A DNA stretch of 64,000 bases, taken from assembly GCA_007130605.1 (NCBI GenBank), contig SLSF01000032.1:3482-67481 (forward strand). The letters run 5' to 3'. Positions 1 to 64,000 of this stretch are shown in pieces. The notes beneath the pieces were generated by a model. The model saw only the letters and a program-made list of their open reading frames with translations, had not been told where the DNA came from and did no database searches. The translations under genes and the position numbers were made by a program. This DNA is from Gemmatimonadota bacterium (GTDB lineage Bacteria > Gemmatimonadota > Gemmatimonadetes > Longimicrobiales > Gaopeijiaceae). How positions within the stretch are numbered: the first letter of the stretch is position 1; each line of letters starts with the position of its first letter.

Positions 1-166
1 ATGCCAGGGGTGCGGCAAAGTTGGTGGCGGCCTCGGTCATGACCACATCGACCTCGGCACCGAGACGGGTGAGGTCGCGGGCGAGCTGGACCGTCTTGTA
101 CGCGGCGATCCCCCCGGTCACCCCCAGGAGGATACGACGCCCCTCCCAGGGAGGTCGGGGGCCCAT
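1..166 (-). CDS. coaBC: Phosphopantothenoylcysteine decarboxylase/synthetase (Dfp/CoaBC), N-terminal fragment truncated by the window edge
   Basis: Reverse-strand translation from the ATG at 166-164 gives [55 protein letters not shown]. This carries the flavoprotein [10 protein letters not shown] N-terminus. It lies downstream of gmk-rpoZ, a common arrangement. It is absent from the ORF track because it is truncated. Confidence 0.7.
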
Positions 167-209
167 CGGTCTCCGGGAAGGAATCCCGGGCGCGCGCCCC
201 TCCACCCCC

Positions 210-425
210 CTACTCGACGCGGCGGCGGCGGCCGACGAGCCGGAATTCGATCTGACCGGAGGTGAGAGCCTCGAGGGCCCGGGTGGTGAGCTTCTTCTCG
301 TTCGCCAGGGGCTTGAGGTCGCGAGGGAGGGCATTCAGCTCCCGCGTGTACTTCGAGGCGACGAGCACACCCAGATACTTGCTCTGGGTGGAAGCGGCAA
401 CTTCCTTCGGCGTGAAAACGCGCAT
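210..425 (-). CDS. rpoZ: DNA-directed RNA polymerase subunit omega
   Basis: The 71-aa product contains [17 protein letters not shown] and [17 protein letters not shown], which resemble the RpoZ core (xRYxLVxxAxxRARQL ... KPVxIALxEIxxGKI). It sits directly downstream of gmk. Confidence 0.7.
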
Positions 426-526
426 CCTGGAATGTCTCCTTGGCGATCGAACCGGCGCACCGGACGGAGGCCCGCCCGACTGCTACATATGAACTCGATA
501 CTAAGCTAACGAATTCCGGGCCCCTG

Positions 527-1195
527 TCACGCCCGGACGTCGGGCGCCTCCCGCACGACGGCGTCGATCTCGCTCCGGAGCCGACCCACCTCGGCGTCGA
601 GGTCGAGGGCCCGGGAGGGCCGGTGGCTCTCGGACTCCACGATGGCCCGAACCCTCGAGATCGCCCGATCCAGGTCGTCATTCACCACGATGTAGTCGAA
701 GTGCTCGGCCTCCTCCAGCTCGCGCCGGGCGGCCTCGAGTCGGTGGCGCACCTCGTCGAGGGCCTCGGTGCCCCGGGCGGTGAGCCGTCGCCAGAGGGCC
801 TCGGCGGAGGGGGGAAAGACGAAGATCAGGACCGCGTCGGGGACCCGCTCCTTGATCTGGCGTGCCCCCTGAACATCGATGTCCAGGACCACGTGCTCCC
901 CCCGGTCTCTGGCTTCCTCCAGGTTCCGATACGGGGTCCCGTAGAGATTCCCATGGACCTCGGCCCACTCCATCAACTCGTCTTCGTCGATCATCCGCTC
1001 GAAGGCTTCCCGAGAGAGGAAGTCGTAGTCGATCCCGTTCCTCTCCTGGCTCCTCGGGGGCCGGGTGGTGGCCGAGACCGAGAAGACGAAGCGTGCGAAG
1101 CGCTCCACCAGGGCGTGGGCGATGGTGGTCTTTCCGGTTCCCGAGGGCGCCGCCAGCACCAGGGGACATGGACGGGAGGGGATGCCGGTCATCAT
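527..1195 (-). CDS. gmk: Guanylate kinase
   Basis: Has a P-loop (APSGTGKTT), then SVSATTRPPRxxExxGxDYxF and EWAEVHGNLYGT. It overlaps the yicC stop by 4 nt. Confidence 0.95.
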   Translation of the reverse strand: MMTGIPSRPCPLVLAAPSGTGKTTIAHALVERFARFVFSVSATTRPPRSQERNGIDYDFLSREAFERMIDEDELMEWAEVHGNLYGTPYRNLEEARDRGEHVVLDIDVQGARQIKERVPDAVLIFVFPPSAEALWRRLTARGTEALDEVRHRLEAARRELEEAEHFDYIVVNDDLDRAISRVRAIVESESHRPSRALDLDAEVGRLRSEIDAVVREAPDVRA

Positions 1196-2100
1196 TCCAC
1201 ATTCTCCAACTGTTCGCGGAGGCGCTCGATCTCCTCCTTGAGGGTCACCACCTCTCGGGCAATCTCGGCGTCATTGGCCTTGGACCCCAGGGTGTTCGCT
1301 TCGCGGAGGATCTCCTGGGAGATGAATCCGAATCGCTTCCCCACCCCGTCGTCACTCCCCTTCCGGAGCGTATCGCGGAAGAGGGTGAGATGTGACCGGA
1401 AACGAACGATCTCCTCGTGAATATCCCACCGCTCGGCCAGGTGCGCGATCTCGCGGGCGATCCGATCCTCGTCCACCGGGGCATCACCCTCTAGGAGCTG
1501 GGCGATGGCTTCCCGGAGCCGGTCCCGCTCCCGCACCAGGCGGATGGGCGCCTGTGCCTCGATCCGGTGGAGGACCGACTCCATCCGGTCCAGACCCCGG
1601 GTGAGGTCCTCCGCCATCCGGAGCCCCTCCGCCTCGCGCATTTCCAGCGCCCGCTCCGCCGCCTGGGCCACCACCGCCTCGGCGTCGTCGGGATCTACCT
1701 CGGGGAGCTCCCGGTCCACTTCGGTCACCTTGAAGAGATCGCGGAAGCCGGTGAAGGTCTCCAGCTCGATCCGGGCCTCCATGCCGAGGGATTCGGCGAG
1801 AGCCACGAGCCCGTCGTGGTAGCCCTTCGCCCGCTCCAGGTCCACTTCCACGGTGGTCCCCCCCACCTCGTCGGGAGAACGCTCCACCGAGAGGGCCAGG
1901 GAGAGGTGGCCACGCCGGAAGTACTTCCGGAGGACCGCCTCCATGCGGGGATGGTGGCGGTCGAAGCCGTTGGGGCTCCGGATCTGGAAGTTCAGGTACC
2001 GGTGGTTCACCGTCCGGAGTTCGGCCCGGAGGCGACCGGCGGCGGTGTCCAGTTCGGCATCGCCGAAGCCGGTCATGCTGCGCACGGGGGTCGTCGTCAT
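1192..2100 (-). CDS. YicC-family stress-induced protein
   Basis: Has SMTGFG at the N-terminus, LRTVNHRYLNFQIRSP, and a C-terminal EILREANTLGSKAND motif, all typical of YicC/DUF1732. I prefer the start at 2100 (MTTTPVRSMTGFG) because a GGGAGAGG ribosome-binding site precedes it and the upstream gene stops at 2117. Confidence 0.85.
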   Translation of the reverse strand: MTTTPVRSMTGFGDAELDTAAGRLRAELRTVNHRYLNFQIRSPNGFDRHHPRMEAVLRKYFRRGHLSLALSVERSPDEVGGTTVEVDLERAKGYHDGLVALAESLGMEARIELETFTGFRDLFKVTEVDRELPEVDPDDAEAVVAQAAERALEMREAEGLRMAEDLTRGLDRMESVLHRIEAQAPIRLVRERDRLREAIAQLLEGDAPVDEDRIAREIAHLAERWDIHEEIVRFRSHLTLFRDTLRKGSDDGVGKRFGFISQEILREANTLGSKANDAEIAREVVTLKEEIERLREQLENVE

Positions 2101-2116
2101 GGCCTCTCCCATCCCC

Positions 2117-4174
2117 TCAGTTCCACATGGTCCAGCGGATGCCGTAGACCGCACGGGTCTGGGGCATTCGCCGTTCGGGAAATTCCCGGATGTCGTCGCG
2201 TAGGGTGAAGTTCTCCCAGTGGACGAAGACCCGGACCGTGAGCACCCGGAACTGGAGGCGTCCGAACCAGCTCAGCGCCGAGGGGGCCAGGTCGAAGTCC
2301 CCCTCGGAGCCGGCGACGGGCGAGACCATGGCATCCCGACCCCGGGCTCCCACATCGAACCAGACCTCCAGGTTCGAGTCGTAGCCCAGGTGGTGCCAGT
2401 TGAGCGCTCCCATCCAGGTGCGGTCGGGCATGTACCGCCACGCCGGGGCGGTCTCCCACACCTGCAGGTGCCCCGAGACCTGGAGCCCGTCCAGGACCGG
2501 ACGGAGGGGCACGCGGCCCGAGATCTCCATCCCGCTCCGGCTCCCCCCCTCGAAGGTGACGCCGTCACGGTCGAAAGGGAGCCCCATTGGACGGAGACTG
2601 TCGGCCTCCACTCGGAGGGCCGCCGCCGTCAGGTCGACCCCTCGCCACTCGGCCCGCACCCCGGCGCGCACCCCACTTCGCTCCCCGAAACGGAGGAGTT
2701 CGTCGGGGAGGACCTCGTCGTCGTCCTCGTGATCGGGGAAGCCGGTGGACATCCCGCCTCCGAAGCCGTCGCCATTCCCATTGCCGTTCTCCTCGCCATT
2801 CTCCTCCTCCACATGCTCGGGGGGGATGAAGAAGGGCACGCCCCGTTCCGCCTCCTGGTAGTCGGCGAAGAAGGAGAGCCCGAAACGAGGCTCGGTCCAG
2901 GCACGGGCGGCGAGCGATCGACCGGCCTCCCCATCCTCCCACCGCTCCCGTTCGATGCCCACCGATCCTCCGCCCAGGCCCTCGAGTGTCCCTCCCACCT
3001 CGAGGCCAAGCACCGAGGTGGGCCATCCGTCTCCCGACTGGATCCGGGCCTCGCCCCGGGCCCAGAGGGCATCCCACTCTCCGGAGAGCCGTGCTCCGAG
3101 ATGGCTGCGGGCTCCCGCCGGCAGGAGGGTGTCGGCCCCCGCCTCGGCGCCACTCCCGGGTTGCACCGTGGTCCGGTTTCCGAACCCTTCCACGGTCAGG
3201 GTTTCAGAGATCTCCCATCCACCCCGGAAGCCCAGGTCGCGCCGGTTGACCTCCAGGGGCGTGAGGAAGCCCTCCGGACGCTGCGAGGTACGCCCCCGGT
3301 ACGAGAGCGCGAGACCCCGATCCGGTCCCCGGAAGAGGGAGTACCGGATGTGGGTGCCATAGATGGCACTGGGCTCGTTCCGCCCCGGACCATCGGTGTC
3401 GGCGCGGTCGAGGGCGAAGAGGAGGGTGCCCCCGAAGGCATCGGGGTGGGCGAAGGTGGCACGGAAGATATTGGTGCGAAGATCCCCCGTCGCCACATCC
3501 AGATAGGTGTAGGGCCGGGGATCGGCGATCCGGAGGGAACGGAGATGGATGCGAACCTCGCCTGGCCGGCGTTCCACCCGCACCGACTCGAGTCCGGCGA
3601 GCGCCACCTGTCCCAGGTCGAGGACTCCTCCCTCCATGGGGGGATCCTCCACCCCGTCCCGGAAGACCCGGATCTCGCCCGGCCCCAGGCCGAAGGTGGT
3701 CGCAACCACCGGATTTCCAATGTCTCCTCCCCGAAGGAGGACCATTCCCGGAACATGGGAGATGAGGTCATGGACCGTGAGGGCGTGGGTGGCCAGGAGG
3801 GCCTCACGGTCGAATTCCCAGACTCCCGCCTCGGGTCGGGCCGGGACCCCGCCTCGGGCGTCTGGGACATTCCGGGGGAGAACCTGCCGGAACTCCTCGA
3901 ACTCGTCTGCCAGGAGGGTGTCGCTCTCGGGAGCGAGTCCCTCCAGCACCGAGTCCGGGGGCGTGCCGATGGGGGGAATCACCACCGGACGGATGGTATC
4001 CCGGATGATGGTGTCGGGCATGAGGCCCCCCCGGTGCGATGGCTCTTCGATCCCCCACCCCGCAGGAGAGGGGTGGGCGTCGGCGTGCCCCCGGCCCACC
4101 GCCACCAGGAGCACCAGGGCCCCGAGGAGGACCAGGGGGAGCCTCCGATCCGGATGGGCCATCAATCCCCTCAT
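2117..4174 (-). CDS. Outer-membrane beta-barrel protein with a TonB-receptor plug-like N-terminal domain
   Basis: Has a signal peptide (MRGLMAHPDRRLPLVLLGALVLLVAVG) and a plug-like segment (HVPGMVLLRGGDIGNP...IRVFRDGVEDPP...LESVRVERRPG). The long beta-rich C-terminus ends in YGIRWTMWN (aromatic terminus). It contains an acidic/Gly-Asn insert, EEENGEENGNGNGDGFGGG. The start at 4174 overlaps the pepA stop (ATGA). Confidence 0.55.
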   Translation of the reverse strand: MRGLMAHPDRRLPLVLLGALVLLVAVGRGHADAHPSPAGWGIEEPSHRGGLMPDTIIRDTIRPVVIPPIGTPPDSVLEGLAPESDTLLADEFEEFRQVLPRNVPDARGGVPARPEAGVWEFDREALLATHALTVHDLISHVPGMVLLRGGDIGNPVVATTFGLGPGEIRVFRDGVEDPPMEGGVLDLGQVALAGLESVRVERRPGEVRIHLRSLRIADPRPYTYLDVATGDLRTNIFRATFAHPDAFGGTLLFALDRADTDGPGRNEPSAIYGTHIRYSLFRGPDRGLALSYRGRTSQRPEGFLTPLEVNRRDLGFRGGWEISETLTVEGFGNRTTVQPGSGAEAGADTLLPAGARSHLGARLSGEWDALWARGEARIQSGDGWPTSVLGLEVGGTLEGLGGGSVGIERERWEDGEAGRSLAARAWTEPRFGLSFFADYQEAERGVPFFIPPEHVEEENGEENGNGNGDGFGGGMSTGFPDHEDDDEVLPDELLRFGERSGVRAGVRAEWRGVDLTAAALRVEADSLRPMGLPFDRDGVTFEGGSRSGMEISGRVPLRPVLDGLQVSGHLQVWETAPAWRYMPDRTWMGALNWHHLGYDSNLEVWFDVGARGRDAMVSPVAGSEGDFDLAPSALSWFGRLQFRVLTVRVFVHWENFTLRDDIREFPERRMPQTRAVYGIRWTMWN

Positions 4175-5721
4175 CCGTGTGCCGAGTGGATCCACTCGAG
4201 AAGGAGGCGGGTGGGAAAGCCGAAGCCTCCCGTCCGCTGGTACGGGGCCCGCACTTCGCCGTACGCCGTTCCCGCGATGTCCAGGTGCGCCCAAGGCGTC
4301 TCCCCCACGAACTCCGAGAGGAAGAGGCCCGCGGTGATGGCACCTGCCGGACGGCCTCCCACATTCTTCAGGTCGGCCACCGGGCTGTCGAGCTGCTTCC
4401 GGTAGGCTTTCCAGAGGGGAAGGGGCCAGCAGCGCTCACCGGACCGGTCCCCCGCCTCGCGAAGCGCCTCCACCAGGTCGTCGTCGGAGCCGAGGACCGC
4501 GGCGGCATGGTGCCCGAGGGCCACCACGCACGCCCCCGTCAGGGTGGCACAGTCCACCATGGCCCGGGGTCCGTACTCGTCCACCGTGTAGGAGAGGGCA
4601 TCGGCCAGGATGAGACGACCCTCGGCGTCGGTGTTGATGACCTCCACCGTCTTGCCGGCCCGGGTCCGGATCACGTCGCCGGGCTTCGTCGCCCGGCCAT
4701 TGATCATGTTCTCGGAGGAGGGGACGACCCCCACCACATTCACCGGGGGGCGGATCATCCCGATGGCCTTCATGGCGCCCAGGACCGCCGCGCCCCCCGA
4801 CATGTCGAACTTCATGGACTCCATGCCCGACGGGGGCTTGAGCGAGATCCCCCCGGTGTCGAAAGTGAGCCCCTTCCCCACCAGTGCCAGGGGGGCCTCG
4901 TCCTCCCCTCCCCCGCGGTACTCCAGGATGATGAGACGGGGCTCCTCGTCGGAGCCCGCCGCCACCGAGAGGAGGGCGCCCATCCCCTCCTCCTCCATCT
5001 CGGCGGGGCCGAGGATCCGGACGTCGAGTCCCACCTCGGCGGCCAGCTCCCGGGCGATTCCGGCCAGGTGGGTCGGGGTCGCCACATTGCCCGGGCGGAA
5101 CTGGAGGACGCGGGCGAGGTTCTCGCCGGCACCATGGGCCTCTCCGATCCGAATCGCCTCCTCGACGATCTCTTCGGCAGGTGGGGAGCCGCCCTCGCCG
5201 GGATCCACCGAAAGGAGGCCCCGGGTCACCAGGGGCTTCGGTCCGTCGTCGGGATCGGGGTCCTTCAGCTCCCGGAAGTCGAAGGCGGCCAGGTGGAGCG
5301 CCTCGGCCCCGGCCTGCACTGCGGCCGCCGCGCCCCCCTCCTCGTGGGAGAGGGCGGGTACCACCAGGTGGACCGATGTGACGGAGAGCGCCTCGGCCCG
5401 GCGCACCACCCGTCCCGCGAGCTTCCGGACCGTCTCCCGGTCGAAGGATTCCGCCTTCCCCATCCCCACGAAGAGGACCCGACGAGGTCCGTCACCCGTG
5501 GTGTAGAAGAGGGCTTCCTCCTCCTCCTTCCCCCGGAAGTCTCCTGCCTCGAGAACCCGGGAGAAGGCTCCATCGACCCGGTCATCGAGACTCCGGGCCA
5601 CGGGAGAGAGGGTGTCGTCGTCCTGAAAGACCCCCACCGCCACCAGGGGCGCAGGTTCCTTCGCCGGCGTCCTGGAGGCCGGTCGAAGCTTCAGAAGCTT
5701 CTCAGTGCGGGTGCTCGTCAT
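4171..5721 (-). CDS. pepA: Leucyl aminopeptidase (M17)
   Basis: Contains VGKGLTFDTGGISLKP and the NTDAEGRLILADAL signature. Confidence 0.95.
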   Translation of the reverse strand: MTSTRTEKLLKLRPASRTPAKEPAPLVAVGVFQDDDTLSPVARSLDDRVDGAFSRVLEAGDFRGKEEEEALFYTTGDGPRRVLFVGMGKAESFDRETVRKLAGRVVRRAEALSVTSVHLVVPALSHEEGGAAAAVQAGAEALHLAAFDFRELKDPDPDDGPKPLVTRGLLSVDPGEGGSPPAEEIVEEAIRIGEAHGAGENLARVLQFRPGNVATPTHLAGIARELAAEVGLDVRILGPAEMEEEGMGALLSVAAGSDEEPRLIILEYRGGGEDEAPLALVGKGLTFDTGGISLKPPSGMESMKFDMSGGAAVLGAMKAIGMIRPPVNVVGVVPSSENMINGRATKPGDVIRTRAGKTVEVINTDAEGRLILADALSYTVDEYGPRAMVDCATLTGACVVALGHHAAAVLGSDDDLVEALREAGDRSGERCWPLPLWKAYRKQLDSPVADLKNVGGRPAGAITAGLFLSEFVGETPWAHLDIAGTAYGEVRAPYQRTGGFGFPTRLLLEWIHSAHG

Positions 5722-6016
5722 TCATCCTCCCCGTCGATCGATGCCCCCCGACGCCGGATGCGTCGGCAGGCGGCCTTCACCGTCGGAGCGAAAGCCTTCG
5801 AAATTAGAGGATTCCTTCGGTGGCGGGCAAGGTCGGGCGGGCCTTCCAACCCCATTACGTTGCCGTTGAAGAAGTACAGCGACCACCGGAACGGGGTCTT
5901 GCGTGCCCTGGAACGGGCCCGGGCACACCGCCGTCGGGTCGGGGTAGCGGCGGAGTGGGCCCCGTCGGTGCGCGACGGGAGCCCGCCACCATTGGAAGTG
6001 CGGAGGGACCGAAACG

Positions 6017-6769
6017 ATGAAGGGACCGGGGAGGGCGGACTGGACGGGAAGTCTCGAGGGCTGCGTCACCGTGGTGAGTGGGGGGTCGGGCGGCCTGGGG
6101 CGGGGCGTCGTCAAGCTCCTCCTGGAGGCGGGGGCCGAACTCCATCTCCCCATCTTCGATCCCGACGAGATCCCGGGACTGGAGGGGTATCTGGGCGATG
6201 CCTTCCATGGCCTGCAGCTCCATGAAGGGATCGACCTCACCGCGGCGGCGGAGGTCGACCGCCTCGTGGAACGGGTGACGGAGACGGGCAGTGGTGCACC
6301 GGAAGCGGTGGTGAATCTGGCCGGCGGATTCAGCATGTCGCCCGTCGAGGAGACGGACCCCCGGGTGTGGGAGCGCCTCTGGGCGATGAATGCCACCACC
6401 GCCTTCCTGCTGTCGCGGGCGGCCTTTCCGGCCATGAAGAGGGCCGGTCGCGGGCGGATCGTGAACATTTCTGCCCTCCCGGCCCTCGATGGCGGACAGT
6501 CCGGCCTCTCGGCGTACGGTGCCGCCAAGGCGGCGGTGCTCAATCTCACCCGCACCCTGTCGAAGGAGGGGGTCGAGGCGGGGATCACGGTGAACGCCGT
6601 GCTTCCCTCCATCATCGACACCCCCGGCAATCGGGAAGCCATGCCCGAGGCCGATACCTCCCGCTGGCTCGCCCCCGTGGAGATCGCCCGGGTGATCCGC
6701 TTCCTCCTCTCCGACGAGGGAGCCATCGTGAATGGCGCCGCCATCCCGCTCACCCTCGGATCTCCGTGA
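6017..6769 (+). CDS. Short-chain dehydrogenase/reductase (SDR) family oxidoreductase
   Basis: Has a VSGGSGGLGRGV Rossmann motif, the catalytic YGAAKAAV, and PSIIDTP. Confidence 0.85.
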   Translation: MKGPGRADWTGSLEGCVTVVSGGSGGLGRGVVKLLLEAGAELHLPIFDPDEIPGLEGYLGDAFHGLQLHEGIDLTAAAEVDRLVERVTETGSGAPEAVVNLAGGFSMSPVEETDPRVWERLWAMNATTAFLLSRAAFPAMKRAGRGRIVNISALPALDGGQSGLSAYGAAKAAVLNLTRTLSKEGVEAGITVNAVLPSIIDTPGNREAMPEADTSRWLAPVEIARVIRFLLSDEGAIVNGAAIPLTLGSP

Positions 6770-6849
6770 TCCCTCCATCTTCCCCGCCGGCGGAAGGCTC
6801 CCGGGAGAATCCCCTCGGGGGGCTTCCGGAACCGGGGGTGGCGGCTTAG

Positions 6850-6868
6850 GTTGAGACTCGTTCTCAAC
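6850..6868. promoter_or_regulatory. Candidate operator palindrome upstream of the iron ABC transporter
   Basis: GTTGAGA-ctcgt-TCTCAAC has 7-bp perfect arms and lies 36 nt upstream of the fbpA-like ATG. An AGGAG ribosome-binding site is at 6886-6890. The cognate regulator is unknown and the site is not a classical Fur box. Confidence 0.25.
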
Positions 6869-6903
6869 AAGCCCGCAGCATCGAAAGGAGTCGTTCCCGC
6901 ACG

Positions 6904-7977
6904 ATGTCTTTCCCCAACCCTCCTTCCCACCGACGGATCCGGAGCTCCGGGAGCCGGATCCCTGCGCTCCTCGCCGTGCTCGTCATCCTCCCCTTCCTCC
7001 TGGTGGCGTGCGGCGACGGAGACGGAGAGGTGGTGAATGTCTACAGCCACCGCCACTACGACACCGACGAGGCCCTCTTCGACCGCTTCACCGAGGAGAC
7101 CGGGATCCGGGTCCGGGTGGTGAGCGCGTCGGCGGACGAGCTCATGGCCCGGCTGGAGCGCGAGAGGGAGGCCTCTCCGGCCGATCTCCTCATCACGGTG
7201 GACGCGGGCAGGCTCCACCGTGCGGTGGAGCGGGGTCTCCTTCGTCCCATCGACTCACCCGTCCTGGCCGAGACGATCCCGGCCCATCTGAGGGACCCGG
7301 ACAACCACTGGTTCGGCCTCACCGTCCGGGCACGGATCCTCGCCTACGCCCGGGACCGGGTCGACCCCTCGGAGCTCTCCACCTACGAGGCGCTGGTGGA
7401 GCCGGAGTGGGAGGGCCGGATCCTCGTGCGGAGCTCGGAGAACATCTACAACATCTCGCACATGGCCTCCATCATCGCGGCCCTCGGTCTCGACGAGGCC
7501 GAGGAGTGGGCCCGTGGGCTGGTGGCGAATTTCGCCCGGTCCCCCCAGGGGAATGACACCGACCAGATCCGTGATGTGGCGGCGGGTGTCGGCGATGTGG
7601 CCCTGGTCAACTCCTACTATGTCGGGCGACTCCTCAACCACGAGGATCCGGACGCCCGGGCCCTGGGTGAAGCCATCGGGCTCTTCTTCCCCAACCAGGA
7701 CGACCGGGGCGTCCATGTCAATGTGAGTGGCGCCGGGGTCACTACCCACGCCCCCAATGCCGAGAACGCCGTGCGTCTCCTGGAGTTCCTGGTGGCAGAG
7801 GAGGCCCAGCGGGCCTTTGCCGAGGGGAACTTCGAGTACCCGGTGCGGGAGGGGGTCGACTGGTCGCCCACCCTTCAGTCGTGGGGAGACTTCGAGGCGG
7901 ACCGCCTCCCACTTTCCACCCTCGGTGAACTGAACAACGAGGCCGTCCAGATCTTCGACCGGGCCGGATGGCGCTGA
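6904..7977 (+). CDS. Fe(3+) ABC transporter substrate-binding protein (FbpA/AfuA-like lipoprotein)
   Basis: Has a lipobox (LLVACG), then VNVYSHRHYDTDEALFDRF...ADLLITVDAGRL and VALVNSYYVGRL, typical of ferric-iron binding proteins. Confidence 0.85.
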   Translation: MSFPNPPSHRRIRSSGSRIPALLAVLVILPFLLVACGDGDGEVVNVYSHRHYDTDEALFDRFTEETGIRVRVVSASADELMARLEREREASPADLLITVDAGRLHRAVERGLLRPIDSPVLAETIPAHLRDPDNHWFGLTVRARILAYARDRVDPSELSTYEALVEPEWEGRILVRSSENIYNISHMASIIAALGLDEAEEWARGLVANFARSPQGNDTDQIRDVAAGVGDVALVNSYYVGRLLNHEDPDARALGEAIGLFFPNQDDRGVHVNVSGAGVTTHAPNAENAVRLLEFLVAEEAQRAFAEGNFEYPVREGVDWSPTLQSWGDFEADRLPLSTLGELNNEAVQIFDRAGWR

Positions 7978-9647
7978 CCCCCCGCTGGAGCCAGCTTCTG
8001 GATCAACTCCGACCCCGCTGGCGGGTCACCCTCACCCCCTGGACGGTGGCGACGCTCATCGTCGTCGCCCTCGTCCTCCTTCCCATCGCCTCCATCCTCC
8101 TGGGGGTCCTGGCGGGAGGAAGCGAGACGTGGGACCACCTGGCCTCCACCGTTCTGGGGCTCTATGTCCGGAACTCGGTGATCCTCGTCTTCTGGGTCGG
8201 TGGCCTCACCCTCCTGGCGGGGGTGTCGACGGCGTGGCTGGTGAGCACCTGTCGCTTTCCAGGTCGATCGATCTTCGAATGGGCCCTGATCCTCCCCCTG
8301 GCGATTCCCACCTACATCATCGCCTTCACCTACGCCGAGATGCTCGGGCACACCGGGCCGGTACAGCAGCTTCTCCAACTGGTACTGGAGCCGAGCCAGA
8401 CCGCCCGCCTCCGCACCGGTCTCATGTCGGTGGGGGGCGCGGGGGTCATGATGGCCCTGGTGCTCTACCCCTACGTCTACCTCATCACCCGGACCTCCTT
8501 CCAGAAACAGTCCGGTGGGATCCTCGAGAGCTCCCGAATCCTGGGGAAGTCCCCCTGGCAGACCTTCTCCACCATCGCCCTCCCCATGGCCCGCCCTGCC
8601 CTGGTGGCGGGAGTCACCCTCGTCCTCATGGAGGTCCTGAACGAGTATGGCGCCGTCAGCTACTTCGGGGTCGCAACCTTCACCACCGGGATCTTCCGGG
8701 CGTGGTTCTCCCTCGGCGACGGGCCGGCGGCGATCCGCCTCTCGGCGTGCCTCCTGGTCCTGGTCTTCCTCCTCATCGTGGTGGAACGGGCCCAGCGGGG
8801 GCGGGCGCGCTTCGACAGCGGCTCCCGGACCTTCCGCCCGGTGGTCCCCTACGAGCTCGGCGGATGGAAGGCGGCAGGCGCCTTCCTGGTCTGCCTGATC
8901 CCCGTGGCTCTGGGCTTCGTCTTTCCGGTCCTCCAGCTCCTGGCCTGGGCCCTCCAGGTCTGGCCCGAGGCGATGGACCCCCGCTTTCTCACTCTGGCCC
9001 TGAACTCCTTCGGACTCGCCACCGCCTCGGCCTTCATCGCCGTGGCCGTGGCCGTGCTCATCGCCTTCTCGGTCCGCCTCACCCCGACCCCTCTCCTCAC
9101 CCTCTCCTCGAGGGCGGCGTCGCTGGGGTACAGCATTCCGGGCGCCGTCATCGCCGTGGGGGTGATGGTCCCCTTCCTCTGGGTCGATCGACAAATTGCA
9201 TCGACCGCGCGCGACCTCTTCGGGACCCCGCTGGGGCTGATCCTCACCGGGACGGTGGCGGCCCTGGTCTTCGCCTACGTGGTCCGCTTCCTCGCGGTGG
9301 CGCTGAACCCGGTGGACTCGGGGTTCACCCGGGTCTGTGGCAACCTGGACGAGACCTCCCGCTCCCTGGGCGCACCACCCATGAAGACCCTCCTCCGGGT
9401 CGACCTCCCCCTCCTCCGGGGCACCCTGGTCTCGGCGGGCCTTCTCGTCTTCGTCGATGTCCTGAAGGAACTCCCCCTGACCCTGATCCTCCGCCCCTTC
9501 GACTTCGACACCCTGGCGACCCGGGCATACCAGCTCGCCGCCGACGAGCAGCTTGCCCGCTCCGCTCTCCCGGCACTCCTCATCGTAGCGGTGGGGGTGA
9601 TTCCGGTCATCATGCTGAGCCGGATCATCGCACGACAGCGGGTGTAG
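7968..9647 (+). CDS. Iron ABC transporter permease (FbpB-like, duplicated 6-TM module)
   Basis: The 559-aa product is a polytopic protein with two BPD-transporter halves (EYGAVSYFG..., KELPLTLILRPF). It overlaps the binding-protein gene by 10 nt. Confidence 0.85.
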   Translation: MALTPRWSQLLDQLRPRWRVTLTPWTVATLIVVALVLLPIASILLGVLAGGSETWDHLASTVLGLYVRNSVILVFWVGGLTLLAGVSTAWLVSTCRFPGRSIFEWALILPLAIPTYIIAFTYAEMLGHTGPVQQLLQLVLEPSQTARLRTGLMSVGGAGVMMALVLYPYVYLITRTSFQKQSGGILESSRILGKSPWQTFSTIALPMARPALVAGVTLVLMEVLNEYGAVSYFGVATFTTGIFRAWFSLGDGPAAIRLSACLLVLVFLLIVVERAQRGRARFDSGSRTFRPVVPYELGGWKAAGAFLVCLIPVALGFVFPVLQLLAWALQVWPEAMDPRFLTLALNSFGLATASAFIAVAVAVLIAFSVRLTPTPLLTLSSRAASLGYSIPGAVIAVGVMVPFLWVDRQIASTARDLFGTPLGLILTGTVAALVFAYVVRFLAVALNPVDSGFTRVCGNLDETSRSLGAPPMKTLLRVDLPLLRGTLVSAGLLVFVDVLKELPLTLILRPFDFDTLATRAYQLAADEQLARSALPALLIVAVGVIPVIMLSRIIARQRV

Positions 9648-9860
9648 CGTTTCCGCTACAACCAGACATCGCTCGCCTCCGCCTCCGGCGCATGGGGACG
9701 GGATCCCGGGATCCTGGTGGCGTAAACGCTACACAGCCTCGCTCCCTCCCCCAGCCTCCCACCCATGGGGATCGACGTGCACCGATGGTTGTAGCGTATT
9801 CGCTACCACTTCATCGCGGCCCGCTCCCCCGTTACACTTGAATTGGGACGCAGCCCCGTA
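9643..9860. repeat. Tandem array of three ~74-bp units, each headed by an 18-bp TGTAGCG-N4-CGCTACA palindrome
   Basis: The palindromes are 9643-9660 TGTAGCG-TTTC-CGCTACA (it contains the fbpB TAG stop), 9716-9733 GGTGGCG-TAAA-CGCTACA (degenerate left arm) and 9790-9807 TGTAGCG-TATT-CGCTACC. The tails of units 1 and 2 share TCGCTC..CCTCC..CATGGGGA blocks. Confidence 0.8.
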
Positions 9861-9890
9861 CGCACGCCACCATCACCGGGAGGCAATGCC

Positions 9891-10739
9891 ATGTTCGAGA
9901 AGGTCCTCGTCGCCATGGATCTCACCCCTGCCAGCGAGGCCCTTGTGGCCAAGCTCCCCGAGTTCGCTGATTTCGGAACCCGGGAATTCCACCTTCTCCA
10001 TGTGGCGCGGCCGGTCGCCTATCCGGTCTCTGCCTCCCTCTCGGCCATCGATGGGATCCGGGAGCGGCTGGGGATTCTCCGACAGACCCTCGAGGAGAAG
10101 GGGTTTTCCGTGGAGGTCTCGGTCGCCACGGGAGCACCGGCCCCCAAGATCTGCGAGTACGCCGAGGATCGGGGGATCGACGCCATTCTCGTGGGCTCCC
10201 GCTCCCGGAACCGGGTTCAGGAGGCCTTCGTGGGGAGCGTGGCATGGGAGATCGTCCGCCGCACCCGGGTCCCGGTCATTCTTCAGCGGATCGAGCCATC
10301 CCGTCCGGACCCCGAGGCGGCCCTCAATGTGCGGGGCACGGGTCTCCCGAACCGGATCCTCCACCCAACCGACTTCTCCGACCTGGCGGAGCGGGCCTTC
10401 CACTGGGTGGAGAGCATGGTGGAGTTCGGGATCCCCGCCTTCACCCTGCTCCATGTGCACCCTGTCGGTGACGAGGTGGCACGCAGCGAGGCGAAGATCC
10501 TCCTGGAAGCCCGTGCCGAGCGGCTGAAGCGGAATGGCGCCAACGAAGTGGAGGTCCGGATCCGGGGCGGGGAGCCCGCCGAGGAGATCCTCAACGCCGG
10601 AGCCCGGGACCCGGATCAGCTCGTCATCATGGGGACCCATGGACGGGGCTTCCTTCCTGAAATCGTCCTGGGAAGCGCGAGTCGCCAGGTGGTCCGTCAG
10701 GCGGTGGCCCGGGTTCTTCTGATCCCCGCGGTACAGTAG
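9891..10739 (+). CDS. Universal stress protein, tandem UspA domains
   Basis: Two USP repeats are present (MFEKVLVAMD...ILVGSRSRN...GSVAWEIVRRTRVPVIL and ILHPTDFSD...LVIMGTHGRG...GSASRQVVRQAVARVLLI). A GGGAGG ribosome-binding site precedes the ATG at 9891. Confidence 0.85.
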   Translation: MFEKVLVAMDLTPASEALVAKLPEFADFGTREFHLLHVARPVAYPVSASLSAIDGIRERLGILRQTLEEKGFSVEVSVATGAPAPKICEYAEDRGIDAILVGSRSRNRVQEAFVGSVAWEIVRRTRVPVILQRIEPSRPDPEAALNVRGTGLPNRILHPTDFSDLAERAFHWVESMVEFGIPAFTLLHVHPVGDEVARSEAKILLEARAERLKRNGANEVEVRIRGGEPAEEILNAGARDPDQLVIMGTHGRGFLPEIVLGSASRQVVRQAVARVLLIPAVQ

Positions 10740-10758
10740 GACCCTCCGGCACCCTGCA

Positions 10759-12834
10759 TCAGTGAACCGGGGGCGCCTCGTCCTCTCCGGGGGGCGGCAC
10801 GTCCTGCCCGGGACCGGCGGGGTCAACGCCCACTGCGGCCCGGGCCCGATCGAGCACCGTTCCCGGATCGAACGGAGGCACCAGGAGGGGGATCTCATCC
10901 GGAGAACCCGCTTCGCCCTCGGATTCCGGGGCCACCGAGTCCTCGGCGCGTCCCTGGGAGGCCTCCCCATCCACCAGGAGTACGGGGAGGCCGGGAACGA
11001 AGAGTCTGCCCCGCTCCGCGAGCTCGGCACCGGTCCGACCTCCCTCGAGCCGGGATCCGGCCACGAGGAGTGCCACATCGCCGCCCCGTCGCTGCAGGAG
11101 CCGGTCCACCTCCACACCGGAGTCGCAGCGGAGCGCATGGAAGCCTCCCCGCTGGAGGATACGGGCCAGGAGCCTCGAGAGATCGGTGTCGTCCTCCACC
11201 ACGAGGGCCACCGGTCGTCCCTCCACCTCGGGGGTGGCCTGTGCGCCCTCCGGGAGGAGGGGCATCGAGTCCGGTCCCACCGGAAGGTTGAGCACGAAGC
11301 GGGTTCCCTCGCCCGGGGTGGAGACGACGTCGACCCACCCGCCATGTCCTTCCACCACGGCCTGGACGAAGGGAAGTCCCCCTCCCTTCCGCACCCCTCG
11401 TCTCACGTCGTGGCGCTCATCCCGCTCCCTCCACCTCGAGTAGAAGGGTTCGAAGATCCAGGGGAGATCCTCGGCCGAGATGCCGTGTCCCGTGTCCTCC
11501 ACCACGATCCGGACTGCACGCGATTCGCGGCCGGGATCCCCCGGTTGGACACCGACCCGGACCCGGGCTCCTTCGTCGGATGCCTTGCGGGCGTTGTCCA
11601 CCAGGTGTTCGACGGCCCGCTCCAGCAGGGTCCGGTTGGCCTGGATCCGCACCGGCGCCGATGCGGGCGAAAGGAGGAGCCGGACCTGGTCTCCCGCCAC
11701 ACGGCCCAGGCGGGTCGCCAGTTCGCCGAGAAAGGCATTGAGCTCGATGGGTGTCCGGCCCCGGGCATGGTCCTCGCTCCAGTCGAGGAAGTCGAGGAGC
11801 CGACTCCGGATCCGCTCGGAGAGTTCCCGGGCTTCCTGGAGGGGCGAGGGCTCGTCACCTGCCTCCTCTTCGAGGGCATCCAGGAGCCCGAGGTACCCGT
11901 GCTGCACCGAGAGGAGTCGCTCCAGGTCCGACGCCAGCTCGATCCCGAGGAGCCCGGCTCCCTCCATCTCCCGCAGGCGTCGGACCCGCATCTCCATCCG
12001 GCGTCCGGAGGGGGCGGCCTCGACCTCTGATCGAGTGGAAGTGATCTCCTCCCCTGCGCCTCTCGGTGGGTCGTGCGACGTCGCAGCGGCAGACCCCCGC
12101 GAGGCCGGAACCTCGTCACCCGGTCCCGGTTCGGAAAGGGCGGTCGGGTCCGAGTGGAGGGGCGACGCCTCGGTCCCCCGGACGGTCACCTCGGCAGCCT
12201 GGGAGATCGGCTCGGAATCTCTGGCCGGGGAGCCCGCCGGTCCTGTGGAACTCACCCGAGGGTCGGAGCGGGAAGAGGGATGATCCGGCCCTGCCCCGTC
12301 TTCGTCCCAGATCCGTGTCACCTGGTGGGCGAACGCGACCGCGCGGGCTCGATCGTCGTCGTTCCACTCCCGGGGTCCGGTGGTGGTCTCCAATGCGAAG
12401 AACCCCCGGAGAATCCCGTTGGGTCGAATGGGCACCGCGAGAATCGCCCGGATTCCCTCCCCTTCCAGGTAACGGGCGAGCGCGGGACGCGCCGGAGGCG
12501 CTCCTTCTTTCCCCTCCATGGAGAGGAAGGTCAGGCGATCGAGGAGGAGGGCGGCATGCCGTCCGAAGGCATCGGGGTACTTGACCCCCTCCTCGTGACG
12601 CCCTTCACCTCGCAGATACCGGGTGAGACAGACCGGTGACGTCCCATCCGGCTCGATCCGCCAGACCCCCGCACGGTCACAGAGGAAGACCCGGGTGGCC
12701 TCCCGGGTCAGACGCCGGATCGGCCCGAGGACGCTGGAACTGGGTTCTGGACGGGAGAGTCCACCTCCGGCCCGTTCCACCACCACCGGAGCCGCAGGGC
12801 CCACACCGAGACGCCGAAAGAGCTCGGGGCTCAC
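10759..12834 (-). CDS. Cytoplasmic hybrid sensor histidine kinase (GAF, HisKA-like, HATPase_c and receiver domains)
   Basis: Has an N-terminal GAF-like domain and an ATPase G-boxes region (VEDTGHGISAEDLPWIFEPFYS...GGGLPFVQAVVEGHGGWVDVVSTPGEGTRF). A C-terminal receiver follows (VALVVEDDTDLSRLL...). No TM segment is visible. Confidence 0.85.
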   Translation of the reverse strand: MSPELFRRLGVGPAAPVVVERAGGGLSRPEPSSSVLGPIRRLTREATRVFLCDRAGVWRIEPDGTSPVCLTRYLRGEGRHEEGVKYPDAFGRHAALLLDRLTFLSMEGKEGAPPARPALARYLEGEGIRAILAVPIRPNGILRGFFALETTTGPREWNDDDRARAVAFAHQVTRIWDEDGAGPDHPSSRSDPRVSSTGPAGSPARDSEPISQAAEVTVRGTEASPLHSDPTALSEPGPGDEVPASRGSAAATSHDPPRGAGEEITSTRSEVEAAPSGRRMEMRVRRLREMEGAGLLGIELASDLERLLSVQHGYLGLLDALEEEAGDEPSPLQEARELSERIRSRLLDFLDWSEDHARGRTPIELNAFLGELATRLGRVAGDQVRLLLSPASAPVRIQANRTLLERAVEHLVDNARKASDEGARVRVGVQPGDPGRESRAVRIVVEDTGHGISAEDLPWIFEPFYSRWRERDERHDVRRGVRKGGGLPFVQAVVEGHGGWVDVVSTPGEGTRFVLNLPVGPDSMPLLPEGAQATPEVEGRPVALVVEDDTDLSRLLARILQRGGFHALRCDSGVEVDRLLQRRGGDVALLVAGSRLEGGRTGAELAERGRLFVPGLPVLLVDGEASQGRAEDSVAPESEGEAGSPDEIPLLVPPFDPGTVLDRARAAVGVDPAGPGQDVPPPGEDEAPPVH

Positions 12835-12910
12835 CGGTTCACTCCATTGGAGCGGTGGGCCGGGCGCGGTGCGCGGGGGATGGAGCGCATTGGAGGCATG
12901 GGGAGAAAGA

Positions 12911-13333
12911 TCAAGGTTCGGCTTCGGGGTCCAGTGTCTCGCAGTCCTTCGCTGGGTGGTTCGGTGCGTTGAGGCTCTCCAGAAAGCGTCGGTCCGATGG
13001 CGCCAGTTCGAGGGCGAGGGCTTCGGTGCGGGTGACCCACCTCAACTCCACATGCTCCAGGGCCCGGGGGGTGCCTTCGATCTCGGCGCTCCGGAACCGG
13101 ATCTCGAAAGGCGACCCCGGATCGCGGATCGCCGCCTCGACCTCCCGGCTCCGAAGCAGGCGTACCCCCAGTTCCTCTTGCAGTTCGCGTGCCAGTGCCG
13201 CCGTCTCACCCTCCCCCTCGGCGACCTTTCCCCCGGGAAATTCCCAGAGTCCCCCATGCCGCTTCCGGAGGGGGCGGCGAGCCAGAAGGAAGGTGTCGCC
13301 CTTCCGGATCACTGCCGCCACCACCGGTATCAT
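12911..13333 (-). CDS. mutT: NUDIX hydrolase (MutT-like 8-oxo-dGTP diphosphatase)
   Basis: The Nudix box GGKVAEGEGETAALARELQEELGV matches GX5EX7REUXEEXGU. Confidence 0.8.
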   Translation of the reverse strand: MIPVVAAVIRKGDTFLLARRPLRKRHGGLWEFPGGKVAEGEGETAALARELQEELGVRLLRSREVEAAIRDPGSPFEIRFRSAEIEGTPRALEHVELRWVTRTEALALELAPSDRRFLESLNAPNHPAKDCETLDPEAEP

Positions 13334-13341
13334 CCCATCGT

Positions 13342-14874
13342 TCAGCGGTAGATCGCCGGTTCACCGGCGGGAGGAATGGAGGCCTCGATGAATTCGCGAA
13401 TATGGCGATTCGAACTCTCCAGGTCCTCCTGCCGTAGGTACATCATGTGCCCCGATCGGTAGGTTTCGAAGCGGAAGCGATCCTGGAGCTTCCCCGAGGG
13501 ATCCATATTCCACATGGTGTATTTTGCCGAGAAGTAGTCCGTTCCGCCATCATAGTACCCCGCCTGGATCATCACATTGAGGAAGGGATTCTGTGCCATC
13601 GCCGTCCGGAGGTTCTCTCCCGTGTTGTCAGGCGAGCGGGACCAGGGCGAGGTGGGCCCGAAGATGAAGTAGCGGAGATCGGTCTCCACCCCCAGCTCGT
13701 CGCGGAGGTACATGTTGATGGCGGGAGTGAAGGCATGGTTCCATGCCGTGAGGGCCGGATCGAAGTCGTACGAGGTCCCGGCATCGGATCGGTCGACCCC
13801 CTTGTAGCGCGCGTCGAGGCGCCCCACGGTCTGACCGCGGTCACGAAGGAGCTCCTTCCGCCACGCACCCACACCGGGCGCCAGGTTGTTCTGGAGCACG
13901 AAGTCCACACTGGTGCCCGAGTAGCGGGCCACCGCCTCGGCCATCTCCATCCGGTCGGCCTCGGGGAGGAAGCCACCCCGAACCAGGGCCGGGAGGTACT
14001 CTTCGATGGTGAATTCCTCCACCTCGTGGAGCCACTCGTCGAGATCCCGGTTCTGAAGCGAGGGCTCGAGGGCGTCATGGTACCAGGCCGTCGCCGCGTA
14101 ATGGGGGAGGTAGAGGGCCTGACTCACCGGTCCTCCTGCGCTCACACCCATCCCGGTGGGCGAGACCAGGATCACGCCGTTCAGATACATCCAGTGGGCT
14201 CCCTGGAGCCGCCCGGCGAGCCCTGCGACCCGGTTTGTCCCATAGCTCTCTCCCTTCAGGAACTTGGGGCTCTCCCAACGTGCCTGCCGGTTCACGAAGG
14301 TCTCGATCCAGCCGGCCAGGTAGTTGATGTCTTCGTAGACCCCGAAGAACTGCGAGGCGTCGACGCCGGGGAGTGGACGCGAGAACCCGGTGTTGACGGG
14401 GTCGATGTAGACGATGTCGGCCACGTCGATAATGGAGTGCGGATTGTCCGAAAATCCATAGGGCTGCACCGGAAAGCCCTCGTCATCGATTTCCAGGAAG
14501 ACCGGTCCCGTGTACCCGATGTGCATCCAGACCGACGCCGATCCCGGTCCCCCGTTGAAGGAGAAGACGAGGGGGCGCCGACTCACATCCTCCACATCGC
14601 TCCGCTCGTAGTAGGTGTAGTAGACCGAGGCGATGGCCTCGCCATCGCCATCCCAGACGGGCTGGAATCCTGCGGTCACCCGGTACGGGATGGTCTCGCC
14701 CAGCACTTCCACCGTGCTCTCGCTGGTAAAGGTGGTATCGGTGGGGATGAGCACATCCTGCGCCGTCAGGGGCGCGCCCAGAAGAAGGGTCGCGCCGGCG
14801 AGGGCGACGACGATGGCGCCACGGTGCCGGACCGTCGCGAACGCCGTCCGGACCCGGGAATGGGGGTGATTCAT
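13342..14874 (-). CDS. Secreted serine carboxypeptidase, S10 family
   Basis: Contains FSFNGGPGSASVW and the GESYG nucleophile motif (LKGESYGTNR). The start at 14874 (MNHPHSRV...) provides a signal peptide ending in LTAQ. The upstream 92 codons of the listed ORF look non-coding. Confidence 0.8.
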   Translation of the reverse strand: MNHPHSRVRTAFATVRHRGAIVVALAGATLLLGAPLTAQDVLIPTDTTFTSESTVEVLGETIPYRVTAGFQPVWDGDGEAIASVYYTYYERSDVEDVSRRPLVFSFNGGPGSASVWMHIGYTGPVFLEIDDEGFPVQPYGFSDNPHSIIDVADIVYIDPVNTGFSRPLPGVDASQFFGVYEDINYLAGWIETFVNRQARWESPKFLKGESYGTNRVAGLAGRLQGAHWMYLNGVILVSPTGMGVSAGGPVSQALYLPHYAATAWYHDALEPSLQNRDLDEWLHEVEEFTIEEYLPALVRGGFLPEADRMEMAEAVARYSGTSVDFVLQNNLAPGVGAWRKELLRDRGQTVGRLDARYKGVDRSDAGTSYDFDPALTAWNHAFTPAINMYLRDELGVETDLRYFIFGPTSPWSRSPDNTGENLRTAMAQNPFLNVMIQAGYYDGGTDYFSAKYTMWNMDPSGKLQDRFRFETYRSGHMMYLRQEDLESSNRHIREFIEASIPPAGEPAIYR

Positions 14875-15137
14875 GGCCTGCTCCTGACTCCTCCGCCGGT
14901 CCTCTGCGGACCGACCGGTCGAATGGTTCGTGGTAGATGATGTCCTGCGAAGGAGAGTGCGACAGGAGTGGCGCTGAAGCAAGGCCGTAGCGCACGAGCG
15001 CGAGGATCCGGGCGGGCGGGCGGATGGACCCCTGCGATCCCGGGTCGGTACTGAGACTGGCGCACCCGCGGGATCGGCTGGCGCTCTCACGGGGTCGGCG
15101 CTTACCCCATCCATCTCTCTCTTCCCCCTGGAGTCCC

Positions 15138-15887
15138 ATGGGCCCGGCACGACGACACCCCACCCCGCCGCGCTTCCTCCTGTCCCTCTCCGCCCTGCTC
15201 CTCCTGGGAATACTGGCAGGGTGCGAAGGCACGAACCTCTTCGAGGATCCTGTCACCGAACCGCCGCCCGAGGCGCCCGGCGACGAGGAACCGGAGGACC
15301 CGGACCTCCTCCGCTACATCGAGGAAGGAACCCTCATCGGCCGGGATGGCGATCGGCTGCGCTTCCGTTGGGAGACCCATGATCCCCTTCGGATCCACTA
15401 CTGGAACGACACCCCCCAGGGAGAGCGCGCCGCCGTCGACCGGGCACTGGAGGCAATTGCGGTCGACGGAATGCCTGCCACCTTCACCGTCGACACCGAC
15501 GGAGACATCGTGGTGCGGACCCTCCCTCCGGAGGAGTATCGGGAGGTCGATCCCACCCGTCCCTGGTCCCACAGCCGGACCTTCGTCACCGCCAACGAGA
15601 GCGAGGGGATCACCGAGGTGGAGATCTGGATCTCGCGGGAGCTCGACCAGCCCACCCTGGAACGGGCGGCGCTCCACGCCATCGGTCACGCCTTCGGGAT
15701 CATGGGTCACCCGTCCTTTCCCGGAGATCGGTACGTGATGGCCGCGCGCCCGGAAGAGGATGATGCGCCTCCGGTGACCTTCGCCCCCCTCGAGCGGGAC
15801 GCCTTCCGCTTCCTCTACTCACCCGAGGTGCAGGTGGGCATGACCCCCGACGAGCTGCGGGAAGCCTTTGCCCGCTGGACTCCCTGA
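15138..15887 (+). CDS. Lipoprotein with a metzincin-like motif that lacks the catalytic Glu
   Basis: Has a signal peptide and lipobox (LLLLGILAGCEG). The motif LHAIGHAFGIMGHPSF fits HxxxHxxG but has Ala where HExxH carries Glu. Confidence 0.6.
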   Translation: MGPARRHPTPPRFLLSLSALLLLGILAGCEGTNLFEDPVTEPPPEAPGDEEPEDPDLLRYIEEGTLIGRDGDRLRFRWETHDPLRIHYWNDTPQGERAAVDRALEAIAVDGMPATFTVDTDGDIVVRTLPPEEYREVDPTRPWSHSRTFVTANESEGITEVEIWISRELDQPTLERAALHAIGHAFGIMGHPSFPGDRYVMAARPEEDDAPPVTFAPLERDAFRFLYSPEVQVGMTPDELREAFARWTP

Positions 15888-16062
15888 TCGCCCCTGCCGG
15901 CGGCCCGACGCAGATCCGGAGGCGCACCCCTTCGGCCCAACGGACCCCTCGTCCGAACGGAGGAGTACTGGCCCCGCACCGTAACGAGGTGTACATAGAA
16001 GGATCGGTTCTTGCGGCCGGGGCCCGACCCTGCCCGCCCCCTTCCCCCCAGCCCACCCATCG

Positions 16063-16602
16063 ATGCTCTCCTCCACTGCTCGCTCCGCTGTGCTCCTCGG
16101 GCTCCTCTTCGTTCTCCCCGGGGGCCCAGCACCCCTCGCGGCCCAGGGAGCGCCGGAGGAGGGTTCGGGAGCCGGTCCCGGTCTCCACGGCGAGGTCGTG
16201 GCCGGACAGACCGCCATCACCGGTTCGGTACACCGCTTCGGCGGCGTCCACGCCTCCTTCACCGGCGAACGATGGGGCGCCGGGGCCCAGCTTCAGGTGG
16301 GGTCCGGGAGTGGATTCTCCTCCACCTACTTCACCGGGGGCCCCTCCATCCGGATCCCCATGCACCCCCGGGCGGACCTCCAGGTCATGGCGGGCTTCGG
16401 ATACTACGGTGAATCGGTGGATGCGTCGGGCCGCTCCGGCTCGGTGTTCGGTCCCGCGGCATCGGCCCTGGTGCGCATCCCCACCGGTCCCCTGCATGTA
16501 GCGGTTGGACTCACCGGGTGGTATGCCGAGTACACCGACGAGATCGCGGTGAACCCGGTTCCCGCCGATGGCCTTCGCTTCTTCATTGGAGTCGGTCGAT
16601 GA
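16063..16602 (+). CDS. Small secreted beta-rich protein (possible OM barrel), hypothetical
   Basis: Has a signal peptide (LLGLLFVLPGGPAPLAAQ), a Gly/aromatic-rich alternating sequence, and ends LRFFIGVGR. Its stop overlaps the next gene's start (ATGA). Confidence 0.5.
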   Translation: MLSSTARSAVLLGLLFVLPGGPAPLAAQGAPEEGSGAGPGLHGEVVAGQTAITGSVHRFGGVHASFTGERWGAGAQLQVGSGSGFSSTYFTGGPSIRIPMHPRADLQVMAGFGYYGESVDASGRSGSVFGPAASALVRIPTGPLHVAVGLTGWYAEYTDEIAVNPVPADGLRFFIGVGR

Positions 16603-19313
16603 GTCGCCTCATCTCCAGGAAACGCAGCCCCTTTCGCTGGGCCCTCCTCCTTCTCGTCGCCTTCGGGGTCGCCTCATGCGACGACGAGGGCTCCATCCTC
16701 TTCCCACCCCCCAGTGTCGTGGCGGCATCGGTGGCGTCGGAAGCGGGCGTCGCGGGCCAGGCCGGCGAGGTCCTCCCCTCGCCGGTCCGGGTGGAGGTGC
16801 GCGATGTCCATGGGAACCCGATCCCCGCGGTGGAGGTCTCCGCCTCGGTCAGCCAGGGCGGGGGGACCATCGGAAGCGAACGGTACACCACGAACCAGAA
16901 CGGACACTTCTTCATCGGTGACTGGCGGATGGGGGAGCGCCCGGGCCCCAACGCCGTGACCCTCGAGGCCGAAGGGATCGACCCCTTCGAGCTCGAGGTG
17001 GAATCGGGCCCCGGACCCGCCGTCGCGCTGCACCTCCTGGGCGAGGACCCCGACCCGGCCCAGGTGGCGTCCAGCGTCACCGATCTCCCCCGCGTCCGAC
17101 TGGTGGACCAGTTCGACAACCCCATCCCCGACGCCCCCATCCTCTTCTCGGCCAATCGGAGCGGCGACGTGGAGTACAGCGAGGGCGCCACCGACGCCTC
17201 CGGCGAGATCGCCTATCCCACCTGGACCCTGGGGAGTCGCGCAGGTCGCCAGGAGCTGACCGCCCGCTACTGGAACCAGTTCGTCACCCGGATCGCCATC
17301 GAGGCGGAGCCGGGCCCGGCCCATGCCCTCGTCTGGACCGAAGACAGTGGGCTCCGCGCGGAGGTGGGTTCGCTCCTTCCCATCCGGCCCACGGTCCGAG
17401 TCCAGGACGAATGGGAGAACGGGCTTCCGGGCTTTCCCGTCGAGTTCCAGGTCATCGAAGGAGACAGCGAGATCACCGTGACCGAGGCGATCACCGACGA
17501 CGAGGGTCTGGCAACCGTCGACCGGTGGACCCTGGGCAGTACCCCCGGCTTGAACCGGGTCGAGGCGAGCACACCCGGGTTCCCGTCTGTCACCCTCGAG
17601 GTCGAGGCCATGGACGAGAGCTGGGAGCCCGAGGGCCCCTACTACGCGGTCCATGGGGTGCACATCAACCAGGCTTCACAGCGGATGGATGGGTCCATGC
17701 CACTCATCGGGGGGAGAGAGGGACTCCTTCGTGCCTTCGTGGAAGCCAGCGAATCCGGCGTCCCCCGTCCCCCCGTGGACCTGGTACTCTATGAGGGCGA
17801 CCGCGAGATCGAACGGCATCGGGTCACCTCGAGCGCCACCGGGTTCACTCCCACCGCCACGTCCCAGGATGGCTCGAGCAACTCATGGAATCTCCGTCTG
17901 GATGCCGACCTCGTTCGCCCCGGCCTGGGCGTGCGCATCGAGATCGATCCCGACGAGGAGTTCGGCGCAGTCACCCGTCGCTTCAACGGCTTTCCCGCCG
18001 ACGGGTCGATCCACTACTTCGACCACTTCGAGGAGATCCCCACCTTTCATGTCCGCTTCCTGGCCATGCGCGACGCCTCTTCGGGGACCACCGGAAATGT
18101 GGATGAATCGAATGTGGATGACTTCATGGATTTCACCCGCCGCGCCCTGCCGGTGGGGAGTGATTCGGCGTACTACGCGGGGGTCTTCACCACCGGCCTC
18201 TACGACGCCGAAGGACGGGTGCACACGGCCGCACTCTCCGCTCTACTCCAGCACTATCGGTCGACCCGTCATGAAATCGGTGACCACTACCTCCATGGCA
18301 TCTTTCCCTCCGACGGCCCCCTCAACTTCGCAGGGGTCGCCTATCTCCCGGGGGACATCACCAATCTCACGGTCCAGGTGGGCCTGACCTATGATCGGCT
18401 CCCCCAGGCTTCGGCCACCGTCGCCCACGAACTCGGCCACAACCTGAATGTCCGGCACGCACCGTGTGGAAACCCCTCGGGCGTGGACCCGAACTTTCCC
18501 CACAGCGGCGCACTGCTCGGGGTCGCCGGATGGGACCCCGGGTCCGGTTCGATCCAGCCTCCCACCGCCGCCCGCGATCTCATGAGCTACTGCAGTCCCC
18601 GGTGGATCAGTGACTACAACTACGAGTTCATGCTGGAGTGGCGACGGGACAAGCCGACCCCTGGTCCCTCCGCGTCGATCCTGACCGAGGCTCCGGGAAG
18701 TGAGCGGCTGCTCGTAAGTGGGATCCTCTCGGAGGGGGGAGCTGAGCTCCAGCCGGTCCTCACCACCGAGGCACCGGTGCAGCTCCCGGACGCGGAGGGA
18801 CCCTATCGCCTCGTGGGAGTGACCGAGGGAGACGAGGAACTCTTCGGCTACTCCTTCACTCCTGCCGAGCTCTCCCACGCCCCCGATCCGACGGAGCGTC
18901 ACTTCGCCTACGTGATCCCCCTGAACCGGGAGGACCGGGCCTCGCTCCACACCATCCGGATCGAGGGCCCGGGGATCGGCCGCTACGGGCCCGGTACCCG
19001 GGATCCGGCCACCCCTCCCTCGGAAGCTCCCGGTCAGTTCAGCCGGGTGGCGGAGCTGGACGAAGGTCTCGCGGCCCCCCAGGCTGAGGTCCGGCGGCTC
19101 ACTGCAGCGGGAGGTGGCGAGGCGCTGGAGTGGGATCCCGCCATCTTCCCCGTGGTGTCGGTCTGGGACCGGGAGAGCGGCGCCCTGGTGGGGCTGATCC
19201 GCGACGGCTCGCTCCGCATGGATCTCTGGGGGGAGTCGGAGGTGGAGTTCCGCTTCGAGGACGGACTCCGCTCCTTCCGTTGGAGTGAGGGCACCCTCGA
19301 GCCCCTCCACTGA
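16599..19313 (+). CDS. Lipoprotein zinc metalloprotease (metzincin/M66-reprolysin-like HExxHxxxxxH) with N-terminal Ig-like domains
   Basis: Has a lipobox (LLVAFGVASCDD) and three invasin-like Ig repeats (PVRVEVRDVHGNPIP..., RVRLVDQFDNPIP..., TVRVQDEWENGLP...). The catalytic motif is HELGHNLNVRHAPCG, followed by a DLMSYC Met-turn-like segment. Confidence 0.8.
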   Translation: MSRLISRKRSPFRWALLLLVAFGVASCDDEGSILFPPPSVVAASVASEAGVAGQAGEVLPSPVRVEVRDVHGNPIPAVEVSASVSQGGGTIGSERYTTNQNGHFFIGDWRMGERPGPNAVTLEAEGIDPFELEVESGPGPAVALHLLGEDPDPAQVASSVTDLPRVRLVDQFDNPIPDAPILFSANRSGDVEYSEGATDASGEIAYPTWTLGSRAGRQELTARYWNQFVTRIAIEAEPGPAHALVWTEDSGLRAEVGSLLPIRPTVRVQDEWENGLPGFPVEFQVIEGDSEITVTEAITDDEGLATVDRWTLGSTPGLNRVEASTPGFPSVTLEVEAMDESWEPEGPYYAVHGVHINQASQRMDGSMPLIGGREGLLRAFVEASESGVPRPPVDLVLYEGDREIERHRVTSSATGFTPTATSQDGSSNSWNLRLDADLVRPGLGVRIEIDPDEEFGAVTRRFNGFPADGSIHYFDHFEEIPTFHVRFLAMRDASSGTTGNVDESNVDDFMDFTRRALPVGSDSAYYAGVFTTGLYDAEGRVHTAALSALLQHYRSTRHEIGDHYLHGIFPSDGPLNFAGVAYLPGDITNLTVQVGLTYDRLPQASATVAHELGHNLNVRHAPCGNPSGVDPNFPHSGALLGVAGWDPGSGSIQPPTAARDLMSYCSPRWISDYNYEFMLEWRRDKPTPGPSASILTEAPGSERLLVSGILSEGGAELQPVLTTEAPVQLPDAEGPYRLVGVTEGDEELFGYSFTPAELSHAPDPTERHFAYVIPLNREDRASLHTIRIEGPGIGRYGPGTRDPATPPSEAPGQFSRVAELDEGLAAPQAEVRRLTAAGGGEALEWDPAIFPVVSVWDRESGALVGLIRDGSLRMDLWGESEVEFRFEDGLRSFRWSEGTLEPLH

Positions 19314-19339
19314 AGCGGGTCCCCTCCGGAGCGACCTTC

Positions 19340-19369
19340 TTGACCGGAAGGGATGACCGGGGTCATGAT
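19340..19369 (+). promoter_or_regulatory. Candidate TetR promoter and operator
   Basis: A TTGACC -35-like hexamer lies at 19340-19345 and CATGAT at 19364-19369. The palindrome ATGACC-GG-GGTCAT (19353-19366) sits between them, directly upstream of the TetR ORF. Confidence 0.25.
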
Positions 19370-19374
19370 TCGGC

Positions 19375-20139
19375 ATGACTCCGAAATCTGATCCACCGCC
19401 CGAGACCTCGCGCCGCCGGAAGGCCGGCACGCACCCCGACCGCCCCCGACGCCGAGCCCGCGGAACTCCCCGGCGGAAGCGATCGGGTCGCACCCGCATG
19501 TCGTCGGAGGAGATCCGGGACAGCCTCTTCGAGGCGGCACTCTCCCGCTTCCGGGCCCAGGGGTACGACCAGACCTCGGTGGCAGAGCTCACCCGGGAGA
19601 CCGGGGTCGCCAAGGGGACCTTCTTCAACCATTTCCCGACGAAGGAAGCCATTCTCGCCGAGTTCGTCGGGAGAGTCTGGGAGGAGGCCGCCGAAGCCTC
19701 GACGCGAGAAGGCCACCGGGGAACCGACGAGATCATCCACACCCTCGACGGCGTCATGCGCCGGCTCGAGACCGACCCCGCCGTCACCCGCGAGGTGGCG
19801 CTCCGGCTCCCCTCCCTCTCGACACCTCCGGCCCTCCGTTCGGAGAGGGACCCCGGCGCCGATCTCCTCTCCGACTTCTGGAGCCGCTGGATCCGTGTCC
19901 GGATCGACCAGAGCCTCCCAATCGCCGTCCCCATCGAGGAGATCACCCCGGAGGATCTCGCGGCCCTTCTCGTGGGTGCCATGATCCGGACCCTCGCCGA
20001 AGGCGCCACGGGGCCCCACCGGTCCCCTCCCCCGTCCGATCCCCTCCCCCTCGCCCTCTCCATGGGTCGACGGGCGGTCTTCCTCCTCCGGTCCGCCGGA
20101 TATGTCGCGCCCGATCCCCCCACGGGAACCTCGCACTGA
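19375..20139 (+). CDS. TetR/AcrR family transcriptional regulator
   Basis: The HTH region is FRAQGYDQTSVAELTRETGVAKGTFFNHFPTKEAIL. The start is ambiguous. ATG 19375 gives a basic 41-aa extension, while ATG 19498 (MSSEEIRD) gives the canonical length. Confidence 0.85.
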   Translation: MTPKSDPPPETSRRRKAGTHPDRPRRRARGTPRRKRSGRTRMSSEEIRDSLFEAALSRFRAQGYDQTSVAELTRETGVAKGTFFNHFPTKEAILAEFVGRVWEEAAEASTREGHRGTDEIIHTLDGVMRRLETDPAVTREVALRLPSLSTPPALRSERDPGADLLSDFWSRWIRVRIDQSLPIAVPIEEITPEDLAALLVGAMIRTLAEGATGPHRSPPPSDPLPLALSMGRRAVFLLRSAGYVAPDPPTGTSH

Positions 20140-20230
20140 CCGTGGTCATCTCGGTCGCGTCCATGATGCCCTCGCATGACCTCTCCCCGCACCCGGTCTC
20201 TGCCATGGAGCCGGGAGTCGGAGTGCTCCC

Positions 20231-20887
20231 ATGATCCCCGAGGGCGTGCTGGCCTTCGGCCTCCTCAGCCTGACCTCGCTCTTCGCCATCACGAATCCGC
20301 TCACCGCGGCTCCCATCTACCTGGCACTCACCGAGAGCCAGACCCCTGAGCACCGGTTGCGCACCCTCCGTACCGCCATCCTCACCGGAGCGGTGGTCCT
20401 GGTGGTCTTCACCCTCCTGGGTGGTGCCATCTTCCAGCTCTTCGGCATCACCATCGACGCCTTCCGCATTGCCGGGGGCATCATCATCTTCGGCATCGCC
20501 ATCGACATGCTCCAGGCCCGACGGTCCCGGGTGAAGAGCACCGAAGAGGAGGAAGAAGAGGGGATGGAGAAGGACGAGGTGGGAATCACCCCCCTCGGGA
20601 TCCCCATGTTCGTGGGGCCCGGCGCCATCACCACGGTCATGGTGTTGGCGGGGGACGCCGCGACTCTCCCCTTCGTGGCGGCCCTCTTCCTCTCCATCGG
20701 CATCGTCCTGGGAATCCTCTACCTGGTGCTCCGGGCCTCCCCCTACCTGACGGGACTCCTGGGCCAGACCGGAGTCAATGTCCTGACCCGGATCATGGGA
20801 CTCCTCCTGGCGGTGATCGCCGTCCAGTTCATCATCGATGGTGTTCGCGCCGTCGCCCTCGACGTGCTCCGGACCGCCGGGAGCTGA
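20231..20887 (+). CDS. MarC family (UPF0056) inner-membrane protein
   Basis: Has six hydrophobic segments and the N-terminal FAITNPLTAAPIYLALT motif characteristic of MarC/YhgN. Confidence 0.85.
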   Translation: MIPEGVLAFGLLSLTSLFAITNPLTAAPIYLALTESQTPEHRLRTLRTAILTGAVVLVVFTLLGGAIFQLFGITIDAFRIAGGIIIFGIAIDMLQARRSRVKSTEEEEEEGMEKDEVGITPLGIPMFVGPGAITTVMVLAGDAATLPFVAALFLSIGIVLGILYLVLRASPYLTGLLGQTGVNVLTRIMGLLLAVIAVQFIIDGVRAVALDVLRTAGS

Positions 20888-21145
20888 GCCCGCGCACCTC
20901 ACCTGACCCAGGGAATCAGATCGGCGGCTGTAGCGTAAACGGGCTCCTTTTCCTCTTCTGCGTGGGTGCGGGGTTCAGGATCGCGTTCGGTTCACCAGAG
21001 TCCCGAATGGTTGGCGGGATCACCAGCACCCGACCCTCCGCAGGGGAGGGGAGGGCGGATGACTGGAGGGCTGAAGGGAACCCTGACTCCACACCGGACG
21101 ACTCGTTTCTCAACGCTTGCGCTCTGCGTCACCGCAGAGACCGCA

Positions 21146-21188
21146 AAGTCCACAACCGTCGATTCTCGCGAGCGACGGTTGTGGACTT
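21146..21188. repeat. Perfect 16-bp inverted repeat (hairpin or protein-binding site)
   Basis: The repeat is AAGTCCACAACCGTCG-attctcgcgag-CGACGGTTGTGGACTT. A smaller hairpin, CTCTGC-gtcacc-GCAGAG, precedes it at about 21122-21140. No U-tract follows. Confidence 0.7.
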
Positions 21189-21251
21189 CGTCTCCCATAG
21201 GGAGCGTTTTGGTGCCAACGTCGTGCGAGTCCCCCTCGAGTGTGGAGTCTT

Positions 21252-21370
21252 GGTTCCGATTTGGGGCTTCGGTTCCGAAGTGGGGTCGATTCGAAGGGGG
21301 AGGTCTGGTTTCGGTGTGGGGCACCGTTCCGTGTTGCGGCTTCGACTCCGAAGTGGGGTCCCGACTCCGA
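21252..21370. repeat. Four copies of a GGTTYCGR-N2-TGGGGY-like motif, including a 32-bp direct repeat at a 73-bp offset
   Basis: The copies are at 21252-21267, 21271-21287, 21307-21322 and 21344-21360. The longer repeat GGCTTCGGTTCCGAAGTGGGGTCGATTCGAAG (21265-21296) matches GGCTTCGACTCCGAAGTGGGGTCCCGACTCCGA (21338-21370). Confidence 0.65.
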
Positions 21371-21462
21371 CCCGGTCGATCTCCCCCGGTGACGGTCCCG
21401 GGGCAGGTGGAATCGATGCGGGTGGACGAAAAAGCTGAAAACGCCGCGCTTTCGAAGGCACT

Positions 21463-21600
21463 TTCCGGATCTTCGTTGATATTCGCAGAGAATCCGGATT
21501 GGGCGGCGGCGGCGCGAGGGCCCGTTCCGGATTTTCGTCGGTATTCGCATAGAATCCGGAATGCGCCGGCTTTTTTGTCGCGTTTTCAGGATTTTCGTCC
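21463..21600. repeat. About 2.5 direct repeats (60-62 bp period) of a hairpin module
   Basis: TTCCGGATCTTCGTTGATATTCGCAGAGAATCCGGATTG lies at 21463-21501 (7-bp stem TCCGGAT/ATCCGGA). TTCCGGATTTTCGTCGGTATTCGCATAGAATCCGGAATG lies at 21525-21563 (9-bp stem). A partial copy, TTCAGGATTTTCGTCC, lies at 21585-21600. A T6 run is at 21571-21576. Confidence 0.7.
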
Positions 21601-21637
21601 CCGGAGCGAAGGCTGCGGCCGGGCCCCGGAGGGTGAT

Positions 21638-21770
21638 TGTAGCGGATACGCTACATGGCCCCGCCCCCCATACCATCCTTCAGCTCATCGGCACAGAATC
21701 CTGCAGTCATTGTAGCGAATACGCTACGTTCGAGGGTATAGATGAAGATGATTGTAGCGCAAACGCTACA
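21638..21770. repeat. Three more TGTAGCG-N4-CGCTACA palindromes inside the insertion
   Basis: They are 21638-21655 TGTAGCG-GATA-CGCTACA, 21711-21728 TGTAGCG-AATA-CGCTACG, and 21753-21770 TGTAGCG-CAAA-CGCTACA. The last has arms extendable to 9 bp (ATTGTAGCG/CGCTACAAT). Confidence 0.8.
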
Positions 21771-21901
21771 ATCTCCATATTTGCCCTCCGTGGCCTGCGG
21801 CGTTCCGGGGTAGAGCCAATGCGGTATGGGAAAAGAGCCCGTAAACGCCACACTCCTACACGGTCCCCGGTATTCAGGATCGTTCTGGAGGGCCGTGAAG
21901 G

Positions 21902-22678
21902 TCAGAGCGACCGGAAGGCGATCCGCCTCGGCACCCGGTCCCACGCCACCGCCATGGCCACCCCGGCCTCCGGATCCCGCTCCCCTTCCCCACTCTCCCG
22001 CCGGCTCCCGGACCGATCCCCCGATGCCCCCGGATCGTCCTCCCCGGACAACGACGCGACCCACCACCCCTCCACCGGTCCCTCGCCCACCTCCGGATCG
22101 AGGCGGCGGAGCGCATTGCCTCCCATGGGCGAGAGTCGGACCGCGAAGGCGGTGAGAGGAATGGCGAGTCCGCCTCCCACCGCCTTGATGAAGGCCTCCT
22201 TGCGGGTCCATCCCCGGAAGAAGGCGCCGACCCGGGCCCCGGAGGGGAGTGCCAGGAGCTCGGCAACCTCCTCTTCGGCGAAGGTGCGGCGGGCGAGGGC
22301 CTCCAGGTCCGGAAAGCCCCGCGCCTCCTCCAGGTCCACCCCTAGACGTCCCTCGGCGGCGACTCCCACCAGGAGGTGCTCCCCCGAGTGGGAGAGGTTG
22401 AAGCTCGGCGCCCCGGGCTCCGCCAGGTACGGCTTTCCGCCCGGTTCACGCTCGAAGCGGAGGACGCCGGGGGCCCGGTCCATGAGGGTGCCGAGAATCC
22501 GCCGGAGCGTGCCCCACCCCACGATGTGGCGGCGGCGGAGGTGATCGAAGCGAAAGCGATCCGCCCGCTCCCGCTCCTCGGCGGAAAGGGTCTCCTCTAA
22601 AGCGCGCACCACGCCACCGGGGGGATCGAGTCGCCCCCTGAGCAGGTGGATCGTTCCGGTTTCGAGGGTCTTCAGCAC
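21902..22678 (-). CDS. 4'-phosphopantetheinyl transferase (Sfp-type)
   Basis: Contains FNLSHSGEHLLVGVA, GVDLE and FFRGWTRKEAFIKAVGGGL, the PPTase motifs. Confidence 0.85.
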   Translation of the reverse strand: MLKTLETGTIHLLRGRLDPPGGVVRALEETLSAEERERADRFRFDHLRRRHIVGWGTLRRILGTLMDRAPGVLRFEREPGGKPYLAEPGAPSFNLSHSGEHLLVGVAAEGRLGVDLEEARGFPDLEALARRTFAEEEVAELLALPSGARVGAFFRGWTRKEAFIKAVGGGLAIPLTAFAVRLSPMGGNALRRLDPEVGEGPVEGWWVASLSGEDDPGASGDRSGSRRESGEGERDPEAGVAMAVAWDRVPRRIAFRSL

Positions 22679-22800
22679 CCGCCACTCCTCCGCAAGGCTT
22701 CGGGATCGGGGGCTCCCGGCGGCGGTGGCCCCTCGCCTTCTTCAGCGGACTTCCAGAAGGATGTTGAAGGTACCCCACGGGGATGCCGGCGTCACCCCGG

Positions 22801-22829
22801 TTGATTTCGGTTTTTCTTCGGTTTATCAT
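22801..22829 (+). promoter_or_regulatory. Sigma-70-like promoter predicting a leaderless mRNA for the ImuB-like gene
   Basis: TTGATT (22801-22806), a 17-nt spacer and TATCAT (22824-22829) are present. The ATG at 22837 lies 7-8 nt downstream of the -10 element. This is the only AT-rich stretch in the divergent intergenic region. Confidence 0.35.
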
Positions 22830-22836
22830 CGAAGGC

Positions 22837-24117
22837 ATGACGACCTCGCGCACCGCTCTCTGTCTCTGGCTCCCCACCTTCGAGCTCCGGCTCGAACTGG
22901 TGCGTTCGCCCGAACTCGACGCCACTTCGGTCGCCCTTCTCCGTGCCGGAGAGGGGGCCGCGGGCCGGGGAGAGGTCCACCAGGTCTCCGAGCGGGCGGC
23001 GGCGGCCGGGGTCCGTCCGGGGATGCGAGTCTCGCAGGCGATCTCCCTCTGTCCGTCCCTCACCCTTCTCGAGCCCGACCCGGCCCACTACGGGGCCGCC
23101 ATGGAGGAGATCCTGGGGTGCCTCGGAGAGGTGAGCCCGATCCTCGAACCGGTGGAGCCGGGCATGATCCAGGTGGGGATGGATGGGATGGAGCGCCTCT
23201 ACGGTTCGCCGGCCGACCAGGTGACCCGGGTCCTGAAGAGCCTCCTCCACCTCCTTCCCCGTCCCCTTGTGGCTGCCATGCGAGTGGGACGAGCGCCGGG
23301 GACCTTCGCCGCCCGGGTCGCCGCGGTCTCCGCCCGCCCGGGCGCCCCCGTCCTCGTCGACGAGGGCGAGCTCCTCTCCTTTCTGGAGGACCAGCCGGTG
23401 GAGACACTTCCCCTCCCCCGGGAGGCCATCGAACAGCTCCACCGCCTCGAGATCCGGACCCTGGGGACGCTGGGACACCTTCCCCTCCCGGCACTCCTCC
23501 GGCACTTCGGGAGCGCCGGGCGCGAGGCCCGGGCGCTGGCCCGGGGAGAGCGGATCGAGCCAGTCCGGGCCCGGCACCGTCCCCGCCCCCTCCGGGCCTC
23601 CCTGGATCTTCCCACCGCCATCGGCGAACGACACGCGCTCCACCGGGCCCTGGACCGGGTCCTGGACCGACTCCTGGCCCACCCGCAGCGAAAGGATCGG
23701 GCGCTGAAGGGCCTCCGGGTGGGAGGACATCTCGAGGAGGGAGGGTCCTGGCAGATCGAGGTCACCCTGCGGGACGCCGCCGCACGGCGGGAGCCCCTCG
23801 CCTTTCCCATCCGGAGCCGGATCGCGCTCCACCCTCCGCCCCGGGCGCTGGAGAGTCTCTTCGTCGAGGCCTTCGACTTCGGGGCGCCGGTGACCCAGGG
23901 GTCGCTCTTCGAGCGAAGTGAAGCCGGGGCGAGAGAGCGGGTGGATCCCGGAAGTGACCCCCTCACCACCGGTCCGGTGGGCCGGGCACTCCGCCAGGCG
24001 GTGCGGGAACTCCACCTCCGGCTGGGCCACGCTCCCCTCTACCGGGTGGTGGAGGTGGACCCCTGGTCGCGGATCCCCGAGCGCCGGCACGCTCTTCTTT
24101 CCCTGGACGACCGTTGA
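22837..24117 (+). CDS. imuB: ImuB-like Y-family DNA polymerase homologue (catalytically inactive type)
   Basis: The N-terminus reads MTTSRTALCLWLPTFELRLE, whereas active Y-family enzymes carry DxDxFxxxxE. The palm/finger-like region follows (GVRPGMRVSQAISLCPSL...HYGAAMEEILGCLGEVSPILEP...). An alternative upstream ATG is at 22783. Confidence 0.7.
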   Translation: MTTSRTALCLWLPTFELRLELVRSPELDATSVALLRAGEGAAGRGEVHQVSERAAAAGVRPGMRVSQAISLCPSLTLLEPDPAHYGAAMEEILGCLGEVSPILEPVEPGMIQVGMDGMERLYGSPADQVTRVLKSLLHLLPRPLVAAMRVGRAPGTFAARVAAVSARPGAPVLVDEGELLSFLEDQPVETLPLPREAIEQLHRLEIRTLGTLGHLPLPALLRHFGSAGREARALARGERIEPVRARHRPRPLRASLDLPTAIGERHALHRALDRVLDRLLAHPQRKDRALKGLRVGGHLEEGGSWQIEVTLRDAAARREPLAFPIRSRIALHPPPRALESLFVEAFDFGAPVTQGSLFERSEAGARERVDPGSDPLTTGPVGRALRQAVRELHLRLGHAPLYRVVEVDPWSRIPERRHALLSLDDR

Positions 24118-24383
24118 AGAAGGCCGGATCCCCTCGGGACGGATCCCTGCGGCCGGCGCGGCGCCGGCGCCCCCTTCGAGTGGAGGTGGATGCAGCCGGA
24201 CGCCCCCTCCGGGTGCATGGCCACCGGGGGCCGGTCCGGATCGTGGAAGTCCGCGAGGTGTGGCGGATCGACGACGAGTGGTGGCGAAACCCGATCTCCC
24301 GGGACTACTACGAGGTCGTCCTCGACTCCGGTCGACTCCTCACCCTCCATCACGACCGGGTCGAGGGCCGATGGTATCTGTAG
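24114..24383 (+). CDS. Small Trp-rich protein translationally coupled to the ImuB-like gene, hypothetical
   Basis: A TTG start overlaps the imuB-like TGA (TTGA). The 89-aa product contains VREVWRIDDEWWRNPISRDYYEVVLDSGRLLTLHHDRVEGRWYL. GC3 bias is consistent with coding. Confidence 0.5.
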   Translation: MKKAGSPRDGSLRPARRRRPLRVEVDAAGRPLRVHGHRGPVRIVEVREVWRIDDEWWRNPISRDYYEVVLDSGRLLTLHHDRVEGRWYL

Positions 24384-24491
24384 TCGTCCGGATCGTGCCC
24401 GGGGCCGACCGGATCCCCGCCCGGGGTCTCGGGTACCCGACGACCGACCGCATCCGGCTTCCCTCCCCGATGAAACCACCGAGGACTCGCC

Positions 24492-24827
24492 ATGACGATG
24501 GACCTGCTCTCCAGACATTGCCAGCCCATGGGCGAAAATGCCCAGCCCCTCCAGGGAGAGGCACTTGAACACTATGTCGGGGCGATCTCCGACGCGTGGA
24601 CGGTGATCGATGACCACCACCTGGAACGGACCTTCGAGTTCGAGAACTTCGTCGAGGCCCTCGAGTTCACCAATGACGTCGGTGTGTTGGCCGAAGAGGA
24701 AGGCCATCACCCCGAGATCACCCTGACCTGGGGGAAGGCGACGGTGCGGATCTGGACCCACGACATCGACGGGCTGAGCGAGAACGATTTCATTCTCGCG
24801 GCCCGGATCGAGGCCCGGACACATTGA
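24492..24827 (+). CDS. phhB: Pterin-4-alpha-carbinolamine dehydratase (PCD/DCoH)
   Basis: Contains LERTFEFENFVEALEFTNDVGVLAEEEGHHPEITLTWGKATVRIWTH. Confidence 0.9.
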   Translation: MTMDLLSRHCQPMGENAQPLQGEALEHYVGAISDAWTVIDDHHLERTFEFENFVEALEFTNDVGVLAEEEGHHPEITLTWGKATVRIWTHDIDGLSENDFILAARIEARTH

Positions 24828-24865
24828 TGGCGCCCGCATCCAACACCGCACCCTGTCGCTGACAC

Positions 24866-26020
24866 GTGCCCCTGCGCATCGCCTTCCTGAACTCCTGGCC
24901 GGAACCGAGTCACGAGGGGTCCGGAACCGCCGTGAGCATCGGCAATCTCGCCCAGGGCCTCTCCCACCGGGGACACGAGGTGGTGACCCTCACGCCATGG
25001 AAGGAGGGAGGCCGCACACCGGGACCTCTCCCTCTCCTCTTCCATCGGCTCCACTTCAATCGGTCCGTCGGACGCCGGATCGACGACACCGGTCCCTTCG
25101 ACCTGGTGGTGGGCTTCGACATGGACGGTTTTCTCTGGTCCCGACGGAGGGAGGCGCGAAACTCAGGGAATGGAAGGAAGCCACCCCCCTTCATCCTCTG
25201 GCTCAAGGGCATCGCCTCCGATGAAGCCCGTTTCGCCCGGGGCACCGACTCCCTCATCCTCTCCCTGGCTGCCCGCCTCGAGTCCATGAATGCCCGGGGC
25301 GCGGACCGGGTGATCGTGCCCAGCCGGTACTCGGCCGAGGTGGCGGAGGAGGTGTACGGACTCGAGAGAGGACACCTCCACGTGGTGCCCGAGGCCATTG
25401 ACCTGGAGGCGTGGGAGAGGACGCCATCGGTCCCGCGCCCCTCACCTCCCACCCGCCCGTCCGAGGCGCACCCCTTCCGGATCCTGTCGGTGGCACGCCA
25501 GTATCCCCGGAAGGACACCGAGACCCTCCTCCGCGCCCTTCCATTCGTGCGAAGAGCCGGGGTACCGGTGCGACTCACCATCGTGGGGGGCGGACCCGAA
25601 CTGCCTCGCCTTCGGAAGGTGACACGCACCCTGGGGCTCTCCGATGTCGTCTCTCTCACCGGCCCCCTGGAGGAGAGAGAGAGCCTCCTCGATCTCTACC
25701 GGGAGGCGGACCTCTTCTGTCTGCCCTCCCTACAGGAGGGTTTCGGGATCGTCTTTCTGGAGGCGATGGCGGCCGGCCTCCCCATCGTCGCCGCCCGGGC
25801 CGGCGCCACCCCCGAAGTGGTGACCGATGGGGTCATCGGTCAACTCGTTCCCCCCGGAGACATCGAGGAACTCGGGCGGGCACTGGGAGAACTCGCACTC
25901 AACCCGGCGCTCCGAATGCGGATGGGTGAGGCCGGCATCCGCCGCGTCGAGGGCTACTCCCTCGATCGACACACGGACCGCTTTCTCGAAGCCGCCACCG
26001 ATTCCGGAGCCATGGCATGA
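24866..26020 (+). CDS. Glycosyltransferase family 4 (GT-B)
   Basis: Has the C-terminal EGFGIVFLEAMAAGLPIVAARAGATPEVV motif and a GTG start. Confidence 0.9.
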   Translation: MPLRIAFLNSWPEPSHEGSGTAVSIGNLAQGLSHRGHEVVTLTPWKEGGRTPGPLPLLFHRLHFNRSVGRRIDDTGPFDLVVGFDMDGFLWSRRREARNSGNGRKPPPFILWLKGIASDEARFARGTDSLILSLAARLESMNARGADRVIVPSRYSAEVAEEVYGLERGHLHVVPEAIDLEAWERTPSVPRPSPPTRPSEAHPFRILSVARQYPRKDTETLLRALPFVRRAGVPVRLTIVGGGPELPRLRKVTRTLGLSDVVSLTGPLEERESLLDLYREADLFCLPSLQEGFGIVFLEAMAAGLPIVAARAGATPEVVTDGVIGQLVPPGDIEELGRALGELALNPALRMRMGEAGIRRVEGYSLDRHTDRFLEAATDSGAMA

Positions 26021-26493
26021 AACTCGGAGTCCTTTCCGATACCCACGGACAACTCCGCCCCCAGGTCTTCCCCTTCCTGGAAGGGGTCGACCGGATCCTC
26101 CACGCCGGAGACGTGGGCGACCCCGAGATCCTCGTCGCCCTCGAGGCGATCGCCCCCGTCACCGCCGTCTGGGGGAATACCGACGGCTTCGACATTCGGC
26201 ACCGGACCACCGAGACCGCCCACCTCGAGGTGGAGGGGGTGCGCATGGTGGTGACCCATGGTCATACCGTCACCCCATTGACCGCAGAGAGTCTCTCCGC
26301 TCATTTCCCCGACGCGGACCTGGTGGTGTACGGACACACCCACGAGCCCCGACAGGACCAGGTCGGCTCCCAACTCATCCTGAATCCCGGAAGCTGTGGT
26401 CCCCGGCGATTCGGCCTCCCTGTCACCCTCGCCACCGTCGAGATCGATGCCGGTACCGTCCGGGCCCAAATCCACCCCCTCCCCATCGACTGA
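26017..26493 (+). CDS. YfcE/MJ0936-type metallophosphoesterase
   Basis: Contains the DTHG, HAGDVG, GNTDG, VTHGH and GHTHEP motifs. It overlaps the GT4 gene by 4 nt. Confidence 0.9.
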   Translation: MKLGVLSDTHGQLRPQVFPFLEGVDRILHAGDVGDPEILVALEAIAPVTAVWGNTDGFDIRHRTTETAHLEVEGVRMVVTHGHTVTPLTAESLSAHFPDADLVVYGHTHEPRQDQVGSQLILNPGSCGPRRFGLPVTLATVEIDAGTVRAQIHPLPID

Positions 26494-29400
26494 CTCCGGC
26501 GAGAGGGGCGCGGCGCAATTCCGTCGACGCCACCTCGGGATCCTCCCGGCCCTTCTCGGAGGGCTTCTTCTCGCCGCGCTCACTCCCGCCGGCCCCCTGT
26601 GGGCCCAGGGCATCACCACCGCCCAGGTCACCGGCCAGGTGACGAGCGCCGCGGGGAATCCGCTCCAGGCCGTCCGCATCGTGGTGATGGACCCGGACGG
26701 GGGCATGGAGGTGTCGGCCCTCTCGAGAGCGGACGGGCGCTACACCCTTCCGGGAGTCGATCCCGGAGGCCCCTACCGGATCGAGGCCCGGGGAATCGGA
26801 TACCGGACCGAGGCCCTCGAGTCCCTATACCTCCTCTCCGGCCGGGTCGAGAGGATCGACTTCGTCCTCTCGCGACCGGAGGGGGTCGACGAGGGTCCCC
26901 TCCACTTCGGGGCTGGCACCGGCTCGACCTTCTCGGCCGGTCGGAACGGGCTGGATGCCACCTTCGGAGGCGCCGATACCTCCCCCCTCCCTTCCCTCAC
27001 CCGCGACGGCATCGACCCCGTGCGCACCCTCCCGCAGGTGGGAGGCTTCCGTCCGGCGGTGGACGACCTCCGGTTCGGGGGAGGACTCCCGGGAATCCTC
27101 CTCCTCCCGGGCGCGAGAGAGGCCCCGGAGGGCCGGAGACACCGGGGAGTCCTCCCCGGAACCGCGACGCCCCTCCTCCGAAGCGACCTCACCACCTTCG
27201 ACCCCCGCCACGGCGGAAGCCGCGGGGTCCGTTTCGACGCGGGGACCGCCCGCGGGACCAACGAATTCAGGGTCACCGCCTCCCGCTTCGGAGGCATTGG
27301 GCCCGGAGGTGGCCGGGTGACCGGGAGCGATCTCGCCCTGGCGGTGGGCGGCCCCTTGGTGGAGGATCGGGCACACTTCTTCGTGGCCGCCGAACGGTCC
27401 CGCCGAACCGATCTGCTGGAACGGCGCATCCGGATGCCCGACTCCGAAGCGACTGCGCGCGCCGAGGACGCCGCAGACTTCCTCCTCGAACGTTACGATC
27501 ACTCCCCGGCCTCCCTCGATGCCCTCCGGCCCGACTCCGAGGTCGATCAGCTCTTCGCGCGGGTGGATCTGCGGATCACTCCCCAACACCACCTGACCCT
27601 CCACCACCATCGAGTGAGCGATGGGATCGAACACTTTCCCCAGGCCCGGGGCCTCGCCTTTCTCCGCGGCGACGCCCGGGAGTGGATCCGGAGCGATGGC
27701 CAGGCCACCGTGGCCCGGCTGAACTCGAAGTTCGGCGGTCGCTTCTACAACGAATTGAGGATCGGCCATGCCCGGGGCGAGGAGAGGCGCACCGCCGGAG
27801 GGGATTTCGCCCGGATCCAGGTGGACCTGGGCGGGGGGGCCCTGGCGCACTTCGGTCCCACACCCACCGCCGGGCCGGGACCCATGGACCGGGAGCGGGT
27901 CGAGATCTCCAACGACTTCCTCTTCTCGTGGGGGCGGCACGATCTGACCGTGGGAGCCGAGCGGACGACCCTCCGGTCGGCGCCGGGGCCCCGGATCGAC
28001 GCCTTCGGCCTCTGGGAGTTCGGTTCGGTGGAGGCCCTCCGGAACGAATCGCCGGAACGCTATGTCGGCACCGTCCGGGTGGGGAGTGGGGAGGCCGGAT
28101 CGGCGTTCTCCATCGAGGGTTGGGCTCTCCATGCCCACAACCGCTGGGAGGCCACCGACGAACTCACCCTCACACTGGGAGCCCGATTCGACGGGAGCAG
28201 CCTTTCGGGACTCCCTCCGGTGGCCGGCCTCCCGCAGCGGAGCGACTTCGACCCGTACCGACGGGGCGCGGTGGAAGGCGTCCTCCATTTCAACCCCAGG
28301 CTGAGCGTCCACTGGGGCCGAGCCGATTCGGGACTCACGCAGTTCCGCGGAGGTGTGGGCCTCTTCACCGAGCCCATGCCCACCGGCGCCATCGCCGGGG
28401 TCCGGGCCGGGGTCGGCGCCGAATCGTGGCGGATCGTCTGCACCGGATCCGGCGTCCCCACCTTCACCCCCGATCCCTCGTCGGCGCCGGGGATCTGTGC
28501 CGACGGGCTCCGTGTGACGCCTCGCACGATCCACCTGGTCGATCCCGAACTGGGTCCACCCCGTTTCCTCCGGATCGCCGGGGGGGTCGACCGGGAGCTC
28601 GGGGTGAGGGAGCTGCTCGGAACGGTGGAGTTCGTCTGGTCCGGCACCCGGTCGGACCTCCTCCGCCGGAATCTCCTGGTGGAGCCCGATCCCGATGGCG
28701 GGATGCGGGAGGGCCGGGAGGTCCACCGGCCGGTCCGGATCTCCGGGGGCCCCGGCGGGCTCGGGGTCGGAGAGGCCATCGAGCTCACCAACACCGACGA
28801 GGGACACGCCTGGAGCCTGACTGCCCAGCTCCGGAGGCCGGTGGCCGATGGATGGGGGGCACACGCCGCCTACACCCTCTCGGAAGCCAGCGTGGTGGAT
28901 CCGGGCGCCCGGTGGAGCACCCGTTCCTTCTCCGCCCTCACACCCACGGCGGGGGACCCGAACGCACCGGCGGCCGGACGTCCGGGGGAGCTGGCCCGCC
29001 ATCGGCTCGTGGCTGGCGCCACCTTTGCCTTCGACCTCCTCGACGATTCACCCCTCCACCTGGCGCTCCTCTACATCGGAGAGAGTGGGGGTCCCTACGC
29101 TTTCCGGTACGAGGGTGATGTGAATGGCGATGGTATCCGGACCAACGACCTCATCCGGGTTCCCGCGGGGCCCGACGAGGTTCGTTTTCTCGACAACGCC
29201 GACGGAGATGTCCCGGGCCGACCCTCGCTCTCGGCCGAGGAGTCGTGGGACCGCCTTGATCGCTTCATCGACGCCGTGGCCTGTCTGCGGGACGCCCGGG
29301 GAAGCATTCTCGACCCGGGGGCCTGCCGGGCTCCGTCGAGTCACCGCATCGATGTGAGGGCCCGGCAGGAGGTCGGATTCGGCGAGGTGCACCGGGCCGA

Positions 29401-29626
29401 GATCACCCTCGATGTCCTGAACCTCGGCAATCTCGTGCGAAGAGGTTGGGGACGCGCGCCCTTCGTGCCTTCGGGCACCCTTCCACTCCTGGCGGTGGAA
29501 GATGGGGACGATGTGGTGGATGGCCAGCTCCTGCTTCAGCCCTTCACACTCACCGAGCCCCCATTCTCCACCAGGGCACTCACCTCGAGATTCCAGGTCG
29601 AGGTGGGGCTCCGCTACCGGTTCTGA
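26447..29626 (+). CDS. TonB-dependent receptor-like outer-membrane protein with a CarboxypepD_reg N-terminal domain
   Basis: Has a signal peptide (LGILPALLGGLLLAALTPAGPLWAQG) and a carboxypeptidase-regulatory fold (VTGQVTSAAGNPLQAVRIVVMDPDG...YRIEARGIGY). The long barrel ends in VGLRYRF. The start is uncertain: ATG 26447 or 26396, and both overlap the upstream gene. Confidence 0.7.
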   Translation: MPVPSGPKSTPSPSTDSGERGAAQFRRRHLGILPALLGGLLLAALTPAGPLWAQGITTAQVTGQVTSAAGNPLQAVRIVVMDPDGGMEVSALSRADGRYTLPGVDPGGPYRIEARGIGYRTEALESLYLLSGRVERIDFVLSRPEGVDEGPLHFGAGTGSTFSAGRNGLDATFGGADTSPLPSLTRDGIDPVRTLPQVGGFRPAVDDLRFGGGLPGILLLPGAREAPEGRRHRGVLPGTATPLLRSDLTTFDPRHGGSRGVRFDAGTARGTNEFRVTASRFGGIGPGGGRVTGSDLALAVGGPLVEDRAHFFVAAERSRRTDLLERRIRMPDSEATARAEDAADFLLERYDHSPASLDALRPDSEVDQLFARVDLRITPQHHLTLHHHRVSDGIEHFPQARGLAFLRGDAREWIRSDGQATVARLNSKFGGRFYNELRIGHARGEERRTAGGDFARIQVDLGGGALAHFGPTPTAGPGPMDRERVEISNDFLFSWGRHDLTVGAERTTLRSAPGPRIDAFGLWEFGSVEALRNESPERYVGTVRVGSGEAGSAFSIEGWALHAHNRWEATDELTLTLGARFDGSSLSGLPPVAGLPQRSDFDPYRRGAVEGVLHFNPRLSVHWGRADSGLTQFRGGVGLFTEPMPTGAIAGVRAGVGAESWRIVCTGSGVPTFTPDPSSAPGICADGLRVTPRTIHLVDPELGPPRFLRIAGGVDRELGVRELLGTVEFVWSGTRSDLLRRNLLVEPDPDGGMREGREVHRPVRISGGPGGLGVGEAIELTNTDEGHAWSLTAQLRRPVADGWGAHAAYTLSEASVVDPGARWSTRSFSALTPTAGDPNAPAAGRPGELARHRLVAGATFAFDLLDDSPLHLALLYIGESGGPYAFRYEGDVNGDGIRTNDLIRVPAGPDEVRFLDNADGDVPGRPSLSAEESWDRLDRFIDAVACLRDARGSILDPGACRAPSSHRIDVRARQEVGFGEVHRAEITLDVLNLGNLVRRGWGRAPFVPSGTLPLLAVEDGDDVVDGQLLLQPFTLTEPPFSTRALTSRFQVEVGLRYRF

Positions 29627-29631
29627 CGCGG

Positions 29632-32600
29632 TCAGTTCCCAGGCACGGCCACCGGGCTGGATCGGTTCTGTCGTGACCCGTCCCCGAGCTGGCCGTCCAC
29701 ATTGTAGCCCCAGCAGCGCATCTCTCCACCGGAGACTCGACCACAGGTGTGGGAGCCCACGGCGACGATGGACTGAAAGGTGTAACCCCCTTCCACGGGG
29801 GTGGGGGTGTTCCGGTCCTCGGTGGTCCCGTCGCCGAGCTGGCCATGGAGGTTCCGCCCCCAGCAGAAAGCGCGTCCACCCTCGGCGATGGCGCAGTTGT
29901 GGACGCCCCCGGCGGCGAGGGCAACGAAGGTCTCGTCCAAGGCCACCAGGGCCGGGGTGGATCGGCTGCTGCCGAACTCGCCCGTGCCGAGCCTCCCATC
30001 TTCATTGGCCCCCCAGCAATGAATGCGGCCATCGGTGGAGAGCCCGCAACTGTGGGCATTCCCTGCCGCCAGCGCCACGAAGCCGAGGCCTCCGATCACC
30101 CGCTGCGGGGTCGACGCCGAGGCGTTGGACCCGGTCCCCAGTCGTCCGGCGCCCCCGGTCCCCCAGCAGTATGCCTTCCCCTGGTCATCGAGGGCGCAGG
30201 TGTGGTCCCATCCCGCCACGATGGACGAGAAGCGGAAATCGCCGGCCACCGGAACCGGTTCGGAGCGGGCCGTCGTCGTCCCGTCGCCGAGCTGGCCGGC
30301 AGGATTCGCCCCCCAGCACCAGGCCTGGCCGGTGGCCGTGAGTCCGCAGCTGTGTCCGAGACCGGCGGTGATCTCGGTGAAGGTCACCTCGCCTCCGACC
30401 CTGCGGGGCTCCAGGAGGTCGGATCCGGCTCCACCCCCACTCTGACCGCGGTCATTGGACCCCCAGCACCACGCCTCGCCCGCGGGGGAAAGCGCGCAGA
30501 GGTGCGAGACACCGGAAGACACCCGGGCGAAGGGGCTCCCCACCACGGGAGCCGCCGGTGTGGTGGCGCGGTTCCGGGTGCCATCGCCGAGCTGACCATG
30601 AGCATTTCCGCCCCAGCACCGGAGGGTGCCACCGGAGCCAAGGGTACACGAATGACTCCCTCCCACGACGGTCCCGGCCCGAACCGGAAGACTCGCCGGC
30701 ACGGCATCGGCATCCAACGTCGTCAGAAGACCCGGTTCACCCACCACCTGAGCGGTCAACGACTGTCTGCCCACCGAGCTTCCCAGAGTCCATCGGGTGC
30801 GAGCGATCCCGTCGGAATCGGTGACGGCGGTCTCCGGATCCACCGCTCCGGCGCCCTCTTCCGGCTGGAAGCGCACGGAAACCCCCTCCAGCGCATCCCC
30901 TCCGGCGTCGAGGACCCGTACCTCCACTGGAGCCTCCACCACTTCGCCCACTCTTCCGGTGACGGGCTCCTCCTGCACGGCTTCGAGTCCGGTGGGAACG
31001 GCCTCGGTGAGGAATGCCTGGAACTGGACCTCGACTTCATCCCCTTCGAGACGCGCCACCAGTTGCTGATCGCCCTCGTCGCCGAGGGTCCAACGGACCA
31101 GGCTGCTTCCATCGGGTCGTGTGACATCGACAGGGGGATCGACAGCGCCCCCTCCCGACACCACCTCGAATTCGAGGGTGGTACCCGGGATGCCGGCACC
31201 CTCGGCATCGATGAGCTGGAGCACGAGGGGGGTCGGAAGCTCCCGGCCGGGAGCCCCGGCCTGGCCATCGCCCTGGAGAATCAGGAGCAGAGATTCCTCC
31301 CCCAGCAGTTCTCCCGCGTCTTCCACGCCTTCCAGGCCCAGTGTGTCCAGGAGCGTCCCCTCCTCCCCATCGGCGACGGTGGGAAGGGGCGCATCGGTAT
31401 CGATGGGCGTGGACTCGGGATCCAGGTCCTCACGGAGCCAGGGAGAATCGTCGAAGATCTCACCGTCGCTCCCGCTGAGGGGGTTCATCCGGTCCACGAA
31501 GGCGCCCGCCTCGCCTTCCGGACCGGCGAACCAGAAGCCCCCGATCACCAGGAGGAGGAGGGCCACCAGCGCTCCCACCCGGACGACCCACCGACTCGGC
31601 TCCCCTTCGGCCGCTCCCGCCGGCGGAGAGTGGGGTGGCAAGGCAGCCCGTGGATCCGGTCCGGGAGCACGCCTGCCACCGGGGATCCCGGCTCCCGGGG
31701 GAGGCACCGGGGGCTCTCCCGAAGGACGGGCTCCACCCGGGGGAGCGGAAACGTCGGGGGCGTCGGGGCTCCACGACGGCACCGGAAAGGGGACGGCCCC
31801 TCCCCGGGCGGGGGTCAAGCTCCGGTCCGAAGGAGGGTCCGCCTCGAGGGTTGAACCCTCGGCCAGCACCTCGAGGAAGGTGTCGGCCGAACGCCACCGG
31901 TCCTCCGGCGCCTTCTTCATGGCACCCTCGAGGGCGCGCCGGAGATTCTTCGGGATACCCGGTCGAAGGGTCTCCAGATCGGGAAGGTGCTCGTTCTTCT
32001 GCTTCCCGATGACCGAGTAGAGGCTCTCACCGGCCCACGGCTGCTTCCCCGAGAGCATCTCCCAGCCCAGGAGTCCGAGAGAGTAGATGTCACTTCGCCC
32101 ATCGAGGTCGCGGCCATCCACCTGCTCCGGCGACATGTAGGCCGGCGTGCCGATGGCGGTGCCCGGAAGGGTCAGACCCGAATCGCTGTCCCACGCCCGG
32201 GCGATCCCGAAGTCGGCGAGCCGCGCAATTCCCAGCGCCTCGTCCAGGTAGACATTCTCGGGCTTCAGGTCCCGGTGCACGATGCGGGAACGGTGCGCGT
32301 AGGAAAGCGCGCGGCCCAGGTCCCGGAGGATCCGCTCCGCTTCATCGAAGGGGAGAGGCCCCTCCTCGCGGATCCGGTCCTTCAGCGAGCGTCCCGGCAC
32401 GTACTGGAGGATCAGGGCCAGCCCTCCGTCGGCGAGCCGCCGGGTGCCCAGGAGCATCACGATGTTCGGGTGCTGGAGCTTTCCCACCGTTCTCGCCTCG
32501 CGCACCAGCCGGGCCACGGCATCCTCGTCCTGCACATAGCTCTGACGGATGAGCTTGATGGCCACGTCGCGCCCGAGTTCACGGTCCCGGGCCAGGTAGA

Positions 32601-32697
32601 CGACAGCGGTGCCTCCCCGCCCCAGCTCCCGAACGAGTTCGTACTCCCCGGCGAGTTCGGGGATCTCGGGGAGGTCGTCCGGGCGCCGCTGGCTCAT
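29632..32697 (-). CDS. Transmembrane Ser/Thr protein kinase with extracytoplasmic Ig-like domains and an RCC1-type beta-propeller
   Basis: Kinase motifs are present (GRGGTAVVY, VAIK, HRDLKPENV, DFGIA, SPEQ). A Pro-rich linker and a TM segment (VGALVALLLLVIGGFWF) follow. Outside the membrane are Ig-like repeats and about 7 RCC1 blades (CWGxNxxGQLGDG repeated). Confidence 0.9.
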   Translation of the reverse strand: MSQRRPDDLPEIPELAGEYELVRELGRGGTAVVYLARDRELGRDVAIKLIRQSYVQDEDAVARLVREARTVGKLQHPNIVMLLGTRRLADGGLALILQYVPGRSLKDRIREEGPLPFDEAERILRDLGRALSYAHRSRIVHRDLKPENVYLDEALGIARLADFGIARAWDSDSGLTLPGTAIGTPAYMSPEQVDGRDLDGRSDIYSLGLLGWEMLSGKQPWAGESLYSVIGKQKNEHLPDLETLRPGIPKNLRRALEGAMKKAPEDRWRSADTFLEVLAEGSTLEADPPSDRSLTPARGGAVPFPVPSWSPDAPDVSAPPGGARPSGEPPVPPPGAGIPGGRRAPGPDPRAALPPHSPPAGAAEGEPSRWVVRVGALVALLLLVIGGFWFAGPEGEAGAFVDRMNPLSGSDGEIFDDSPWLREDLDPESTPIDTDAPLPTVADGEEGTLLDTLGLEGVEDAGELLGEESLLLILQGDGQAGAPGRELPTPLVLQLIDAEGAGIPGTTLEFEVVSGGGAVDPPVDVTRPDGSSLVRWTLGDEGDQQLVARLEGDEVEVQFQAFLTEAVPTGLEAVQEEPVTGRVGEVVEAPVEVRVLDAGGDALEGVSVRFQPEEGAGAVDPETAVTDSDGIARTRWTLGSSVGRQSLTAQVVGEPGLLTTLDADAVPASLPVRAGTVVGGSHSCTLGSGGTLRCWGGNAHGQLGDGTRNRATTPAAPVVGSPFARVSSGVSHLCALSPAGEAWCWGSNDRGQSGGGAGSDLLEPRRVGGEVTFTEITAGLGHSCGLTATGQAWCWGANPAGQLGDGTTTARSEPVPVAGDFRFSSIVAGWDHTCALDDQGKAYCWGTGGAGRLGTGSNASASTPQRVIGGLGFVALAAGNAHSCGLSTDGRIHCWGANEDGRLGTGEFGSSRSTPALVALDETFVALAAGGVHNCAIAEGGRAFCWGRNLHGQLGDGTTEDRNTPTPVEGGYTFQSIVAVGSHTCGRVSGGEMRCWGYNVDGQLGDGSRQNRSSPVAVPGN

Positions 32698-34304
32698 GGA
32701 GCCGCACCCCCGGGACCGGAGGCATCGGCCACCGTGCTTCCGAAGGCCATGGCCGCCACGGCCACATTGTCCTCTCCTCCCCGGACCAGCGCCTCCTCCG
32801 AGAGGGCACGGGCCAGGTCACGGATGTCGGCAGTCCCGCGTACGACCTCGACGATGGCTTCGGAGGAGAGTACACCATGGATGCCATCGGTGCACAGGAG
32901 TACGAGGTGCCCCTCCGAAGAATCGAATCCCTGGAAGAGATCCACTTCAATCCCGGACTCGGCGCCCAGGTTTCGAGTCACGGCATTCCGCCAGGGGGAC
33001 CGCGCGGCCTCCTCGGCGCTCATCCGACCGTCGCGCGTCGCCTCGGCAATGAAGGAGTGATCCAGCGTGAGTTGCCGAATTCCTCCGTCATCGACCCGGT
33101 AGGCTCGACTGTCTCCCACATTGGCGATGTCGTAGCGATCCCCGTCGCGCAGGAGTGCCACGAGGGTGGTGCCCATCCCCTCCCGATCCGATTCCCTCTG
33201 CGCCTCTTCGAGCACTGCGCGGTGGGCCTCCTCTACCGCCGGACCGAGATCACTCCCATCGGAGAGGGCCCGCACCAGGGTCTCGAGCGCCAGGTGGCTC
33301 GCGATGCCCCCGGCGTGGTGGGAGCCCATGCCGTCACAGACGGCCGCCAGTTCGCGTCCTCCTGGAAGGGAACGGACGATGACCGCATCCTGATTCGTGG
33401 CGCGACGCCCCTGGTCGGTATACCAGGAACTCCGGAAGGGCAGCCGGTCCTGCGATGCCTCGTGGCGGAACCGGAATCCCAGGTCCCCCATCTCGATCCG
33501 GTCTCCATTGGCGAGCGGCACTTCCTCCACATCGGAGGAGAGGACTCGGCCGTTCACGGTGGTCGGATTCGTGCTCGACTCGTTTCGGAGGGTCCAGACC
33601 CCACCTCTGAAGGTCATTCGGGCCTGACGACGACTCACGGTGGGGGAGTCGAGGCGGACGTGCCGGTACTCCGGTCCCTCTTCCCGACCAAAGGAAATCT
33701 CCGCAGGCGCACCGGGAAGCCGGACGAAACGGATCTCGTCGCCACGGTCCGGCCCCACTTCGATCTCGAGGCGGCCGGGCAGCAGCTGGAGGGTGCCGTC
33801 GGGAGGGCGCTGATAGGTCACCGTACCGGTGTCACGGGAAGGGGTCGCTTCGTCACGATCCCCTGACGGGGCGTCCGGTCCGGCCGGCCCGGTGGGAATC
33901 GTCATGCGGCTCGTGGGGTCGGGTGCGGAGCCCTCCCGGGTCCCGGGTCCCGGATCCCTCCGCTCCGGCCCCGCCGAGGTGGCGGGCTCCCGGCCTCCAG
34001 GTGGCGTTGCGGGCCCGGGCGCGGCCCCCTCCGGCGGCCAGCCGGGGGCCACACTCGCACCGGGCCTGCGAGTCTCTCCGACCCCACCACCCCCGGCGAG
34101 GGGGAAGACGAGGAGTGGGCGGCCTTCGACGGATCTCCGCTGCGTGCGGCGCCGCCAGAGGATTCCCAGAACCACCGCGACGAGGAGCCCTCCCAGGATC
34201 GGGACCTCCCAGGCAGCCACCAGGCAGGCGGCGTTCTCGACGAAGCCGGTGGGCACCGCCGGACAGATCCCTTCCAGGATCCCCAGGCTCATCGCGTTGT
34301 CCAT
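32694..34304 (-). CDS. Membrane-anchored FHA-domain PP2C Ser/Thr phosphatase
   Basis: Has an N-terminal TM segment (ILGGLLVAVVLGILW), a Pro-rich linker and an FHA domain (ISFGREEG...VSRRQARMTFRGGVWTLRNESSTNPTTVNG). The PP2C domain carries TDQGRRATNQDA, CDGMGSHHAGGIAS and LLCTDGIHG. Its stop overlaps the kinase start (ATGA). Confidence 0.9.
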   Translation of the reverse strand: MDNAMSLGILEGICPAVPTGFVENAACLVAAWEVPILGGLLVAVVLGILWRRRTQRRSVEGRPLLVFPLAGGGGVGETRRPGASVAPGWPPEGAAPGPATPPGGREPATSAGPERRDPGPGTREGSAPDPTSRMTIPTGPAGPDAPSGDRDEATPSRDTGTVTYQRPPDGTLQLLPGRLEIEVGPDRGDEIRFVRLPGAPAEISFGREEGPEYRHVRLDSPTVSRRQARMTFRGGVWTLRNESSTNPTTVNGRVLSSDVEEVPLANGDRIEMGDLGFRFRHEASQDRLPFRSSWYTDQGRRATNQDAVIVRSLPGGRELAAVCDGMGSHHAGGIASHLALETLVRALSDGSDLGPAVEEAHRAVLEEAQRESDREGMGTTLVALLRDGDRYDIANVGDSRAYRVDDGGIRQLTLDHSFIAEATRDGRMSAEEAARSPWRNAVTRNLGAESGIEVDLFQGFDSSEGHLVLLCTDGIHGVLSSEAIVEVVRGTADIRDLARALSEEALVRGGEDNVAVAAMAFGSTVADASGPGGAAP

Positions 34305-34404
34305 GTTCGGTCCTTGCCTCCCGTCCGCTTCCCGGCTTGTGTCACGTCCCGTCTACGTACCCGGGTACCACCGGGTGAGGGTCCCCTTCCCATGCACAAT
34401 CGTG

Positions 34405-37400
34405 TCAAGCTGTACCTCCATCGGACTCATCTACCTCCACCTCCACCGTCCCGATCACCTCACCCTCATCGTCCTCGCCCAGGTAGGCCGTGATCTCCGC
34501 CACTCCCGGCTCGGTGGCCGTGAGGGTCGACTCGAAGGCACCGTCCTCCGTCGTGCCCCCTTCCGGCTCCAGCACCCCATGGGTCGTCTCGAGCCAGATC
34601 GGCTCTCCATCCAGGTCCAGGAGGTTGCCCGCCGCGTCCCTCAGTTCCACCCGGATCGTCGCGCTCTCGTCGGTGGTGATGGTCTCCGGGGTCGCCTCCA
34701 CCGTCGATTCATCGGCATCGGCCTCGCCTCCGGTCACGACCACCTGCACCGTCCCGATCACCTCGCCCTCATCGTCTTCGCCCAGGTAGGCCGTGATCAC
34801 TGCTGACCCCGTCTCACTGGCCGTAAAGGTGGATTCGAAGACCCCATCTTCCGTCGTGCCTCCCTGCGGATCCAACTCTCCACTCGCCATCTCGAGCCAG
34901 ATCGCCTCGCCCGTCAGGTCCAGTGCGTTCCCGGACGCGTCCCTGAGCTGCACCCGGATCGTCGCGCTCTCGTCGGTGGTGATCCTGTCCGGGGTCGCCT
35001 CCACTGTCGACCCGCCGGCATCCAGCTCGCCCACCGTCACCTCCACTTCCACCGTTCCGATCACATCGTCTTCATCGTCTTCGCCCAGGCGCGCCGTGAT
35101 CTCCGCTACCCCCGGCTCGCTGGCTGTGAAGGTCGATTCAAGCACCCCCTCTTCTGTCGTGTCCCTCTGCGGGTCCAGCTCTCCGTGCGTCGTCTCGAGC
35201 CAGATCGTGTCTCCGGTCAGGTTCAACGGATTGCCCGAGGCGTCCCGGAGTTCCACTCGGATCGTCGCACTCTCGTCCGTTGTGATGGTGTCCGGAGTGA
35301 CCTCCACCGTCGACTCGCCGGCATCGGGTGCGCCCGCCGTCACCTCTATCGTCACCGTCCCGATCACCTCACCCGTGTCATCTTCGCCCAGGTACGCCGT
35401 CACCTCGGCCGTCCCGGGCTCGCTCGCCGTCAGGACCGACTCGAAGGCGCCATCCTCCGTCGTCCCTCCCTGCGGGTCCAGCGCGCCATGGGTCGTCTCG
35501 AGCCAGATCTGCTCCCCGGTCGTATCCAGCGCATTGCCCGAGGCGTCCCGCAGCTCCACCCGCACCGTCGAACTCTCCCCGATGCTGATCGTCTCCGGCG
35601 CCGCCTCCACCGTCGACTCCCCGGCATCGGGTGCGCCCGCCGTCACCTCTATCGTCACCGTCCCGATCACCTCACCCGTGTCATCTTCGCCCAGGTACGC
35701 CGTCACCTCGGCCGTCCCGGGCTCGGTGGAAGTGAACACACTCCGGAGGGTGCCATCGCTCTCGGTCTCGCCGGCGGCGGGATCGAGTTCCCCAAGCGTC
35801 GTCGCAAGGAAGACCGCATCTCCGCCCGAGTCGATGGGATTCCCCGTTGGATCGAAGAGACGGACAGTGACCTCGGCTGAGCCGTCGATGCTGATGGAAG
35901 TCGGCTCCACCGTCACCTCGGAGGTCTCCGGATCGGGCGCGCCAGTGACAAAGGCCACGGTGGCCCCATCGCGGATGGTTTCCCCGTTCAGGGTTCCGGT
36001 AATCTCTGCCGTCTCCACATCGGTGCTGGAGGTCAGCGTGGCGATGAAGCGACCGTCTCCACCGGTGCTCACATCGGAGAGACTCCCCGCGGTGGTTTCC
36101 AACTCCACCTCGTGCGTGCCCGTCTCCGCCACATTCCCGAACCGGTCGAGGAGCTGAACCGTAACGGTTGAAGTGCTGGAGCCATCGGCGGTGATCCGGG
36201 TGGGAGAGGCCTGGATCGTTGTGGTTTCCACGGAGGGCGCTCCGGGCACGAAGGTCACCGACGTCGAATCGGCGAGGGGCTCGCCCCGAAGCGAGGCGGT
36301 GACCTCGGCGGTCCCGACCGAGGTGGGCGCGGTAAGAATTGCACGGTATTCCCCACCTCCCAGGTCCGAGACTGGGGAGAGGGTCCCGGCACTCGCCTGG
36401 ATCTCCACCTCGTCACCACCCGCGGGGATGCGCTCACCCCGGGCGTCTCTCAGGATCACCGTGATGACCGACTCCGACTCCCCGTCGGCAGTGATCTCGG
36501 CCGGCGCCACCTGGAGTTCCGACTGCCCGGGCACGGGCCGAGGACTCACCGACAGGACCAGGTCGATGGAGACGGGAGAGTTGATGGCGTCGGGTGATGA
36601 GAGCTCCCACCGGGCCAGATGGTTTCCGGGGAGGAGGCCCGGATCATCGAAAATGAAGCCCACCTCGGTGGGCGCATTGGAAGAGGCGAGGACCGCCTCG
36701 ACCCATCCCTCGCTTCCGCCGGAGGCCCACACGAGAGATCCGGTCAGATCGCCAAGGGTCCCTCCCCCCGCATTCTCCACCGCCACGGTCACCGACGAGG
36801 GCACACTCCCTCCCTCCTCCATGGACCGCTGGATCAATTCGGTGCCCACCACGATCTGCGGAGGGGTTTCCCCGAGGCGGAAACGGACGGCCACCACGGC
36901 GGAGGTCCCGGGCGCCGACGCGCTCGAAAGGTGAACCTCCGCCTCATGCACACCCACCTCGAGTCCATCGGAGTCGACCTGGAGCAGGAGGGTCGTCGGC
37001 GCCGAGTCGTCTTCGAGGTCCACCTGCAGCCACTCCACCTCGTTTCCAGCATCGTAGTGGATCTCGGCGGCCAGCCCGGTCAGGGTCCCGCCCCCCTCAT
37101 TGGTGACCTGGACGGTCTCGGGGGCCGGGGCCTCCTCCTCTTCGGACGCGGCGAAGCCCACCGCTTCCGGAGTCACAGCGAGTACCGGGGGCGAAGCATC
37201 CACCTCGAGGGTCACCTGGAGGGTGGCCGGCGCGTCCGGCAACTGGCTCGAGGCCACGGATACGGTGGCACCGTACGTCCCGGGCTGGAGATCCGTCGGA
37301 TCGGCCACCAGGGTCAGAACCGAGGGAACCGAGGTGGAGGAGAGGCTCCAGTCGAGCCAGTCCCCACCGCCTGGAGCATCGTACTCCACCTCCACCTCCA

Positions 37401-37860
37401 GGCCACCGATTTCCCCCCCGCCCTCATTCACGATCTCCACCTGGGCCAGGCCACTCCCGGAGGCACCACCGAAGTGAAGGTCGGAGGTGGACAGCCCCAG
37501 CGCCGGAGGAGAATCCACCACCACCGTGGCCACCCCACTCGCATTGCCGGTGGAGGCCCGAATCTCCGCGCTCCCGGGCCCCAGGGCCACTGCCATCCCA
37601 GTGGAATCGACGGACACGACTCCCGGTGCGTTGGAGCTCCATGCGATGTCCCGCCCTCCGAGAATCCCCCCCTCCGCATCGACGGGGGTCGCAGAAAAGT
37701 GGATCTCTTCGTCGGGGAGGAGACGGACGTCGTTCGGCTCCACCATCACCGATTCCACCTGGACGGTGACCACGGTCACATCTTCACAGCCCCCCAGGAA
37801 GAGGAGGAGACACGCCGCCAGGGCGGTGCGGAGACGGAGAGGGTGGAGAACGGGCATCAT
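34405..37860 (-). CDS. Giant surface lipoprotein: Big_2 domain, about 4 BACON-like modules and 8 Big_1-type Ig repeats
   Basis: Has a lipobox (LLLFLGGCEDVTV) and a Big_2 domain (VRLLPDEEIHFSATPVDAEGG...VVSVDSTGMAVALGPGSAEIRA). The modules carry NEGGGxLxGL...WL...L..G.Y. Eight tandem repeats of about 90-101 aa follow (TITTDESATIRVELRDASGNxLDLTGExIWLETTHGxLDP...). Confidence 0.85.
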   Translation of the reverse strand: MMPVLHPLRLRTALAACLLLFLGGCEDVTVVTVQVESVMVEPNDVRLLPDEEIHFSATPVDAEGGILGGRDIAWSSNAPGVVSVDSTGMAVALGPGSAEIRASTGNASGVATVVVDSPPALGLSTSDLHFGGASGSGLAQVEIVNEGGGEIGGLEVEVEYDAPGGGDWLDWSLSSTSVPSVLTLVADPTDLQPGTYGATVSVASSQLPDAPATLQVTLEVDASPPVLAVTPEAVGFAASEEEEAPAPETVQVTNEGGGTLTGLAAEIHYDAGNEVEWLQVDLEDDSAPTTLLLQVDSDGLEVGVHEAEVHLSSASAPGTSAVVAVRFRLGETPPQIVVGTELIQRSMEEGGSVPSSVTVAVENAGGGTLGDLTGSLVWASGGSEGWVEAVLASSNAPTEVGFIFDDPGLLPGNHLARWELSSPDAINSPVSIDLVLSVSPRPVPGQSELQVAPAEITADGESESVITVILRDARGERIPAGGDEVEIQASAGTLSPVSDLGGGEYRAILTAPTSVGTAEVTASLRGEPLADSTSVTFVPGAPSVETTTIQASPTRITADGSSTSTVTVQLLDRFGNVAETGTHEVELETTAGSLSDVSTGGDGRFIATLTSSTDVETAEITGTLNGETIRDGATVAFVTGAPDPETSEVTVEPTSISIDGSAEVTVRLFDPTGNPIDSGGDAVFLATTLGELDPAAGETESDGTLRSVFTSTEPGTAEVTAYLGEDDTGEVIGTVTIEVTAGAPDAGESTVEAAPETISIGESSTVRVELRDASGNALDTTGEQIWLETTHGALDPQGGTTEDGAFESVLTASEPGTAEVTAYLGEDDTGEVIGTVTIEVTAGAPDAGESTVEVTPDTITTDESATIRVELRDASGNPLNLTGDTIWLETTHGELDPQRDTTEEGVLESTFTASEPGVAEITARLGEDDEDDVIGTVEVEVTVGELDAGGSTVEATPDRITTDESATIRVQLRDASGNALDLTGEAIWLEMASGELDPQGGTTEDGVFESTFTASETGSAVITAYLGEDDEGEVIGTVQVVVTGGEADADESTVEATPETITTDESATIRVELRDAAGNLLDLDGEPIWLETTHGVLEPEGGTTEDGAFESTLTATEPGVAEITAYLGEDDEGEVIGTVEVEVDESDGGTA
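34420..36530 (-). repeat. In-frame tandem coding repeats (about 270-303 bp units) encoding Ig-like domains
   Basis: There are eight consecutive repeat units. The DNA at 35301-35422 and 35604-35725 is identical at 121 of 122 positions, with an offset of exactly 303 bp. Confidence 0.85.
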
Positions 37861-38948
37861 GGTCCCCCGCTCCCGGCTGGACCGGGATGACGGGGCGGAA
37901 TACCGTCCCGCACCGACGATCCCACATTAAAGGTCACGTCCACCTCTGCGTGGTCTGGAACCGCATCGGGGGCGGAGACTCGAACTCTGGCCCGGTAGAC
38001 CCCGGGAGAGAGATCGGTGGCGAATGCCTCGAGAAGTAAGTCGGTGGGCGCCGAACTCCCCTCCAGCGATGCTGTGAGCCACCCGGAGGGCGCGCCATCA
38101 AGGGGCTCGACCTCCACCGAAAGACCGGAGAGCGCTCCTCCTCCGGCATTCGTCACCCGCACGCCCTGGGAGGCCGGCTCCCGGGAACCGGCGTTCGCGG
38201 CCAGTGAGACACTTCCCGGTGACAGAGCGATCCGGGGTGGGGGTTCGCGAACTTCGAAGGTGACCGAGAGCGTGACCGGACTGTTGTCCGCCACCGACGA
38301 ACGGAGCTCGATCCCGCGGGAGTAGACGCCCACTTCCAGTTCGGACGGGTCCGCCCGGAGCCGGAGCTGGCTGGGAGCGACGAGTGCGGAGAGCTCCACC
38401 TCGAGCCACTCCGGCTCGCTGGGATCCTCCCCGGACCCCACCACCGCATCGAGGCCCGAGAGCGTCCCACCCCCGGCGTTCCAGATGGCCACCGAGACTT
38501 CGGCCACCCCACCAGACCCGGCTTCGGCACTAAAGGTGAAGTTCATGCTGTCCAATGCGATGGACGGACTTTCCTCCACCACCACTTCAACCGCACCTTC
38601 CACCCCCTCGCTCCTCGCGCGCACCAGGGTCTCCCCGGGTCCGACCCCCCGGATCATTCCCGGGGAAGTCACCTCGACGATGGCCGGAGCGTCGGAAATC
38701 CACTCCACTTCGCGCCCTCCCAGAAGTTCGCCTCCGGCACCCCGCAGCTCGAGGGAAAGCTCCAGCTCCTCTCCGGTCACGATCTGGGCGGAGGAGGGCA
38801 TGACGGTGATCGTCTGCACCGGAAGAATTTCCACCGTGATGTCCTCGCAACCACCGAGGAGAGGAAGGAGGAAGAGCGCGAGCCATCCCCGGGAAGACCG
38901 CCTCGCCGGGGGCCGTTTCGACCGCTCCGCCCGTCCTCTCGTCTTCAT
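37857..38948 (-). CDS. Surface lipoprotein: Big_2 domain plus 3 BACON-like modules (short paralogue of the giant protein's N-terminus)
   Basis: The start at 38948 (MKTRGRAERSK...) gives the lipobox LLPLLGGCEDITV. The Big_2 domain reads ITVMPSSAQIVTGEELELSLELRGAGGE...IVEVTSPGMIRGVGPGETLVRA. The modules carry WNAGGGTLSGL / VTNAGGGALSGL. It overlaps both neighbours. Confidence 0.75.
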   Translation of the reverse strand: MKTRGRAERSKRPPARRSSRGWLALFLLPLLGGCEDITVEILPVQTITVMPSSAQIVTGEELELSLELRGAGGELLGGREVEWISDAPAIVEVTSPGMIRGVGPGETLVRARSEGVEGAVEVVVEESPSIALDSMNFTFSAEAGSGGVAEVSVAIWNAGGGTLSGLDAVVGSGEDPSEPEWLEVELSALVAPSQLRLRADPSELEVGVYSRGIELRSSVADNSPVTLSVTFEVREPPPRIALSPGSVSLAANAGSREPASQGVRVTNAGGGALSGLSVEVEPLDGAPSGWLTASLEGSSAPTDLLLEAFATDLSPGVYRARVRVSAPDAVPDHAEVDVTFNVGSSVRDGIPPRHPGPAGSGGP

Positions 38949-40132
38949 CAGAAACGGACCCTCAGCCCCGCCCGGATCCGTTGGAGCCGCCCCGGTGGCG
39001 GTGTCGAGAGCTCGAGTGCCGCAGCCCCGGACCCCAGACCCACCACGTCCAGGCCCACCAGTACTCCTCTGGAGTCGGGGGTGAGGGCAATGCTCCCCTC
39101 GCCACTTCGACCCGCCCGCCGGAATGCGTGGATAGCCCCCACCAGCGTCACCGCACCCGCCACGGCGAGTCCCGGCACCAGGAGGGCTCGCTCCACTTCT
39201 CTGGAAGCGACCTCGCCGGCGGGACAGGAGCCATCCACCGCCGGTACCCGACATCGCTCCGTCACTTCGGTGTAGAGGACGCCTGTCGCCGCCGCGGCTC
39301 CTGCCCCGGCGAGCACCAGGAGGCCCGCCCGGTTCGAGCCCAGGTAGAAGTGCCCCATTCCCGGGAAGACCATTCCAGTGAGAAGCGCGGTACCGGCGCT
39401 TCGGGTCGGCGCCTGGGGTGCGAGCCGCTCCAGCCGGACCTCGACGAGGGCCCGGTCCGAGGCATCGGGAAGGAGCTCCAGGTACCGTTCGAGGTCGGAC
39501 TCCGCGGCGCCCGTCCGACCGTCGCCCAGGTAGGCGAGCCCCCGGTTGTAGTGGGCTTCGGGCCAGTTGGGAAGCTCCACGAGGGCCCGGGAGAAGTGGA
39601 GTACGGCCTCCTCGTAGCTCGATCCTTCGAGCGCCGTCACCCCCTGCTGGAAGGCGACTCTCGCGACCGCTGGAATCTCGTCCTCCTCGGGCCCGGCCAG
39701 CGCCTCCACCCGAGCATCGACCTCTTCGGCGTCGGACCCCTCGGGGGCCAGGAGGAGGTAGCGACAGTACTCCCGGATCGCAGCGGGCACCTCGTCGGCG
39801 CCCTCGAGCAGGCGCCCGAGCCGGTAGGCGATCTCCGGATCCTCCGGGTCGAGTTCGGCGGCCTCCCGGAGGAGTTCCAGCGCTGATCCGTCATCGCCCA
39901 GGATCGCGGCCTGGTTCGCCTCGGAGAGGAGGCCACGGGCCCGCTCCCGATCTGCATCTGAGATCTCCTCTTCGAAAAAGGCGAGGAGCGCTTCCGCCTC
40001 ACACGGCCCGGGGGCCGGAGGGGGAAGCTCGACCTTGGGAGGAAGCTCCTGCGCATGCACCTCGCCTCCGGCCCCCCGAACCATGGGGACGACGAGCAGC
40101 AGTGCGAATCCGACGAACATGGTGCGTCTCAC
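38948..40132 (-). CDS. Secreted TPR-repeat protein with C-terminal hydrophobic segments
   Basis: I prefer the GTG start at 40132 (VRRTMFVGFALLLVVPMVRGAGG), which is preceded by GGGAGGAG. TPR-like repeats are present (ALELLREAAELDPEDPEIAYRLGRLL..., EAVLHFSRALVELPNWPEAHYNRGLAYL). The C-terminal part has 2-3 TM-like stretches, and the protein ends LRVRF. Confidence 0.65.
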   Translation of the reverse strand: MRRTMFVGFALLLVVPMVRGAGGEVHAQELPPKVELPPPAPGPCEAEALLAFFEEEISDADRERARGLLSEANQAAILGDDGSALELLREAAELDPEDPEIAYRLGRLLEGADEVPAAIREYCRYLLLAPEGSDAEEVDARVEALAGPEEDEIPAVARVAFQQGVTALEGSSYEEAVLHFSRALVELPNWPEAHYNRGLAYLGDGRTGAAESDLERYLELLPDASDRALVEVRLERLAPQAPTRSAGTALLTGMVFPGMGHFYLGSNRAGLLVLAGAGAAAATGVLYTEVTERCRVPAVDGSCPAGEVASREVERALLVPGLAVAGAVTLVGAIHAFRRAGRSGEGSIALTPDSRGVLVGLDVVGLGSGAAALELSTPPPGRLQRIRAGLRVRF

Positions 40133-40339
40133 CTGGCCTCTTCTCCTCCCTGCGAGTCTACGGTGTCCGGGGGCTCCACAGATGCCGATGAAGATGGGGC
40201 GGGACAGATCGGCTCGGATCACTCGTCCGGAGCCTCAATCCTAACTACGCTGCAATGGGCCTGCCAGACACCCGGATCGATGCGCGACGGCCTCCCTCCT
40301 TGACGGCCGCAGCCCCACCGTCACAAGCTCTCTCGAAGA

Positions 40340-40915
40340 TTGGCGAAGCAGGATCCTCTCACTCCTTCCAGGGAAGCTCCCATGAAGAAACGACCGACCC
40401 ATCGGTACTCTGGCGCCTTCGGCATTCCGACCCCGAGGTGCACCTTCCCCCTCTCCCCGCTCCTCCTCGTCCTCTTCGCCGGATGCCAGGTGGAGATCCC
40501 CGAAGCCGAGACGGATGTCCTGCCGCAGCCGGAGTTCGAGGAAATCGCCACCGCGGCCGCACCCGAAGCCATCGGTCCCTACTCTCAGGCCATTCGGACC
40601 GACCATGCCCTCTACCTCTCGGGACAGATCGGCCTCGACCCCGAGACGGGCGAAATGGTCGAGGGCGGAATCGAGGCGGAAACGCATCAGGTGATGGAGA
40701 ACCTCGGCGCCGTCCTGGAAGCCGCGGGAATGGACTTCGGCCATGTGGTCCAGGCCCAGGTCTTCCTGGCGGACCTCGACGACTTCTCGGTGATGAACGA
40801 GATCTATGCCGGGTACCTGGAGGCTCCCCATCCGGCGCGGGCCACCATCGAGGCCGCCCGGCTCCCCCGGGATGCCCGGGTCGAGATCGTCATGACGGCG
40901 GTGGAACGCCCCTGA
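40340..40915 (+). CDS. ridA: RidA/YjgF/L-PSP family protein with an N-terminal lipoprotein signal
   Basis: The core is AIGPYSQAIRTDHALYLSGQIGLDPETGEMV...VVQAQVFLADLDDFSVMNEIYAGY...PARATIEAARLPRDARVEI. A signal with a lipobox precedes it (LLLVLFAGCQ). Confidence 0.85.
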   Translation: MAKQDPLTPSREAPMKKRPTHRYSGAFGIPTPRCTFPLSPLLLVLFAGCQVEIPEAETDVLPQPEFEEIATAAAPEAIGPYSQAIRTDHALYLSGQIGLDPETGEMVEGGIEAETHQVMENLGAVLEAAGMDFGHVVQAQVFLADLDDFSVMNEIYAGYLEAPHPARATIEAARLPRDARVEIVMTAVERP

Positions 40916-41033
40916 CCGGGTGGCACGTCGGACCCCGACATCGTAGCTTGAATGATTCTCGACAATTCGATTCGCTTCCCCCCTTCGACCCGCCGCGTGG
41001 GCCGGAGGAAGGGGCGTCCATGGAGGACTCCTG

Positions 41034-43340
41034 ATGCGTCACCTCGCCCTGCTCACCCTCGCCCTGGTTCTGGCGCTTCCCGCTCCGGTGGAGGCCCAGT
41101 CCGTACCCTCCCCTCTCGAGCACTTCGGTCAGGAGATCGGGAGCGACGGCTTCCTCGCGGACTGGCACCAGCTCTCGGCATACTACGACCGGGTCGCCCA
41201 GGCGAGCCCCCGGGTCCAGATCGACACCCTCGGCCCCACCACCCTGGGTGAACCCTTCGTGCAGATGGTGATCACCAGCGAGGCGAACCATGCGAACCTC
41301 GACCGCTTCCTCGAGATCCAGCACCTCCTGGCCGATCCGCGTCGAATCGGGTCCGAGGCCGAGGTGGAGGCCCTCATCGAGGAAGGGCGGACCGTGGTAC
41401 TCACCACGAGCCACATCCACTCCACCGAGGTGGGCGCGGGCCAGATGCCGGCGAACCTCGTCTACCGGATGGCCACCTCCGAGGACCCGAAGATCCTCGA
41501 GATCCTCGACGAGACGATCCTCGTCCTGATTCCCTCTCTGAACCCCGACGGGACCCAGATGGTCTCGGAGTGGTGGAACGAGTGGCTTGACACCGAGTTC
41601 GAGGGCGCTCCCCTCCCCCGCCTCTATCACCACTACATCGGGCACAACAACAACAGGGACTGGTTCTTCTTCGCCCAGAAGGAGACTCGGATGACGGTCC
41701 TGGGCGCCCACAATATCTGGCGTCCGCAGATCGTGCACGACGTGCACCAGATGGGAAGCAATGGCGCCCGCCTCTTCGTGCCGCCCTACACCGATCCGGT
41801 GGAGCCGAATGTGGACTCCCGCCTGATCTCGGGACTGAACCAGCTCGGCACCTGGATCCGGGCCGACATGACGACCCAGGGGTACGACGGGATCGTCACC
41901 GACGCCATCTTCGACATCTACACTCCGGCACGCGCCTACATGCACTACCATGGCGGGGTCCGGATCCTCTCGGAGACGGCCAGTGCGAATTCGGCCCGCG
42001 CCATCGAGATCGACTTCGATGACCTCGGCGGCTCGGCGGAGTACGACGCGAAGGTCATGAGCTCGAACTTCCCCTCTCCCTGGCTGGGCGGACGGTGGGG
42101 ACTCGACGACATCGTCGACTACATGGAGACGGCTGCCGTCTCGATCCTGGTGAATGCGGCGAAGAACCGGGAGTTCTGGCTCCGCAACTTCTACGAGATC
42201 CACCGTGATGCCGTCGAGGGATGGGACAGCTGGCCCGCCGCCTGGGTGATCCCCGGGGGCCAGGACTACGAGGCGGGAGTCGAACAGCTCCTCCGGGTCC
42301 TCACCACCGCCGATGTGGAGGTCCACCGGACCGAGCAGTCCTTCACCAATGGGACCGAGACCTTCCCCGAGGGCTCCTTCGTGATCCCCATGCAGCAGCC
42401 ATACGCCGCCTTCGCCCAGACCATGATGGAGCGCCAGGAGTACCCGGACCTCCGGCAGTATCCGGGTGGGCCTCCCATCCGCCCCTATGACGCCACGGCC
42501 CACACCCTCCCCCTCCTCTTCGGGATCGAGGCCCACGAGCTGGAGACGATGCCCCAGGTCGCCCTCTCCGACCCCATCCCCACCTTCGAGGAGTTCTCCT
42601 TCCCCGTTCCGGCGCACCTCCTGAGGGAGGGCCCCACCCGCATCGGCCTCTACCGGGCCTACGCCGAGCCCATGCCGGAAGGATGGACCCGCTGGCTCTT
42701 CGACCTGGCAGGCATCCGCTACGACCCGCTGCGCAACGACGACATCCAGGCCGGCGACCTCGCCTCGCGCTACGATGTCATCATCTTCCAGGACCAGAAC
42801 CCCAACTCGATCCGGAACGGCTACCCGGCGGAGCGGATGCCCGCCCCCTACGCCGGTGGCATCGGCGACGAAGGGGAAGCGGCCCTCCGGGACTTCCTGG
42901 AGGAGGGCGGACGCATCGTCGCCGTCGACGCCGCCACCGACTGGGCCATCGACGCCTTCGATCTCGGGGTCGCGAACGCGGTGACCGACCTGCCGGCCCA
43001 GGACTTCTACATTCCGGGTTCGATCCTCCGGCTCGACCTGAATCCCGCCCATGAGATCTCCGAGGGCGTACCCACCGAAAACTTCGCCTGGTACTGGCGG
43101 ACGAGCCGGGCCTTCGAGGTCACCGACCCCAACGCCACCATCGTGGGGAGCTTCGGCGAGGGCGATCCGCGTCTGGCAGGATGGGTCCTGGGCGAAGAGC
43201 ATGTGGCCGGGCGCCCGGCACTCGTCGATGTCCCCGTGGGAGCGGGGAATGTGATCCTCTTCGGATTCCAGCCCAACTTCCGCGGTCAGACCGTCGGGTC
43301 CTGGCCCCTCTTCTTCAACAGCCTCCGCCCGAACCGATGA
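41034..43340 (+). CDS. Large secreted M14-family metallocarboxypeptidase-like protein
   Basis: Has a signal peptide ending in VEAQ, the Zn motif HIHSTE (HxxE), LIPSLNPDGTQ and HNNNRDW. A long C-terminal extension follows. It is a paralogue of the gene at 59515-62517. Confidence 0.85.
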   Translation: MRHLALLTLALVLALPAPVEAQSVPSPLEHFGQEIGSDGFLADWHQLSAYYDRVAQASPRVQIDTLGPTTLGEPFVQMVITSEANHANLDRFLEIQHLLADPRRIGSEAEVEALIEEGRTVVLTTSHIHSTEVGAGQMPANLVYRMATSEDPKILEILDETILVLIPSLNPDGTQMVSEWWNEWLDTEFEGAPLPRLYHHYIGHNNNRDWFFFAQKETRMTVLGAHNIWRPQIVHDVHQMGSNGARLFVPPYTDPVEPNVDSRLISGLNQLGTWIRADMTTQGYDGIVTDAIFDIYTPARAYMHYHGGVRILSETASANSARAIEIDFDDLGGSAEYDAKVMSSNFPSPWLGGRWGLDDIVDYMETAAVSILVNAAKNREFWLRNFYEIHRDAVEGWDSWPAAWVIPGGQDYEAGVEQLLRVLTTADVEVHRTEQSFTNGTETFPEGSFVIPMQQPYAAFAQTMMERQEYPDLRQYPGGPPIRPYDATAHTLPLLFGIEAHELETMPQVALSDPIPTFEEFSFPVPAHLLREGPTRIGLYRAYAEPMPEGWTRWLFDLAGIRYDPLRNDDIQAGDLASRYDVIIFQDQNPNSIRNGYPAERMPAPYAGGIGDEGEAALRDFLEEGGRIVAVDAATDWAIDAFDLGVANAVTDLPAQDFYIPGSILRLDLNPAHEISEGVPTENFAWYWRTSRAFEVTDPNATIVGSFGEGDPRLAGWVLGEEHVAGRPALVDVPVGAGNVILFGFQPNFRGQTVGSWPLFFNSLRPNR

Positions 43341-44419
43341 ACCGACCGCGCCCCCGGCCGAGCCTCCTCCTACCCCTTCTCGCGCTCCTCCTTCTCGCGG
43401 CGTGTGACGTTGCGCCGGAGCCGGTCTTCCCGGAGGAGGCCTGGGAGCGTTGGGATTCGCCGGAGGCAGGTGGGCTCTCGTCGGAGGCCCTCCAGGCCGT
43501 CCAGGATCGGGTGGAGGAGATGTCCACCTCGGCCATGATGATCGTGACCGGGGGGCGGGTGGCGTGGGAGTATGGAGATGTGACCGAGGTCAGTTACCTG
43601 GCCTCGGTGCGCAAGAGCATCCTGGCCATGCTCTACGGGATCGAGGTGGAGCGGGGAACCATCGACCTGGACCGGACCCTGGAGGCGATGGGGATCGACG
43701 ATGTCCAGGGACTCACCCCCGATGAACGCCAGGCCACCACCCGCCACCTCATCGCCTCCCGCTCGGGGATCTACCACCCCGCTTCCAATCCGGGGGACAA
43801 CCTGGCCGATGCCCCGGAGCGAGGAAGCCAGCCCCCCGGCGCCTACTACCTCTACTCCAACTGGGACTTCAACGCGGCCGGAACCGCCTTCGAAGTCCAG
43901 TCGGGCCGGGACCTCTTCGACGCCCTCCACGAGGACCTCGCCCTCCCCCTGGGGATGCGGGACTTCGACCGGGAGCGGCATGTGAAGGGGGGCAATATGG
44001 AGCAGTCGGTCCACCCCTCCTACCACATGCACCTCTCCACCCGTGACATGGCGAGGATCGGCTACCTGGCGCTCCGGGAGGGACGGTGGCACGATACGCA
44101 GCTCGTCCCCCGGGAGTGGATGGCTGAAATGACCGGAGTCATCACCCCGGTTCACGAGATGAATCCCGAGGGACGACGGGAGGGCCCCCACGGCTACGGC
44201 TACATGTGGTGGGTCTGGGACGGCGAGGCGGCCACCGGACCCTGGGAGGGAGCGTACGCCGGGGTGGGTGCGGTGGGTCAGTACATCGTGGCACTCCCGG
44301 TCCTCGACATGGTGGTGGCGCACAAGACGGTGCCCGGGGGAGGCCGGTCGGTGGCCCACCCCGACTTCTGGGAACTCATGGGGCTGGTGGTGGACGCGGC
44401 GGAGGGCGGGGGATCGTGA
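43337..44419 (+). CDS. Beta-lactamase-related serine hydrolase (lipoprotein)
   Basis: Has a lipobox (LLLLAACD) and the SxxK motif (ASVRKSILAML). Its start overlaps the M14 stop (ATGA). Confidence 0.75.
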   Translation: MNRPRPRPSLLLPLLALLLLAACDVAPEPVFPEEAWERWDSPEAGGLSSEALQAVQDRVEEMSTSAMMIVTGGRVAWEYGDVTEVSYLASVRKSILAMLYGIEVERGTIDLDRTLEAMGIDDVQGLTPDERQATTRHLIASRSGIYHPASNPGDNLADAPERGSQPPGAYYLYSNWDFNAAGTAFEVQSGRDLFDALHEDLALPLGMRDFDRERHVKGGNMEQSVHPSYHMHLSTRDMARIGYLALREGRWHDTQLVPREWMAEMTGVITPVHEMNPEGRREGPHGYGYMWWVWDGEAATGPWEGAYAGVGAVGQYIVALPVLDMVVAHKTVPGGGRSVAHPDFWELMGLVVDAAEGGGS

Positions 44420-44778
44420 CCTCCGCCACGGGACGCAGCGCGCTGCTCCTGGTGGTGCTCGGGAGCCTCCTGGCGACGGCGGCGTGCACCTTCACCTCCC
44501 GGCACGACCCCTTCGCTCCCGGGGTCACCATCATCATCGAGAATGCCGGAGCCGTGGCTGCCGATATCGCCATTCTGCGCGACGGGGGTGTGGAGCGGCT
44601 GGGTCGGGTCCCGGCGGGTGAGATCCGGGAGTTTCTCGTTGCGTATCGCCCCGGAAGCATGTCGATCCGGGCAGACTTCGCCGCCCGTCGCTCCTCGATC
44701 CGGAGCATGAATGCCCGCTCCGGCGACACCTTCCGGTATCGGATCGAGTCGGACCGGCTTATCCGAACGGGAGAGTGA
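44416..44778 (+). CDS. Small lipoprotein, hypothetical
   Basis: A GTG start overlaps the upstream TGA (GTGA). It has a lipobox (LGSLLATAACT), is about 120 aa long, and shows good GC3 bias. Confidence 0.5.
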   Translation: MTSATGRSALLLVVLGSLLATAACTFTSRHDPFAPGVTIIIENAGAVAADIAILRDGGVERLGRVPAGEIREFLVAYRPGSMSIRADFAARRSSIRSMNARSGDTFRYRIESDRLIRTGE

Positions 44779-44940
44779 CGGCTCCGAAACGAGCACGCCT
44801 CCCATGGCCCGGATCCGGCCCGGCACGTTATTTTCCTGAATTGCCCCCGTCCCGGTGGCCACTCCCGTTCTTCAGGACCCCCCATTCCACGGAAGCCATC
44901 CATGTCCCCCGTTTCGATCCTACCCGCGCCCGTCGGAGGC

Positions 44941-47784
44941 ATGACGCCCCGGATCCGGCGCCTGGCGGCACCCCTCGCGCTTATCCTGGCCCTCGGCCCA
45001 CTCCTCGTCCTCGCGGGGTGTGAACCGGAGGACGGCAATGGGAGTGGAGAGGCCTCCATCGAACTCCCCTTCGAGCGGTACGAGCTGGACAACGGGATGC
45101 AGGTGGTCCTCCATGTGGATCGCTCGGACCCGGTGGCAGCGGTGGCCCTCACCTACCACGTGGGGTCCGCCCGCGAGGTGGAGGGCCGGACCGGCTTCGC
45201 ACACCTCTTCGAGCACCTCTTCTTCCTGGACTCCGAGAACCTCGGCCCCGGGGGCCTCGACCGCCTCATGACCCGGGTGGGAAGCTCCACGAATGGATCC
45301 ACCAACCGGGATCGCACCAACTACTTCGAAGTGGTGCCCCGGGATGCCCTCGAGAAGACCCTCTGGGCCGAATCCGACAAAGTCGGCTTCTTCATCAACA
45401 CCGTCACCGAAGACGTGCTGGCGAAGGAGAAGCAGGTGGTGAAGAACGAGAAGCGCCAGGGGGTCGACAACCAGCCGTACGGCCATCTGAACTATGTGGT
45501 GGATCGCGCCCTCTACCCCGAGGGACACCCCTATCGCTGGCAGGTCATCGGCTCTCTCGAGGACCTGGATGCCGCCACCCTCGACGATGTCCACACCTTC
45601 CACGAGCAGTGGTACGGCCCCAACAACGCCACCCTGGTGGTGGCCGGCGACATCGATGTGGCCCAGACTCGGGAGTGGATCGAACGCTACTTCGCCGAGA
45701 TCCCGGCCCGGCCGACCCCGGAGAGCCCCGAGCCCCCCGAGGTCCGCCTCGAGGAAACCGTCCGCCTCATGCACGAGGACCGGCTGGCCCAACTTCCGCA
45801 GCTCACCCTGGCATGGCCGGGCGTGCCCCAGTACCACCCCGACTCGTACGCCCTCGGCATCCTCGCCCGTGTCCTCACCGACGGGAGACGGACCCCCTTC
45901 CACCAGGTCATCGTCGAAGAGGAGGGACTCGCCCCCGGAGTGTCCGCAGGGCACGGGGCACAGGAGCTCGCCGGTCGCTTCCAGCTCCAGGTCCGGGCCT
46001 ACGCCGACCGGGAGCTGGACGAGGTGATGGAGGCCATCGAGTCGGCCTTCGCCCGCTTCGAGTCCGAAGGGGTCTCGGAACGCGAACTGACCCGGGTCAA
46101 GGCAGGGATCGAGCGTTCCTTCTACCAGTCCTTCTCCTCTGTGCTGGGCAAGGCCTTCCAACTTGCCCAGTACACCATCTTCGCCGATGACCCCGGCTAT
46201 GTGAGCGAGGACCTGGAGCGGACGCTGGCCGTCACCACCGACGACCTGGTCAGGGTCTACGAGACCTACCTGAAGGATCAACCGCATGTGGCCGTCTCCT
46301 TCGTCCCCCGCGGCCGTGGGGAGCTGGCGCTCAGCGGTTCCTCGGTGGCCGAGGTGGTGGAGGAGCCCATCGTGGAGGGAGCCGAGGAACCCATCGAGGT
46401 CCGGGACCGGGGCGACATCCCCCGGACCCCGTCGGCCATCGATCGGTCGGTGGAGCCCCCCTTCGGTGATCCCCCGGTGCTCAACCCTCCCCGGGTCGAG
46501 GTCGACACCCTGGCCAATGGCCTGGCGCTCTATATCATTGAGGACGATGAACTTCCCCTGGTCCAGTTCAACCTCCGCATGGAGGGGGGACTCCTCCTGG
46601 ACGACCCGGACCGCATCGGGGTTGCGAACCTCCTGGCCGAGACCCTCACCGAGGGAACCGCGAACCGGACTCCGGAGGAACTGGAGGAGGCCATCGAACT
46701 CCTGGGGGCCACCCTGAATGTGAACGCGGGCCGCGAGAGCTTCTCCATCAGCGGGACGACCCTCGCCAGGAACCTCCGCCCCACCCTGGAACTGGTGGAG
46801 GAGGTCCTCCTGGAGCCCCGCTTCGATCCGGAACGGTTCGAGATCGCACGCATGCGGGTCCAGACCCGGATCCAGCAGCGGGCCGGGAACCCCAACGCCC
46901 TGGCCGACGACACCTTCGCCAGCCTCCTCCATGGAGACCACATCCTGGCCCGGGACCCCCAGGGATCGCTGGCCTCCATCGAGGCCATCACCCTGGACGA
47001 CCTCCGCGAGTACCACGGACGCGCCCTCCGTCCGGGCCTGGCCGCCTTCCACCTGGCAGGCGATGCCCGTCCGGACCAGGTCCGCGACGCCCTCGCCGGG
47101 CTGGTGGAACGGTGGGAGCCGGGAGACCTGCCGGACTTCCCTCCCCCGCCGGAAGCCTCCGACCGCGAGGCCGGCCTCCACTTCGTCGATGTGCCGGGGG
47201 CCCCGCAGTCGGTACTCCGCATCGGGTACCTGGCCATGCCCCGGAGCCACCCGGACTTCTGGCCCGCCACCGTGACGAACTTCCGCCTCGGCGGGGGTGG
47301 CTTCGCCTCGGAGCTCACCCAGGTCCTCCGTGAACAGCGGGGCTACACCTACGGCATCAGCTCGGGCTTCCGAGGCACCACCCGACCGGGGCCCTTCCAG
47401 GTCTCGTCGGCGGTGCGGGCCAATGTGACGCTGGAGTCCCTCGAACTGATCCTCGACCTGGTTGGGAACCATGGGACGCGCTTCACCGAGGAGGATCTGG
47501 AGGCGACCCGGAACTTCTACCTGCGAAACAACGCCATGGCCTTCGAGACGCTGGGGGACAAGATCGGACTCCTGGCCGAGATGAGTGCCTACGGCTTCCC
47601 CGCCGACATCGCCCTCCGGCGGGCCGACGAGGCCGAAGCGCTCACCGTCGACGACATCCGGGCACTGGCCGACCGCTACCTTGATCCCGAGCGGATGATC
47701 TGGCTCGTGGTGGGGGATGCCGCGTCGCAGGCGGGACGAGTCGACGCGCTGGGACTTGGCGAGGTGACCCTCCACCCGCGGTGA
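44941..47784 (+). CDS. M16 (pitrilysin/insulinase) family zinc peptidase, double-module lipoprotein
   Basis: Has a lipobox (LLVLAGCEPE) and the inverted zinc motif HLFEH (HxxEH) in GFAHLFEHLFFL. A second non-catalytic M16 half follows. An alternative ATG is at 44902. Confidence 0.9.
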   Translation: MTPRIRRLAAPLALILALGPLLVLAGCEPEDGNGSGEASIELPFERYELDNGMQVVLHVDRSDPVAAVALTYHVGSAREVEGRTGFAHLFEHLFFLDSENLGPGGLDRLMTRVGSSTNGSTNRDRTNYFEVVPRDALEKTLWAESDKVGFFINTVTEDVLAKEKQVVKNEKRQGVDNQPYGHLNYVVDRALYPEGHPYRWQVIGSLEDLDAATLDDVHTFHEQWYGPNNATLVVAGDIDVAQTREWIERYFAEIPARPTPESPEPPEVRLEETVRLMHEDRLAQLPQLTLAWPGVPQYHPDSYALGILARVLTDGRRTPFHQVIVEEEGLAPGVSAGHGAQELAGRFQLQVRAYADRELDEVMEAIESAFARFESEGVSERELTRVKAGIERSFYQSFSSVLGKAFQLAQYTIFADDPGYVSEDLERTLAVTTDDLVRVYETYLKDQPHVAVSFVPRGRGELALSGSSVAEVVEEPIVEGAEEPIEVRDRGDIPRTPSAIDRSVEPPFGDPPVLNPPRVEVDTLANGLALYIIEDDELPLVQFNLRMEGGLLLDDPDRIGVANLLAETLTEGTANRTPEELEEAIELLGATLNVNAGRESFSISGTTLARNLRPTLELVEEVLLEPRFDPERFEIARMRVQTRIQQRAGNPNALADDTFASLLHGDHILARDPQGSLASIEAITLDDLREYHGRALRPGLAAFHLAGDARPDQVRDALAGLVERWEPGDLPDFPPPPEASDREAGLHFVDVPGAPQSVLRIGYLAMPRSHPDFWPATVTNFRLGGGGFASELTQVLREQRGYTYGISSGFRGTTRPGPFQVSSAVRANVTLESLELILDLVGNHGTRFTEEDLEATRNFYLRNNAMAFETLGDKIGLLAEMSAYGFPADIALRRADEAEALTVDDIRALADRYLDPERMIWLVVGDAASQAGRVDALGLGEVTLHPR

Positions 47785-47820
47785 TGCACCACCGGAAGAG
47801 TACGGGAGGCGAATCTCCGG

Positions 47821-48720
47821 TCAGAGGCCCGAGAAGTCGGTCGCCAGCGTCCGGTTGTAGCGGCCGTGCTTGCCGAGATAGGTGTTCAGGGTACCGATGC
47901 CGTGGTAGTGGAACATCGCCTCCAACAGGTAGGAGATGAGTGCGGCGTAGTGCTCCGACTCGCTCCGGACGCGCTGTGCGACCCGGACCGGAATCGGAGT
48001 GAGGATATCGCGCCAACGAAACTCCCGACGGGTGCGGCTCGGGGGCCTTCGAAAGCGGGCGACTTCCACCGACTCCACCCGTCCATGCGCGGGATTTCCC
48101 ACCTCGCGGGTCACGAGGCTCAGGGGGTCGAGCCGGGCGTTGAAGAGGAGGATTCCGGTGGAGGTCACGGGAGTGGCCCCTCCGATGAACCCCAGATTCG
48201 GAGAATTGAATGCGACGGCCGGCACACCTCTGGCCTCTCCCACCAATTGCGCCAGCGCCCCGCCGAGGGAGTGGCCGGTCACCCAGGACGGGGTCGGGCT
48301 CTGTCGATCGAGGTAGGCCAGGGCCTCGTCCAGCTGTTCCGGTACCCGATTCGCCGAGCGGGCAATCCGGTTTCGTACGCTTCGCCGACTCATGATATCC
48401 TCGGCCATGGACGGCAACACCCGGCTCATGACGAGGTCGTCATCGACCTCGAGCTCCTCGGCCATTGCACGGAGTCCGTTGCGCGCCGCGCCGGGCTCCA
48501 GGAGGGGCACCATCATGGCATTGCTCACCATGTCCTGCCCGTCATCGGTGCCACGAAACGCGACCACCGTCTCCCCCTGTTTCCTATAGGCCCCTCCCGC
48601 GAATCCGGCGGTCCAGTTCTGGGGATCGCTCCGGGTGTAGCCGACCCTCCGCGAGAGCTTGTTGTCGCTTCGATTGTAGACATCCTCCGAGAGTGCACCC
48701 AGCTCCTTCAGCGTGGCCAT
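47821..48720 (-). CDS. Lipase class 3-like alpha/beta hydrolase
   Basis: Has the nucleophile elbow VTGHSLGGALAQLVG preceded by VVAFRGTDDGQD. No signal peptide is evident. Confidence 0.7.
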   Translation of the reverse strand: MATLKELGALSEDVYNRSDNKLSRRVGYTRSDPQNWTAGFAGGAYRKQGETVVAFRGTDDGQDMVSNAMMVPLLEPGAARNGLRAMAEELEVDDDLVMSRVLPSMAEDIMSRRSVRNRIARSANRVPEQLDEALAYLDRQSPTPSWVTGHSLGGALAQLVGEARGVPAVAFNSPNLGFIGGATPVTSTGILLFNARLDPLSLVTREVGNPAHGRVESVEVARFRRPPSRTRREFRWRDILTPIPVRVAQRVRSESEHYAALISYLLEAMFHYHGIGTLNTYLGKHGRYNRTLATDFSGL

Positions 48721-48922
48721 CGGTTCTCCTACGTTCGGGGGTCGGGTCCTTCCAGTATGTACGCGGCTTCTTCGCCCCGGGACCGCCTCGGAGGCGGACA
48801 GACCTGTCGGGCCGGAAGCGCGGGAGCCGTCGGCCTGGCCGTCCCCCTCATGCGCGACCGGGACACCCGCAGTACCTTCCGGCCATCGCCGGTTTCAAAC
48901 GAACTTGACCCGAGGCCACCAC

Positions 48923-50527
48923 GTGTCTGGACCACGGAAGCTCACCGCTCTCGCCCTCCTGCCCCTCCTCTGGGCCTGCGACCCGGGTGCCCCGGAGCCA
49001 ACACCGGTGGGAGAGGAGATGGCGGAGATCCGGACGGCCGCCGAAGCATCGGGATGGGAGCGGCACACCTCCCACGAGGAGATGATGGACTACCTGGAGG
49101 CGCTCCAGGCGGCAGGTGGGGAGCTCCAGGTCGAGTCCTACGGTGAGAGCCACGAGGGGCGGGAACTCGTCCTGGTCCGACTCGGGGCATCCACGCCGGA
49201 GAGCCCGGAGGAGGCCCATGACCGGGGTCACCCCATCCTCCTCCTCGGCGCGAATGCCCATGGCTTCAACTACACCCTGAGGGAGTCCCTCCTCCTCCTG
49301 GTTCGCGAAATGGCCACACCCGGAACTGAACTCAACCGACGCCTTGACCGGATGGTGGTGCTGGTGGCCCCCTCGAAGAACCCCGACGGCCTCCAGGCGG
49401 AGAGCCGCTTCAATGCCGCCGGTGCCGATCTGAACCGGGACTACATGACGCTGGACCAACCGGAGACCGCCGCATACGTGGGTTCGGTCGTCAACCGGTG
49501 GCGCCCCCACCTCCTGGTGGATGGACACGACGGGGGAGCCGTACAGTACGGAGGCGCCGAGCCGTACGCCCTGCTCTACCAGGCCCCCGCCACCGCGGCG
49601 GCCGATCCCGCCCTCACCGAACTCGCCGACCGCGAGATCTTCCCCCGCATCAGCGAGCGGTTCGAAGGGGAGGGACTGGAGGCGTTCTACTGGGCCCGGG
49701 GGGAGCCAGACGCCTGGTACGGCGGCGGATCCGCCCCCCGCATGGGTCGAAACTACGGGGGCCTCGCCGACATCCTCTCGATCCTCTTCGAGGTGGCCGC
49801 CTGGCCGGAGTGGCACGATTCGGTGGACGCCGGGGTGCTCGCCCTCACCACCATCCTCGACTTCGCCCACGAGGACGGGGACCGGCTCCTGGACCAGGTC
49901 CTGGAGACCCGCCGGCGCACCCTCGCCCTGGGAGGCCGAGCCGACGCACCGATTCCCGTAGAGGAAGAGATGGTGGCCGAGGCGGATCCGGTTCGGTACC
50001 GGATCCCCCATCCCGATCGCCCCGGGGACTTTCTCGAGGTCACCGAAGGGGAACTGGTGAAGCGTCCGGAGGGGACCCGATTCCGCGAGCGCCCCCTGGC
50101 CTATCTCCTCCCTTCGGAGGCCACAGAGGCCGTCGATCTCCTCCAGCGGCACGGGATCCAGGTCCAGCGCCTGACAGAATCCATGGAACTCGAAGTGCGG
50201 GGCTACCGGCTCGCAGGCCTGGGAGAGGAGGAAGGACGTGACGAGTCCGAGTCGGTCACCCGGGTCGAGATCGGCGAGGTGGTGGACGAAGTTCGCACCA
50301 TCGAGGCCGGAAGCTGGCTCGTGCGGACCGACCAGCCTCTCGGACGGGTCATCACCCACCTCCTGGAGGCCGAGACCACCGAGAGCGTGATCTACTGGGG
50401 CCGCATGGCCCCTCTCCTTCCCGGGGAGGCCCTCCGGAGGCACCTCGACGATCCGGAGACCCACCCGGCCCCCCTGGTGCCGATCCTGAAGGTGATGACC
50501 GAATTCGACGCGCCCCTGGAACGGTGA
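48923..50527 (+). CDS. M14-like carboxypeptidase-family lipoprotein with a non-canonical first zinc motif
   Basis: The GTG start at 48923 gives the lipobox LLPLLWACD. Contains ESYGESHEGRELVLV, VAPSKNPDG, GADLNRDY and VDGHDGG. Where HxxE is expected the sequence reads AHGFN. Confidence 0.75.
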   Translation: MSGPRKLTALALLPLLWACDPGAPEPTPVGEEMAEIRTAAEASGWERHTSHEEMMDYLEALQAAGGELQVESYGESHEGRELVLVRLGASTPESPEEAHDRGHPILLLGANAHGFNYTLRESLLLLVREMATPGTELNRRLDRMVVLVAPSKNPDGLQAESRFNAAGADLNRDYMTLDQPETAAYVGSVVNRWRPHLLVDGHDGGAVQYGGAEPYALLYQAPATAAADPALTELADREIFPRISERFEGEGLEAFYWARGEPDAWYGGGSAPRMGRNYGGLADILSILFEVAAWPEWHDSVDAGVLALTTILDFAHEDGDRLLDQVLETRRRTLALGGRADAPIPVEEEMVAEADPVRYRIPHPDRPGDFLEVTEGELVKRPEGTRFRERPLAYLLPSEATEAVDLLQRHGIQVQRLTESMELEVRGYRLAGLGEEEGRDESESVTRVEIGEVVDEVRTIEAGSWLVRTDQPLGRVITHLLEAETTESVIYWGRMAPLLPGEALRRHLDDPETHPAPLVPILKVMTEFDAPLER

Positions 50528-50549
50528 ACCGACGCGGAGACGGGTCGGG

Positions 50550-50984
50550 TCAGCGCACCATCCCCTGGACGTAGTCCCTCAGGTACCGGTTCTCGGACTC
50601 GGTCTCGCGGCGGAGCGCATTGACCACGTCACCAATGGAAATGATCCCCTGGATCGTCCCGTCCACCATCACGGGAAGGTGCCGGATCCGGTTCTTCGTA
50701 AGGATCTCCATGACGTAGGAGACATCGTCATCGGGGACGGCCACGATGAGTTCGTGGGTCATGGCTTCCCCGACGGTCAGCTCCTCGAGCGCCGCGGGAT
50801 CCCGGTCCAGCACCCTGAGGATGTCCCGTTCGGTGAGGATTCCGAGGGTCTTGTCCCCTTCCTTCACCAGGACCGAGCCGATTCCGTGGTTCACCAGGAG
50901 CCGGAGCGCCTTCGACAACCGGCCTCCGGGATCAATGGCGACGATGTCCTGTCCCTTCCGACCCAGGATTTCGTGGATCCTCAT
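50550..50984 (-). CDS. CBS-domain pair protein
   Basis: Two CBS motifs are present (VAIDPGGRLSKALRLLVNHGIGSVLV and AVPDDDVSYVMEILTKNRIRHLPV). I prefer the start at 50984 (MRIHEIL). Confidence 0.85.
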   Translation of the reverse strand: MRIHEILGRKGQDIVAIDPGGRLSKALRLLVNHGIGSVLVKEGDKTLGILTERDILRVLDRDPAALEELTVGEAMTHELIVAVPDDDVSYVMEILTKNRIRHLPVMVDGTIQGIISIGDVVNALRRETESENRYLRDYVQGMVR

Positions 50985-51119
50985 GGCAACTCCCCTATTC
51001 GGGCCGCGTCGTCCGGCCTCCGGCGCTTCCGGATCCCGCACGGCACGGGTGAACCTCAAAGTGGGATGCCGGCCGGCATCTCGCCAGCGATGGAGCTTCG
51101 AGCCATGGTGTGACCGCGG

Positions 51120-52340
51120 TCAGTAAAGGACGCGCACCCGGATGGTACGGGGGATCTCCTCGAGTTCCTGGACCACGCCCTCGTTGTAGTCCCGGCCCAC
51201 ATCGGTGATCACGTACCCCACCTTCTCATTCGTCTTGAGGTACTGGCCACTCACATTCATCTCGCGGGAAGCCAGGACCTGGTTGATCCGCGCCAGGATC
51301 CCCGGAACGTTCTCGTGGATGTGGACGACCCGGTGCTCCCCCCGGAGCTCGGGGAGCTGGAGATTGGGAAAGTTCACGGCGAGGCTGGTGGAGCCCCACT
51401 CCAGGTAGTTGAGGAGCTTGTCCGGCACGAAGGTCCCGATATTCTCCTGGGCCTCTTCGGTGCTCCCCCCGATATGCGGGGTGAGGAGCACATTGTCGAG
51501 CCCCAGCAGGGGCGAATCGAAGGCGTCCCCATCGGCCCCCGGCTCGGTGGGGAAGACATCGACGGCGGCGCTCTTGAGCTTCCCCTCCTCCAGGGCATCG
51601 CGGAGGGCCTCGAGGTTCACCACGATCCCCCGACTCAGATTGATGAAGACCGCCCCCTCCTTCATCCGCTCGAACTCCGGCGCACCGAAGAGGTCCCGGT
51701 TCCCCGGGCGGCCATCCACATGGACCGAGACCACGTCGGAGGTCCGAAGCAATTCGTCGAGGGTGCGGCAGGGCTTCGCGTTTCCCAGGGCGAGCTTCTC
51801 CTCGATGTCGTAGTAGACCACCTCCATCCCCAGCGCCTCGGCGAGAATGGAGAGCTGGGTTCCGATGTTTCCGTAGCCCACGATCCCCAGGCGCTTGCCG
51901 CGGAGCTCGCGGGCCCTTCCCGAGGACTTGTACCACCGCCCCCGGTGCAGGAGGTTGCTCTTCTCCAGCACCCCCCGCATGAGGATGATCATCTGGCCGA
52001 GGGCGAGCTCCACCACGCTCCGGGTGTTGGCGTAGGGGGCGTTGAAGACCGGCACTCCGCGCTCCATGCACGCATGGAGGTCGATCTGGTTCGTTCCGAT
52101 GCAGAAGGCACCCACCACCGTCAGATCCTCCGCCGCCTCGACAACCCGCCGGGTGAGCTGGGTCTTCGACCGGATGCCCAGAACCGAGATCCCCTGCAAT
52201 TCCTTGATGAGGGCCTCCTCGGAGAGTGCTCTCGGCACCTCCGAGACCTCGAGCCCGGCCTCCGACAGGCGCTTTGCTGCAGTGGGATGGATCCGCTCCA
52301 GGAGGAGGGCGCGGCGTCTGGGAGTGTGGAGCTCTGCCAT
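51120..52340 (-). CDS. serA: D-3-phosphoglycerate dehydrogenase with a C-terminal ACT domain
   Basis: The 406-aa product has GIVGYGNIGTQLS (NAD binding), the RGxxVD and HIGGST catalytic motifs, and an ACT-like tail. Only the last 407 codons of the listed 1357-aa ORF are credible. Confidence 0.9.
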   Translation of the reverse strand: MAELHTPRRRALLLERIHPTAAKRLSEAGLEVSEVPRALSEEALIKELQGISVLGIRSKTQLTRRVVEAAEDLTVVGAFCIGTNQIDLHACMERGVPVFNAPYANTRSVVELALGQMIILMRGVLEKSNLLHRGRWYKSSGRARELRGKRLGIVGYGNIGTQLSILAEALGMEVVYYDIEEKLALGNAKPCRTLDELLRTSDVVSVHVDGRPGNRDLFGAPEFERMKEGAVFINLSRGIVVNLEALRDALEEGKLKSAAVDVFPTEPGADGDAFDSPLLGLDNVLLTPHIGGSTEEAQENIGTFVPDKLLNYLEWGSTSLAVNFPNLQLPELRGEHRVVHIHENVPGILARINQVLASREMNVSGQYLKTNEKVGYVITDVGRDYNEGVVQELEEIPRTIRVRVLY

Positions 52341-52342
52341 CT

Positions 52343-53065
52343 TCAGTTCTTGTCCTGCGTCGGGGATGGGGAGGAATGGGACCGATGTCGGTGGGTGAAC
52401 GCCGGATCGGGGAGGTCCTCCAGGCGCTCGAGCACGCCGTCGGCCGCCTCCACCACCGCCGAACGTCGGCGGTTCTCCACGAAGGCGAAGAAATGGGTGG
52501 CGAGTCCCACCTCCCGGAGTTCCAGGTCGGTGGCACCATCTCCGATCACCCAGATGGGCGCCGGGATCCCCGCTTCTCGCACCGCCGCCGGTTTCCCCCC
52601 GCGGGCCAGCGCGGTCCCGGGATCGACCCCCACCGTAAAGCCTTCGGCGCTCCACCGAAAGCGATGGGCCAGGATCCGCGCCGGAGCGATGCCGAGCTCC
52701 GTCGCCACCGGAGCGATGAGTTCGTGGAAACCTCCGGAGACAATCCAGATTCGAGACCGGTTTCGCACGATCCAGTCGCGGTTTCGGTGCACCGAAGGGG
52801 TGAGTTCGCCTACCAGGGCCTCCCCGACCCTCGCCACATCGGCTCGGGACGCCCTGAGAAGGCCGACCCGGAGCCGGAGAGACTGCTCGTATGGAATCTC
52901 TCCCGCCATTCCCTGGTCGGTGATCTCGCGAAAGCGGGCCAGGCGCCCACCTCGGTCCGGCGCATTCGCCAGGGTCTCCGCAAAGAGTTCGTCGGCCCCC
53001 TCCACCTGCACGAGGGTCGAGTCGAAATCGAAGAGGAGGCTGGGGCCGGGGGATGAATGATCCAT
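52343..53065 (-). CDS. serB: HAD-IB hydrolase, phosphoserine phosphatase-like
   Basis: Contains the LLFDFDSTLV (DxDxT) and VIGDGATDLE motifs. It lies directly upstream of serA with a 2-nt gap. Confidence 0.7.
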   Translation of the reverse strand: MDHSSPGPSLLFDFDSTLVQVEGADELFAETLANAPDRGGRLARFREITDQGMAGEIPYEQSLRLRVGLLRASRADVARVGEALVGELTPSVHRNRDWIVRNRSRIWIVSGGFHELIAPVATELGIAPARILAHRFRWSAEGFTVGVDPGTALARGGKPAAVREAGIPAPIWVIGDGATDLELREVGLATHFFAFVENRRRSAVVEAADGVLERLEDLPDPAFTHRHRSHSSPSPTQDKN

Positions 53066-53276
53066 GGAAGGAAGAGTGAGGTCGAACGGATCCCAGGGGA
53101 AGGGTTGCGAGGAAACACGCCGGGGTACAAGAGGCTCGTGGAAGTCGAGTCGGCGGCGCCCCATCGTCTTCCCGCAAACTTGCGCAGGGAGCGCGAGGAT
53201 TCAATGTTGAAGCATCTTCGGTATTCCCCGTTGCCGAAGAACCCGCCACAAGCCGGCCCGGGAGCCGTGTACACCG

Positions 53277-55136
53277 ATGAAGCTCTGGGATGAATTGAAG
53301 GAGCGGCGGATCACCCAGGTCGTGATCGCCTATCTTGCCGCAGGCTGGCTCGTGCTGGCGGTGGTGGACCAGCTCGTGGATCGCCAGATCCTCCCCGAGC
53401 TCTTCTACCGTGTGACCCTCGTCCTCTACCTCGGTGGGATCGGTGCGGCCATTGTGCTCGGCTGGTACCACGGGGAGAAGGGCCGCCAGAAGGTCACCGG
53501 TCTCGAGACCGTTCTCCTCGCCATCGTCACCATCGTCACCCTCTCCGTCGTGGGACTCGTGGTCCGGAGCCACCTCCAGCCGCCGGAGATGGCCATTCCC
53601 ACCGCCCCCAGCGGTGACCTGGACCCGCGTCGGATCGCCGTCCTCTACTTCGACGATGACAGCCGGGACCAGAGCCTGGGGCATGTGGCAGACGGGTTGA
53701 CCGAGTCCCTCATCGACCAGTTGGCACAGTCCGGCTCCATCGACGTGGTGAGCCGGAATGGAGCGCTCCAGGTCAAGGGCCTCAATCTCTCGCGAGACAG
53801 CATCGCCTCGATCTTTGACGCCGGCACAGTGGTGAGTGGATCGGTGGACGCTGCAGGAACGGATGTGCGGGTGGCGCTCAGCATCGCCGATGGCGGGAGT
53901 GGCGTGATCTTCCGAAGAGCGACCCTGGACTACCCGGAGGAAGACCTCCTCGAACTCACCGGAGGCGTCGCCGAGGAGGTGGCCCACCTCCTGAGAGAGT
54001 GGCTCGGCGAGGAAGTGGAGCTCCGGAGGCAGTCGGACGAGACCGCCGATCCACAGGCGTGGGCGCTTCTCCAGCGTGGAGAGCGGGCCCGGAAGGCGGC
54101 GGAGGATCGCCTGGCCGCACACGATCTCGCCGGATTCGAGGATGCGCTCCAGGAGGCCGATGGTCACCTCGCCCAGGCCGAGGAGCGGGATCCCTCGTGG
54201 GCACGCCCTCCCACGGCCCGGGCCCAGATCGCCCTCCGGTATGCCCAGATCTCCAGGGAGAATCCCATGGAGGCCTCGCGCGCCATCGACGAAGGACTCG
54301 CCCACCTCCTCCGAGCCTTCGACCGGGATCCCCGGTTCGCATCGGCGCTGGAGACCCGGGGGCTCCTCCGCTATCTGCGCTGGCGCTACAACCTGGAACC
54401 CGACCCGGGGGCGGCCACCCGCCTCGTGGAGAACGCCGAGGCGGATCTGCATGCGGCCGTCCGGATCGACCCCTCGATGGCGACGGCCTGGAATGTCCTG
54501 AGCATCATCTACTCCGAGAAGTCGGACCCGGTCAACGCCAAGCTCACCGCCCGGCGAGCGTATGACGAGGATGCCTTTTCCAGGGCCGCCGACGAGCTCC
54601 TCTGGCGACTCTACGCCACCTCGTACGACCTGGAGCAGTTTCAGGATGCCATCCATTACTGTGCCGAGGGTGCCAGGCGCTTCTCCACCCACTACCGTTT
54701 CACCGAGTGCCAGCTCTGGCTCCTTGCGTCGCGGGCGAGCACACCTGATGTGGACCGGGCATGGGAGCTCCACGAGCGCTATCTCGACCTCACCGGCGCC
54801 GAGCCCGGAAGCTTCTCCGACCGGACCGCCCGGATCATCGTCGGCGGGGTCCTGGCCCGTGCAGGCATGGCCGACAGCGCCGACGCCGTCTTCGCCCGGG
54901 CACGCTCCACACCCGAGATCGATCCGGGACGGGAGCTCCTGGGCCTGGAGGCGGTCTTCCGGCTCCAGATGGGTGAGACCGACGAAGCCCTCGAGCTGGT
55001 GAAGACCTACCTGACGGCGAGCCCGAGCCATCGGGGTGGGTGGCGCTGGAGTTCCCACTGGTGGTGGCGGGGGCTCCAGGACCACCCGGAGTTCCGGGCA
55101 TTGGTGGGGGATCCGGCGGCCTCGACCGGAAACTGA
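53277..55136 (+). CDS. Membrane-anchored TPR protein with a TolB-N/FlgO-like periplasmic domain
   Basis: The N-terminus reads ELKERRITQVVIAYLAAGWLVLAVVDQL and is followed by a second TM segment. Next come IAVLYFDDDSRDQSLGHVADGLTESLIDQL and then TPR-like helices. Confidence 0.7.
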   Translation: MKLWDELKERRITQVVIAYLAAGWLVLAVVDQLVDRQILPELFYRVTLVLYLGGIGAAIVLGWYHGEKGRQKVTGLETVLLAIVTIVTLSVVGLVVRSHLQPPEMAIPTAPSGDLDPRRIAVLYFDDDSRDQSLGHVADGLTESLIDQLAQSGSIDVVSRNGALQVKGLNLSRDSIASIFDAGTVVSGSVDAAGTDVRVALSIADGGSGVIFRRATLDYPEEDLLELTGGVAEEVAHLLREWLGEEVELRRQSDETADPQAWALLQRGERARKAAEDRLAAHDLAGFEDALQEADGHLAQAEERDPSWARPPTARAQIALRYAQISRENPMEASRAIDEGLAHLLRAFDRDPRFASALETRGLLRYLRWRYNLEPDPGAATRLVENAEADLHAAVRIDPSMATAWNVLSIIYSEKSDPVNAKLTARRAYDEDAFSRAADELLWRLYATSYDLEQFQDAIHYCAEGARRFSTHYRFTECQLWLLASRASTPDVDRAWELHERYLDLTGAEPGSFSDRTARIIVGGVLARAGMADSADAVFARARSTPEIDPGRELLGLEAVFRLQMGETDEALELVKTYLTASPSHRGGWRWSSHWWWRGLQDHPEFRALVGDPAASTGN

Positions 55137-55349
55137 GGCAGGGTCGCGACACCTGGTACGGTGCGGTGGCGTGCTCGCCACGGTCCTCGCCATGGACCTC
55201 TCGGTTGTCCGGGATTTTTCCCGGGAATCTCACGGCCCATAACTTGCTTGCGGGCAGGGTGTTGTGGGAACATCCCCCGACGGGTGGTTCCCTCGGAACT
55301 CCGTCCAGACCGGACCCGGGGTTCTCACGCCTTTCTCTCCGGAGGCCCC

Positions 55350-56981
55350 ATGTCTCGTGCGCCGCTGTTTCCTGTCGTCCTCTTCCTCTTCCTGGTCGCG
55401 TCGTGTGAGGCGCCCGACGTGCCCTCGGCCTCCGTTCCCGCCCAGCCGGAGGTGGCCCTGACCCTGGCCTCGCAGGGAGGCCTGGTGTCGCCGGGCTTCC
55501 GCTTCCTCCCTCCCCTCGCTCCAGAGAGCCCGGTGGGAGGAAATGTGGATCTCTCCCAGTCTCCCCGGGTGGAGGTGTGCCGGGTCGCCTCGGACGATTC
55601 CCTCGACTGCGGCACCACCCCCACCTTCCCCGAGGGCACCGTCCGACAGGTGGGAGAGCACTACGAGGTCCTCTGGCGGTCGGGTGAATCCGACGCCTTG
55701 GAGGGTCGACTCTTCCAGATCGAGGTATGGCTCGGCCAGGTCCGTCTCGGCTACCAGCAGGTGGAGTTCGAGGCGCAGGGTGGAGTCCGCGCCCGGGGCC
55801 GGAACGAACAGGCGGGCACGGATCGGACGGTACCCATCCGGTTTCGGATCGAGGAAGATGCCGTACTCCGGGCCCTCCAGGACCAGTGCGAGATCGGAGG
55901 AGTGATCGTGGACTGCGATGTCCAGATGGGGGACGGGAGTGAGGTGACCACCCTGACCGTCCGGTCCGGAGATGGGAGCCGGGTGGCGGGCCTCGTCCGG
56001 ATTCCGGTACAGGACGACCACGACTTCGGAAGCTACCTCGCGAGCCTGAGGCACCTGGCACATCCCATCGGCGGCGCCTCCATTCCGAGCAACGATCAGA
56101 CTCCCTTCTTCCTCCAGGTGGACGCGGTGGATGGAGGCGGAAACCCGGTCTCCTTCACACCTGCGGCGTACCTCGCCCTCTGCCAGCCGTCGGATGTCTC
56201 CACCGGTTCTATCGCATCACTCAACATCTTCCGTGTCTCGGACGGCCTGACCGAGGTCCTCGACACGCAGCGGAACACCCCGGAGTGTTTCGCCGGACAC
56301 GCTTCGTCCGGAGCGTGGGAAGACACCCGCCCCTTCCTCCGACGGGGGATCGACGCCGTCGCCGGACTTCTCCGGGCCCAGCCCCTGGGGGCGCTCCACG
56401 GAGGGCTCAACACCACCACCTCGGTCTTCAGTGAATTCGGCGCCACCCTCGCCGACGAGGCTCCCTTCGGCTACAGCGGTGCCTTCGCGTGGGAGGGCTC
56501 GGCCGGGAGCGGGATCGGTCCGGCTCCCTTCTTCACCCCCGGCGACTTCAGCCAGTGTCCCAACCTCTCCGTCGAGGGCGGAACCGGCGGATCGACGGTC
56601 TGGCCCCTGGGGGGAACCGGGGAGGGTGAGGGGAGCATCCTCACCCTGGAGAAATCCTTCCTGGTGCCCTCCGGTGCCAAGGGCATCCGGGTGTGGGCCG
56701 CCATCGACAACGACATCCAGGTCCGGGTGAACGGAACCGACATCACCGGGAGCTGGATCGAGAACCCGGACTCCAGCGGGAAACCGGGCAGTTCCGCCTT
56801 CCAGCCGAAGCTCGATTCGAAGGGATTCCTCGTGCACGAGGGGTGTGCCTGGATCGACTCGGTCTATTTCACGGCCGCCGCGAAAGTCCTGAACCCTGGA
56901 GCAGTCAACCAGCTCCAGGTGATCGCCCGGGACCGCGGGAGCATCGGCTATGTGAATGTGCGGGTGGAGGTGATCGACTGA
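55350..56981 (+). CDS. Lipoprotein, hypothetical
   Basis: Has a lipobox (LFLFLVASCEAPD) and is 543 aa long with strong GC3 bias. I recognise no family. The C-terminal part is beta-rich (IRVWAAIDNDIQVRVNGTDITGSW...). Confidence 0.55.
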   Translation: MSRAPLFPVVLFLFLVASCEAPDVPSASVPAQPEVALTLASQGGLVSPGFRFLPPLAPESPVGGNVDLSQSPRVEVCRVASDDSLDCGTTPTFPEGTVRQVGEHYEVLWRSGESDALEGRLFQIEVWLGQVRLGYQQVEFEAQGGVRARGRNEQAGTDRTVPIRFRIEEDAVLRALQDQCEIGGVIVDCDVQMGDGSEVTTLTVRSGDGSRVAGLVRIPVQDDHDFGSYLASLRHLAHPIGGASIPSNDQTPFFLQVDAVDGGGNPVSFTPAAYLALCQPSDVSTGSIASLNIFRVSDGLTEVLDTQRNTPECFAGHASSGAWEDTRPFLRRGIDAVAGLLRAQPLGALHGGLNTTTSVFSEFGATLADEAPFGYSGAFAWEGSAGSGIGPAPFFTPGDFSQCPNLSVEGGTGGSTVWPLGGTGEGEGSILTLEKSFLVPSGAKGIRVWAAIDNDIQVRVNGTDITGSWIENPDSSGKPGSSAFQPKLDSKGFLVHEGCAWIDSVYFTAAAKVLNPGAVNQLQVIARDRGSIGYVNVRVEVID

Positions 56982-56983
56982 CG

Positions 56984-57856
56984 ATGAAATCCGGCGCCGC
57001 AGCCGACTTCGCCGTCATCGCCCATCGCGGTGCCTCGGGGCACGCCCCGGAGCACACCTGGCCGGCGTACGAGCTCGCGGTGGAGATGGGAGCCGACGTT
57101 CTGGAACCCGATCTCCAGATGACTCGGGACGGGCACCTCATCGCCTTCCACGACTCGACCCTGGACCGGACCGCACGGCCCTCGAGGTCCCCGACGGGGC
57201 GACCCGGGGGCCGCTGCACCGGCCCCGTGATCGAACGGACCCTGAAGGAGCTCCGAACGTGCGATGTGGGGAGGTGGTTCAACGAGGCCCATCCGGAGCG
57301 GGCCCATCCGGACTTCGTGGGTCTCCAGGTGGTCACCCTCGCGGAGCTCTTCGAGCGGTGGGGAGACCGGGTGCGGTGGTACCCGGAGACGAAGAATCCC
57401 GACGAGGCTCCGGGGATGGAGAAGGCGCTCCTCGAATTACTCGAGCGGTACGATCTCCGCAATGCTGCAGTGGAGCGGGGCCAGGTGCTGATCCAGTCGT
57501 TCAGCCCCGAGTCCCTCCGGCACATCCAGGCGCTGGATTCGGACCTTCCCCGGGTCCAGCTCCTGGAGGCCGACGCCCTCGGGGAACGAAGCGCCGAAGA
57601 CGCCATGGCGGAGATCGCCGACTACGCCATGGGCGTCGGCCCGCACCGGGAGCTGGTGGACGCCGACTTCATGGCCGCAGCACGCGGTCATGGCCTGGTG
57701 GTGCACCCCTGGACCGTGGACGAGCCTGCCGAAATGGACCGCCTCATCGAGGCCGGGGTGGACGGGATCTTCACCAACTTCCCCGATCGGCTGCTGGCGA
57801 AGATCGGTCGGACGCCTCCTGGAACCCCAGGTGAAGGGTCGCCGCGGCAACGATGA
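56984..57856 (+). CDS. glpQ: Glycerophosphodiester phosphodiesterase
   Basis: Contains IAHRGASGHAPEHT, EPDLQMTRDGHLIAFHD and VHPWTVD...GVDGIFTNFPD. Confidence 0.9.
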   Translation: MKSGAAADFAVIAHRGASGHAPEHTWPAYELAVEMGADVLEPDLQMTRDGHLIAFHDSTLDRTARPSRSPTGRPGGRCTGPVIERTLKELRTCDVGRWFNEAHPERAHPDFVGLQVVTLAELFERWGDRVRWYPETKNPDEAPGMEKALLELLERYDLRNAAVERGQVLIQSFSPESLRHIQALDSDLPRVQLLEADALGERSAEDAMAEIADYAMGVGPHRELVDADFMAAARGHGLVVHPWTVDEPAEMDRLIEAGVDGIFTNFPDRLLAKIGRTPPGTPGEGSPRQR

Positions 57857-58604
57857 CCCCTGCGGCCACCGCCATCCATGCGATGGACGCCACATCGTCC
57901 CATCGGTTGAAGGCGATCCCCCCGAAGGCCCAGAGGACCGCCAGCCCCAGCCAGGGATTTCGGAGGGCACGGAGGGTGAAGATCGCCGCAACCGTCCCCA
58001 CCCCGATGAGGATCATGGCCCAGGCGGCATCCGGGAGGCCCCATCCCCCCCACTCCCACGCCACCAGGAGGGCGGTGCCATTCACCAGTGCCGCCACCAG
58101 GATCCACCCGAGGTAGACCCCGAACGCCGCTCGCGGGAGGATGCCCACGGGCCCCCTCCTCCGATCCGGGTGGATCTTGTCATTGAGGGCGATGAGCACC
58201 CCCAGAAGGCCGAGCATGACCGCCATGGAGAGTTCGACCTGCTCGTAGTGCCAGGCGAGGAGCCAGCCACCATTGAGGAGAGACGACACGGTGAACCAGG
58301 GAGCGATCCGGTTCCCGAGGGCGGCGTCGGAAGGGCGGAACTGCATCACCGCCCACCCCACCACGAGGAGGTAGATCACCCCCCAGATCGAAAAGGTGGC
58401 CCCCGTGGGCACGAAGAGGTTGGGGTAGAGGGCGGACAGCTCGCCGGTGGTCCGTCCTCCCAGGGGAAGCCAATTCGCCAGTGCGTTCACCCCCAGGGCG
58501 AAGACCAGGGCGACGGTCGCCACCACGCGGGGACGCCGATCCGGGGTCCCACCGCCGCCGTCCGCTTCCCGGCGAGGGACCGAGTCAGCCGGCGTGCGCT
58601 TCAC
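57771..58604 (-). CDS. Polytopic membrane protein, TspO/MBR-related (tentative)
   Basis: The GTG start at 58604 is preceded by GGAGGA and overlaps the upstream stop (GTGA). It has about 8 TM segments. The N-terminal part, ALANWLPLGGRTTGELSALYPNLFVPTGATFSIWGVIYLL, resembles tryptophan-rich sensory protein relatives. Confidence 0.55.
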   Translation of the reverse strand: MKRTPADSVPRREADGGGGTPDRRPRVVATVALVFALGVNALANWLPLGGRTTGELSALYPNLFVPTGATFSIWGVIYLLVVGWAVMQFRPSDAALGNRIAPWFTVSSLLNGGWLLAWHYEQVELSMAVMLGLLGVLIALNDKIHPDRRRGPVGILPRAAFGVYLGWILVAALVNGTALLVAWEWGGWGLPDAAWAMILIGVGTVAAIFTLRALRNPWLGLAVLWAFGGIAFNRWDDVASIAWMAVAAGVIVAAATLHLGFQEASDRSSPAADRGSW

Positions 58605-59518
58605 CCGGTGGGGTCCTCCCGCCAGGCCTGGTACCGCATCTGGAGGGTTGTCACCGGGTTCGCGTCCTCGTGGGGCTCGATGTTCTCGTCGGTCGCATGG
58701 AGGAAAAGCGACCAGTCGCCCCGGTTGTGCCCCTCGGGCTTCACCGCATCGTCGGGATCGGCGGCGAGGATGTAGGCGACATGGGCGGTGCGGTGGGAAC
58801 ACGCCGCTTCCGGAACCGGCTCGGTGTCGCATCCGCACCGGCGATCCCCTCCCTCGAGATCGGCGGCCACCATGGCGGCCATGACCCGGTCGGTCAGGCT
58901 CCCCTCGGCCTCACGGAAGGCCCGTGCGCCTTCGTGCACCACCGCCTCCGACGCCAGGATGTTGCCGAAGACCGCGAAGTGGATGGAGGCGCCGTCGGGT
59001 CCCTCCGTCGCTTCGGTGACCCCCAGCGCCACCGAGCCATTCTCCTGGCCGGAGAAGGTCAGGGCCCGCCCCTCCAGGTCGAGGATCCCGAATTGCCGAC
59101 GCTCGATGGCGGGGTCGGTGCGGAGCTGCTCCAGGATCGCCTCCGGATCGGTCCCCGCCTGGAGCTCCCGGTGGAGGAGCATCTGGTTCTCGCGGCTCCG
59201 GTCCACCGCCGCCTGCGCTGCGGCGACCCCGCGCCCCGGGACCACCACCGCCTGCACATCCCAGAGTCCCTCGGAGGGGAAGTTCCGGAGGGCGCCCTGG
59301 GACACACAGGTGGCCGACGCGATGACGACCTGTCCCGTGGATCGATCGATGGCGAGCACCGTCCAGGTGGCCGATGCGGGAGCCGCCCACAGGGCGAGAG
59401 CCACGAAGACCCCCGCCACCGCGGCCAGGACCGGCCGGGGGAGCACCAGGCCTCCGCCGCCCGCCCCGCCGATCCGGCCCCTGCCCTTCGCGCCGGGTCG
59501 AACCCCGCGCCCCATCAC
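58601..59518 (-). CDS. Secreted DUF1028-like (Ntn-hydrolase fold) protein
   Basis: Has a signal peptide ending in APASA, then TWTVLAIDRSTGQVVIASATC. This resembles the DUF1028 N-terminus (TFSIVARDxxTGxxGVAVxS). Its start overlaps the upstream stop (ATGA). Confidence 0.6.
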   Translation of the reverse strand: MMGRGVRPGAKGRGRIGGAGGGGLVLPRPVLAAVAGVFVALALWAAPASATWTVLAIDRSTGQVVIASATCVSQGALRNFPSEGLWDVQAVVVPGRGVAAAQAAVDRSRENQMLLHRELQAGTDPEAILEQLRTDPAIERRQFGILDLEGRALTFSGQENGSVALGVTEATEGPDGASIHFAVFGNILASEAVVHEGARAFREAEGSLTDRVMAAMVAADLEGGDRRCGCDTEPVPEAACSHRTAHVAYILAADPDDAVKPEGHNRGDWSLFLHATDENIEPHEDANPVTTLQMRYQAWREDPTG

Positions 59519-62517
59519 CCTTCCTCCAGGGTGTCGGGCGAAGCACCGGCGCCCCCGTCGGCCTCGGCGTCGTCGGCCACCGCTTCGTCGGGTTCATCTT
59601 CCTCCATCCGGTCCAGGGCATCCCAGTTCAGGATTGCGTTCCACGCCAGGGCGAACGAGCCCCTCGTCTGGTTCCGATGGAGCACCCGGACCCCGAACAT
59701 GACCAGGTGCCCGTCGCCGATCCGGCTGGCGATGGCCGCCGGCTGCCCCGCGAGCTGGTTCGGCCCGGCCACCAGCCCGCTCAGGAAGAGCCGGTCGGTG
59801 GGGGCGAAGCGAAGCACCACGTCGTCACTCCGGGAGCCGCTGGTGGACAGGTAGGGCCCGAAGCGATCGAAGACCGGAAACTCCTCCTCGTACCCCCAGA
59901 AGAGGGGGTGGCTCGCCCCATCGGTCCGGGCCCGGACGATGGATCCCGGGCTGAAGAGATTCCCCGGGCTCCGAAGCGAGACCCCGCGCACCATGGCGAA
60001 CTCCACGGGCACCGTGGTGGCCGAGCCCAGCGTCACCAGGGTGCCCCCGCCCTCCACGAAGTCTCGGAGCGCCGCGAGCCCCTCGTACCCCATCCCCCCG
60101 GTCATGTCGGAAGTCTGCGAATGCATCCCGATGGAGGGAAAGTCGGGGTGCGGCTCCCACGGAAGGGGGCCGTCGTCGGGATTCAGACCCTCGAAGATCT
60201 GGCGCCCGGAAGCGCTCCGCCCCTGGTCGGGAAAGAGGATCACATCGAAGGCGCTCCGCAGATTCCCATCGGCGAGGCGGTCCTCGGGCAGGTAGGTGTA
60301 GGGGATACCCATCTGGTCGAAGGCATACCGGACCGATCCGTCATCCTGGGTATTCCTCCAACTGTGGAGGAGGGCGATCCGGGGGAGCGTCTGTGCATTC
60401 CGCTCCAGCGAGTCCACCTCGGCGGCCGGGAGCCCCCCGACTTCGAGTCCCCAGCGCTCGGCCCAACGTGCCACCGCCTCCCGCTCCATGGCCTCGGAGG
60501 GGATGAGCCACGCCCCGGCGCCCCAGGGTTCGTCGACGCCCGAGGGAGTGACGGGCTCGCGAGCGGTGTGCACCGGGATCTCCTCTCCGAGCGCCCACCG
60601 GGCCTCCAGCGCATGGGCCGAAGCCTCGTACCGCACCACCCACCAGTCCGGCGCACCGGAGCCGGAAAGGGTCAACCGGCCCGGCAGATTCACCGGACCT
60701 GTGACCGCGGTCATTCCCAGCTCGAGCACCTCCGGTTCGGCGATTTCATGGACCTGCACATTGTAGATGAGGGGGAAGGTCCACGCCACATCGTCGTAGG
60801 GTCGGGGCGCGTCTTCGGGAAAGTCCTGCCGTTCCATCAGATTGCGAACGAAGTTGCCATACGGCTGGTCGGCCCGGACCAGGTAGTCTCCCGCCCGGAT
60901 CCGGAGGGTATCGGGGAGGCCGTGCGGGGGCTCGACCCCGGCCGCCGCGAAGTCCGCCACCGACATCTCGGCGTCGGCGCGGTGGAGCTCGACCCCGTGG
61001 GTGGCCAGCAGGTTCAGCATGTGGGAGACATCGGCGCGGCGGGCCTGCTCGGCGGGCACATGCCAGGCGTGGGGGGCCTCGACGGCGCCCCGCTGCACCG
61101 CGTTCCGGTTCTTCCGCCAGTAATTGCGAAGGACCTCGTCGCGGTTCCGCGCAATGAGGTGCACCGAGTGGAGGACGCCCGACTGGGCATAGTTCACATT
61201 GTTGCGAAGGGACCAGGTCACCTCGCTGTAGGGGGGATTCGCCCGGAACCACTCCACACTGGTGCGGTTGCCCCCCACGGTGCGCTCCTGGGTGGCGGGG
61301 ACCGAGTTTCCGAAGGTCTCGTAGAAGCGGCCGATGGCGTTGCGGTTGTTGAGCGCAAAGACCATGTAGCCGGGATTCCATCCATCGAAGAAGTCGTGGG
61401 TCCAGACCCCCGGCATTCCGTGAGCCGTGAGCTGGGTCACCTCATGGTGGGCGATCCACTGCCACTCGTGGCGGGTGATGGCGTCGATGTGCGGGTTGTA
61501 CGGCCCGGTTCCGGTGGAGACGTAGAGGAAGGGCACGGACTCGTGCAGGTCGAGGGCGATCGGATACTTCCAGTGCTCGAAGAGCCTCACCACCTGGCGG
61601 CTCAGCGCCAGGGTGAGCTGGAGGCCGTCTCGGTTGTTGTCATGGCGGATGTACTGGCCCCAGTACGGTGGCCCCGGCACCCGGTCGTCGGAGGTGTACG
61701 CCTCGCCCTGGTCGTGGAGCCGGTACCACTCCACTACCCGGTCCCGCCCGTCGGGGTCGGTCACCGGCATGATGAAGAGGAGCGCGTTCTCGCGGATCTC
61801 CCGGATCATGGGGTGCTCCGAGACCGCCACCCGGTAGGCGAGCTCGGCGGTGACCTCGGGGTGTCCCGTCTCCGGGGAGTGGAGCCCCGAGAAGACCATG
61901 TAGATGGCCGGAAGGTCCTCGATGATCCCCTCCATCTCGGCCTCGGAAGTCCGCCGCGGATCGGTGAGCCGGTGGTACGCCTCGCGGATCTCCTCGAGAC
62001 GCGCCAGATTTTCCTCGCTCCCGATCTGGACCAGGGCGAAGCGGCGCCCCTCCTCGGTCTCCTCCAGGTACTCCATCGCCACCCGGGGAGAGGAACCGGC
62101 GAGGGCCTCGTACCAGTCGTAGAATTCCCCGCTGGTGTGGAGAGTGCCGGGTTGGCCGATGGCGTAGCCGAAGTGCTCCATGGGGGTCACCACCCCCTCG
62201 GCCAGGGGAAGGTGGTCCACCAGTGGGTTGGTGAACTCCTCGGCGGTGGTCCAGGAGAGGATGTCGCGGGCGTAGGCGGTGTCGAGGGGCTGGCCCCAGG
62301 GCGCCGTCATCGGGAGATCGCGATCCAGGTGCCAGTCGAAGCTCTGCGGGACCGGGGGCTCGGCGGAGGCCTCCGTCCCGGCGTCGGCCTGCTGGGCCAG
62401 GAGGGGTGCCGGCGCCATCCAGAGGATGGCACCGAGGGCCAGGGCAAGGAGGAAGTGGAAGAGGGGAACGGGGGCAGACGGGCTTCGCATCCGGGTCCTC
62501 CGGCGATCAATGGGCAC
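59515..62517 (-). CDS. Very large secreted M14-like metallopeptidase (paralogue of 41034-43340)
   Basis: Has a signal peptide ending in LLAQQ. MEHFGYAIGQPGTLHTSGEFYDWYEALAGSSPRV parallels LEHFGQEIGSDGFLADWHQLSAYYDRVAQASPRV in the paralogue. The Zn motif is LHSPE (HxxE), and MPVTDPDG and HDNNRDG are present. Confidence 0.8.
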   Translation of the reverse strand: MPIDRRRTRMRSPSAPVPLFHFLLALALGAILWMAPAPLLAQQADAGTEASAEPPVPQSFDWHLDRDLPMTAPWGQPLDTAYARDILSWTTAEEFTNPLVDHLPLAEGVVTPMEHFGYAIGQPGTLHTSGEFYDWYEALAGSSPRVAMEYLEETEEGRRFALVQIGSEENLARLEEIREAYHRLTDPRRTSEAEMEGIIEDLPAIYMVFSGLHSPETGHPEVTAELAYRVAVSEHPMIREIRENALLFIMPVTDPDGRDRVVEWYRLHDQGEAYTSDDRVPGPPYWGQYIRHDNNRDGLQLTLALSRQVVRLFEHWKYPIALDLHESVPFLYVSTGTGPYNPHIDAITRHEWQWIAHHEVTQLTAHGMPGVWTHDFFDGWNPGYMVFALNNRNAIGRFYETFGNSVPATQERTVGGNRTSVEWFRANPPYSEVTWSLRNNVNYAQSGVLHSVHLIARNRDEVLRNYWRKNRNAVQRGAVEAPHAWHVPAEQARRADVSHMLNLLATHGVELHRADAEMSVADFAAAGVEPPHGLPDTLRIRAGDYLVRADQPYGNFVRNLMERQDFPEDAPRPYDDVAWTFPLIYNVQVHEIAEPEVLELGMTAVTGPVNLPGRLTLSGSGAPDWWVVRYEASAHALEARWALGEEIPVHTAREPVTPSGVDEPWGAGAWLIPSEAMEREAVARWAERWGLEVGGLPAAEVDSLERNAQTLPRIALLHSWRNTQDDGSVRYAFDQMGIPYTYLPEDRLADGNLRSAFDVILFPDQGRSASGRQIFEGLNPDDGPLPWEPHPDFPSIGMHSQTSDMTGGMGYEGLAALRDFVEGGGTLVTLGSATTVPVEFAMVRGVSLRSPGNLFSPGSIVRARTDGASHPLFWGYEEEFPVFDRFGPYLSTSGSRSDDVVLRFAPTDRLFLSGLVAGPNQLAGQPAAIASRIGDGHLVMFGVRVLHRNQTRGSFALAWNAILNWDALDRMEEDEPDEAVADDAEADGGAGASPDTLEEG

Positions 62518-62630
62518 GGCACATCGGGGTTTCCACGATCATACGGCGCACCCTCCCGATCGGAAAGGGTGCGGCCCATCCGATCCGGCGATCCGCTGCC
62601 CGGCGTCCCCCTGCCGACCCGCCCCTCCCT

Positions 62631-63431
62631 TCAGTTCGGCTCCACGCCCAGCTCACGGGCCAGCGCCCGCACCTGCTCCTGGATCCGACGGGTGTTGTCG
62701 GGTCCCATCCTCATGAGTGCCTTCGCGGCCCCGGGGCGATTCTCCAGCGCCGAGTCCCGGTACTCGTAGATTCCCTCCACCAGCTCCACCTCGGGGGGGC
62801 TCGTGGGCACCTCGATGGCCAGGAGGTTCCGGATGGCCATGGCGAGAAGCTCGTCGAAGGTATGGTCGGGGATGCCCAGATCGCTGTACGCCTCGTTGAT
62901 GAGCGGTCGCATCTGGCGGTAGAGCTGAACCGTGCCCTGGGTGTCGAGCGAGGCGAAGGTGGCGGCCAGGAGGTCGTAGCGCCGGTAGCTGTCGGGGTCG
63001 ATGACCAGGCGGCCATCGATCTCCCGGGCCCGGAAGTCCTCGTCGGGGGTCATGAAGCGCACATGGGAAGCCGGGTTGGAGGCCCCCGAGAGGTCGACAA
63101 TCACCCCCACGAAGCGCCGCACCAGCTCGTCATTCACCAGCCAGGCGGCGAGCTGCGGGTGCTCGGAGAGGCGCGCCACCATGCTTCGCACGAATTCATC
63201 ACTGGCCCCCAGCTCGGGGAGGTCGAGGAGGGGCACCTCCGGCTCCTCCATGGGGTCCACCTCGGGCTCCGGGGGAGCCTCGGCGGCAGGGGCGTCCGGA
63301 TCGACCTCCACCGGCGCATCGCGCTGGAACCAGAACCACACGGCACCGGCCACCACGAGGAAGAGGACGACTCCGATGACGATGCCTGCGACAGGCGGAT
63401 CCGACCTGCGCCGGCGCCGGGGGGACGGCAT
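62631..63431 (-). CDS. DUF3014-like membrane-anchored protein
   Basis: The start at 63431 (MPSPRRRRRSDPP) is followed by a TM segment (VAGIVIGVVLFLVVAGAVWFWF). LPELGASDEFVRSMV...YRRYDLLAATFASLD...LMRMGPDNTRRI matches the pattern I recall for DUF3014. Confidence 0.6.
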   Translation of the reverse strand: MPSPRRRRRSDPPVAGIVIGVVLFLVVAGAVWFWFQRDAPVEVDPDAPAAEAPPEPEVDPMEEPEVPLLDLPELGASDEFVRSMVARLSEHPQLAAWLVNDELVRRFVGVIVDLSGASNPASHVRFMTPDEDFRAREIDGRLVIDPDSYRRYDLLAATFASLDTQGTVQLYRQMRPLINEAYSDLGIPDHTFDELLAMAIRNLLAIEVPTSPPEVELVEGIYEYRDSALENRPGAAKALMRMGPDNTRRIQEQVRALARELGVEPN

Positions 63432-63494
63432 GGATGAGCGCTCCTGAAGGGGTGAGGGGTTGAGAATCAGTCTGGTAGTAGGCTGTTCGGACCG

Positions 63495-63592
63495 GTTCGT
63501 TCCCTCGGAACAAGGGAGGCGCTGCCAAGAAACTTGCAAATACCCCGAGATGGTGAAATTTTCGCAGGACGCTCGCGGGGGAGGGAACGAAC
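63495..63592. promoter_or_regulatory. Perfect 12-bp inverted repeat pair bracketing an AT-rich promoter-like segment
   Basis: GTTCGTTCCCTC (63495-63506) and GAGGGAACGAAC (63581-63592) are separated by 74 nt. The spacer contains TTGCAA-N17-AATTTT (63534-63562). The site lies in the divergent region between 63431 and 63664. Confidence 0.3.
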
Positions 63593-63663
63593 TGGGGTGG
63601 CCGCAGCGAGAGCGCGAGGGCGCCTGCGTCCTCCGGAATCATTCCTCGAACAGGGAGAAAGCC

Positions 63664-64000
63664 ATGTCCAGATGGAGCACGAATCGCCGGATCGATGCGG
63701 GAAGGCTCACCCTTCTCGCAGGGGTGGGGGCCGCACTGGTCCTCGTGGGAGGGTGCGAGAGCGAAGAGGCGCACACCTCGGAAGACGCCATGGGCACCCC
63801 GTCCGCCGCGGCCGAGTCCCCGACCCTGCGCTACGGCACCCCCCTGGCGGTTCCGGGAGGCACGGTCCGCACCTACCTCCTGGAGGAGGGCGACCGGACC
63901 CTCGAGGTGGGCATCGCCATCGACGAGGGCGTCATGAATCACCTCCCCGATGTGGAGGACCCGCTCATGACCATCCTTCCCGACGGCCATGCCCTCATCG
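63664..64000 (+). CDS. Lipoprotein, hypothetical (5' fragment running off the window)
   Basis: Manual translation from ATG 63664 gives MSRWSTNRRIDAGRLTLLAGVGAALVLVGGCESEE...TLRYGTPLAVPGGTVRTYLLEEGDRTLEVGIAIDEGVMNHLPD. It has a lipobox (LVGGC), strong GC3 bias, and is open to the window end. Confidence 0.45.
   Translation, partial: MSRWSTNRRIDAGRLTLLAGVGAALVLVGGCESEEAHTSEDAMGTPSAAAESPTLRYGTPLAVPGGTVRTYLLEEGDRTLEVGIAIDEGVMNHLPDVEDPLMTILPDGHALI

What the first reader, a model, noticed from the sequence alone, without database searches (positions are those of the whole stretch)
20929..21853. 900-bp ORF-less insertion with inverted termini and a GTAAAC duplication splits a REP-like palindrome between two convergent genes
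marC (+, ends 20887) and the PPTase gene (-, ends 21902) converge, yet they are separated by 1014 bp. That is very long for a 3'-3' spacer in a genome this compact. The left junction reads TGTAGCG-TAAAC|GGGCTCCTTTTCC and the right junction reads GGGAAAAGAGCCC|GTAAAC-GCCACA. So the termini are inverted (12 matches and one indel over 13 nt) and are flanked by a direct GTAAAC repeat. Deleting 20941-21846 in silico rebuilds TGTAGCG-TAAA-CGCCACA, a near-perfect member of the palindrome family seen elsewhere in the window. This is the signature of a transposition event into the loop or arm of a REP-like hairpin. However, the 900 bp contain no transposase or recombinase ORF and no ORF with the local GC3 bias. 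The element is either a large non-autonomous (MITE-like) element mobilised in trans, a fully decayed IS, or a carrier of non-coding RNA cargo.
Basis: seen in the sequence. Interest (0 to 1): 0.75.

Follow-up and report, generated by a model that had tools for sequence, protein, structure and literature searches.

The report
ORF-less composite repeat element splitting a REP
The 1-kb gap between two converging genes holds a non-coding, hairpin-rich repeat element that sister lineages lack and that has at least one more copy elsewhere in the same uncultured soda-lake bacterium, so it is selfish or mosaic repeat DNA of a broadly known kind, not a gene.

Summary
marC (20231-20887, +) and the PPTase gene (21902-22678, -) are 1014 bp apart. 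That stretch is the only long part of the window with no codon-position GC signal. It is bounded by TGTAGCG-TAAAC|GGGCTCCTTTTCC and GGGAAAAGAGCCC|GTAAAC-GCCACA, with a joint chance probability of about 3e-9.

- It is an insertion. In the two nearest relatives the genes overlap by 17 bp or are about 53 bp apart.
- It belongs to a repeat family. A second copy lies between DUF3108 and gdh in the same five metagenomes. It shares the left terminus, a 125-nt left arm and a 187-nt structured module A at 81-83% identity.
- It is not a uniform 900-bp unit. The right halves of the two copies are unrelated. Copy 2 shows no significant right inverted terminus and no duplication.
- The interior is a mosaic of separately recurring modules. 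These are three GTAG-type REP hairpins, 61-73-nt repeat arrays whose copy number varies between strains, and module A, which also occurs alone beside a decayed IS3.
- No transposase remnant, Rfam family or codon signal was found.

The host is an uncultured Gemmatimonadales from soda-lake or soda-soil metagenomes. Verdict: a new member of a known kind (non-autonomous, mosaic intergenic repeats that use REPs as targets). Interest is moderate to low.

The parts
20231..20887 (+). marC / NAAT-family transporter gene (left neighbour)
   Evidence: PF01914. GC3 is 0.89.
20929..20935 (+). Left arm (TGTAGCG) of the split GTAG-type REP palindrome. Homology with copy 2 starts exactly here.
   Evidence: Copy 2 has TGTAGTG at the same 5-nt distance from GGGCTC.
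20935..20940 (+). Left copy of the GTAAAC direct repeat (putative target duplication). GTAAACG, 7 nt, is also possible.
20941..20953 (+). Left inverted terminus GGGCTCCTTTTCC
   Evidence: (I2).
20941..21052 (+). Left arm, conserved in copy 2 (about 81-85% identity)
   Evidence: window 20929-21062 aligns with L043 10869-10740 at 81.3%.
21072..21258 (+). Module A. A 187-nt multi-hairpin unit with its own 18-nt inverted ends (21077-21094 / 21240-21257) and a perfect 16-bp hairpin at 21146-21188.
   Evidence: 82.5% identical to copy 2 and 70% to L045, where it stands alone. The consensus fold has 6 compensatory pairs. The covariance model scores 215 bits here and finds only the three known loci.
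21253..21360 (+). Two 35-nt direct repeats at 73-nt spacing. Absent from copy 2.
   Evidence: (D4).
21424..21600 (+). Module B. About three ~61-nt units bounded by a 21-nt inverted repeat (GGACGAAAAAGCTGAAAACGC / GCGTTTTCAGGATTTTCGTCC).
   Evidence: I3, D1, D5. A homologous array lies at a different position in copy 2, with 1 to 3 units depending on strain.
21638..21655 (.). GTAG-type REP palindrome 1 (TGTAGCG GATA CGCTACA)
21711..21728 (.). GTAG-type REP palindrome 2 (TGTAGCG AATA CGCTACG). The loop carries a strain SNP at 21720.
21753..21770 (.). GTAG-type REP palindrome 3 (TGTAGCG CAAA CGCTACA)
21828..21840 (-). Right inverted terminus GGGAAAAGAGCCC
21841..21846 (+). Right copy of the GTAAAC direct repeat
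21846..21852 (+). Right arm (CGCCACA) of the split REP palindrome
   Evidence: One mismatch to CGCTACA. On the minus strand the mismatch is a G-T wobble.
21902..22678 (-). 4'-phosphopantetheinyl transferase gene (right neighbour)
   Evidence: PF22624 and PF01648. 60% identical to the L011 orthologue.
9643..9807 (.). The other REP cluster in the window. Three palindromes at 73/74-nt spacing in the 3' untranslated region of an ABC permease gene. The first supplies that gene's TAG stop.

Best explanation
The spacer holds one copy of an ORF-less, non-autonomous composite repeat element. It belongs to a small family in an uncultured soda-lake Gemmatimonadales species.

Shown:
- It is absent from the same site in the nearest relatives.
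- It is non-coding.
- A second copy sits in an unrelated locus of the same organism or population. The two share a precise left boundary, a left arm and module A.
- Its interior is built from hairpin modules that recur independently: GTAG-type REPs, a 61-nt hairpin unit that forms arrays, and the 187-nt module A.
- The arrays gain and lose whole units between strains.

Inferred:
- The window copy arrived by a cut-and-staggered-join transposition, catalysed in trans. The insertion went into the loop and 3'-arm boundary of a pre-existing REP hairpin in a roughly 108-bp spacer.
- This left 13-nt inverted termini and a 6-7-bp GTAAAC(G) duplication.
- Interiors then diverged through tandem-repeat slippage or recombination and through nested gain or loss of modules. 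That would explain why only about 310 nt remain alignable between copies.
- No host function is required. Likely side effects are transcript 3'-end hairpins and insulation between the two converging genes.
For: - Junction signature with a joint chance of about 3e-9.
- Relatives have a spacer of 0 to about 53 bp: L011 (marC 77% identical, full synteny TetR...marC-PPTase-IMS-...) and L015 (85%).
- All 10 contigs of the same species (99.6-99.9% identical) carry the element.
- No codon periodicity. No Pfam hit in any of six frames. Mismatches between the copies show no 3-nt phase.
- Copy 2 was found through a spurious ORF. It occurs in the same five samples as the window locus.
- Homology starts exactly at TGTAG. 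The 5 nt between the half-palindrome and GGGCTC differ at 3 of 5 positions, while the surroundings are about 85% identical. This is what insertion into different REPs with variable loops would give.
- Module B lies at different positions in the two copies. Module A stands alone in L045.
- Strain spacer lengths at copy 2 are 906, 1021 and 1090 bp. The differences are whole 61- and 69-nt units between direct repeats.
- REPs as preferred targets of insertion sequences: PMC1525189.
- GTAG-tagged REPs, including ones that supply TAG stop codons: PMC3733652, matching 9645-9647.
Against: - Copy 2 has no significant right terminus, no duplication and no partner half-palindrome.
- The duplication reading differs from a 25-nt terminal inverted repeat by only two bases.
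- Three intact REPs of the target type lie inside the window copy.
- No cognate transposase or RAYT was seen in the window or in the loci fetched. The only transposase nearby, in L045, is a decayed IS3 without matching ends.
- Only two full copies and one solo module are known. Genome-wide copy number could not be measured, because the public collections that could be scanned lack the source samples.
- 900 bp is large for a MITE.
Confidence: 0.5

Rival explanations
1. In-situ mosaic, like a BIME or the mosaic intergenic regions of Neisseria. On this reading the 1 kb was never one mobile unit. It grew in place by successive small insertions (REPs, the 61-nt hairpin, module A, a short outer MITE) and by tandem duplication. 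The two loci resemble each other because the same small modules colonise many intergenic regions.
For: - The modules recur independently and in different orders.
- Only about 310 nt is shared between the copies, and the right halves are unrelated.
- Strain-level copy-number changes of 61- and 69-nt units are directly observed.
- REP spacing is regular, at 73/74/73 nt.
- A 39-nt stretch of copy 2 also occurs in another intergenic region of the window.
Against: - The left arm and module A are adjacent, in the same orientation and with the same junction sequence in both loci. At least that 310-nt block therefore moved as one piece.
- The outer termini and duplication enclose the whole 900 bp.
Confidence: 0.3
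2. A family of long non-coding RNA genes. It would have a conserved 5' core of about 310 nt (left arm plus module A), a variable tail, and REP hairpins acting as 3' stabilisers or terminators.
For: - The window copy folds far better than shuffles (z = -14.2 on the plus strand, -8.7 on the minus strand).
- Module A keeps a multi-helix fold, with 6 pairs changed on both sides across three loci.
- In both copies the left end follows a plus-strand gene.
Against: - No Rfam family matches at E <= 1 in any of the three loci.
- Copy 2 as a whole is not more structured than shuffles (z = -1.26).
- The gain over shuffles is the same on both strands (-77 and -84 kcal/mol). The structure is therefore DNA-level inverted repeats.
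- No promoter-like site was found.
- The sequence is absent from relatives.
- Module A also sits inside a decayed IS3.
Confidence: 0.1
3. A fully decayed insertion sequence whose transposase gene has eroded beyond recognition.
For: Inverted termini and a duplication. The size is close to that of the smallest insertion sequences.
Against: - No Pfam match in six frames, even at E <= 1.
- No residual codon-position GC signal.
- The interior consists of short repeats and hairpins, not unique sequence.
- The copies are only 18% diverged in the shared part, yet their right halves are entirely unrelated.
Confidence: 0.06

Closest known systems
REP-targeting insertion sequences (ISPpu9, ISPpu10, ISPa11, ISPsy8, ISRm19, ISRm22; Tobes and Pareja 2006, PMC1525189). 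IS1397 and ISKpn1 are added from my own knowledge.
   Same: A mobile element sits inside a repetitive extragenic palindrome, with the two half-palindromes left on either side.
   Different: Those are autonomous insertion sequences that encode a transposase. This element has no ORF and a mosaic interior. Its REP targeting is seen cleanly at only one of two copies.
MITEs (Correia/NEMIS, RUP, ERIC, Nezha, as listed in PMC3733652)
   Same: Non-coding, with terminal inverted repeats, a flanking duplication and strong secondary structure, placed next to gene ends. Presumed to be mobilised in trans.
   Different: MITEs are 70-300 bp and fairly uniform. This element is 900 bp and composite. The second copy shares only the left third.
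BIMEs of enterobacteria and the mosaic intergenic repeat regions of Neisseria (PMC2817692, PMC3733652)
   Same: Regularly spaced REPs are interleaved with other short conserved motifs in long intergenic regions.
   Different: The host is a different phylum and the motif set is different. Here outer inverted termini and a duplication bracket the whole mosaic.
GTAG-tagged REP superfamily (Di Nocera et al. 2013, PMC3733652)
   Same: The 18-nt palindromes begin with (T)GTAG, are extragenic and clustered, tolerate G-T in the stem, and one supplies a TAG stop codon.
   Different: The GTAG is part of a symmetric 7-bp stem with a 4-nt loop. Genome-wide abundance and an associated RAYT could not be checked. 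Gemmatimonadota are not mentioned in that paper.
REPINs (Bertels and Rainey 2011, PMC3116915)
   Same: Module B reduces in one strain to a single 61-nt hairpin with 24-nt arms. This is REPIN-like in form.
   Different: It has no GTAG head, and no RAYT link is shown. It is amplified in tandem rather than dispersed, as far as the data go.

Membership tests
MITE / non-autonomous TIR transposon | Terminal inverted repeats | tested here: inconclusive
   The window copy matches 11/13 ungapped or 12/13 with one indel. Copy 2 has the same left terminus but no significant right terminus.
MITE / non-autonomous TIR transposon | Target-site duplication flanking each copy, different at each site | tested here: inconclusive
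   GTAAAC matches 6/6 at the window copy. No convincing duplication at copy 2. The N5 next to the left terminus differs between copies (TAAAC against ATAGC), as different targets would give.
MITE / non-autonomous TIR transposon | Several dispersed copies in one genome | tested here: inconclusive
   Two copies plus one solo module A, all in the same metagenomes. The complete genome was not available.
MITE / non-autonomous TIR transposon | No transposase ORF | tested here: met
MITE / non-autonomous TIR transposon | Small uniform size (about 70-300 bp, at most about 600) | tested here: not met
   The window copy is 900 bp. Copy 2 spans about 0.9-1.09 kb with variable content.
MITE / non-autonomous TIR transposon | Cognate autonomous element with the same termini | not testable with these tools
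   None in the 64-kb window or the loci fetched. The rest of the genome could not be reached.
GTAG-type REP (the 18-nt palindromes) | Short imperfect palindrome of 20-40 bp with GTAG at one end | tested here: met
   TGTAGCG-N4-CGCTACA occurs 6 times against 0.03 expected. Three more occur at copy 2.
GTAG-type REP (the 18-nt palindromes) | High copy number across the genome | not testable with these tools
   Only clusters in 2 of the window's intergenic regions and 1 in L043 were seen. The genome-contig scan returned no Gemmatimonadota.
GTAG-type REP (the 18-nt palindromes) | Extragenic, often at gene 3' ends, sometimes providing TAG | tested here: met
   PMC3733652 describes this trait.
GTAG-type REP (the 18-nt palindromes) | Associated RAYT (Y1 transposase) gene | not tested
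   No PF01797-type gene appears among the Pfam tables seen. Not all window ORFs and no other contigs were scanned.
Insertion sequence (decayed) | Recognisable transposase remnant | tested here: not met
   Six-frame Pfam scan at E <= 1 found nothing relevant. No periodicity.
IS200/IS605-derived PATE or REPIN (HUH/Y1-mobilised) | No inverted termini and no duplication, subterminal hairpins at both ends, and a constant target tetranucleotide on the left flank | tested here: not met
   Inverted termini and a duplication are present at the window copy. The left-flank 4-mers differ (AAAC against TAGC). REP hairpins occur only near the right end.
Any curated RNA family (Rfam 15) | Covariance-model match | tested here: not met
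   Only chance-level miRNA or snoRNA hits at E = 0.7-0.9.

The most novel reading that the evidence does not exclude
The element could be a vehicle that spreads REP clusters. On this reading it is a ~1-kb ORF-less mobile unit with a conserved ~310-nt structured left end (left arm plus module A) that acts as the cis site. It homes into REP hairpins and carries its own triplet of the same REPs as cargo. That would give a mechanism for seeding BIME-like clusters at new loci, driven by a REP-recognising enzyme not yet identified in Gemmatimonadota.
Probability: 0.1. Interest if true: 0.6.

Novelty: new member of a known kind. Interest (0 to 1): 0.33.

Why it matters
It adds a repeat system to a phylum (Gemmatimonadota) where I know of no described REP, MITE or mosaic repeats, and the GTAG-REP survey I consulted does not mention the phylum. 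The system comprises GTAG-type REPs, a 61-nt hairpin minisatellite and a 187-nt structured module. The finding gives one clean example of a non-coding element splitting a REP hairpin. It also shows that gene callers turn these regions into spurious 'hypothetical proteins' (P0121, P0122, P0124), which is useful for annotation hygiene. The strain-variable 61-69-nt arrays could serve as strain markers in soda-lake metagenomes. None of this overturns current understanding.

Tried and rejected
1. Rfam scans of all three loci found nothing.
2. Six-frame Pfam scan for a pseudogene found nothing. A tblastn of the extra 313-aa gene of relative L011 against the window gave no match in the spacer.
3. blastn in distant mode against plasmids and phages gave no match.
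4. I used the translation of the spurious ORF 20966-21712 as a probe in genome contigs and metagenome contigs, and a module A DNA pattern in metagenome contigs and viral contigs. All were empty. These negatives are uninformative. The same module A pattern matches L043 and L045 among the loci held, so the collections do not contain the source samples.
5. The same ORF against the 5.8-billion-protein index returned only itself.
6. A concatenated six-frame query failed its own positive control and is discarded.
7. The REP-pair pattern in genome contigs gave 27 loci, mostly Bacteroidota, Planctomycetota and others, and no Gemmatimonadota. This shows the core motif is a widespread GTAG-REP form. It did not yield more of this genome.
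8. A covariance model of module A, searched over 149 kb of held sequence, found no further copy.
9. I looked for inverted ends of the L045 IS3 that match the element's termini and found none.
10. oriC or an iteron origin was considered. I rejected it because the cumulative GC skew shows no switch and the sequence is absent from relatives.
11. A CRISPR array was considered because of the 73-nt period. I rejected it because the loops and flanks of the palindromes differ between units.
12. A group II intron and an integron attC site were considered. I rejected them because there are no Rfam hits, and GTAAAC does not fit the attC core consensus as I recall it.
I worked around this through the listing of cluster members.
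Full report
**Observation.**
- marC (20231-20887, +) and a 4'-phosphopantetheinyl transferase gene (21902-22678, -) converge across 1014 bp.
- The left junction reads TGTAGCG (20929-20935), then TAAAC, then GGGCTCCTTTTCC (20941-20953).
- The right junction reads GGGAAAAGAGCCC (21828-21840), then GTAAAC (21841-21846), then GCCACA.
- The termini match 11/13 without a gap, or 12/13 with one indel.
- Removing 20941-21846 gives TGTAGCGTAAACGCCACA. This is one arm base away from TGTAGCG-N4-CGCTACA, which occurs six times in the window against 0.03 expected.
- Under a first-order Markov model of the spacer, GTAAAC followed by a REP arm turns up in 1.5e-4 of simulated spacers. A neighbouring 13-mer within two substitutions of the terminus complement has probability 1.75e-5. 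The signature is not chance.
- Codon-position GC shows no periodicity across 20900-21900 (spread at most 0.15), against 0.3-0.48 in both flanking genes. The other apparent gaps in the window are coding. This is therefore the one long non-coding stretch in 64 kb.

There are two caveats. The palindrome family is seen in only two clusters of three, and one cluster (21638, 21711, 21753) lies inside the 900 bp. GTAAAC and its reverse complement differ only at the two central bases, so 'duplication plus 13-nt termini' and 'one 25-nt imperfect terminal inverted repeat' (I2) differ by two nucleotides.

**Origin and relatives.** An identical MarC protein is encoded on contigs from soda-lake and soda-soil metagenomes and on two MAGs, GCA_003556885.1 and GCA_007120735.1. 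The nearest named relatives are Gemmatimonadales.
- All ten contigs of the same species are 99.6-99.9% identical over the region and all carry the spacer.
- The closest syntenic relative is L011 (GCA_007692605.1, MarC 77%, PPTase 60%), with the same TetR...marC-PPTase-IMS-pterin dehydratase-glycosyltransferase order. There, marC and the PPTase gene overlap by 17 bp.
- In a closer relative, L015 (MarC 85%), the PPTase C-terminus begins about 53 bp after the marC stop.
- By parsimony, the roughly 0.9-1.0 kb was gained in the window lineage.
- No relative shows an intact 18-bp palindrome at the site, so a textbook empty site was not recovered.

**What the 900 bp contains.** It is a nest of inverted and direct repeats.
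- A 112-nt left arm.
- Module A (21072-21258). It has 18-nt inverted ends and a perfect 16-bp hairpin at 21146-21188.
- Two 35-nt repeats 73 nt apart.
- Module B (21424-21600). It has about three ~61-nt units closed by a 21-nt inverted repeat.
- Three REP palindromes.
- About 57 unique bases.
- The right terminus.

As RNA it folds far below shuffled controls (z = -14.2 on the plus strand, -8.7 on the minus strand). The gain over shuffles is the same on both strands, which fits DNA-level palindromes. Rfam gives nothing. Six-frame Pfam gives nothing. No sigma-70-like promoter is found. Plasmid and phage collections give no match.

**The palindromes are GTAG-type REPs.**
- They carry the (T)GTAG head.
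- They cluster at regular 73/74-nt spacing in 3' regions.
- They tolerate G-T in the stem.
- The copy at 9643 supplies the TAG stop of the upstream ABC permease gene. Di Nocera et al. describe this trait for GTAG REPs (PMC3733652).
- A genome-collection scan for pairs of GTAGCG-N4-CGCTAC returned 27 loci. These came from Bacteroidota, Planctomycetota, Verrucomicrobiota and others, often several per genome. The core is therefore a recurrent REP form, not something special to this locus.

**A second copy.** Scoring the translation of a spurious minus-strand ORF (21113-21676) against 1.84 billion representative proteins returned two other spurious 'proteins'.

P0122 lies in a 0.9-1.09-kb non-coding spacer between DUF3108 and gdh (L043/L044, L048-L052). 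It occurs in the same five samples that hold the window locus.
- Window 20929-21062 aligns with this copy at 81%, and 21053-21235 (module A) at 82.5%.
- Homology begins exactly at TGTAG. The window has TGTAGCG-TAAAC-GGGCTCC and copy 2 has TGTAGTG-ATAGC-GGGCTC.
- The flanks are unrelated.
- The five bases between the half-palindrome and the terminus differ at three positions, in an otherwise ~85% identical stretch. Insertion into different REPs with different loops would produce this.

The resemblance ends to the right of module A.
- Copy 2 has a module-B-type array between the left arm and module A, not downstream as in the window.
- It has a different set of 61-69-nt repeats.
- It has its own three REPs.
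- It has no significant counterpart of the right terminus (p = 0.19 and 0.86) and no outer inverted repeat.
- I could not find a duplication or a partner half-palindrome.
- Copy 2 as a whole is not unusually structured (z = -1.26).
- Mismatches between the copies show no 3-nt phase.

P0124 marks a third locus (L045-L047). There, module A alone (70% identity) abuts a 5'-truncated IS3-type orfA (HTH_Tnp_1 positions 24-72) and an rve orfB. That IS3 has no ends matching the element.

Module A keeps a multi-helix fold across the three loci, with six pairs changed on both sides. A covariance model built from it finds only these loci in the 149 kb of sequence held.

**Turnover seen directly.** The DUF3108-gdh spacer is 906, 1021 or 1090 bp long in different samples. 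The alignment shows that the differences are whole repeat units bounded by direct repeats. Two 61-nt module B units are missing in L048, which leaves a single 61-nt hairpin with 24-nt arms. A 61-nt unit is missing in L048 and a 69-nt unit in L050 from the other array. This is tandem-repeat expansion and contraction, not transposon excision.

**Interpretation.** The data fit best a non-autonomous composite repeat element. The window copy was inserted in or at a REP hairpin by a staggered-cut transposition, which gave the inverted termini and the 6-7-bp duplication. Interiors were later remodelled by repeat slippage and by nested gain or loss of modules. I put this at about 0.5.

- The main rival (about 0.3) is that the kilobase accreted in place from independently mobile small modules. 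Against it, the left arm and module A are joined identically in both loci, and the outer signature brackets the whole stretch.
- A long ncRNA gene family (about 0.1) is weakened by the absence from relatives, the lack of structure in copy 2, equal structure on both strands, and module A sitting in a dead IS.
- A decayed IS (about 0.06) lacks any coding trace.

There is another copy and there are sites without the insertion, but termini and duplication are not reproduced at that copy.

**Limits.** Genome-wide copy number, a cognate transposase or RAYT, and transcription could not be tested. The scannable public collections do not contain the source samples. This was shown by a pattern that matches L043 and L045 among the held loci but gave nothing in metagenome contigs. 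The empty scans therefore carry no weight. The six-frame protein query failed its positive control.

**Verdict.** This is a real, lineage-specific, ORF-less repeat element of a known general kind (MITE or mosaic intergenic repeats, with REPs as insertion targets; PMC1525189), in a phylum where I am not aware of any such repeats having been described. Interest is moderate to low. It is a new member of a known kind.

Noticed in passing
window 9643-9660: The first REP of the other cluster overlaps the end of the ABC permease gene 7968-9647 and supplies its TAG stop codon. This trait is reported for GTAG-type REPs.
   Followed up: partly
window 34433-35735: Five tandem 303-nt repeats (78-85% identical) lie inside the 1151-aa minus-strand ORF 34405-37860. 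This is probably a repeated-domain surface protein.
   Followed up: no
window 5865-5903: A 39-nt stretch in the intergenic region 5721-6017 is 82% identical to the sequence just right of module A in copy 2 (L043). It is another short module shared between intergenic regions.
   Followed up: partly
L016-L042 (for example L038, L026 and L024 from Saprospiraceae JADJWN01; L031 7545-7720): Hairpins of the form GTAGCG-N4-CGCTAC, with longer family-specific stems, are multi-copy in many Bacteroidota and other MAGs. L031 holds six perfect 32-nt tandem units containing this hairpin.
   Followed up: partly
window 20991 and 21006 (ends of L007 and L009): Two Logan contigs of the same species stop 50-65 nt inside the left arm. 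This may mark an assembly-graph branch caused by closer copies elsewhere or by strain variation (there is a SNP at 20984).
   Followed up: no
L048, L049 and L050, 1560-2500: The length of the second copy varies between strains (906, 1021 and 1090 bp) through gain or loss of whole 61- and 69-nt units. This is a possible strain marker.
   Followed up: yes
L045 3228-4690: A decayed IS3-family element (5'-truncated orfA, short rve orfB) has module A directly upstream. Gene callers fused module A and orfA into one 260-aa 'protein' (P0124).
   Followed up: partly
window 16063-16602: A 6-bp indel between strain groups gives products of 179 or 181 aa in a hypothetical gene.
   Followed up: no
window 21059-21715 (+): Several public annotations call a 218-aa 'hypothetical protein' (P0121) inside the non-coding element. 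It has no codon signal and no homologue apart from itself.
   Followed up: yes
window 22783-24117: A Y-family polymerase (IMS, ImuB-like) gene lies divergent from the PPTase gene. The order is conserved in relative L011.
   Followed up: no

What the first reader, a model, noticed from the sequence alone, without database searches (positions are those of the whole stretch)
29632..40132. Five-gene, translationally coupled cassette linking giant Ig-repeat surface lipoproteins to a transmembrane FHA-PP2C phosphatase and an RCC1-propeller Ser/Thr kinase
On the minus strand the order is: TPR/TM protein, Big_2 lipoprotein, 1151-aa Big_2/BACON-like/Big_1 lipoprotein, membrane FHA-PP2C, then STK with extracytoplasmic Ig domains and a 7-blade RCC1 propeller. 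The junctions overlap by 1 nt (TGATG), overlap by 4 nt (ATGA), are separated by a 100-nt gap, and overlap by 4 nt (ATGA). That argues for a single operon. STK/PP2C/FHA trios are well known, for example in actinobacterial cell-wall control and T6SS post-translational regulation. Here, though, both enzymes are membrane-anchored with long Pro-rich linkers, and the kinase sensor is a beta-propeller fused to the same Ig-like module type found in the neighbouring adhesin-like proteins and in the metzincin at 16599. The partners are cell-surface repeat proteins, not secretion or division genes. This architecture suggests an envelope sensing module in which surface-protein or ligand state is read by the propeller and written as pThr that the FHA domain recognises. 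I do not recognise this as a described system.
Basis: partly seen in the sequence, partly recalled or inferred. Interest (0 to 1): 0.65.

Follow-up and report, generated by a model that had tools for sequence, protein, structure and literature searches.

The report
Conserved Gemmatimonadota envelope kinase–phosphatase gene cluster
Five co-oriented genes pair a membrane receptor kinase and a membrane-tethered phosphatase with three envelope proteins, and the same gene set recurs, in shuffled order, in other members of this little-studied bacterial phylum, so it looks like one undescribed signalling unit built from familiar parts.

Summary
Five minus-strand genes at 29632-40132 are joined by TGATG, ATGA, a 100-nt gap and ATGA. 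They encode a TPR membrane protein (G1), two Ig-repeat lipoproteins (G2, G3), a membrane-anchored FHA-PP2C phosphatase (G4) and a Hanks kinase with Big_1 plus a 7-blade RCC1 ectodomain (G5).

In about 16 independent loci named as Gemmatimonadota where named (Gemmatimonadales and Longimicrobiales), the gene content recurs with different flanks and different gene orders. Examples are TPR>Big>Big>FHA-PP2C>STK, FHA>PP2C>STK>TPR>Big and FHA>FHA>STK>Big>TPR. One variant keeps everything except the kinase domain, FHA and PP2C.

My best reading is a receptor-kinase module. G4 has the architecture of plant KAPP (anchor + FHA + PP2C) and would dock on the kinase's phosphothreonines and reset it. G1, G2 and G3 would be its extracytoplasmic partners. 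That mechanism is inferred, not shown.

Three details need correction. The "BACON-like" repeats are unassigned PapD/ASH-like Ig folds. Surface exposure is unproven. PP2C is not universal in the cluster, whereas FHA accompanies the kinase in every cluster that has a kinase.

This is a new variant of a known kind (STK/PP2C/FHA with envelope accessory proteins). Interest is moderate.

The parts
38948..40132 (-). G1: TPR membrane protein (394 aa from GTG 40132; ATG at 40120). It has a signal peptide, a periplasmic TPR domain with two invariant Cys (C44, C123), a PGMGHFY-type motif, at least two TM helices and a C-terminal ...RVRF tail.
   Evidence: Pfam TPR_9/TPR_11/TPR_2. Family alignments give the invariant residues. 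AF2 model has pLDDT 86, with TPR helices at 46-237, TM helices at 267-286 and 318-341, and a beta hairpin between them. Hydrophobic segments. Fold search returns only generic TPR proteins. The family is large: 2262 representatives at E<=1e-30.
37857..38948 (-). G2: 363-aa lipoprotein with a signal peptide, lipobox LLGGC followed by ED, one Big_2 domain and two ~109-aa Ig-like repeats. Its start ATG shares one base with the G1 stop (TGATG).
   Evidence: The lipobox is conserved in homologues from 10 loci. The repeat model has pLDDT 96 and is an Ig-like sandwich.
34405..37860 (-). G3: 1151-aa lipoprotein. Its N-terminal half is paralogous to G2 (Big_2 plus three of the same Ig-like repeats). The C-terminal half holds seven Invasin_D3/Big_1 domains. 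It is very acidic (18% D+E, 3% K+R). ATGA overlap with G2.
   Evidence: Pfam Invasin_D3 2.5e-101 with 7 stretches, Big_1 8.2e-52, Big_2. phmmer G2 vs G3 gives 1e-71. Composition.
34433..35736 (-). Tandem DNA repeat inside G3: 303-nt period, 4.3 copies, 79% matches. It encodes the last Big_1/Invasin_D3 domains.
   Evidence: Tandem Repeats Finder. It shows up as the strongly negative GC skew and AT skew of the 34001-36000 bin.
34305..34404 (-). 100-nt G3-G4 spacer. No terminator-like or sigma-70-like consensus. A GGGAGG Shine-Dalgarno-like motif precedes the G4 ATG.
32694..34304 (-). G4: 536-aa membrane-anchored FHA-PP2C phosphatase. A ~27-aa extracytoplasmic N-terminus carries two conserved Cys (C14, C27). 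Then come a TM at 28-46 followed by RRRTQRR, a ~110-aa Pro-rich linker, the FHA domain (204-273) and the PP2C domain (~296-520).
   Evidence: Pfam FHA 4e-14, PP2C_2 4e-17. The PP2C is closest to bacterial PstP/Stp1/PppA structures. FHA motifs GR, SRRQA and NG, and PP2C motifs RxxNQD, DGMG, GDSR, DG and DN are all present. TM. The N-terminal module is conserved in L001, L002, L006 and L087.
29632..32697 (-). G5: 1021-aa receptor-type Hanks Ser/Thr kinase. Cytoplasmic kinase (19-269), Pro-rich linker, TM 374-392, acidic linker, Big_1-type Ig region (~470-655) and a 7-blade RCC1 propeller (677-1021) with two Cys per blade. ATGA overlap with G4.
   Evidence: Pfam. Catalytic motifs G-loop, VAIK, HRDLKPEN, DFG and SPE are present. 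The activation loop is conserved across homologues. PDB sequence matches are UVR8/HERC2/RCC1 and the ACR4 receptor-kinase ectodomain 7a0j. More than 6900 homologues have the same architecture.
40133..40303 (.). Divergent intergenic region between G1 and the plus-strand RidA gene (40304-40915). It is the only non-coding stretch available for a cassette promoter.
   Evidence: Gene map. No sigma-70 consensus was found there. Its role as a promoter is inference only.

Best explanation
This is a conserved Gemmatimonadota envelope-signalling cluster made of two coupled sub-modules.

Sub-module B (G5 + G4) is a receptor kinase and its tethered reset enzyme.
- G5 is an inner-membrane Hanks kinase. Its periplasmic Big_1 + RCC1 propeller is the sensor.
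- Activation leads to threonine autophosphorylation on the conserved activation loop (GLTLPGTAIGTP) and/or the juxtamembrane linker.
- G4 sits in the same membrane on a single TM helix. Its FHA domain docks on those phosphothreonines and its PP2C domain removes them. This is the logic of plant KAPP acting on receptor-like kinases.
- In sister lineages the FHA protein is a separate membrane-anchored gene and PP2C can be absent. The FHA reader, not the phosphatase, is therefore the kinase's obligatory partner.

Sub-module A (G1 + G2 + G3) is the extracytoplasmic partner set. It comprises a TPR membrane protein and one or more Ig-repeat lipoproteins, all facing the same compartment as the propeller. 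I infer that they form the complex or ligand-presenting scaffold whose state the propeller monitors.

Shown: gene structure, domain content, intact catalytic and pThr-binding motifs, membrane topology signals, and conserved co-occurrence with shuffled order.

Inferred: every protein-protein contact, the direction of information flow, the signal, and the downstream output.
For: Anatomy and coupling.

Co-occurrence, by seed type:
- Kinase-seeded loci. Six of 7 have FHA(-PP2C) immediately upstream, 6 of 7 have Big-repeat proteins and 4 of 7 have a G1 homologue. The loci are L001, L002, L003, L005, L098 and L099, against the orphan L004.
- FHA-junction-seeded metagenome contigs. On all four contigs that extend past the FHA-PP2C gene, a kinase follows it. 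Four of 5 have a Big protein upstream. L088 shows the complete G1>G2>G3>G4>G5 order.
- Stand-alone-FHA-seeded loci in three MAG assemblies, one of them Gemmatimonadaceae, plus one JGI metagenome contig. All show FHA>FHA>STK-RCC1>giant G2-like protein>G1-like protein, often with 4-nt overlaps.
- G1-seeded loci. All three have an adjacent G2-like gene. L091 has G1>Big>Big>(2 TM + Big_1 + RCC1) with no kinase, FHA or PP2C. That ties the propeller ectodomain to sub-module A independently of the kinase.

Flanks differ between loci, and the named sources span two classes, Gemmatimonadia and Longimicrobiia.

The stand-alone FHA proteins are also TM-anchored.

Precedents: a bacterial FHA-PP2C shown to dock on and dephosphorylate kinases, with the KAPP analogy drawn by its authors (bioRxiv 10.64898/2026.01.23.701218). 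A plant receptor kinase with an RCC1-like propeller ectodomain (PDB 7a0j; bioRxiv 10.1101/2020.08.10.245050).
Against: - There is no direct evidence of any interaction, phosphorylation or co-transcription.
- One kinase, L004, sits alone in the same downstream genomic context as the full cassette of L098. The kinase can therefore exist without adjacent partners.
- PP2C is missing from the L094-L097 clusters, so the 'reset' step is not universal.
- L092 and L093 show G1+G2-like pairs with no kinase in the sequence available. Both lie at contig ends.
It is not a census.
- The kinase family has thousands of members against roughly 2000 G1-family representatives. Many kinases may therefore be unpaired.
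- Where the lipoproteins sit (inner membrane, periplasmic face of the outer membrane, or cell surface) is unknown.
Confidence: 0.5

Rival explanations
1. Output rather than input. The kinase senses something else with its propeller, such as a glycan, a peptide or envelope damage. It then controls the assembly, export or anchoring of the Ig-repeat lipoproteins. It would do this by phosphorylating cytoplasmic segments of the TPR membrane protein G1, or the FHA protein, which then acts on G1.
For: The co-occurrence data are the same as for the main model. G1 has TM helices and non-periplasmic segments that a cytoplasmic kinase could reach. TM-anchored FHA proteins without PP2C are the universal kinase partner. 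That fits an adaptor or effector role like FhaB/FipA or T6SS Fha1 (my own knowledge; NCBIfam weak hit to FhaB_Rv0019c).
Against: The kinase-less L091 variant keeps the Big_1+RCC1 ectodomain next to G1 and the Big proteins. That argues for contact on the periplasmic side rather than purely cytoplasmic control. G1's loop and tail are poorly conserved outside close relatives, and the tail is modelled at low confidence.
Confidence: 0.2
2. Two independent units that are merely neighbours: an adhesin or Ig-lipoprotein operon with its TPR helper (G1-G3), and an ordinary kinase/phosphatase pair (G4-G5). They would be kept together by shared ancestry rather than shared function.
For: The 100-nt gap falls exactly between the two sub-modules. 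The G1+G2-like pairs in L092 and L093 have no kinase in the sequence available. L004 has a kinase alone. L001, the closest relative, shares the flanks too, so on its own it shows only inheritance.
Against: The two sub-modules stay together when the order is inverted or interleaved: STK>TPR>Big in L003, and FHA>FHA>STK>Big>TPR in L094-L097. There are 4-nt overlaps across sub-module borders (STK/TPR in L003). This holds with unrelated flanks and in two classes of the phylum. In L091 the RCC1 ectodomain stays with sub-module A after losing the kinase.
Confidence: 0.2
3. A member of an already described STK/PP2C/FHA system: either the T6SS threonine-phosphorylation pathway (PpkA/PppA/Fha1/TagQRST) or the actinobacterial cell-wall/division cluster (PknA/B, PstP, FhaA/B, RodA, PbpA).
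For: It has the same three signalling domain types. The PP2C is closest in sequence to PstP, Stp1 and PppA. There are weak NCBIfam hits to TagH-type FHA and FhaB. Envelope accessory proteins upstream of the kinase resemble TagQ/TagR (PMC7817224).
Against: No T6SS, RodA/PbpA or PASTA domains were found in the cassette or in the flanking genes examined, nor in any related locus table. The kinase ectodomain is RCC1+Big_1, not vWA or PASTA. All equivalog models score far below their cut-offs.
Confidence: 0.05

Closest known systems
Plant KAPP (kinase-associated protein phosphatase) acting on receptor-like kinases
   Same: G4 has the same three-part layout: an N-terminal membrane anchor, an FHA (kinase-interaction) domain and a C-terminal PP2C catalytic domain. 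It is encoded next to, and translationally coupled with, a single-pass receptor-type Ser/Thr kinase. KAPP architecture and role are taken from bioRxiv 10.64898/2026.01.23.701218 and from my own knowledge.
   Different: This is convergent layout, not orthology. G4's PP2C is closest in sequence to bacterial PstP/Stp1/PppA. The kinase has the bacterial orientation, with the kinase N-terminal and the sensor C-terminal. In sister lineages FHA and PP2C are separate genes, or PP2C is absent. No interaction was tested.
Deinococcus radiodurans DRA0331-DRA0334 operon (vWA protein, TM kinase, FHA protein, KI-FHA-PP2C phosphatase)
   Same: It is a bacterial operon that combines a membrane Hanks kinase with an FHA-PP2C fusion phosphatase and an extracytoplasmic-type accessory protein. 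The FHA domain gives kinase docking and specificity.
   Different: As described there, DRA0334 has an unstructured N-terminal region rather than the TM anchor seen in G4. The accessory protein is vWA rather than TPR/Ig lipoproteins. The kinase has no RCC1 or Ig ectodomain. The biology there is DNA-damage signalling.
Pseudomonas aeruginosa T6SS threonine-phosphorylation pathway (TagQRST-PpkA-Fha1-PppA)
   Same: Envelope accessory proteins (the outer-membrane protein TagQ with periplasmic TagR) act upstream of a transmembrane Hanks kinase. That kinase's signal is read by an FHA protein and erased by a PP2C, and the pathway detects envelope perturbation (PMC7817224).
   Different: No T6SS genes appear here or in any related locus. 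The accessory proteins are unrelated (TPR-TM and Ig-repeat lipoproteins against TagQ/R/S/T). The kinase sensor domain differs. FHA is membrane-anchored and fused to PP2C.
Arabidopsis CRINKLY4 (ACR4) receptor kinase
   Same: It is a receptor Ser/Thr kinase whose ectodomain is a seven-bladed RCC1-like/WD40 propeller. G5's propeller matches the ACR4 ectodomain chain 7a0j at E 2.6e-12. Architecture comes from bioRxiv 10.1101/2020.08.10.245050.
   Different: ACR4 has a cysteine-rich domain after the propeller and a C-terminal kinase. G5 has Big_1 Ig domains before the propeller and an N-terminal kinase. UVR8, HERC2 and RCC1 are much closer in sequence (E 1e-47 to 1e-33), so this is an analogy of design and not a specific relationship.
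Mycobacterial PknA/PknB-PstP-FhaA-FhaB(FipA) cluster
   Same: It has Hanks kinases with extracytoplasmic sensor domains, a membrane PP2C and small membrane-anchored FHA proteins in one conserved cluster. The TM-FHA proteins of L003 and L094-L097 resemble FhaB in layout (weak NCBIfam hit; cluster description from my own knowledge).
   Different: No PASTA domains and no RodA/PbpA neighbours. PstP has no FHA domain. The partners here are Ig-repeat lipoproteins and a TPR membrane protein.

Membership tests
Hanks-type (eukaryotic-like) Ser/Thr protein kinase | Pkinase fold with a Gly-rich loop, VAIK lysine, HRDxKxxN catalytic loop, DFG and an APE/SPE motif | tested here: met
   Pfam Pkinase 3.8e-48. 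GRGGTAVV at 26, VAIK at 45, HRDLKPEN at 141, DFG at 162 and SPE at 189.
PPM/PP2C phosphatase | PP2C fold with the metal-binding Asp motifs (RxxNED-like, DGxGG/H, GDSR, DG, DN) | tested here: met
   Pfam PP2C_2 4.1e-17 and PP2C 8.2e-13. PstP and Stp1 structures match at E 1e-30. RATNQD, DGMG, GDSR, DGIH and DNV are present and invariant in 4 homologues.
FHA domain (phosphothreonine reader) | FHA fold with the conserved Gly-Arg, Ser-x-x-His and Asn-Gly residues that bind pThr | tested here: met
   Pfam FHA 4e-14. G206-R207, S224-R225 and N251-G252 are invariant. The structural His is Gln in this copy (SRRQA) but His in the homologues. Binding itself was not tested.
Plant KAPP family | Membrane anchor + KI-FHA + PP2C in one polypeptide | tested here: met
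   TM at 28-46, FHA at 204-273, PP2C at ~296-520.
Plant KAPP family | Common descent with plant KAPP, and phosphorylation-dependent binding to receptor kinases | tested here: inconclusive
   The nearest solved PP2C sequences are bacterial (PstP, Stp1, PppA), which points to convergence. No plant sequences were compared directly, and binding cannot be tested with these tools.
T6SS threonine-phosphorylation pathway (PpkA/PppA/Fha1/TagQRST) | Location in or next to a T6SS gene cluster; PpkA with a periplasmic vWA-type domain | tested here: not met
   No T6SS families appear among the cassette or its flanks, nor in the neighbour tables of related loci. The ectodomain is Big_1+RCC1. The TagH model scores 27 bits against a cut-off of 120.
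Actinobacterial PknB/PstP/FhaA/FhaB cell-wall cluster | PASTA repeats on the kinase; adjacent rodA/pbpA | tested here: not met
   The PknB_PASTA_kin model matches only the kinase domain (266 bits against a cut-off of 450). There are no PASTA, FtsW/RodA or transpeptidase hits in the neighbours.
RCC1-like seven-bladed beta-propeller | Seven RCC1 repeats forming one propeller | tested here: met
   Pfam RCC1 and RCC1_2 with 7 stretches each, WD40_RLD 2.7e-92. UVR8, HERC2 and RCC1 structures match at E 1e-47 to 1e-33. The fold itself was not modelled here.
BACON domain (claimed for the G2/G3 middle repeats) | Significant match to the Pfam BACON or BACON_2 models | tested here: not met
   The best match is BACON_2 at E=0.13, 12.6 bits against a cut-off of 25. 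The AF2 model (pLDDT 96) is an Ig-like sandwich. Its top fold matches are a ciliary central-pair protein, the Ig linker of a sialidase, and FimC/PapD-like chaperones, with TM 0.6-0.69.
Bacterial lipoprotein | Signal peptide ending in a lipobox [LVI][ASTVI][GAS]C | tested here: met
   G2 has ...LLPLLGGC-ED and G3 has ...LLLFLGGC-ED. An equivalent L-x-[GAS]-C followed by D or E occurs in homologues from 10 loci. Lipidation and final location cannot be tested here.

The most novel reading that the evidence does not exclude
Gemmatimonadota may possess a phylum-wide, multi-component envelope receptor. An inner-membrane TPR protein and long Ig-repeat lipoproteins would form a periplasm-spanning or surface-reaching scaffold. 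The state of that scaffold (ligand binding, stretching, cleavage or envelope spacing) would be read directly by the RCC1 propeller of a receptor kinase. A membrane-tethered FHA(-PP2C) partner would then decode and reset the signal. That would be an independently evolved bacterial counterpart of the plant receptor-kinase / co-receptor / KAPP arrangement. Kinase-less versions such as L091 would show that the extracytoplasmic complex came first.
Probability: 0.3. Interest if true: 0.7.

Novelty: new variant of a known kind. Interest (0 to 1): 0.55.

Why it matters
Bacterial Hanks kinases are numerous, but for most of them neither the signal nor the partner proteins are known.

Here comparative genomics delivers a defined and recurrent partner set for one very large kinase family. 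More than 6900 homologues share the Pkinase + RCC1 architecture (most also carry Big_1), in a phylum that is abundant in soils and sediments but almost unstudied genetically.

That turns 'what does the RCC1 ectodomain bind?' into a short list of candidates: a TPR membrane protein and Ig-repeat lipoproteins encoded in the same operon.

It also offers a natural experiment on FHA-PP2C fusion. The fused, split and PP2C-less versions can be compared to ask how phosphatases are targeted to receptor kinases. This parallels plant KAPP.

If the extracytoplasmic complex is real, it would be a new type of envelope-sensing device.

Tried and rejected
1. Genome-contig scan with the whole FHA-PP2C alignment.

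2. Metagenome-contig scan with an FHA-to-PP2C junction alignment. It was specific but gave only 5 short contigs.

3. Profile search with the 145-aa FHA junction. It listed only proteins of 254 aa or fewer, so it showed the abundant stand-alone FHA relatives but not the fused ones. The number of fused FHA-PP2C genes could not be counted.

4. NCBIfam and PADLOC. These gave only generic kinase, PP2C and TPR matches far below cut-offs. A defence-system reading was rejected. The PADLOC hits are kinase-domain-only, and the cluster sits among housekeeping genes.

5. A BNR/sortilin propeller next to the G1-like gene in L092 looked like a swapped propeller partner. It has no signal peptide and appears cytoplasmic, so I dropped it.

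6. Fold search of the G1 model returned only generic TPR proteins. G1's C-terminal strands are low-confidence.

7. Rfam found nothing in the window. The promoter and terminator scans were no better than shuffles.

8. Plus-strand ORFs that overlap the cassette (for example 29749-31854 and 34793-36157) were rejected as high-GC artefacts. The codon-position GC pattern favours the minus-strand frames, and only those have homologues.

Full report
OBSERVATION

On the minus strand the ORFs are:
- G1, 38948-40132 (394 aa from a GTG; an ATG lies four codons in).
- G2, 37857-38948 (363 aa).
- G3, 34405-37860 (1151 aa).
- G4, 32694-34304 (536 aa).
- G5, 29632-32697 (1021 aa).

Reading the junctions directly gives TTC-TGATG-AAG for G1/G2, CC-ATGA-TG for G2/G3, a 100-nt spacer for G3/G4 and CC-ATGA-GC for G4/G5. 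All five frames show the codon-position GC pattern of real genes in this 68% GC genome, with GC3 of 0.75-0.81. The overlapping plus-strand ORFs do not, and they have no homologues.

The block is a discrete unit. A convergent CarboxypepD_reg/OMP-barrel gene ends 6 nt from the G5 stop. A divergent RidA gene starts 171 nt upstream of G1. The spacer holds no terminator-like hairpin and has a GGGAGG motif ahead of the G4 start. Rfam finds nothing in the window.

ANATOMY

G5 is a complete Hanks kinase (Pfam Pkinase 3.8e-48; G-loop, VAIK, HRDLKPEN, DFG and SPE all present). It is followed by:
- an 88-residue linker that is 28% proline;
- one TM helix (374-392);
- an acidic stretch (29% D+E);
- a Big_1-type Ig region;
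- a seven-repeat RCC1 propeller with two cysteines per blade.

Pfam calls one Big_1 domain at 589-651. The preceding ~95 residues have the same sequence pattern, but that is my reading and not a tool result.

G4 starts with about 27 extracytoplasmic residues carrying two conserved cysteines. Then come one TM helix (28-46) followed by RRRTQRR, a 111-residue linker (21% Pro, 16% Ser+Thr), an FHA domain and a PP2C domain. The pThr-binding residues (GR, SR, NG) and all the metal-binding PP2C motifs are intact. By the positive-inside rule the FHA-PP2C part is cytoplasmic.

G2 and G3 both begin with a signal peptide and the lipobox LGGC followed by ED. Each then has one Big_2 domain and two (G2) or three (G3) copies of a ~109-residue repeat that Pfam does not recognise (BACON_2 E=0.13). 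An AlphaFold model of this repeat, built from the five window copies, reaches pLDDT 96. It is an eight-strand Ig-like sandwich. Its best structural matches are a ciliary central-pair protein, the Ig linker of a bacterial sialidase, and FimC/PapD-type chaperones, with TM 0.6-0.69. 'BACON-like' should therefore be replaced by 'unassigned PapD/ASH-like Ig repeat'.

G3 continues with seven Invasin_D3/Big_1 domains. The last four are encoded by a 303-nt tandem repeat at 79% identity. The protein is very acidic (18% D+E, 3% K+R).

G1 has a signal peptide and a TPR domain with two invariant cysteines. It then has a PGMGHFY-type motif, two confidently modelled TM helices separated by a beta hairpin, and a poorly modelled C-terminal tail that ends in RVRF in most close homologues.

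All five proteins are thus predicted to be membrane-attached. G1, G2, G3 and the G5 sensor face the extracytoplasmic side. The G5 kinase and G4 FHA-PP2C face the cytoplasm.

IS IT A UNIT? COMPARATIVE EVIDENCE

The kinase has more than 6900 homologues with the same Pkinase + RCC1 architecture, most with Big_1. Every one that carries a taxon name in the listed hits is from Gemmatimonadota.

I looked up seven kinases, chosen only because they lie on long contigs:
- L001 (57% identity): the whole cassette plus an extra G3 paralogue, but also the same flanks.
- L098: G1>G2>G3-like>283-aa protein>FHA-PP2C>STK, with unrelated flanks.
- L099: a compact G1>Big>FHA-PP2C>STK with abutting or overlapping genes.
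- L005: six Big-type genes, then FHA-PP2C>STK.
- L002: a 1115-aa Invasin_D3 protein, then FHA-PP2C>STK.
- L003: FHA>PP2C as separate genes, then STK>G1 (4-nt overlap)>G2-like.
- L004: the kinase alone.

Five metagenome contigs found with an FHA-to-PP2C junction profile all carry the FHA-PP2C. On the four contigs that extend past it, the kinase follows directly. Four of the five have a Big protein upstream, and L088 has the complete five-gene order.

Stand-alone FHA relatives are abundant (957 hits at E<=1e-10). Look-ups of two of them returned three MAG assemblies (GCA_016713015.1, GCA_016704625.1 and the Gemmatimonadaceae GCA_046327725.1) plus one JGI metagenome contig. All show FHA>FHA>STK-RCC1>a 1300-1700-aa G2-like protein>G1-like protein, several with 4-nt overlaps and with no PP2C. 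These FHA proteins are themselves TM-anchored.

Starting from distant G1 homologues, all three loci have a G2-like gene next to G1. In L091 the order is G1>1404-aa G2-like>699-aa G2-like>a 934-aa protein. That last protein has two TM helices, two Big_1 domains and an RCC1 propeller, but no kinase, and the locus has no FHA or PP2C.

The gene content therefore persists through inversions of order, fusion and fission of FHA and PP2C, changes of flanks, and across two classes of the phylum (Longimicrobiia in L006, Gemmatimonadia in L097). That is the classical signature of functional coupling.

The G1 family is itself large. A profile search finds 2262 representatives (50%-identity clusters) at E<=1e-30, and the top 150 are nearly all of similar length (276-584 aa, one of 880 aa) and matched over most of the profile.

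Caveats:
- About 16 loci is a sample, not a census.
- Most are MAG or metagenome assemblies, and some have frameshifts.
- L004 shows a kinase at the same downstream genomic position as L098 but without partners.
- L092 and L093 end at contig edges.

HOW IT PROBABLY WORKS

I commit to a two-sub-module model at about 0.5 confidence.

Sub-module B is a receptor kinase with a tethered reader and eraser. The G5 kinase domain and activation loop (DSDSGLTLPGTAIGTPAYMSPEQ) are the most conserved parts of the protein, while the linkers are not conserved. Autophosphorylation on loop or linker threonines would create the docking site for the G4 FHA domain. Because G4 is confined to the same membrane, its PP2C domain would then dephosphorylate the kinase, or a co-recruited substrate.

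This is the mechanism established for plant KAPP on receptor-like kinases. It has recently been reported for a bacterial KI-FHA-PP2C in a Deinococcus kinase operon. Because FHA accompanies the kinase in every kinase-bearing cluster and PP2C does not, the FHA protein is probably the primary reader and adaptor. The fusion seen in this window would be a lineage-specific way of building in the reset.

Sub-module A (G1 + G2/G3) is the extracytoplasmic partner set. The strongest argument is L091, where the Big_1+RCC1 ectodomain stays with G1 and the Ig lipoproteins after the cytoplasmic signalling parts are gone.

Several things cannot be decided here:
- whether the propeller binds the lipoproteins, the TPR domain, or a ligand they present;
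- whether information flows inward (sensing) or outward (control of lipoprotein assembly);
- where the lipoproteins reside. The conserved acidic residue after the lipid-modified Cys would mean inner-membrane retention by the E. coli rule. That rule is not known to apply in this phylum (my own knowledge).

COMPARISON WITH KNOWN SYSTEMS

The parts are standard Hanks kinase, PPM phosphatase, FHA, TPR, Big_1/Big_2 and RCC1 domains, and each passes its membership test.

As a system it is not a member of the T6SS threonine-phosphorylation pathway or of the actinobacterial PknB/PstP/FhaA/FhaB cluster. The defining context genes and sensor domains are absent, and the curated equivalog models score far below their cut-offs.

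It does work like both in outline. In particular it resembles TagQRST-PpkA-Fha1-PppA, where the outer-membrane protein TagQ with periplasmic TagR, and the TagTS inner-membrane complex, feed a TM kinase that detects envelope perturbation.

G4 has the KAPP layout, but its PP2C is of the bacterial PstP/Stp1 type, so this is convergence. The RCC1-propeller receptor kinase has a design parallel in plant CRINKLY4. It is closer in sequence to UVR8, HERC2 and RCC1.

Full-text searches found no paper on RCC1-ectodomain kinases or on FHA/PP2C/kinase clusters in Gemmatimonadota. That library lacks many subscription-journal papers.

VERDICT

The 'dedicated cassette' idea is supported by comparative genomics, and the proposed mechanism is plausible but untested.

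It is a new variant of a known kind of system (STK/PP2C/FHA signalling with envelope accessory proteins), not a categorically new one. Its value is that it supplies concrete candidate partners for a very large, uncharacterised receptor-kinase family, together with naturally occurring fused, split and PP2C-less variants. Interest 0.55.

Noticed in passing
L091:17654-20458 (GCA_041390125.1): A kinase-less relative of G5. It has an N-terminal signal/TM segment, a DPDADGDG thrombospondin-type-3-like motif, a second TM, a ~190-aa Pro/Arg-rich cytoplasmic loop, a third TM, and then two Big_1 domains and the RCC1 propeller. It sits directly after a G1 homologue and two giant G2-like proteins, with no FHA or PP2C nearby.
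   Followed up: partly
L004:10001-12904 compared with L098:10001-13015: An 'orphan' RCC1 kinase (L004) shares its whole downstream flank with the full cassette of L098: A24 prepilin peptidase, SpoU methylase, PfkB, PNP_UDP, Hsp70, HtrA-like protease and trigger factor. Upstream it has unrelated genes. This suggests loss or relocation of the partner genes at an orthologous site.
   Followed up: partly
window 16413-19313 (+): A 966-aa secreted metzincin-like protein (Reprolysin_5, weak) with three Big_1 domains. Those domains are closer to the kinase's Ig region (phmmer 7e-18) than G3's repeats are. It may share a ligand or partner with the kinase ectodomain, or may simply reflect domain shuffling.
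   Followed up: partly
window 40956-43340 (+); L094-L096 ~170-3130 (-): A large M14 carboxypeptidase-family protein lies within a few kb of the cassette in the window (divergent, after RidA). One also lies ~7 kb upstream of the FHA>FHA>STK>Big>TPR cluster in three distant loci, there accompanied by an M10 peptidase and a Big_2 protein. This is possibly a further loosely linked component. It was not tested.
   Followed up: no
window 34304-34224 (G4 aa 1-27), also L005 and L006: The short extracytoplasmic N-terminus of the FHA-PP2C carries two conserved cysteines (G..L....CP..P.G..E...C) ahead of the TM helix. This suggests a small disulfide-bonded periplasmic peg that could contact the other envelope proteins. 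The stand-alone FHA proteins of L094 and L003 lack it.
   Followed up: partly
window 34433-35736 (-): The 303-nt tandem repeat (4.3 copies, 79% identity) inside G3 encodes near-identical Big_1/Invasin_D3 domains. Homologues differ widely in repeat number, at 351 to ~1700 aa. This points to rapid length variation of the Ig-repeat proteins.
   Followed up: partly
N-termini of G2/G3-like proteins in 10 loci (window, L001, L003, L005, L088, L091, L094, L097, L098, L099): The residue after the lipobox Cys is almost always Asp or Glu (C-E-D, C-D-S, C-E-E and so on). In E. coli an Asp at +2 keeps lipoproteins in the inner membrane. Whether this applies in Gemmatimonadota is unknown.
   Followed up: no
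window 26396-29626 (+); L001:13139-16306: A ~1070-aa CarboxypepD_reg + OMP beta-barrel (TonB-dependent-receptor-like) gene converges on the kinase gene, with only 5 nt between the two stop codons in the window. It is conserved only in the closest relative (L001), so it is probably not part of the system.
   Followed up: partly
L002 and L006 (Longimicrobiales, ~3.58-Mb contigs): These are two near-identical long-read assemblies of the same locus. They disagree in frame across the G1-like gene, the Ig-repeat gene, the N-terminus of the FHA-PP2C and the kinase: split ORFs in one, fused in the other. These are probably homopolymer or collapse errors in repeats and not biology.
   Followed up: no
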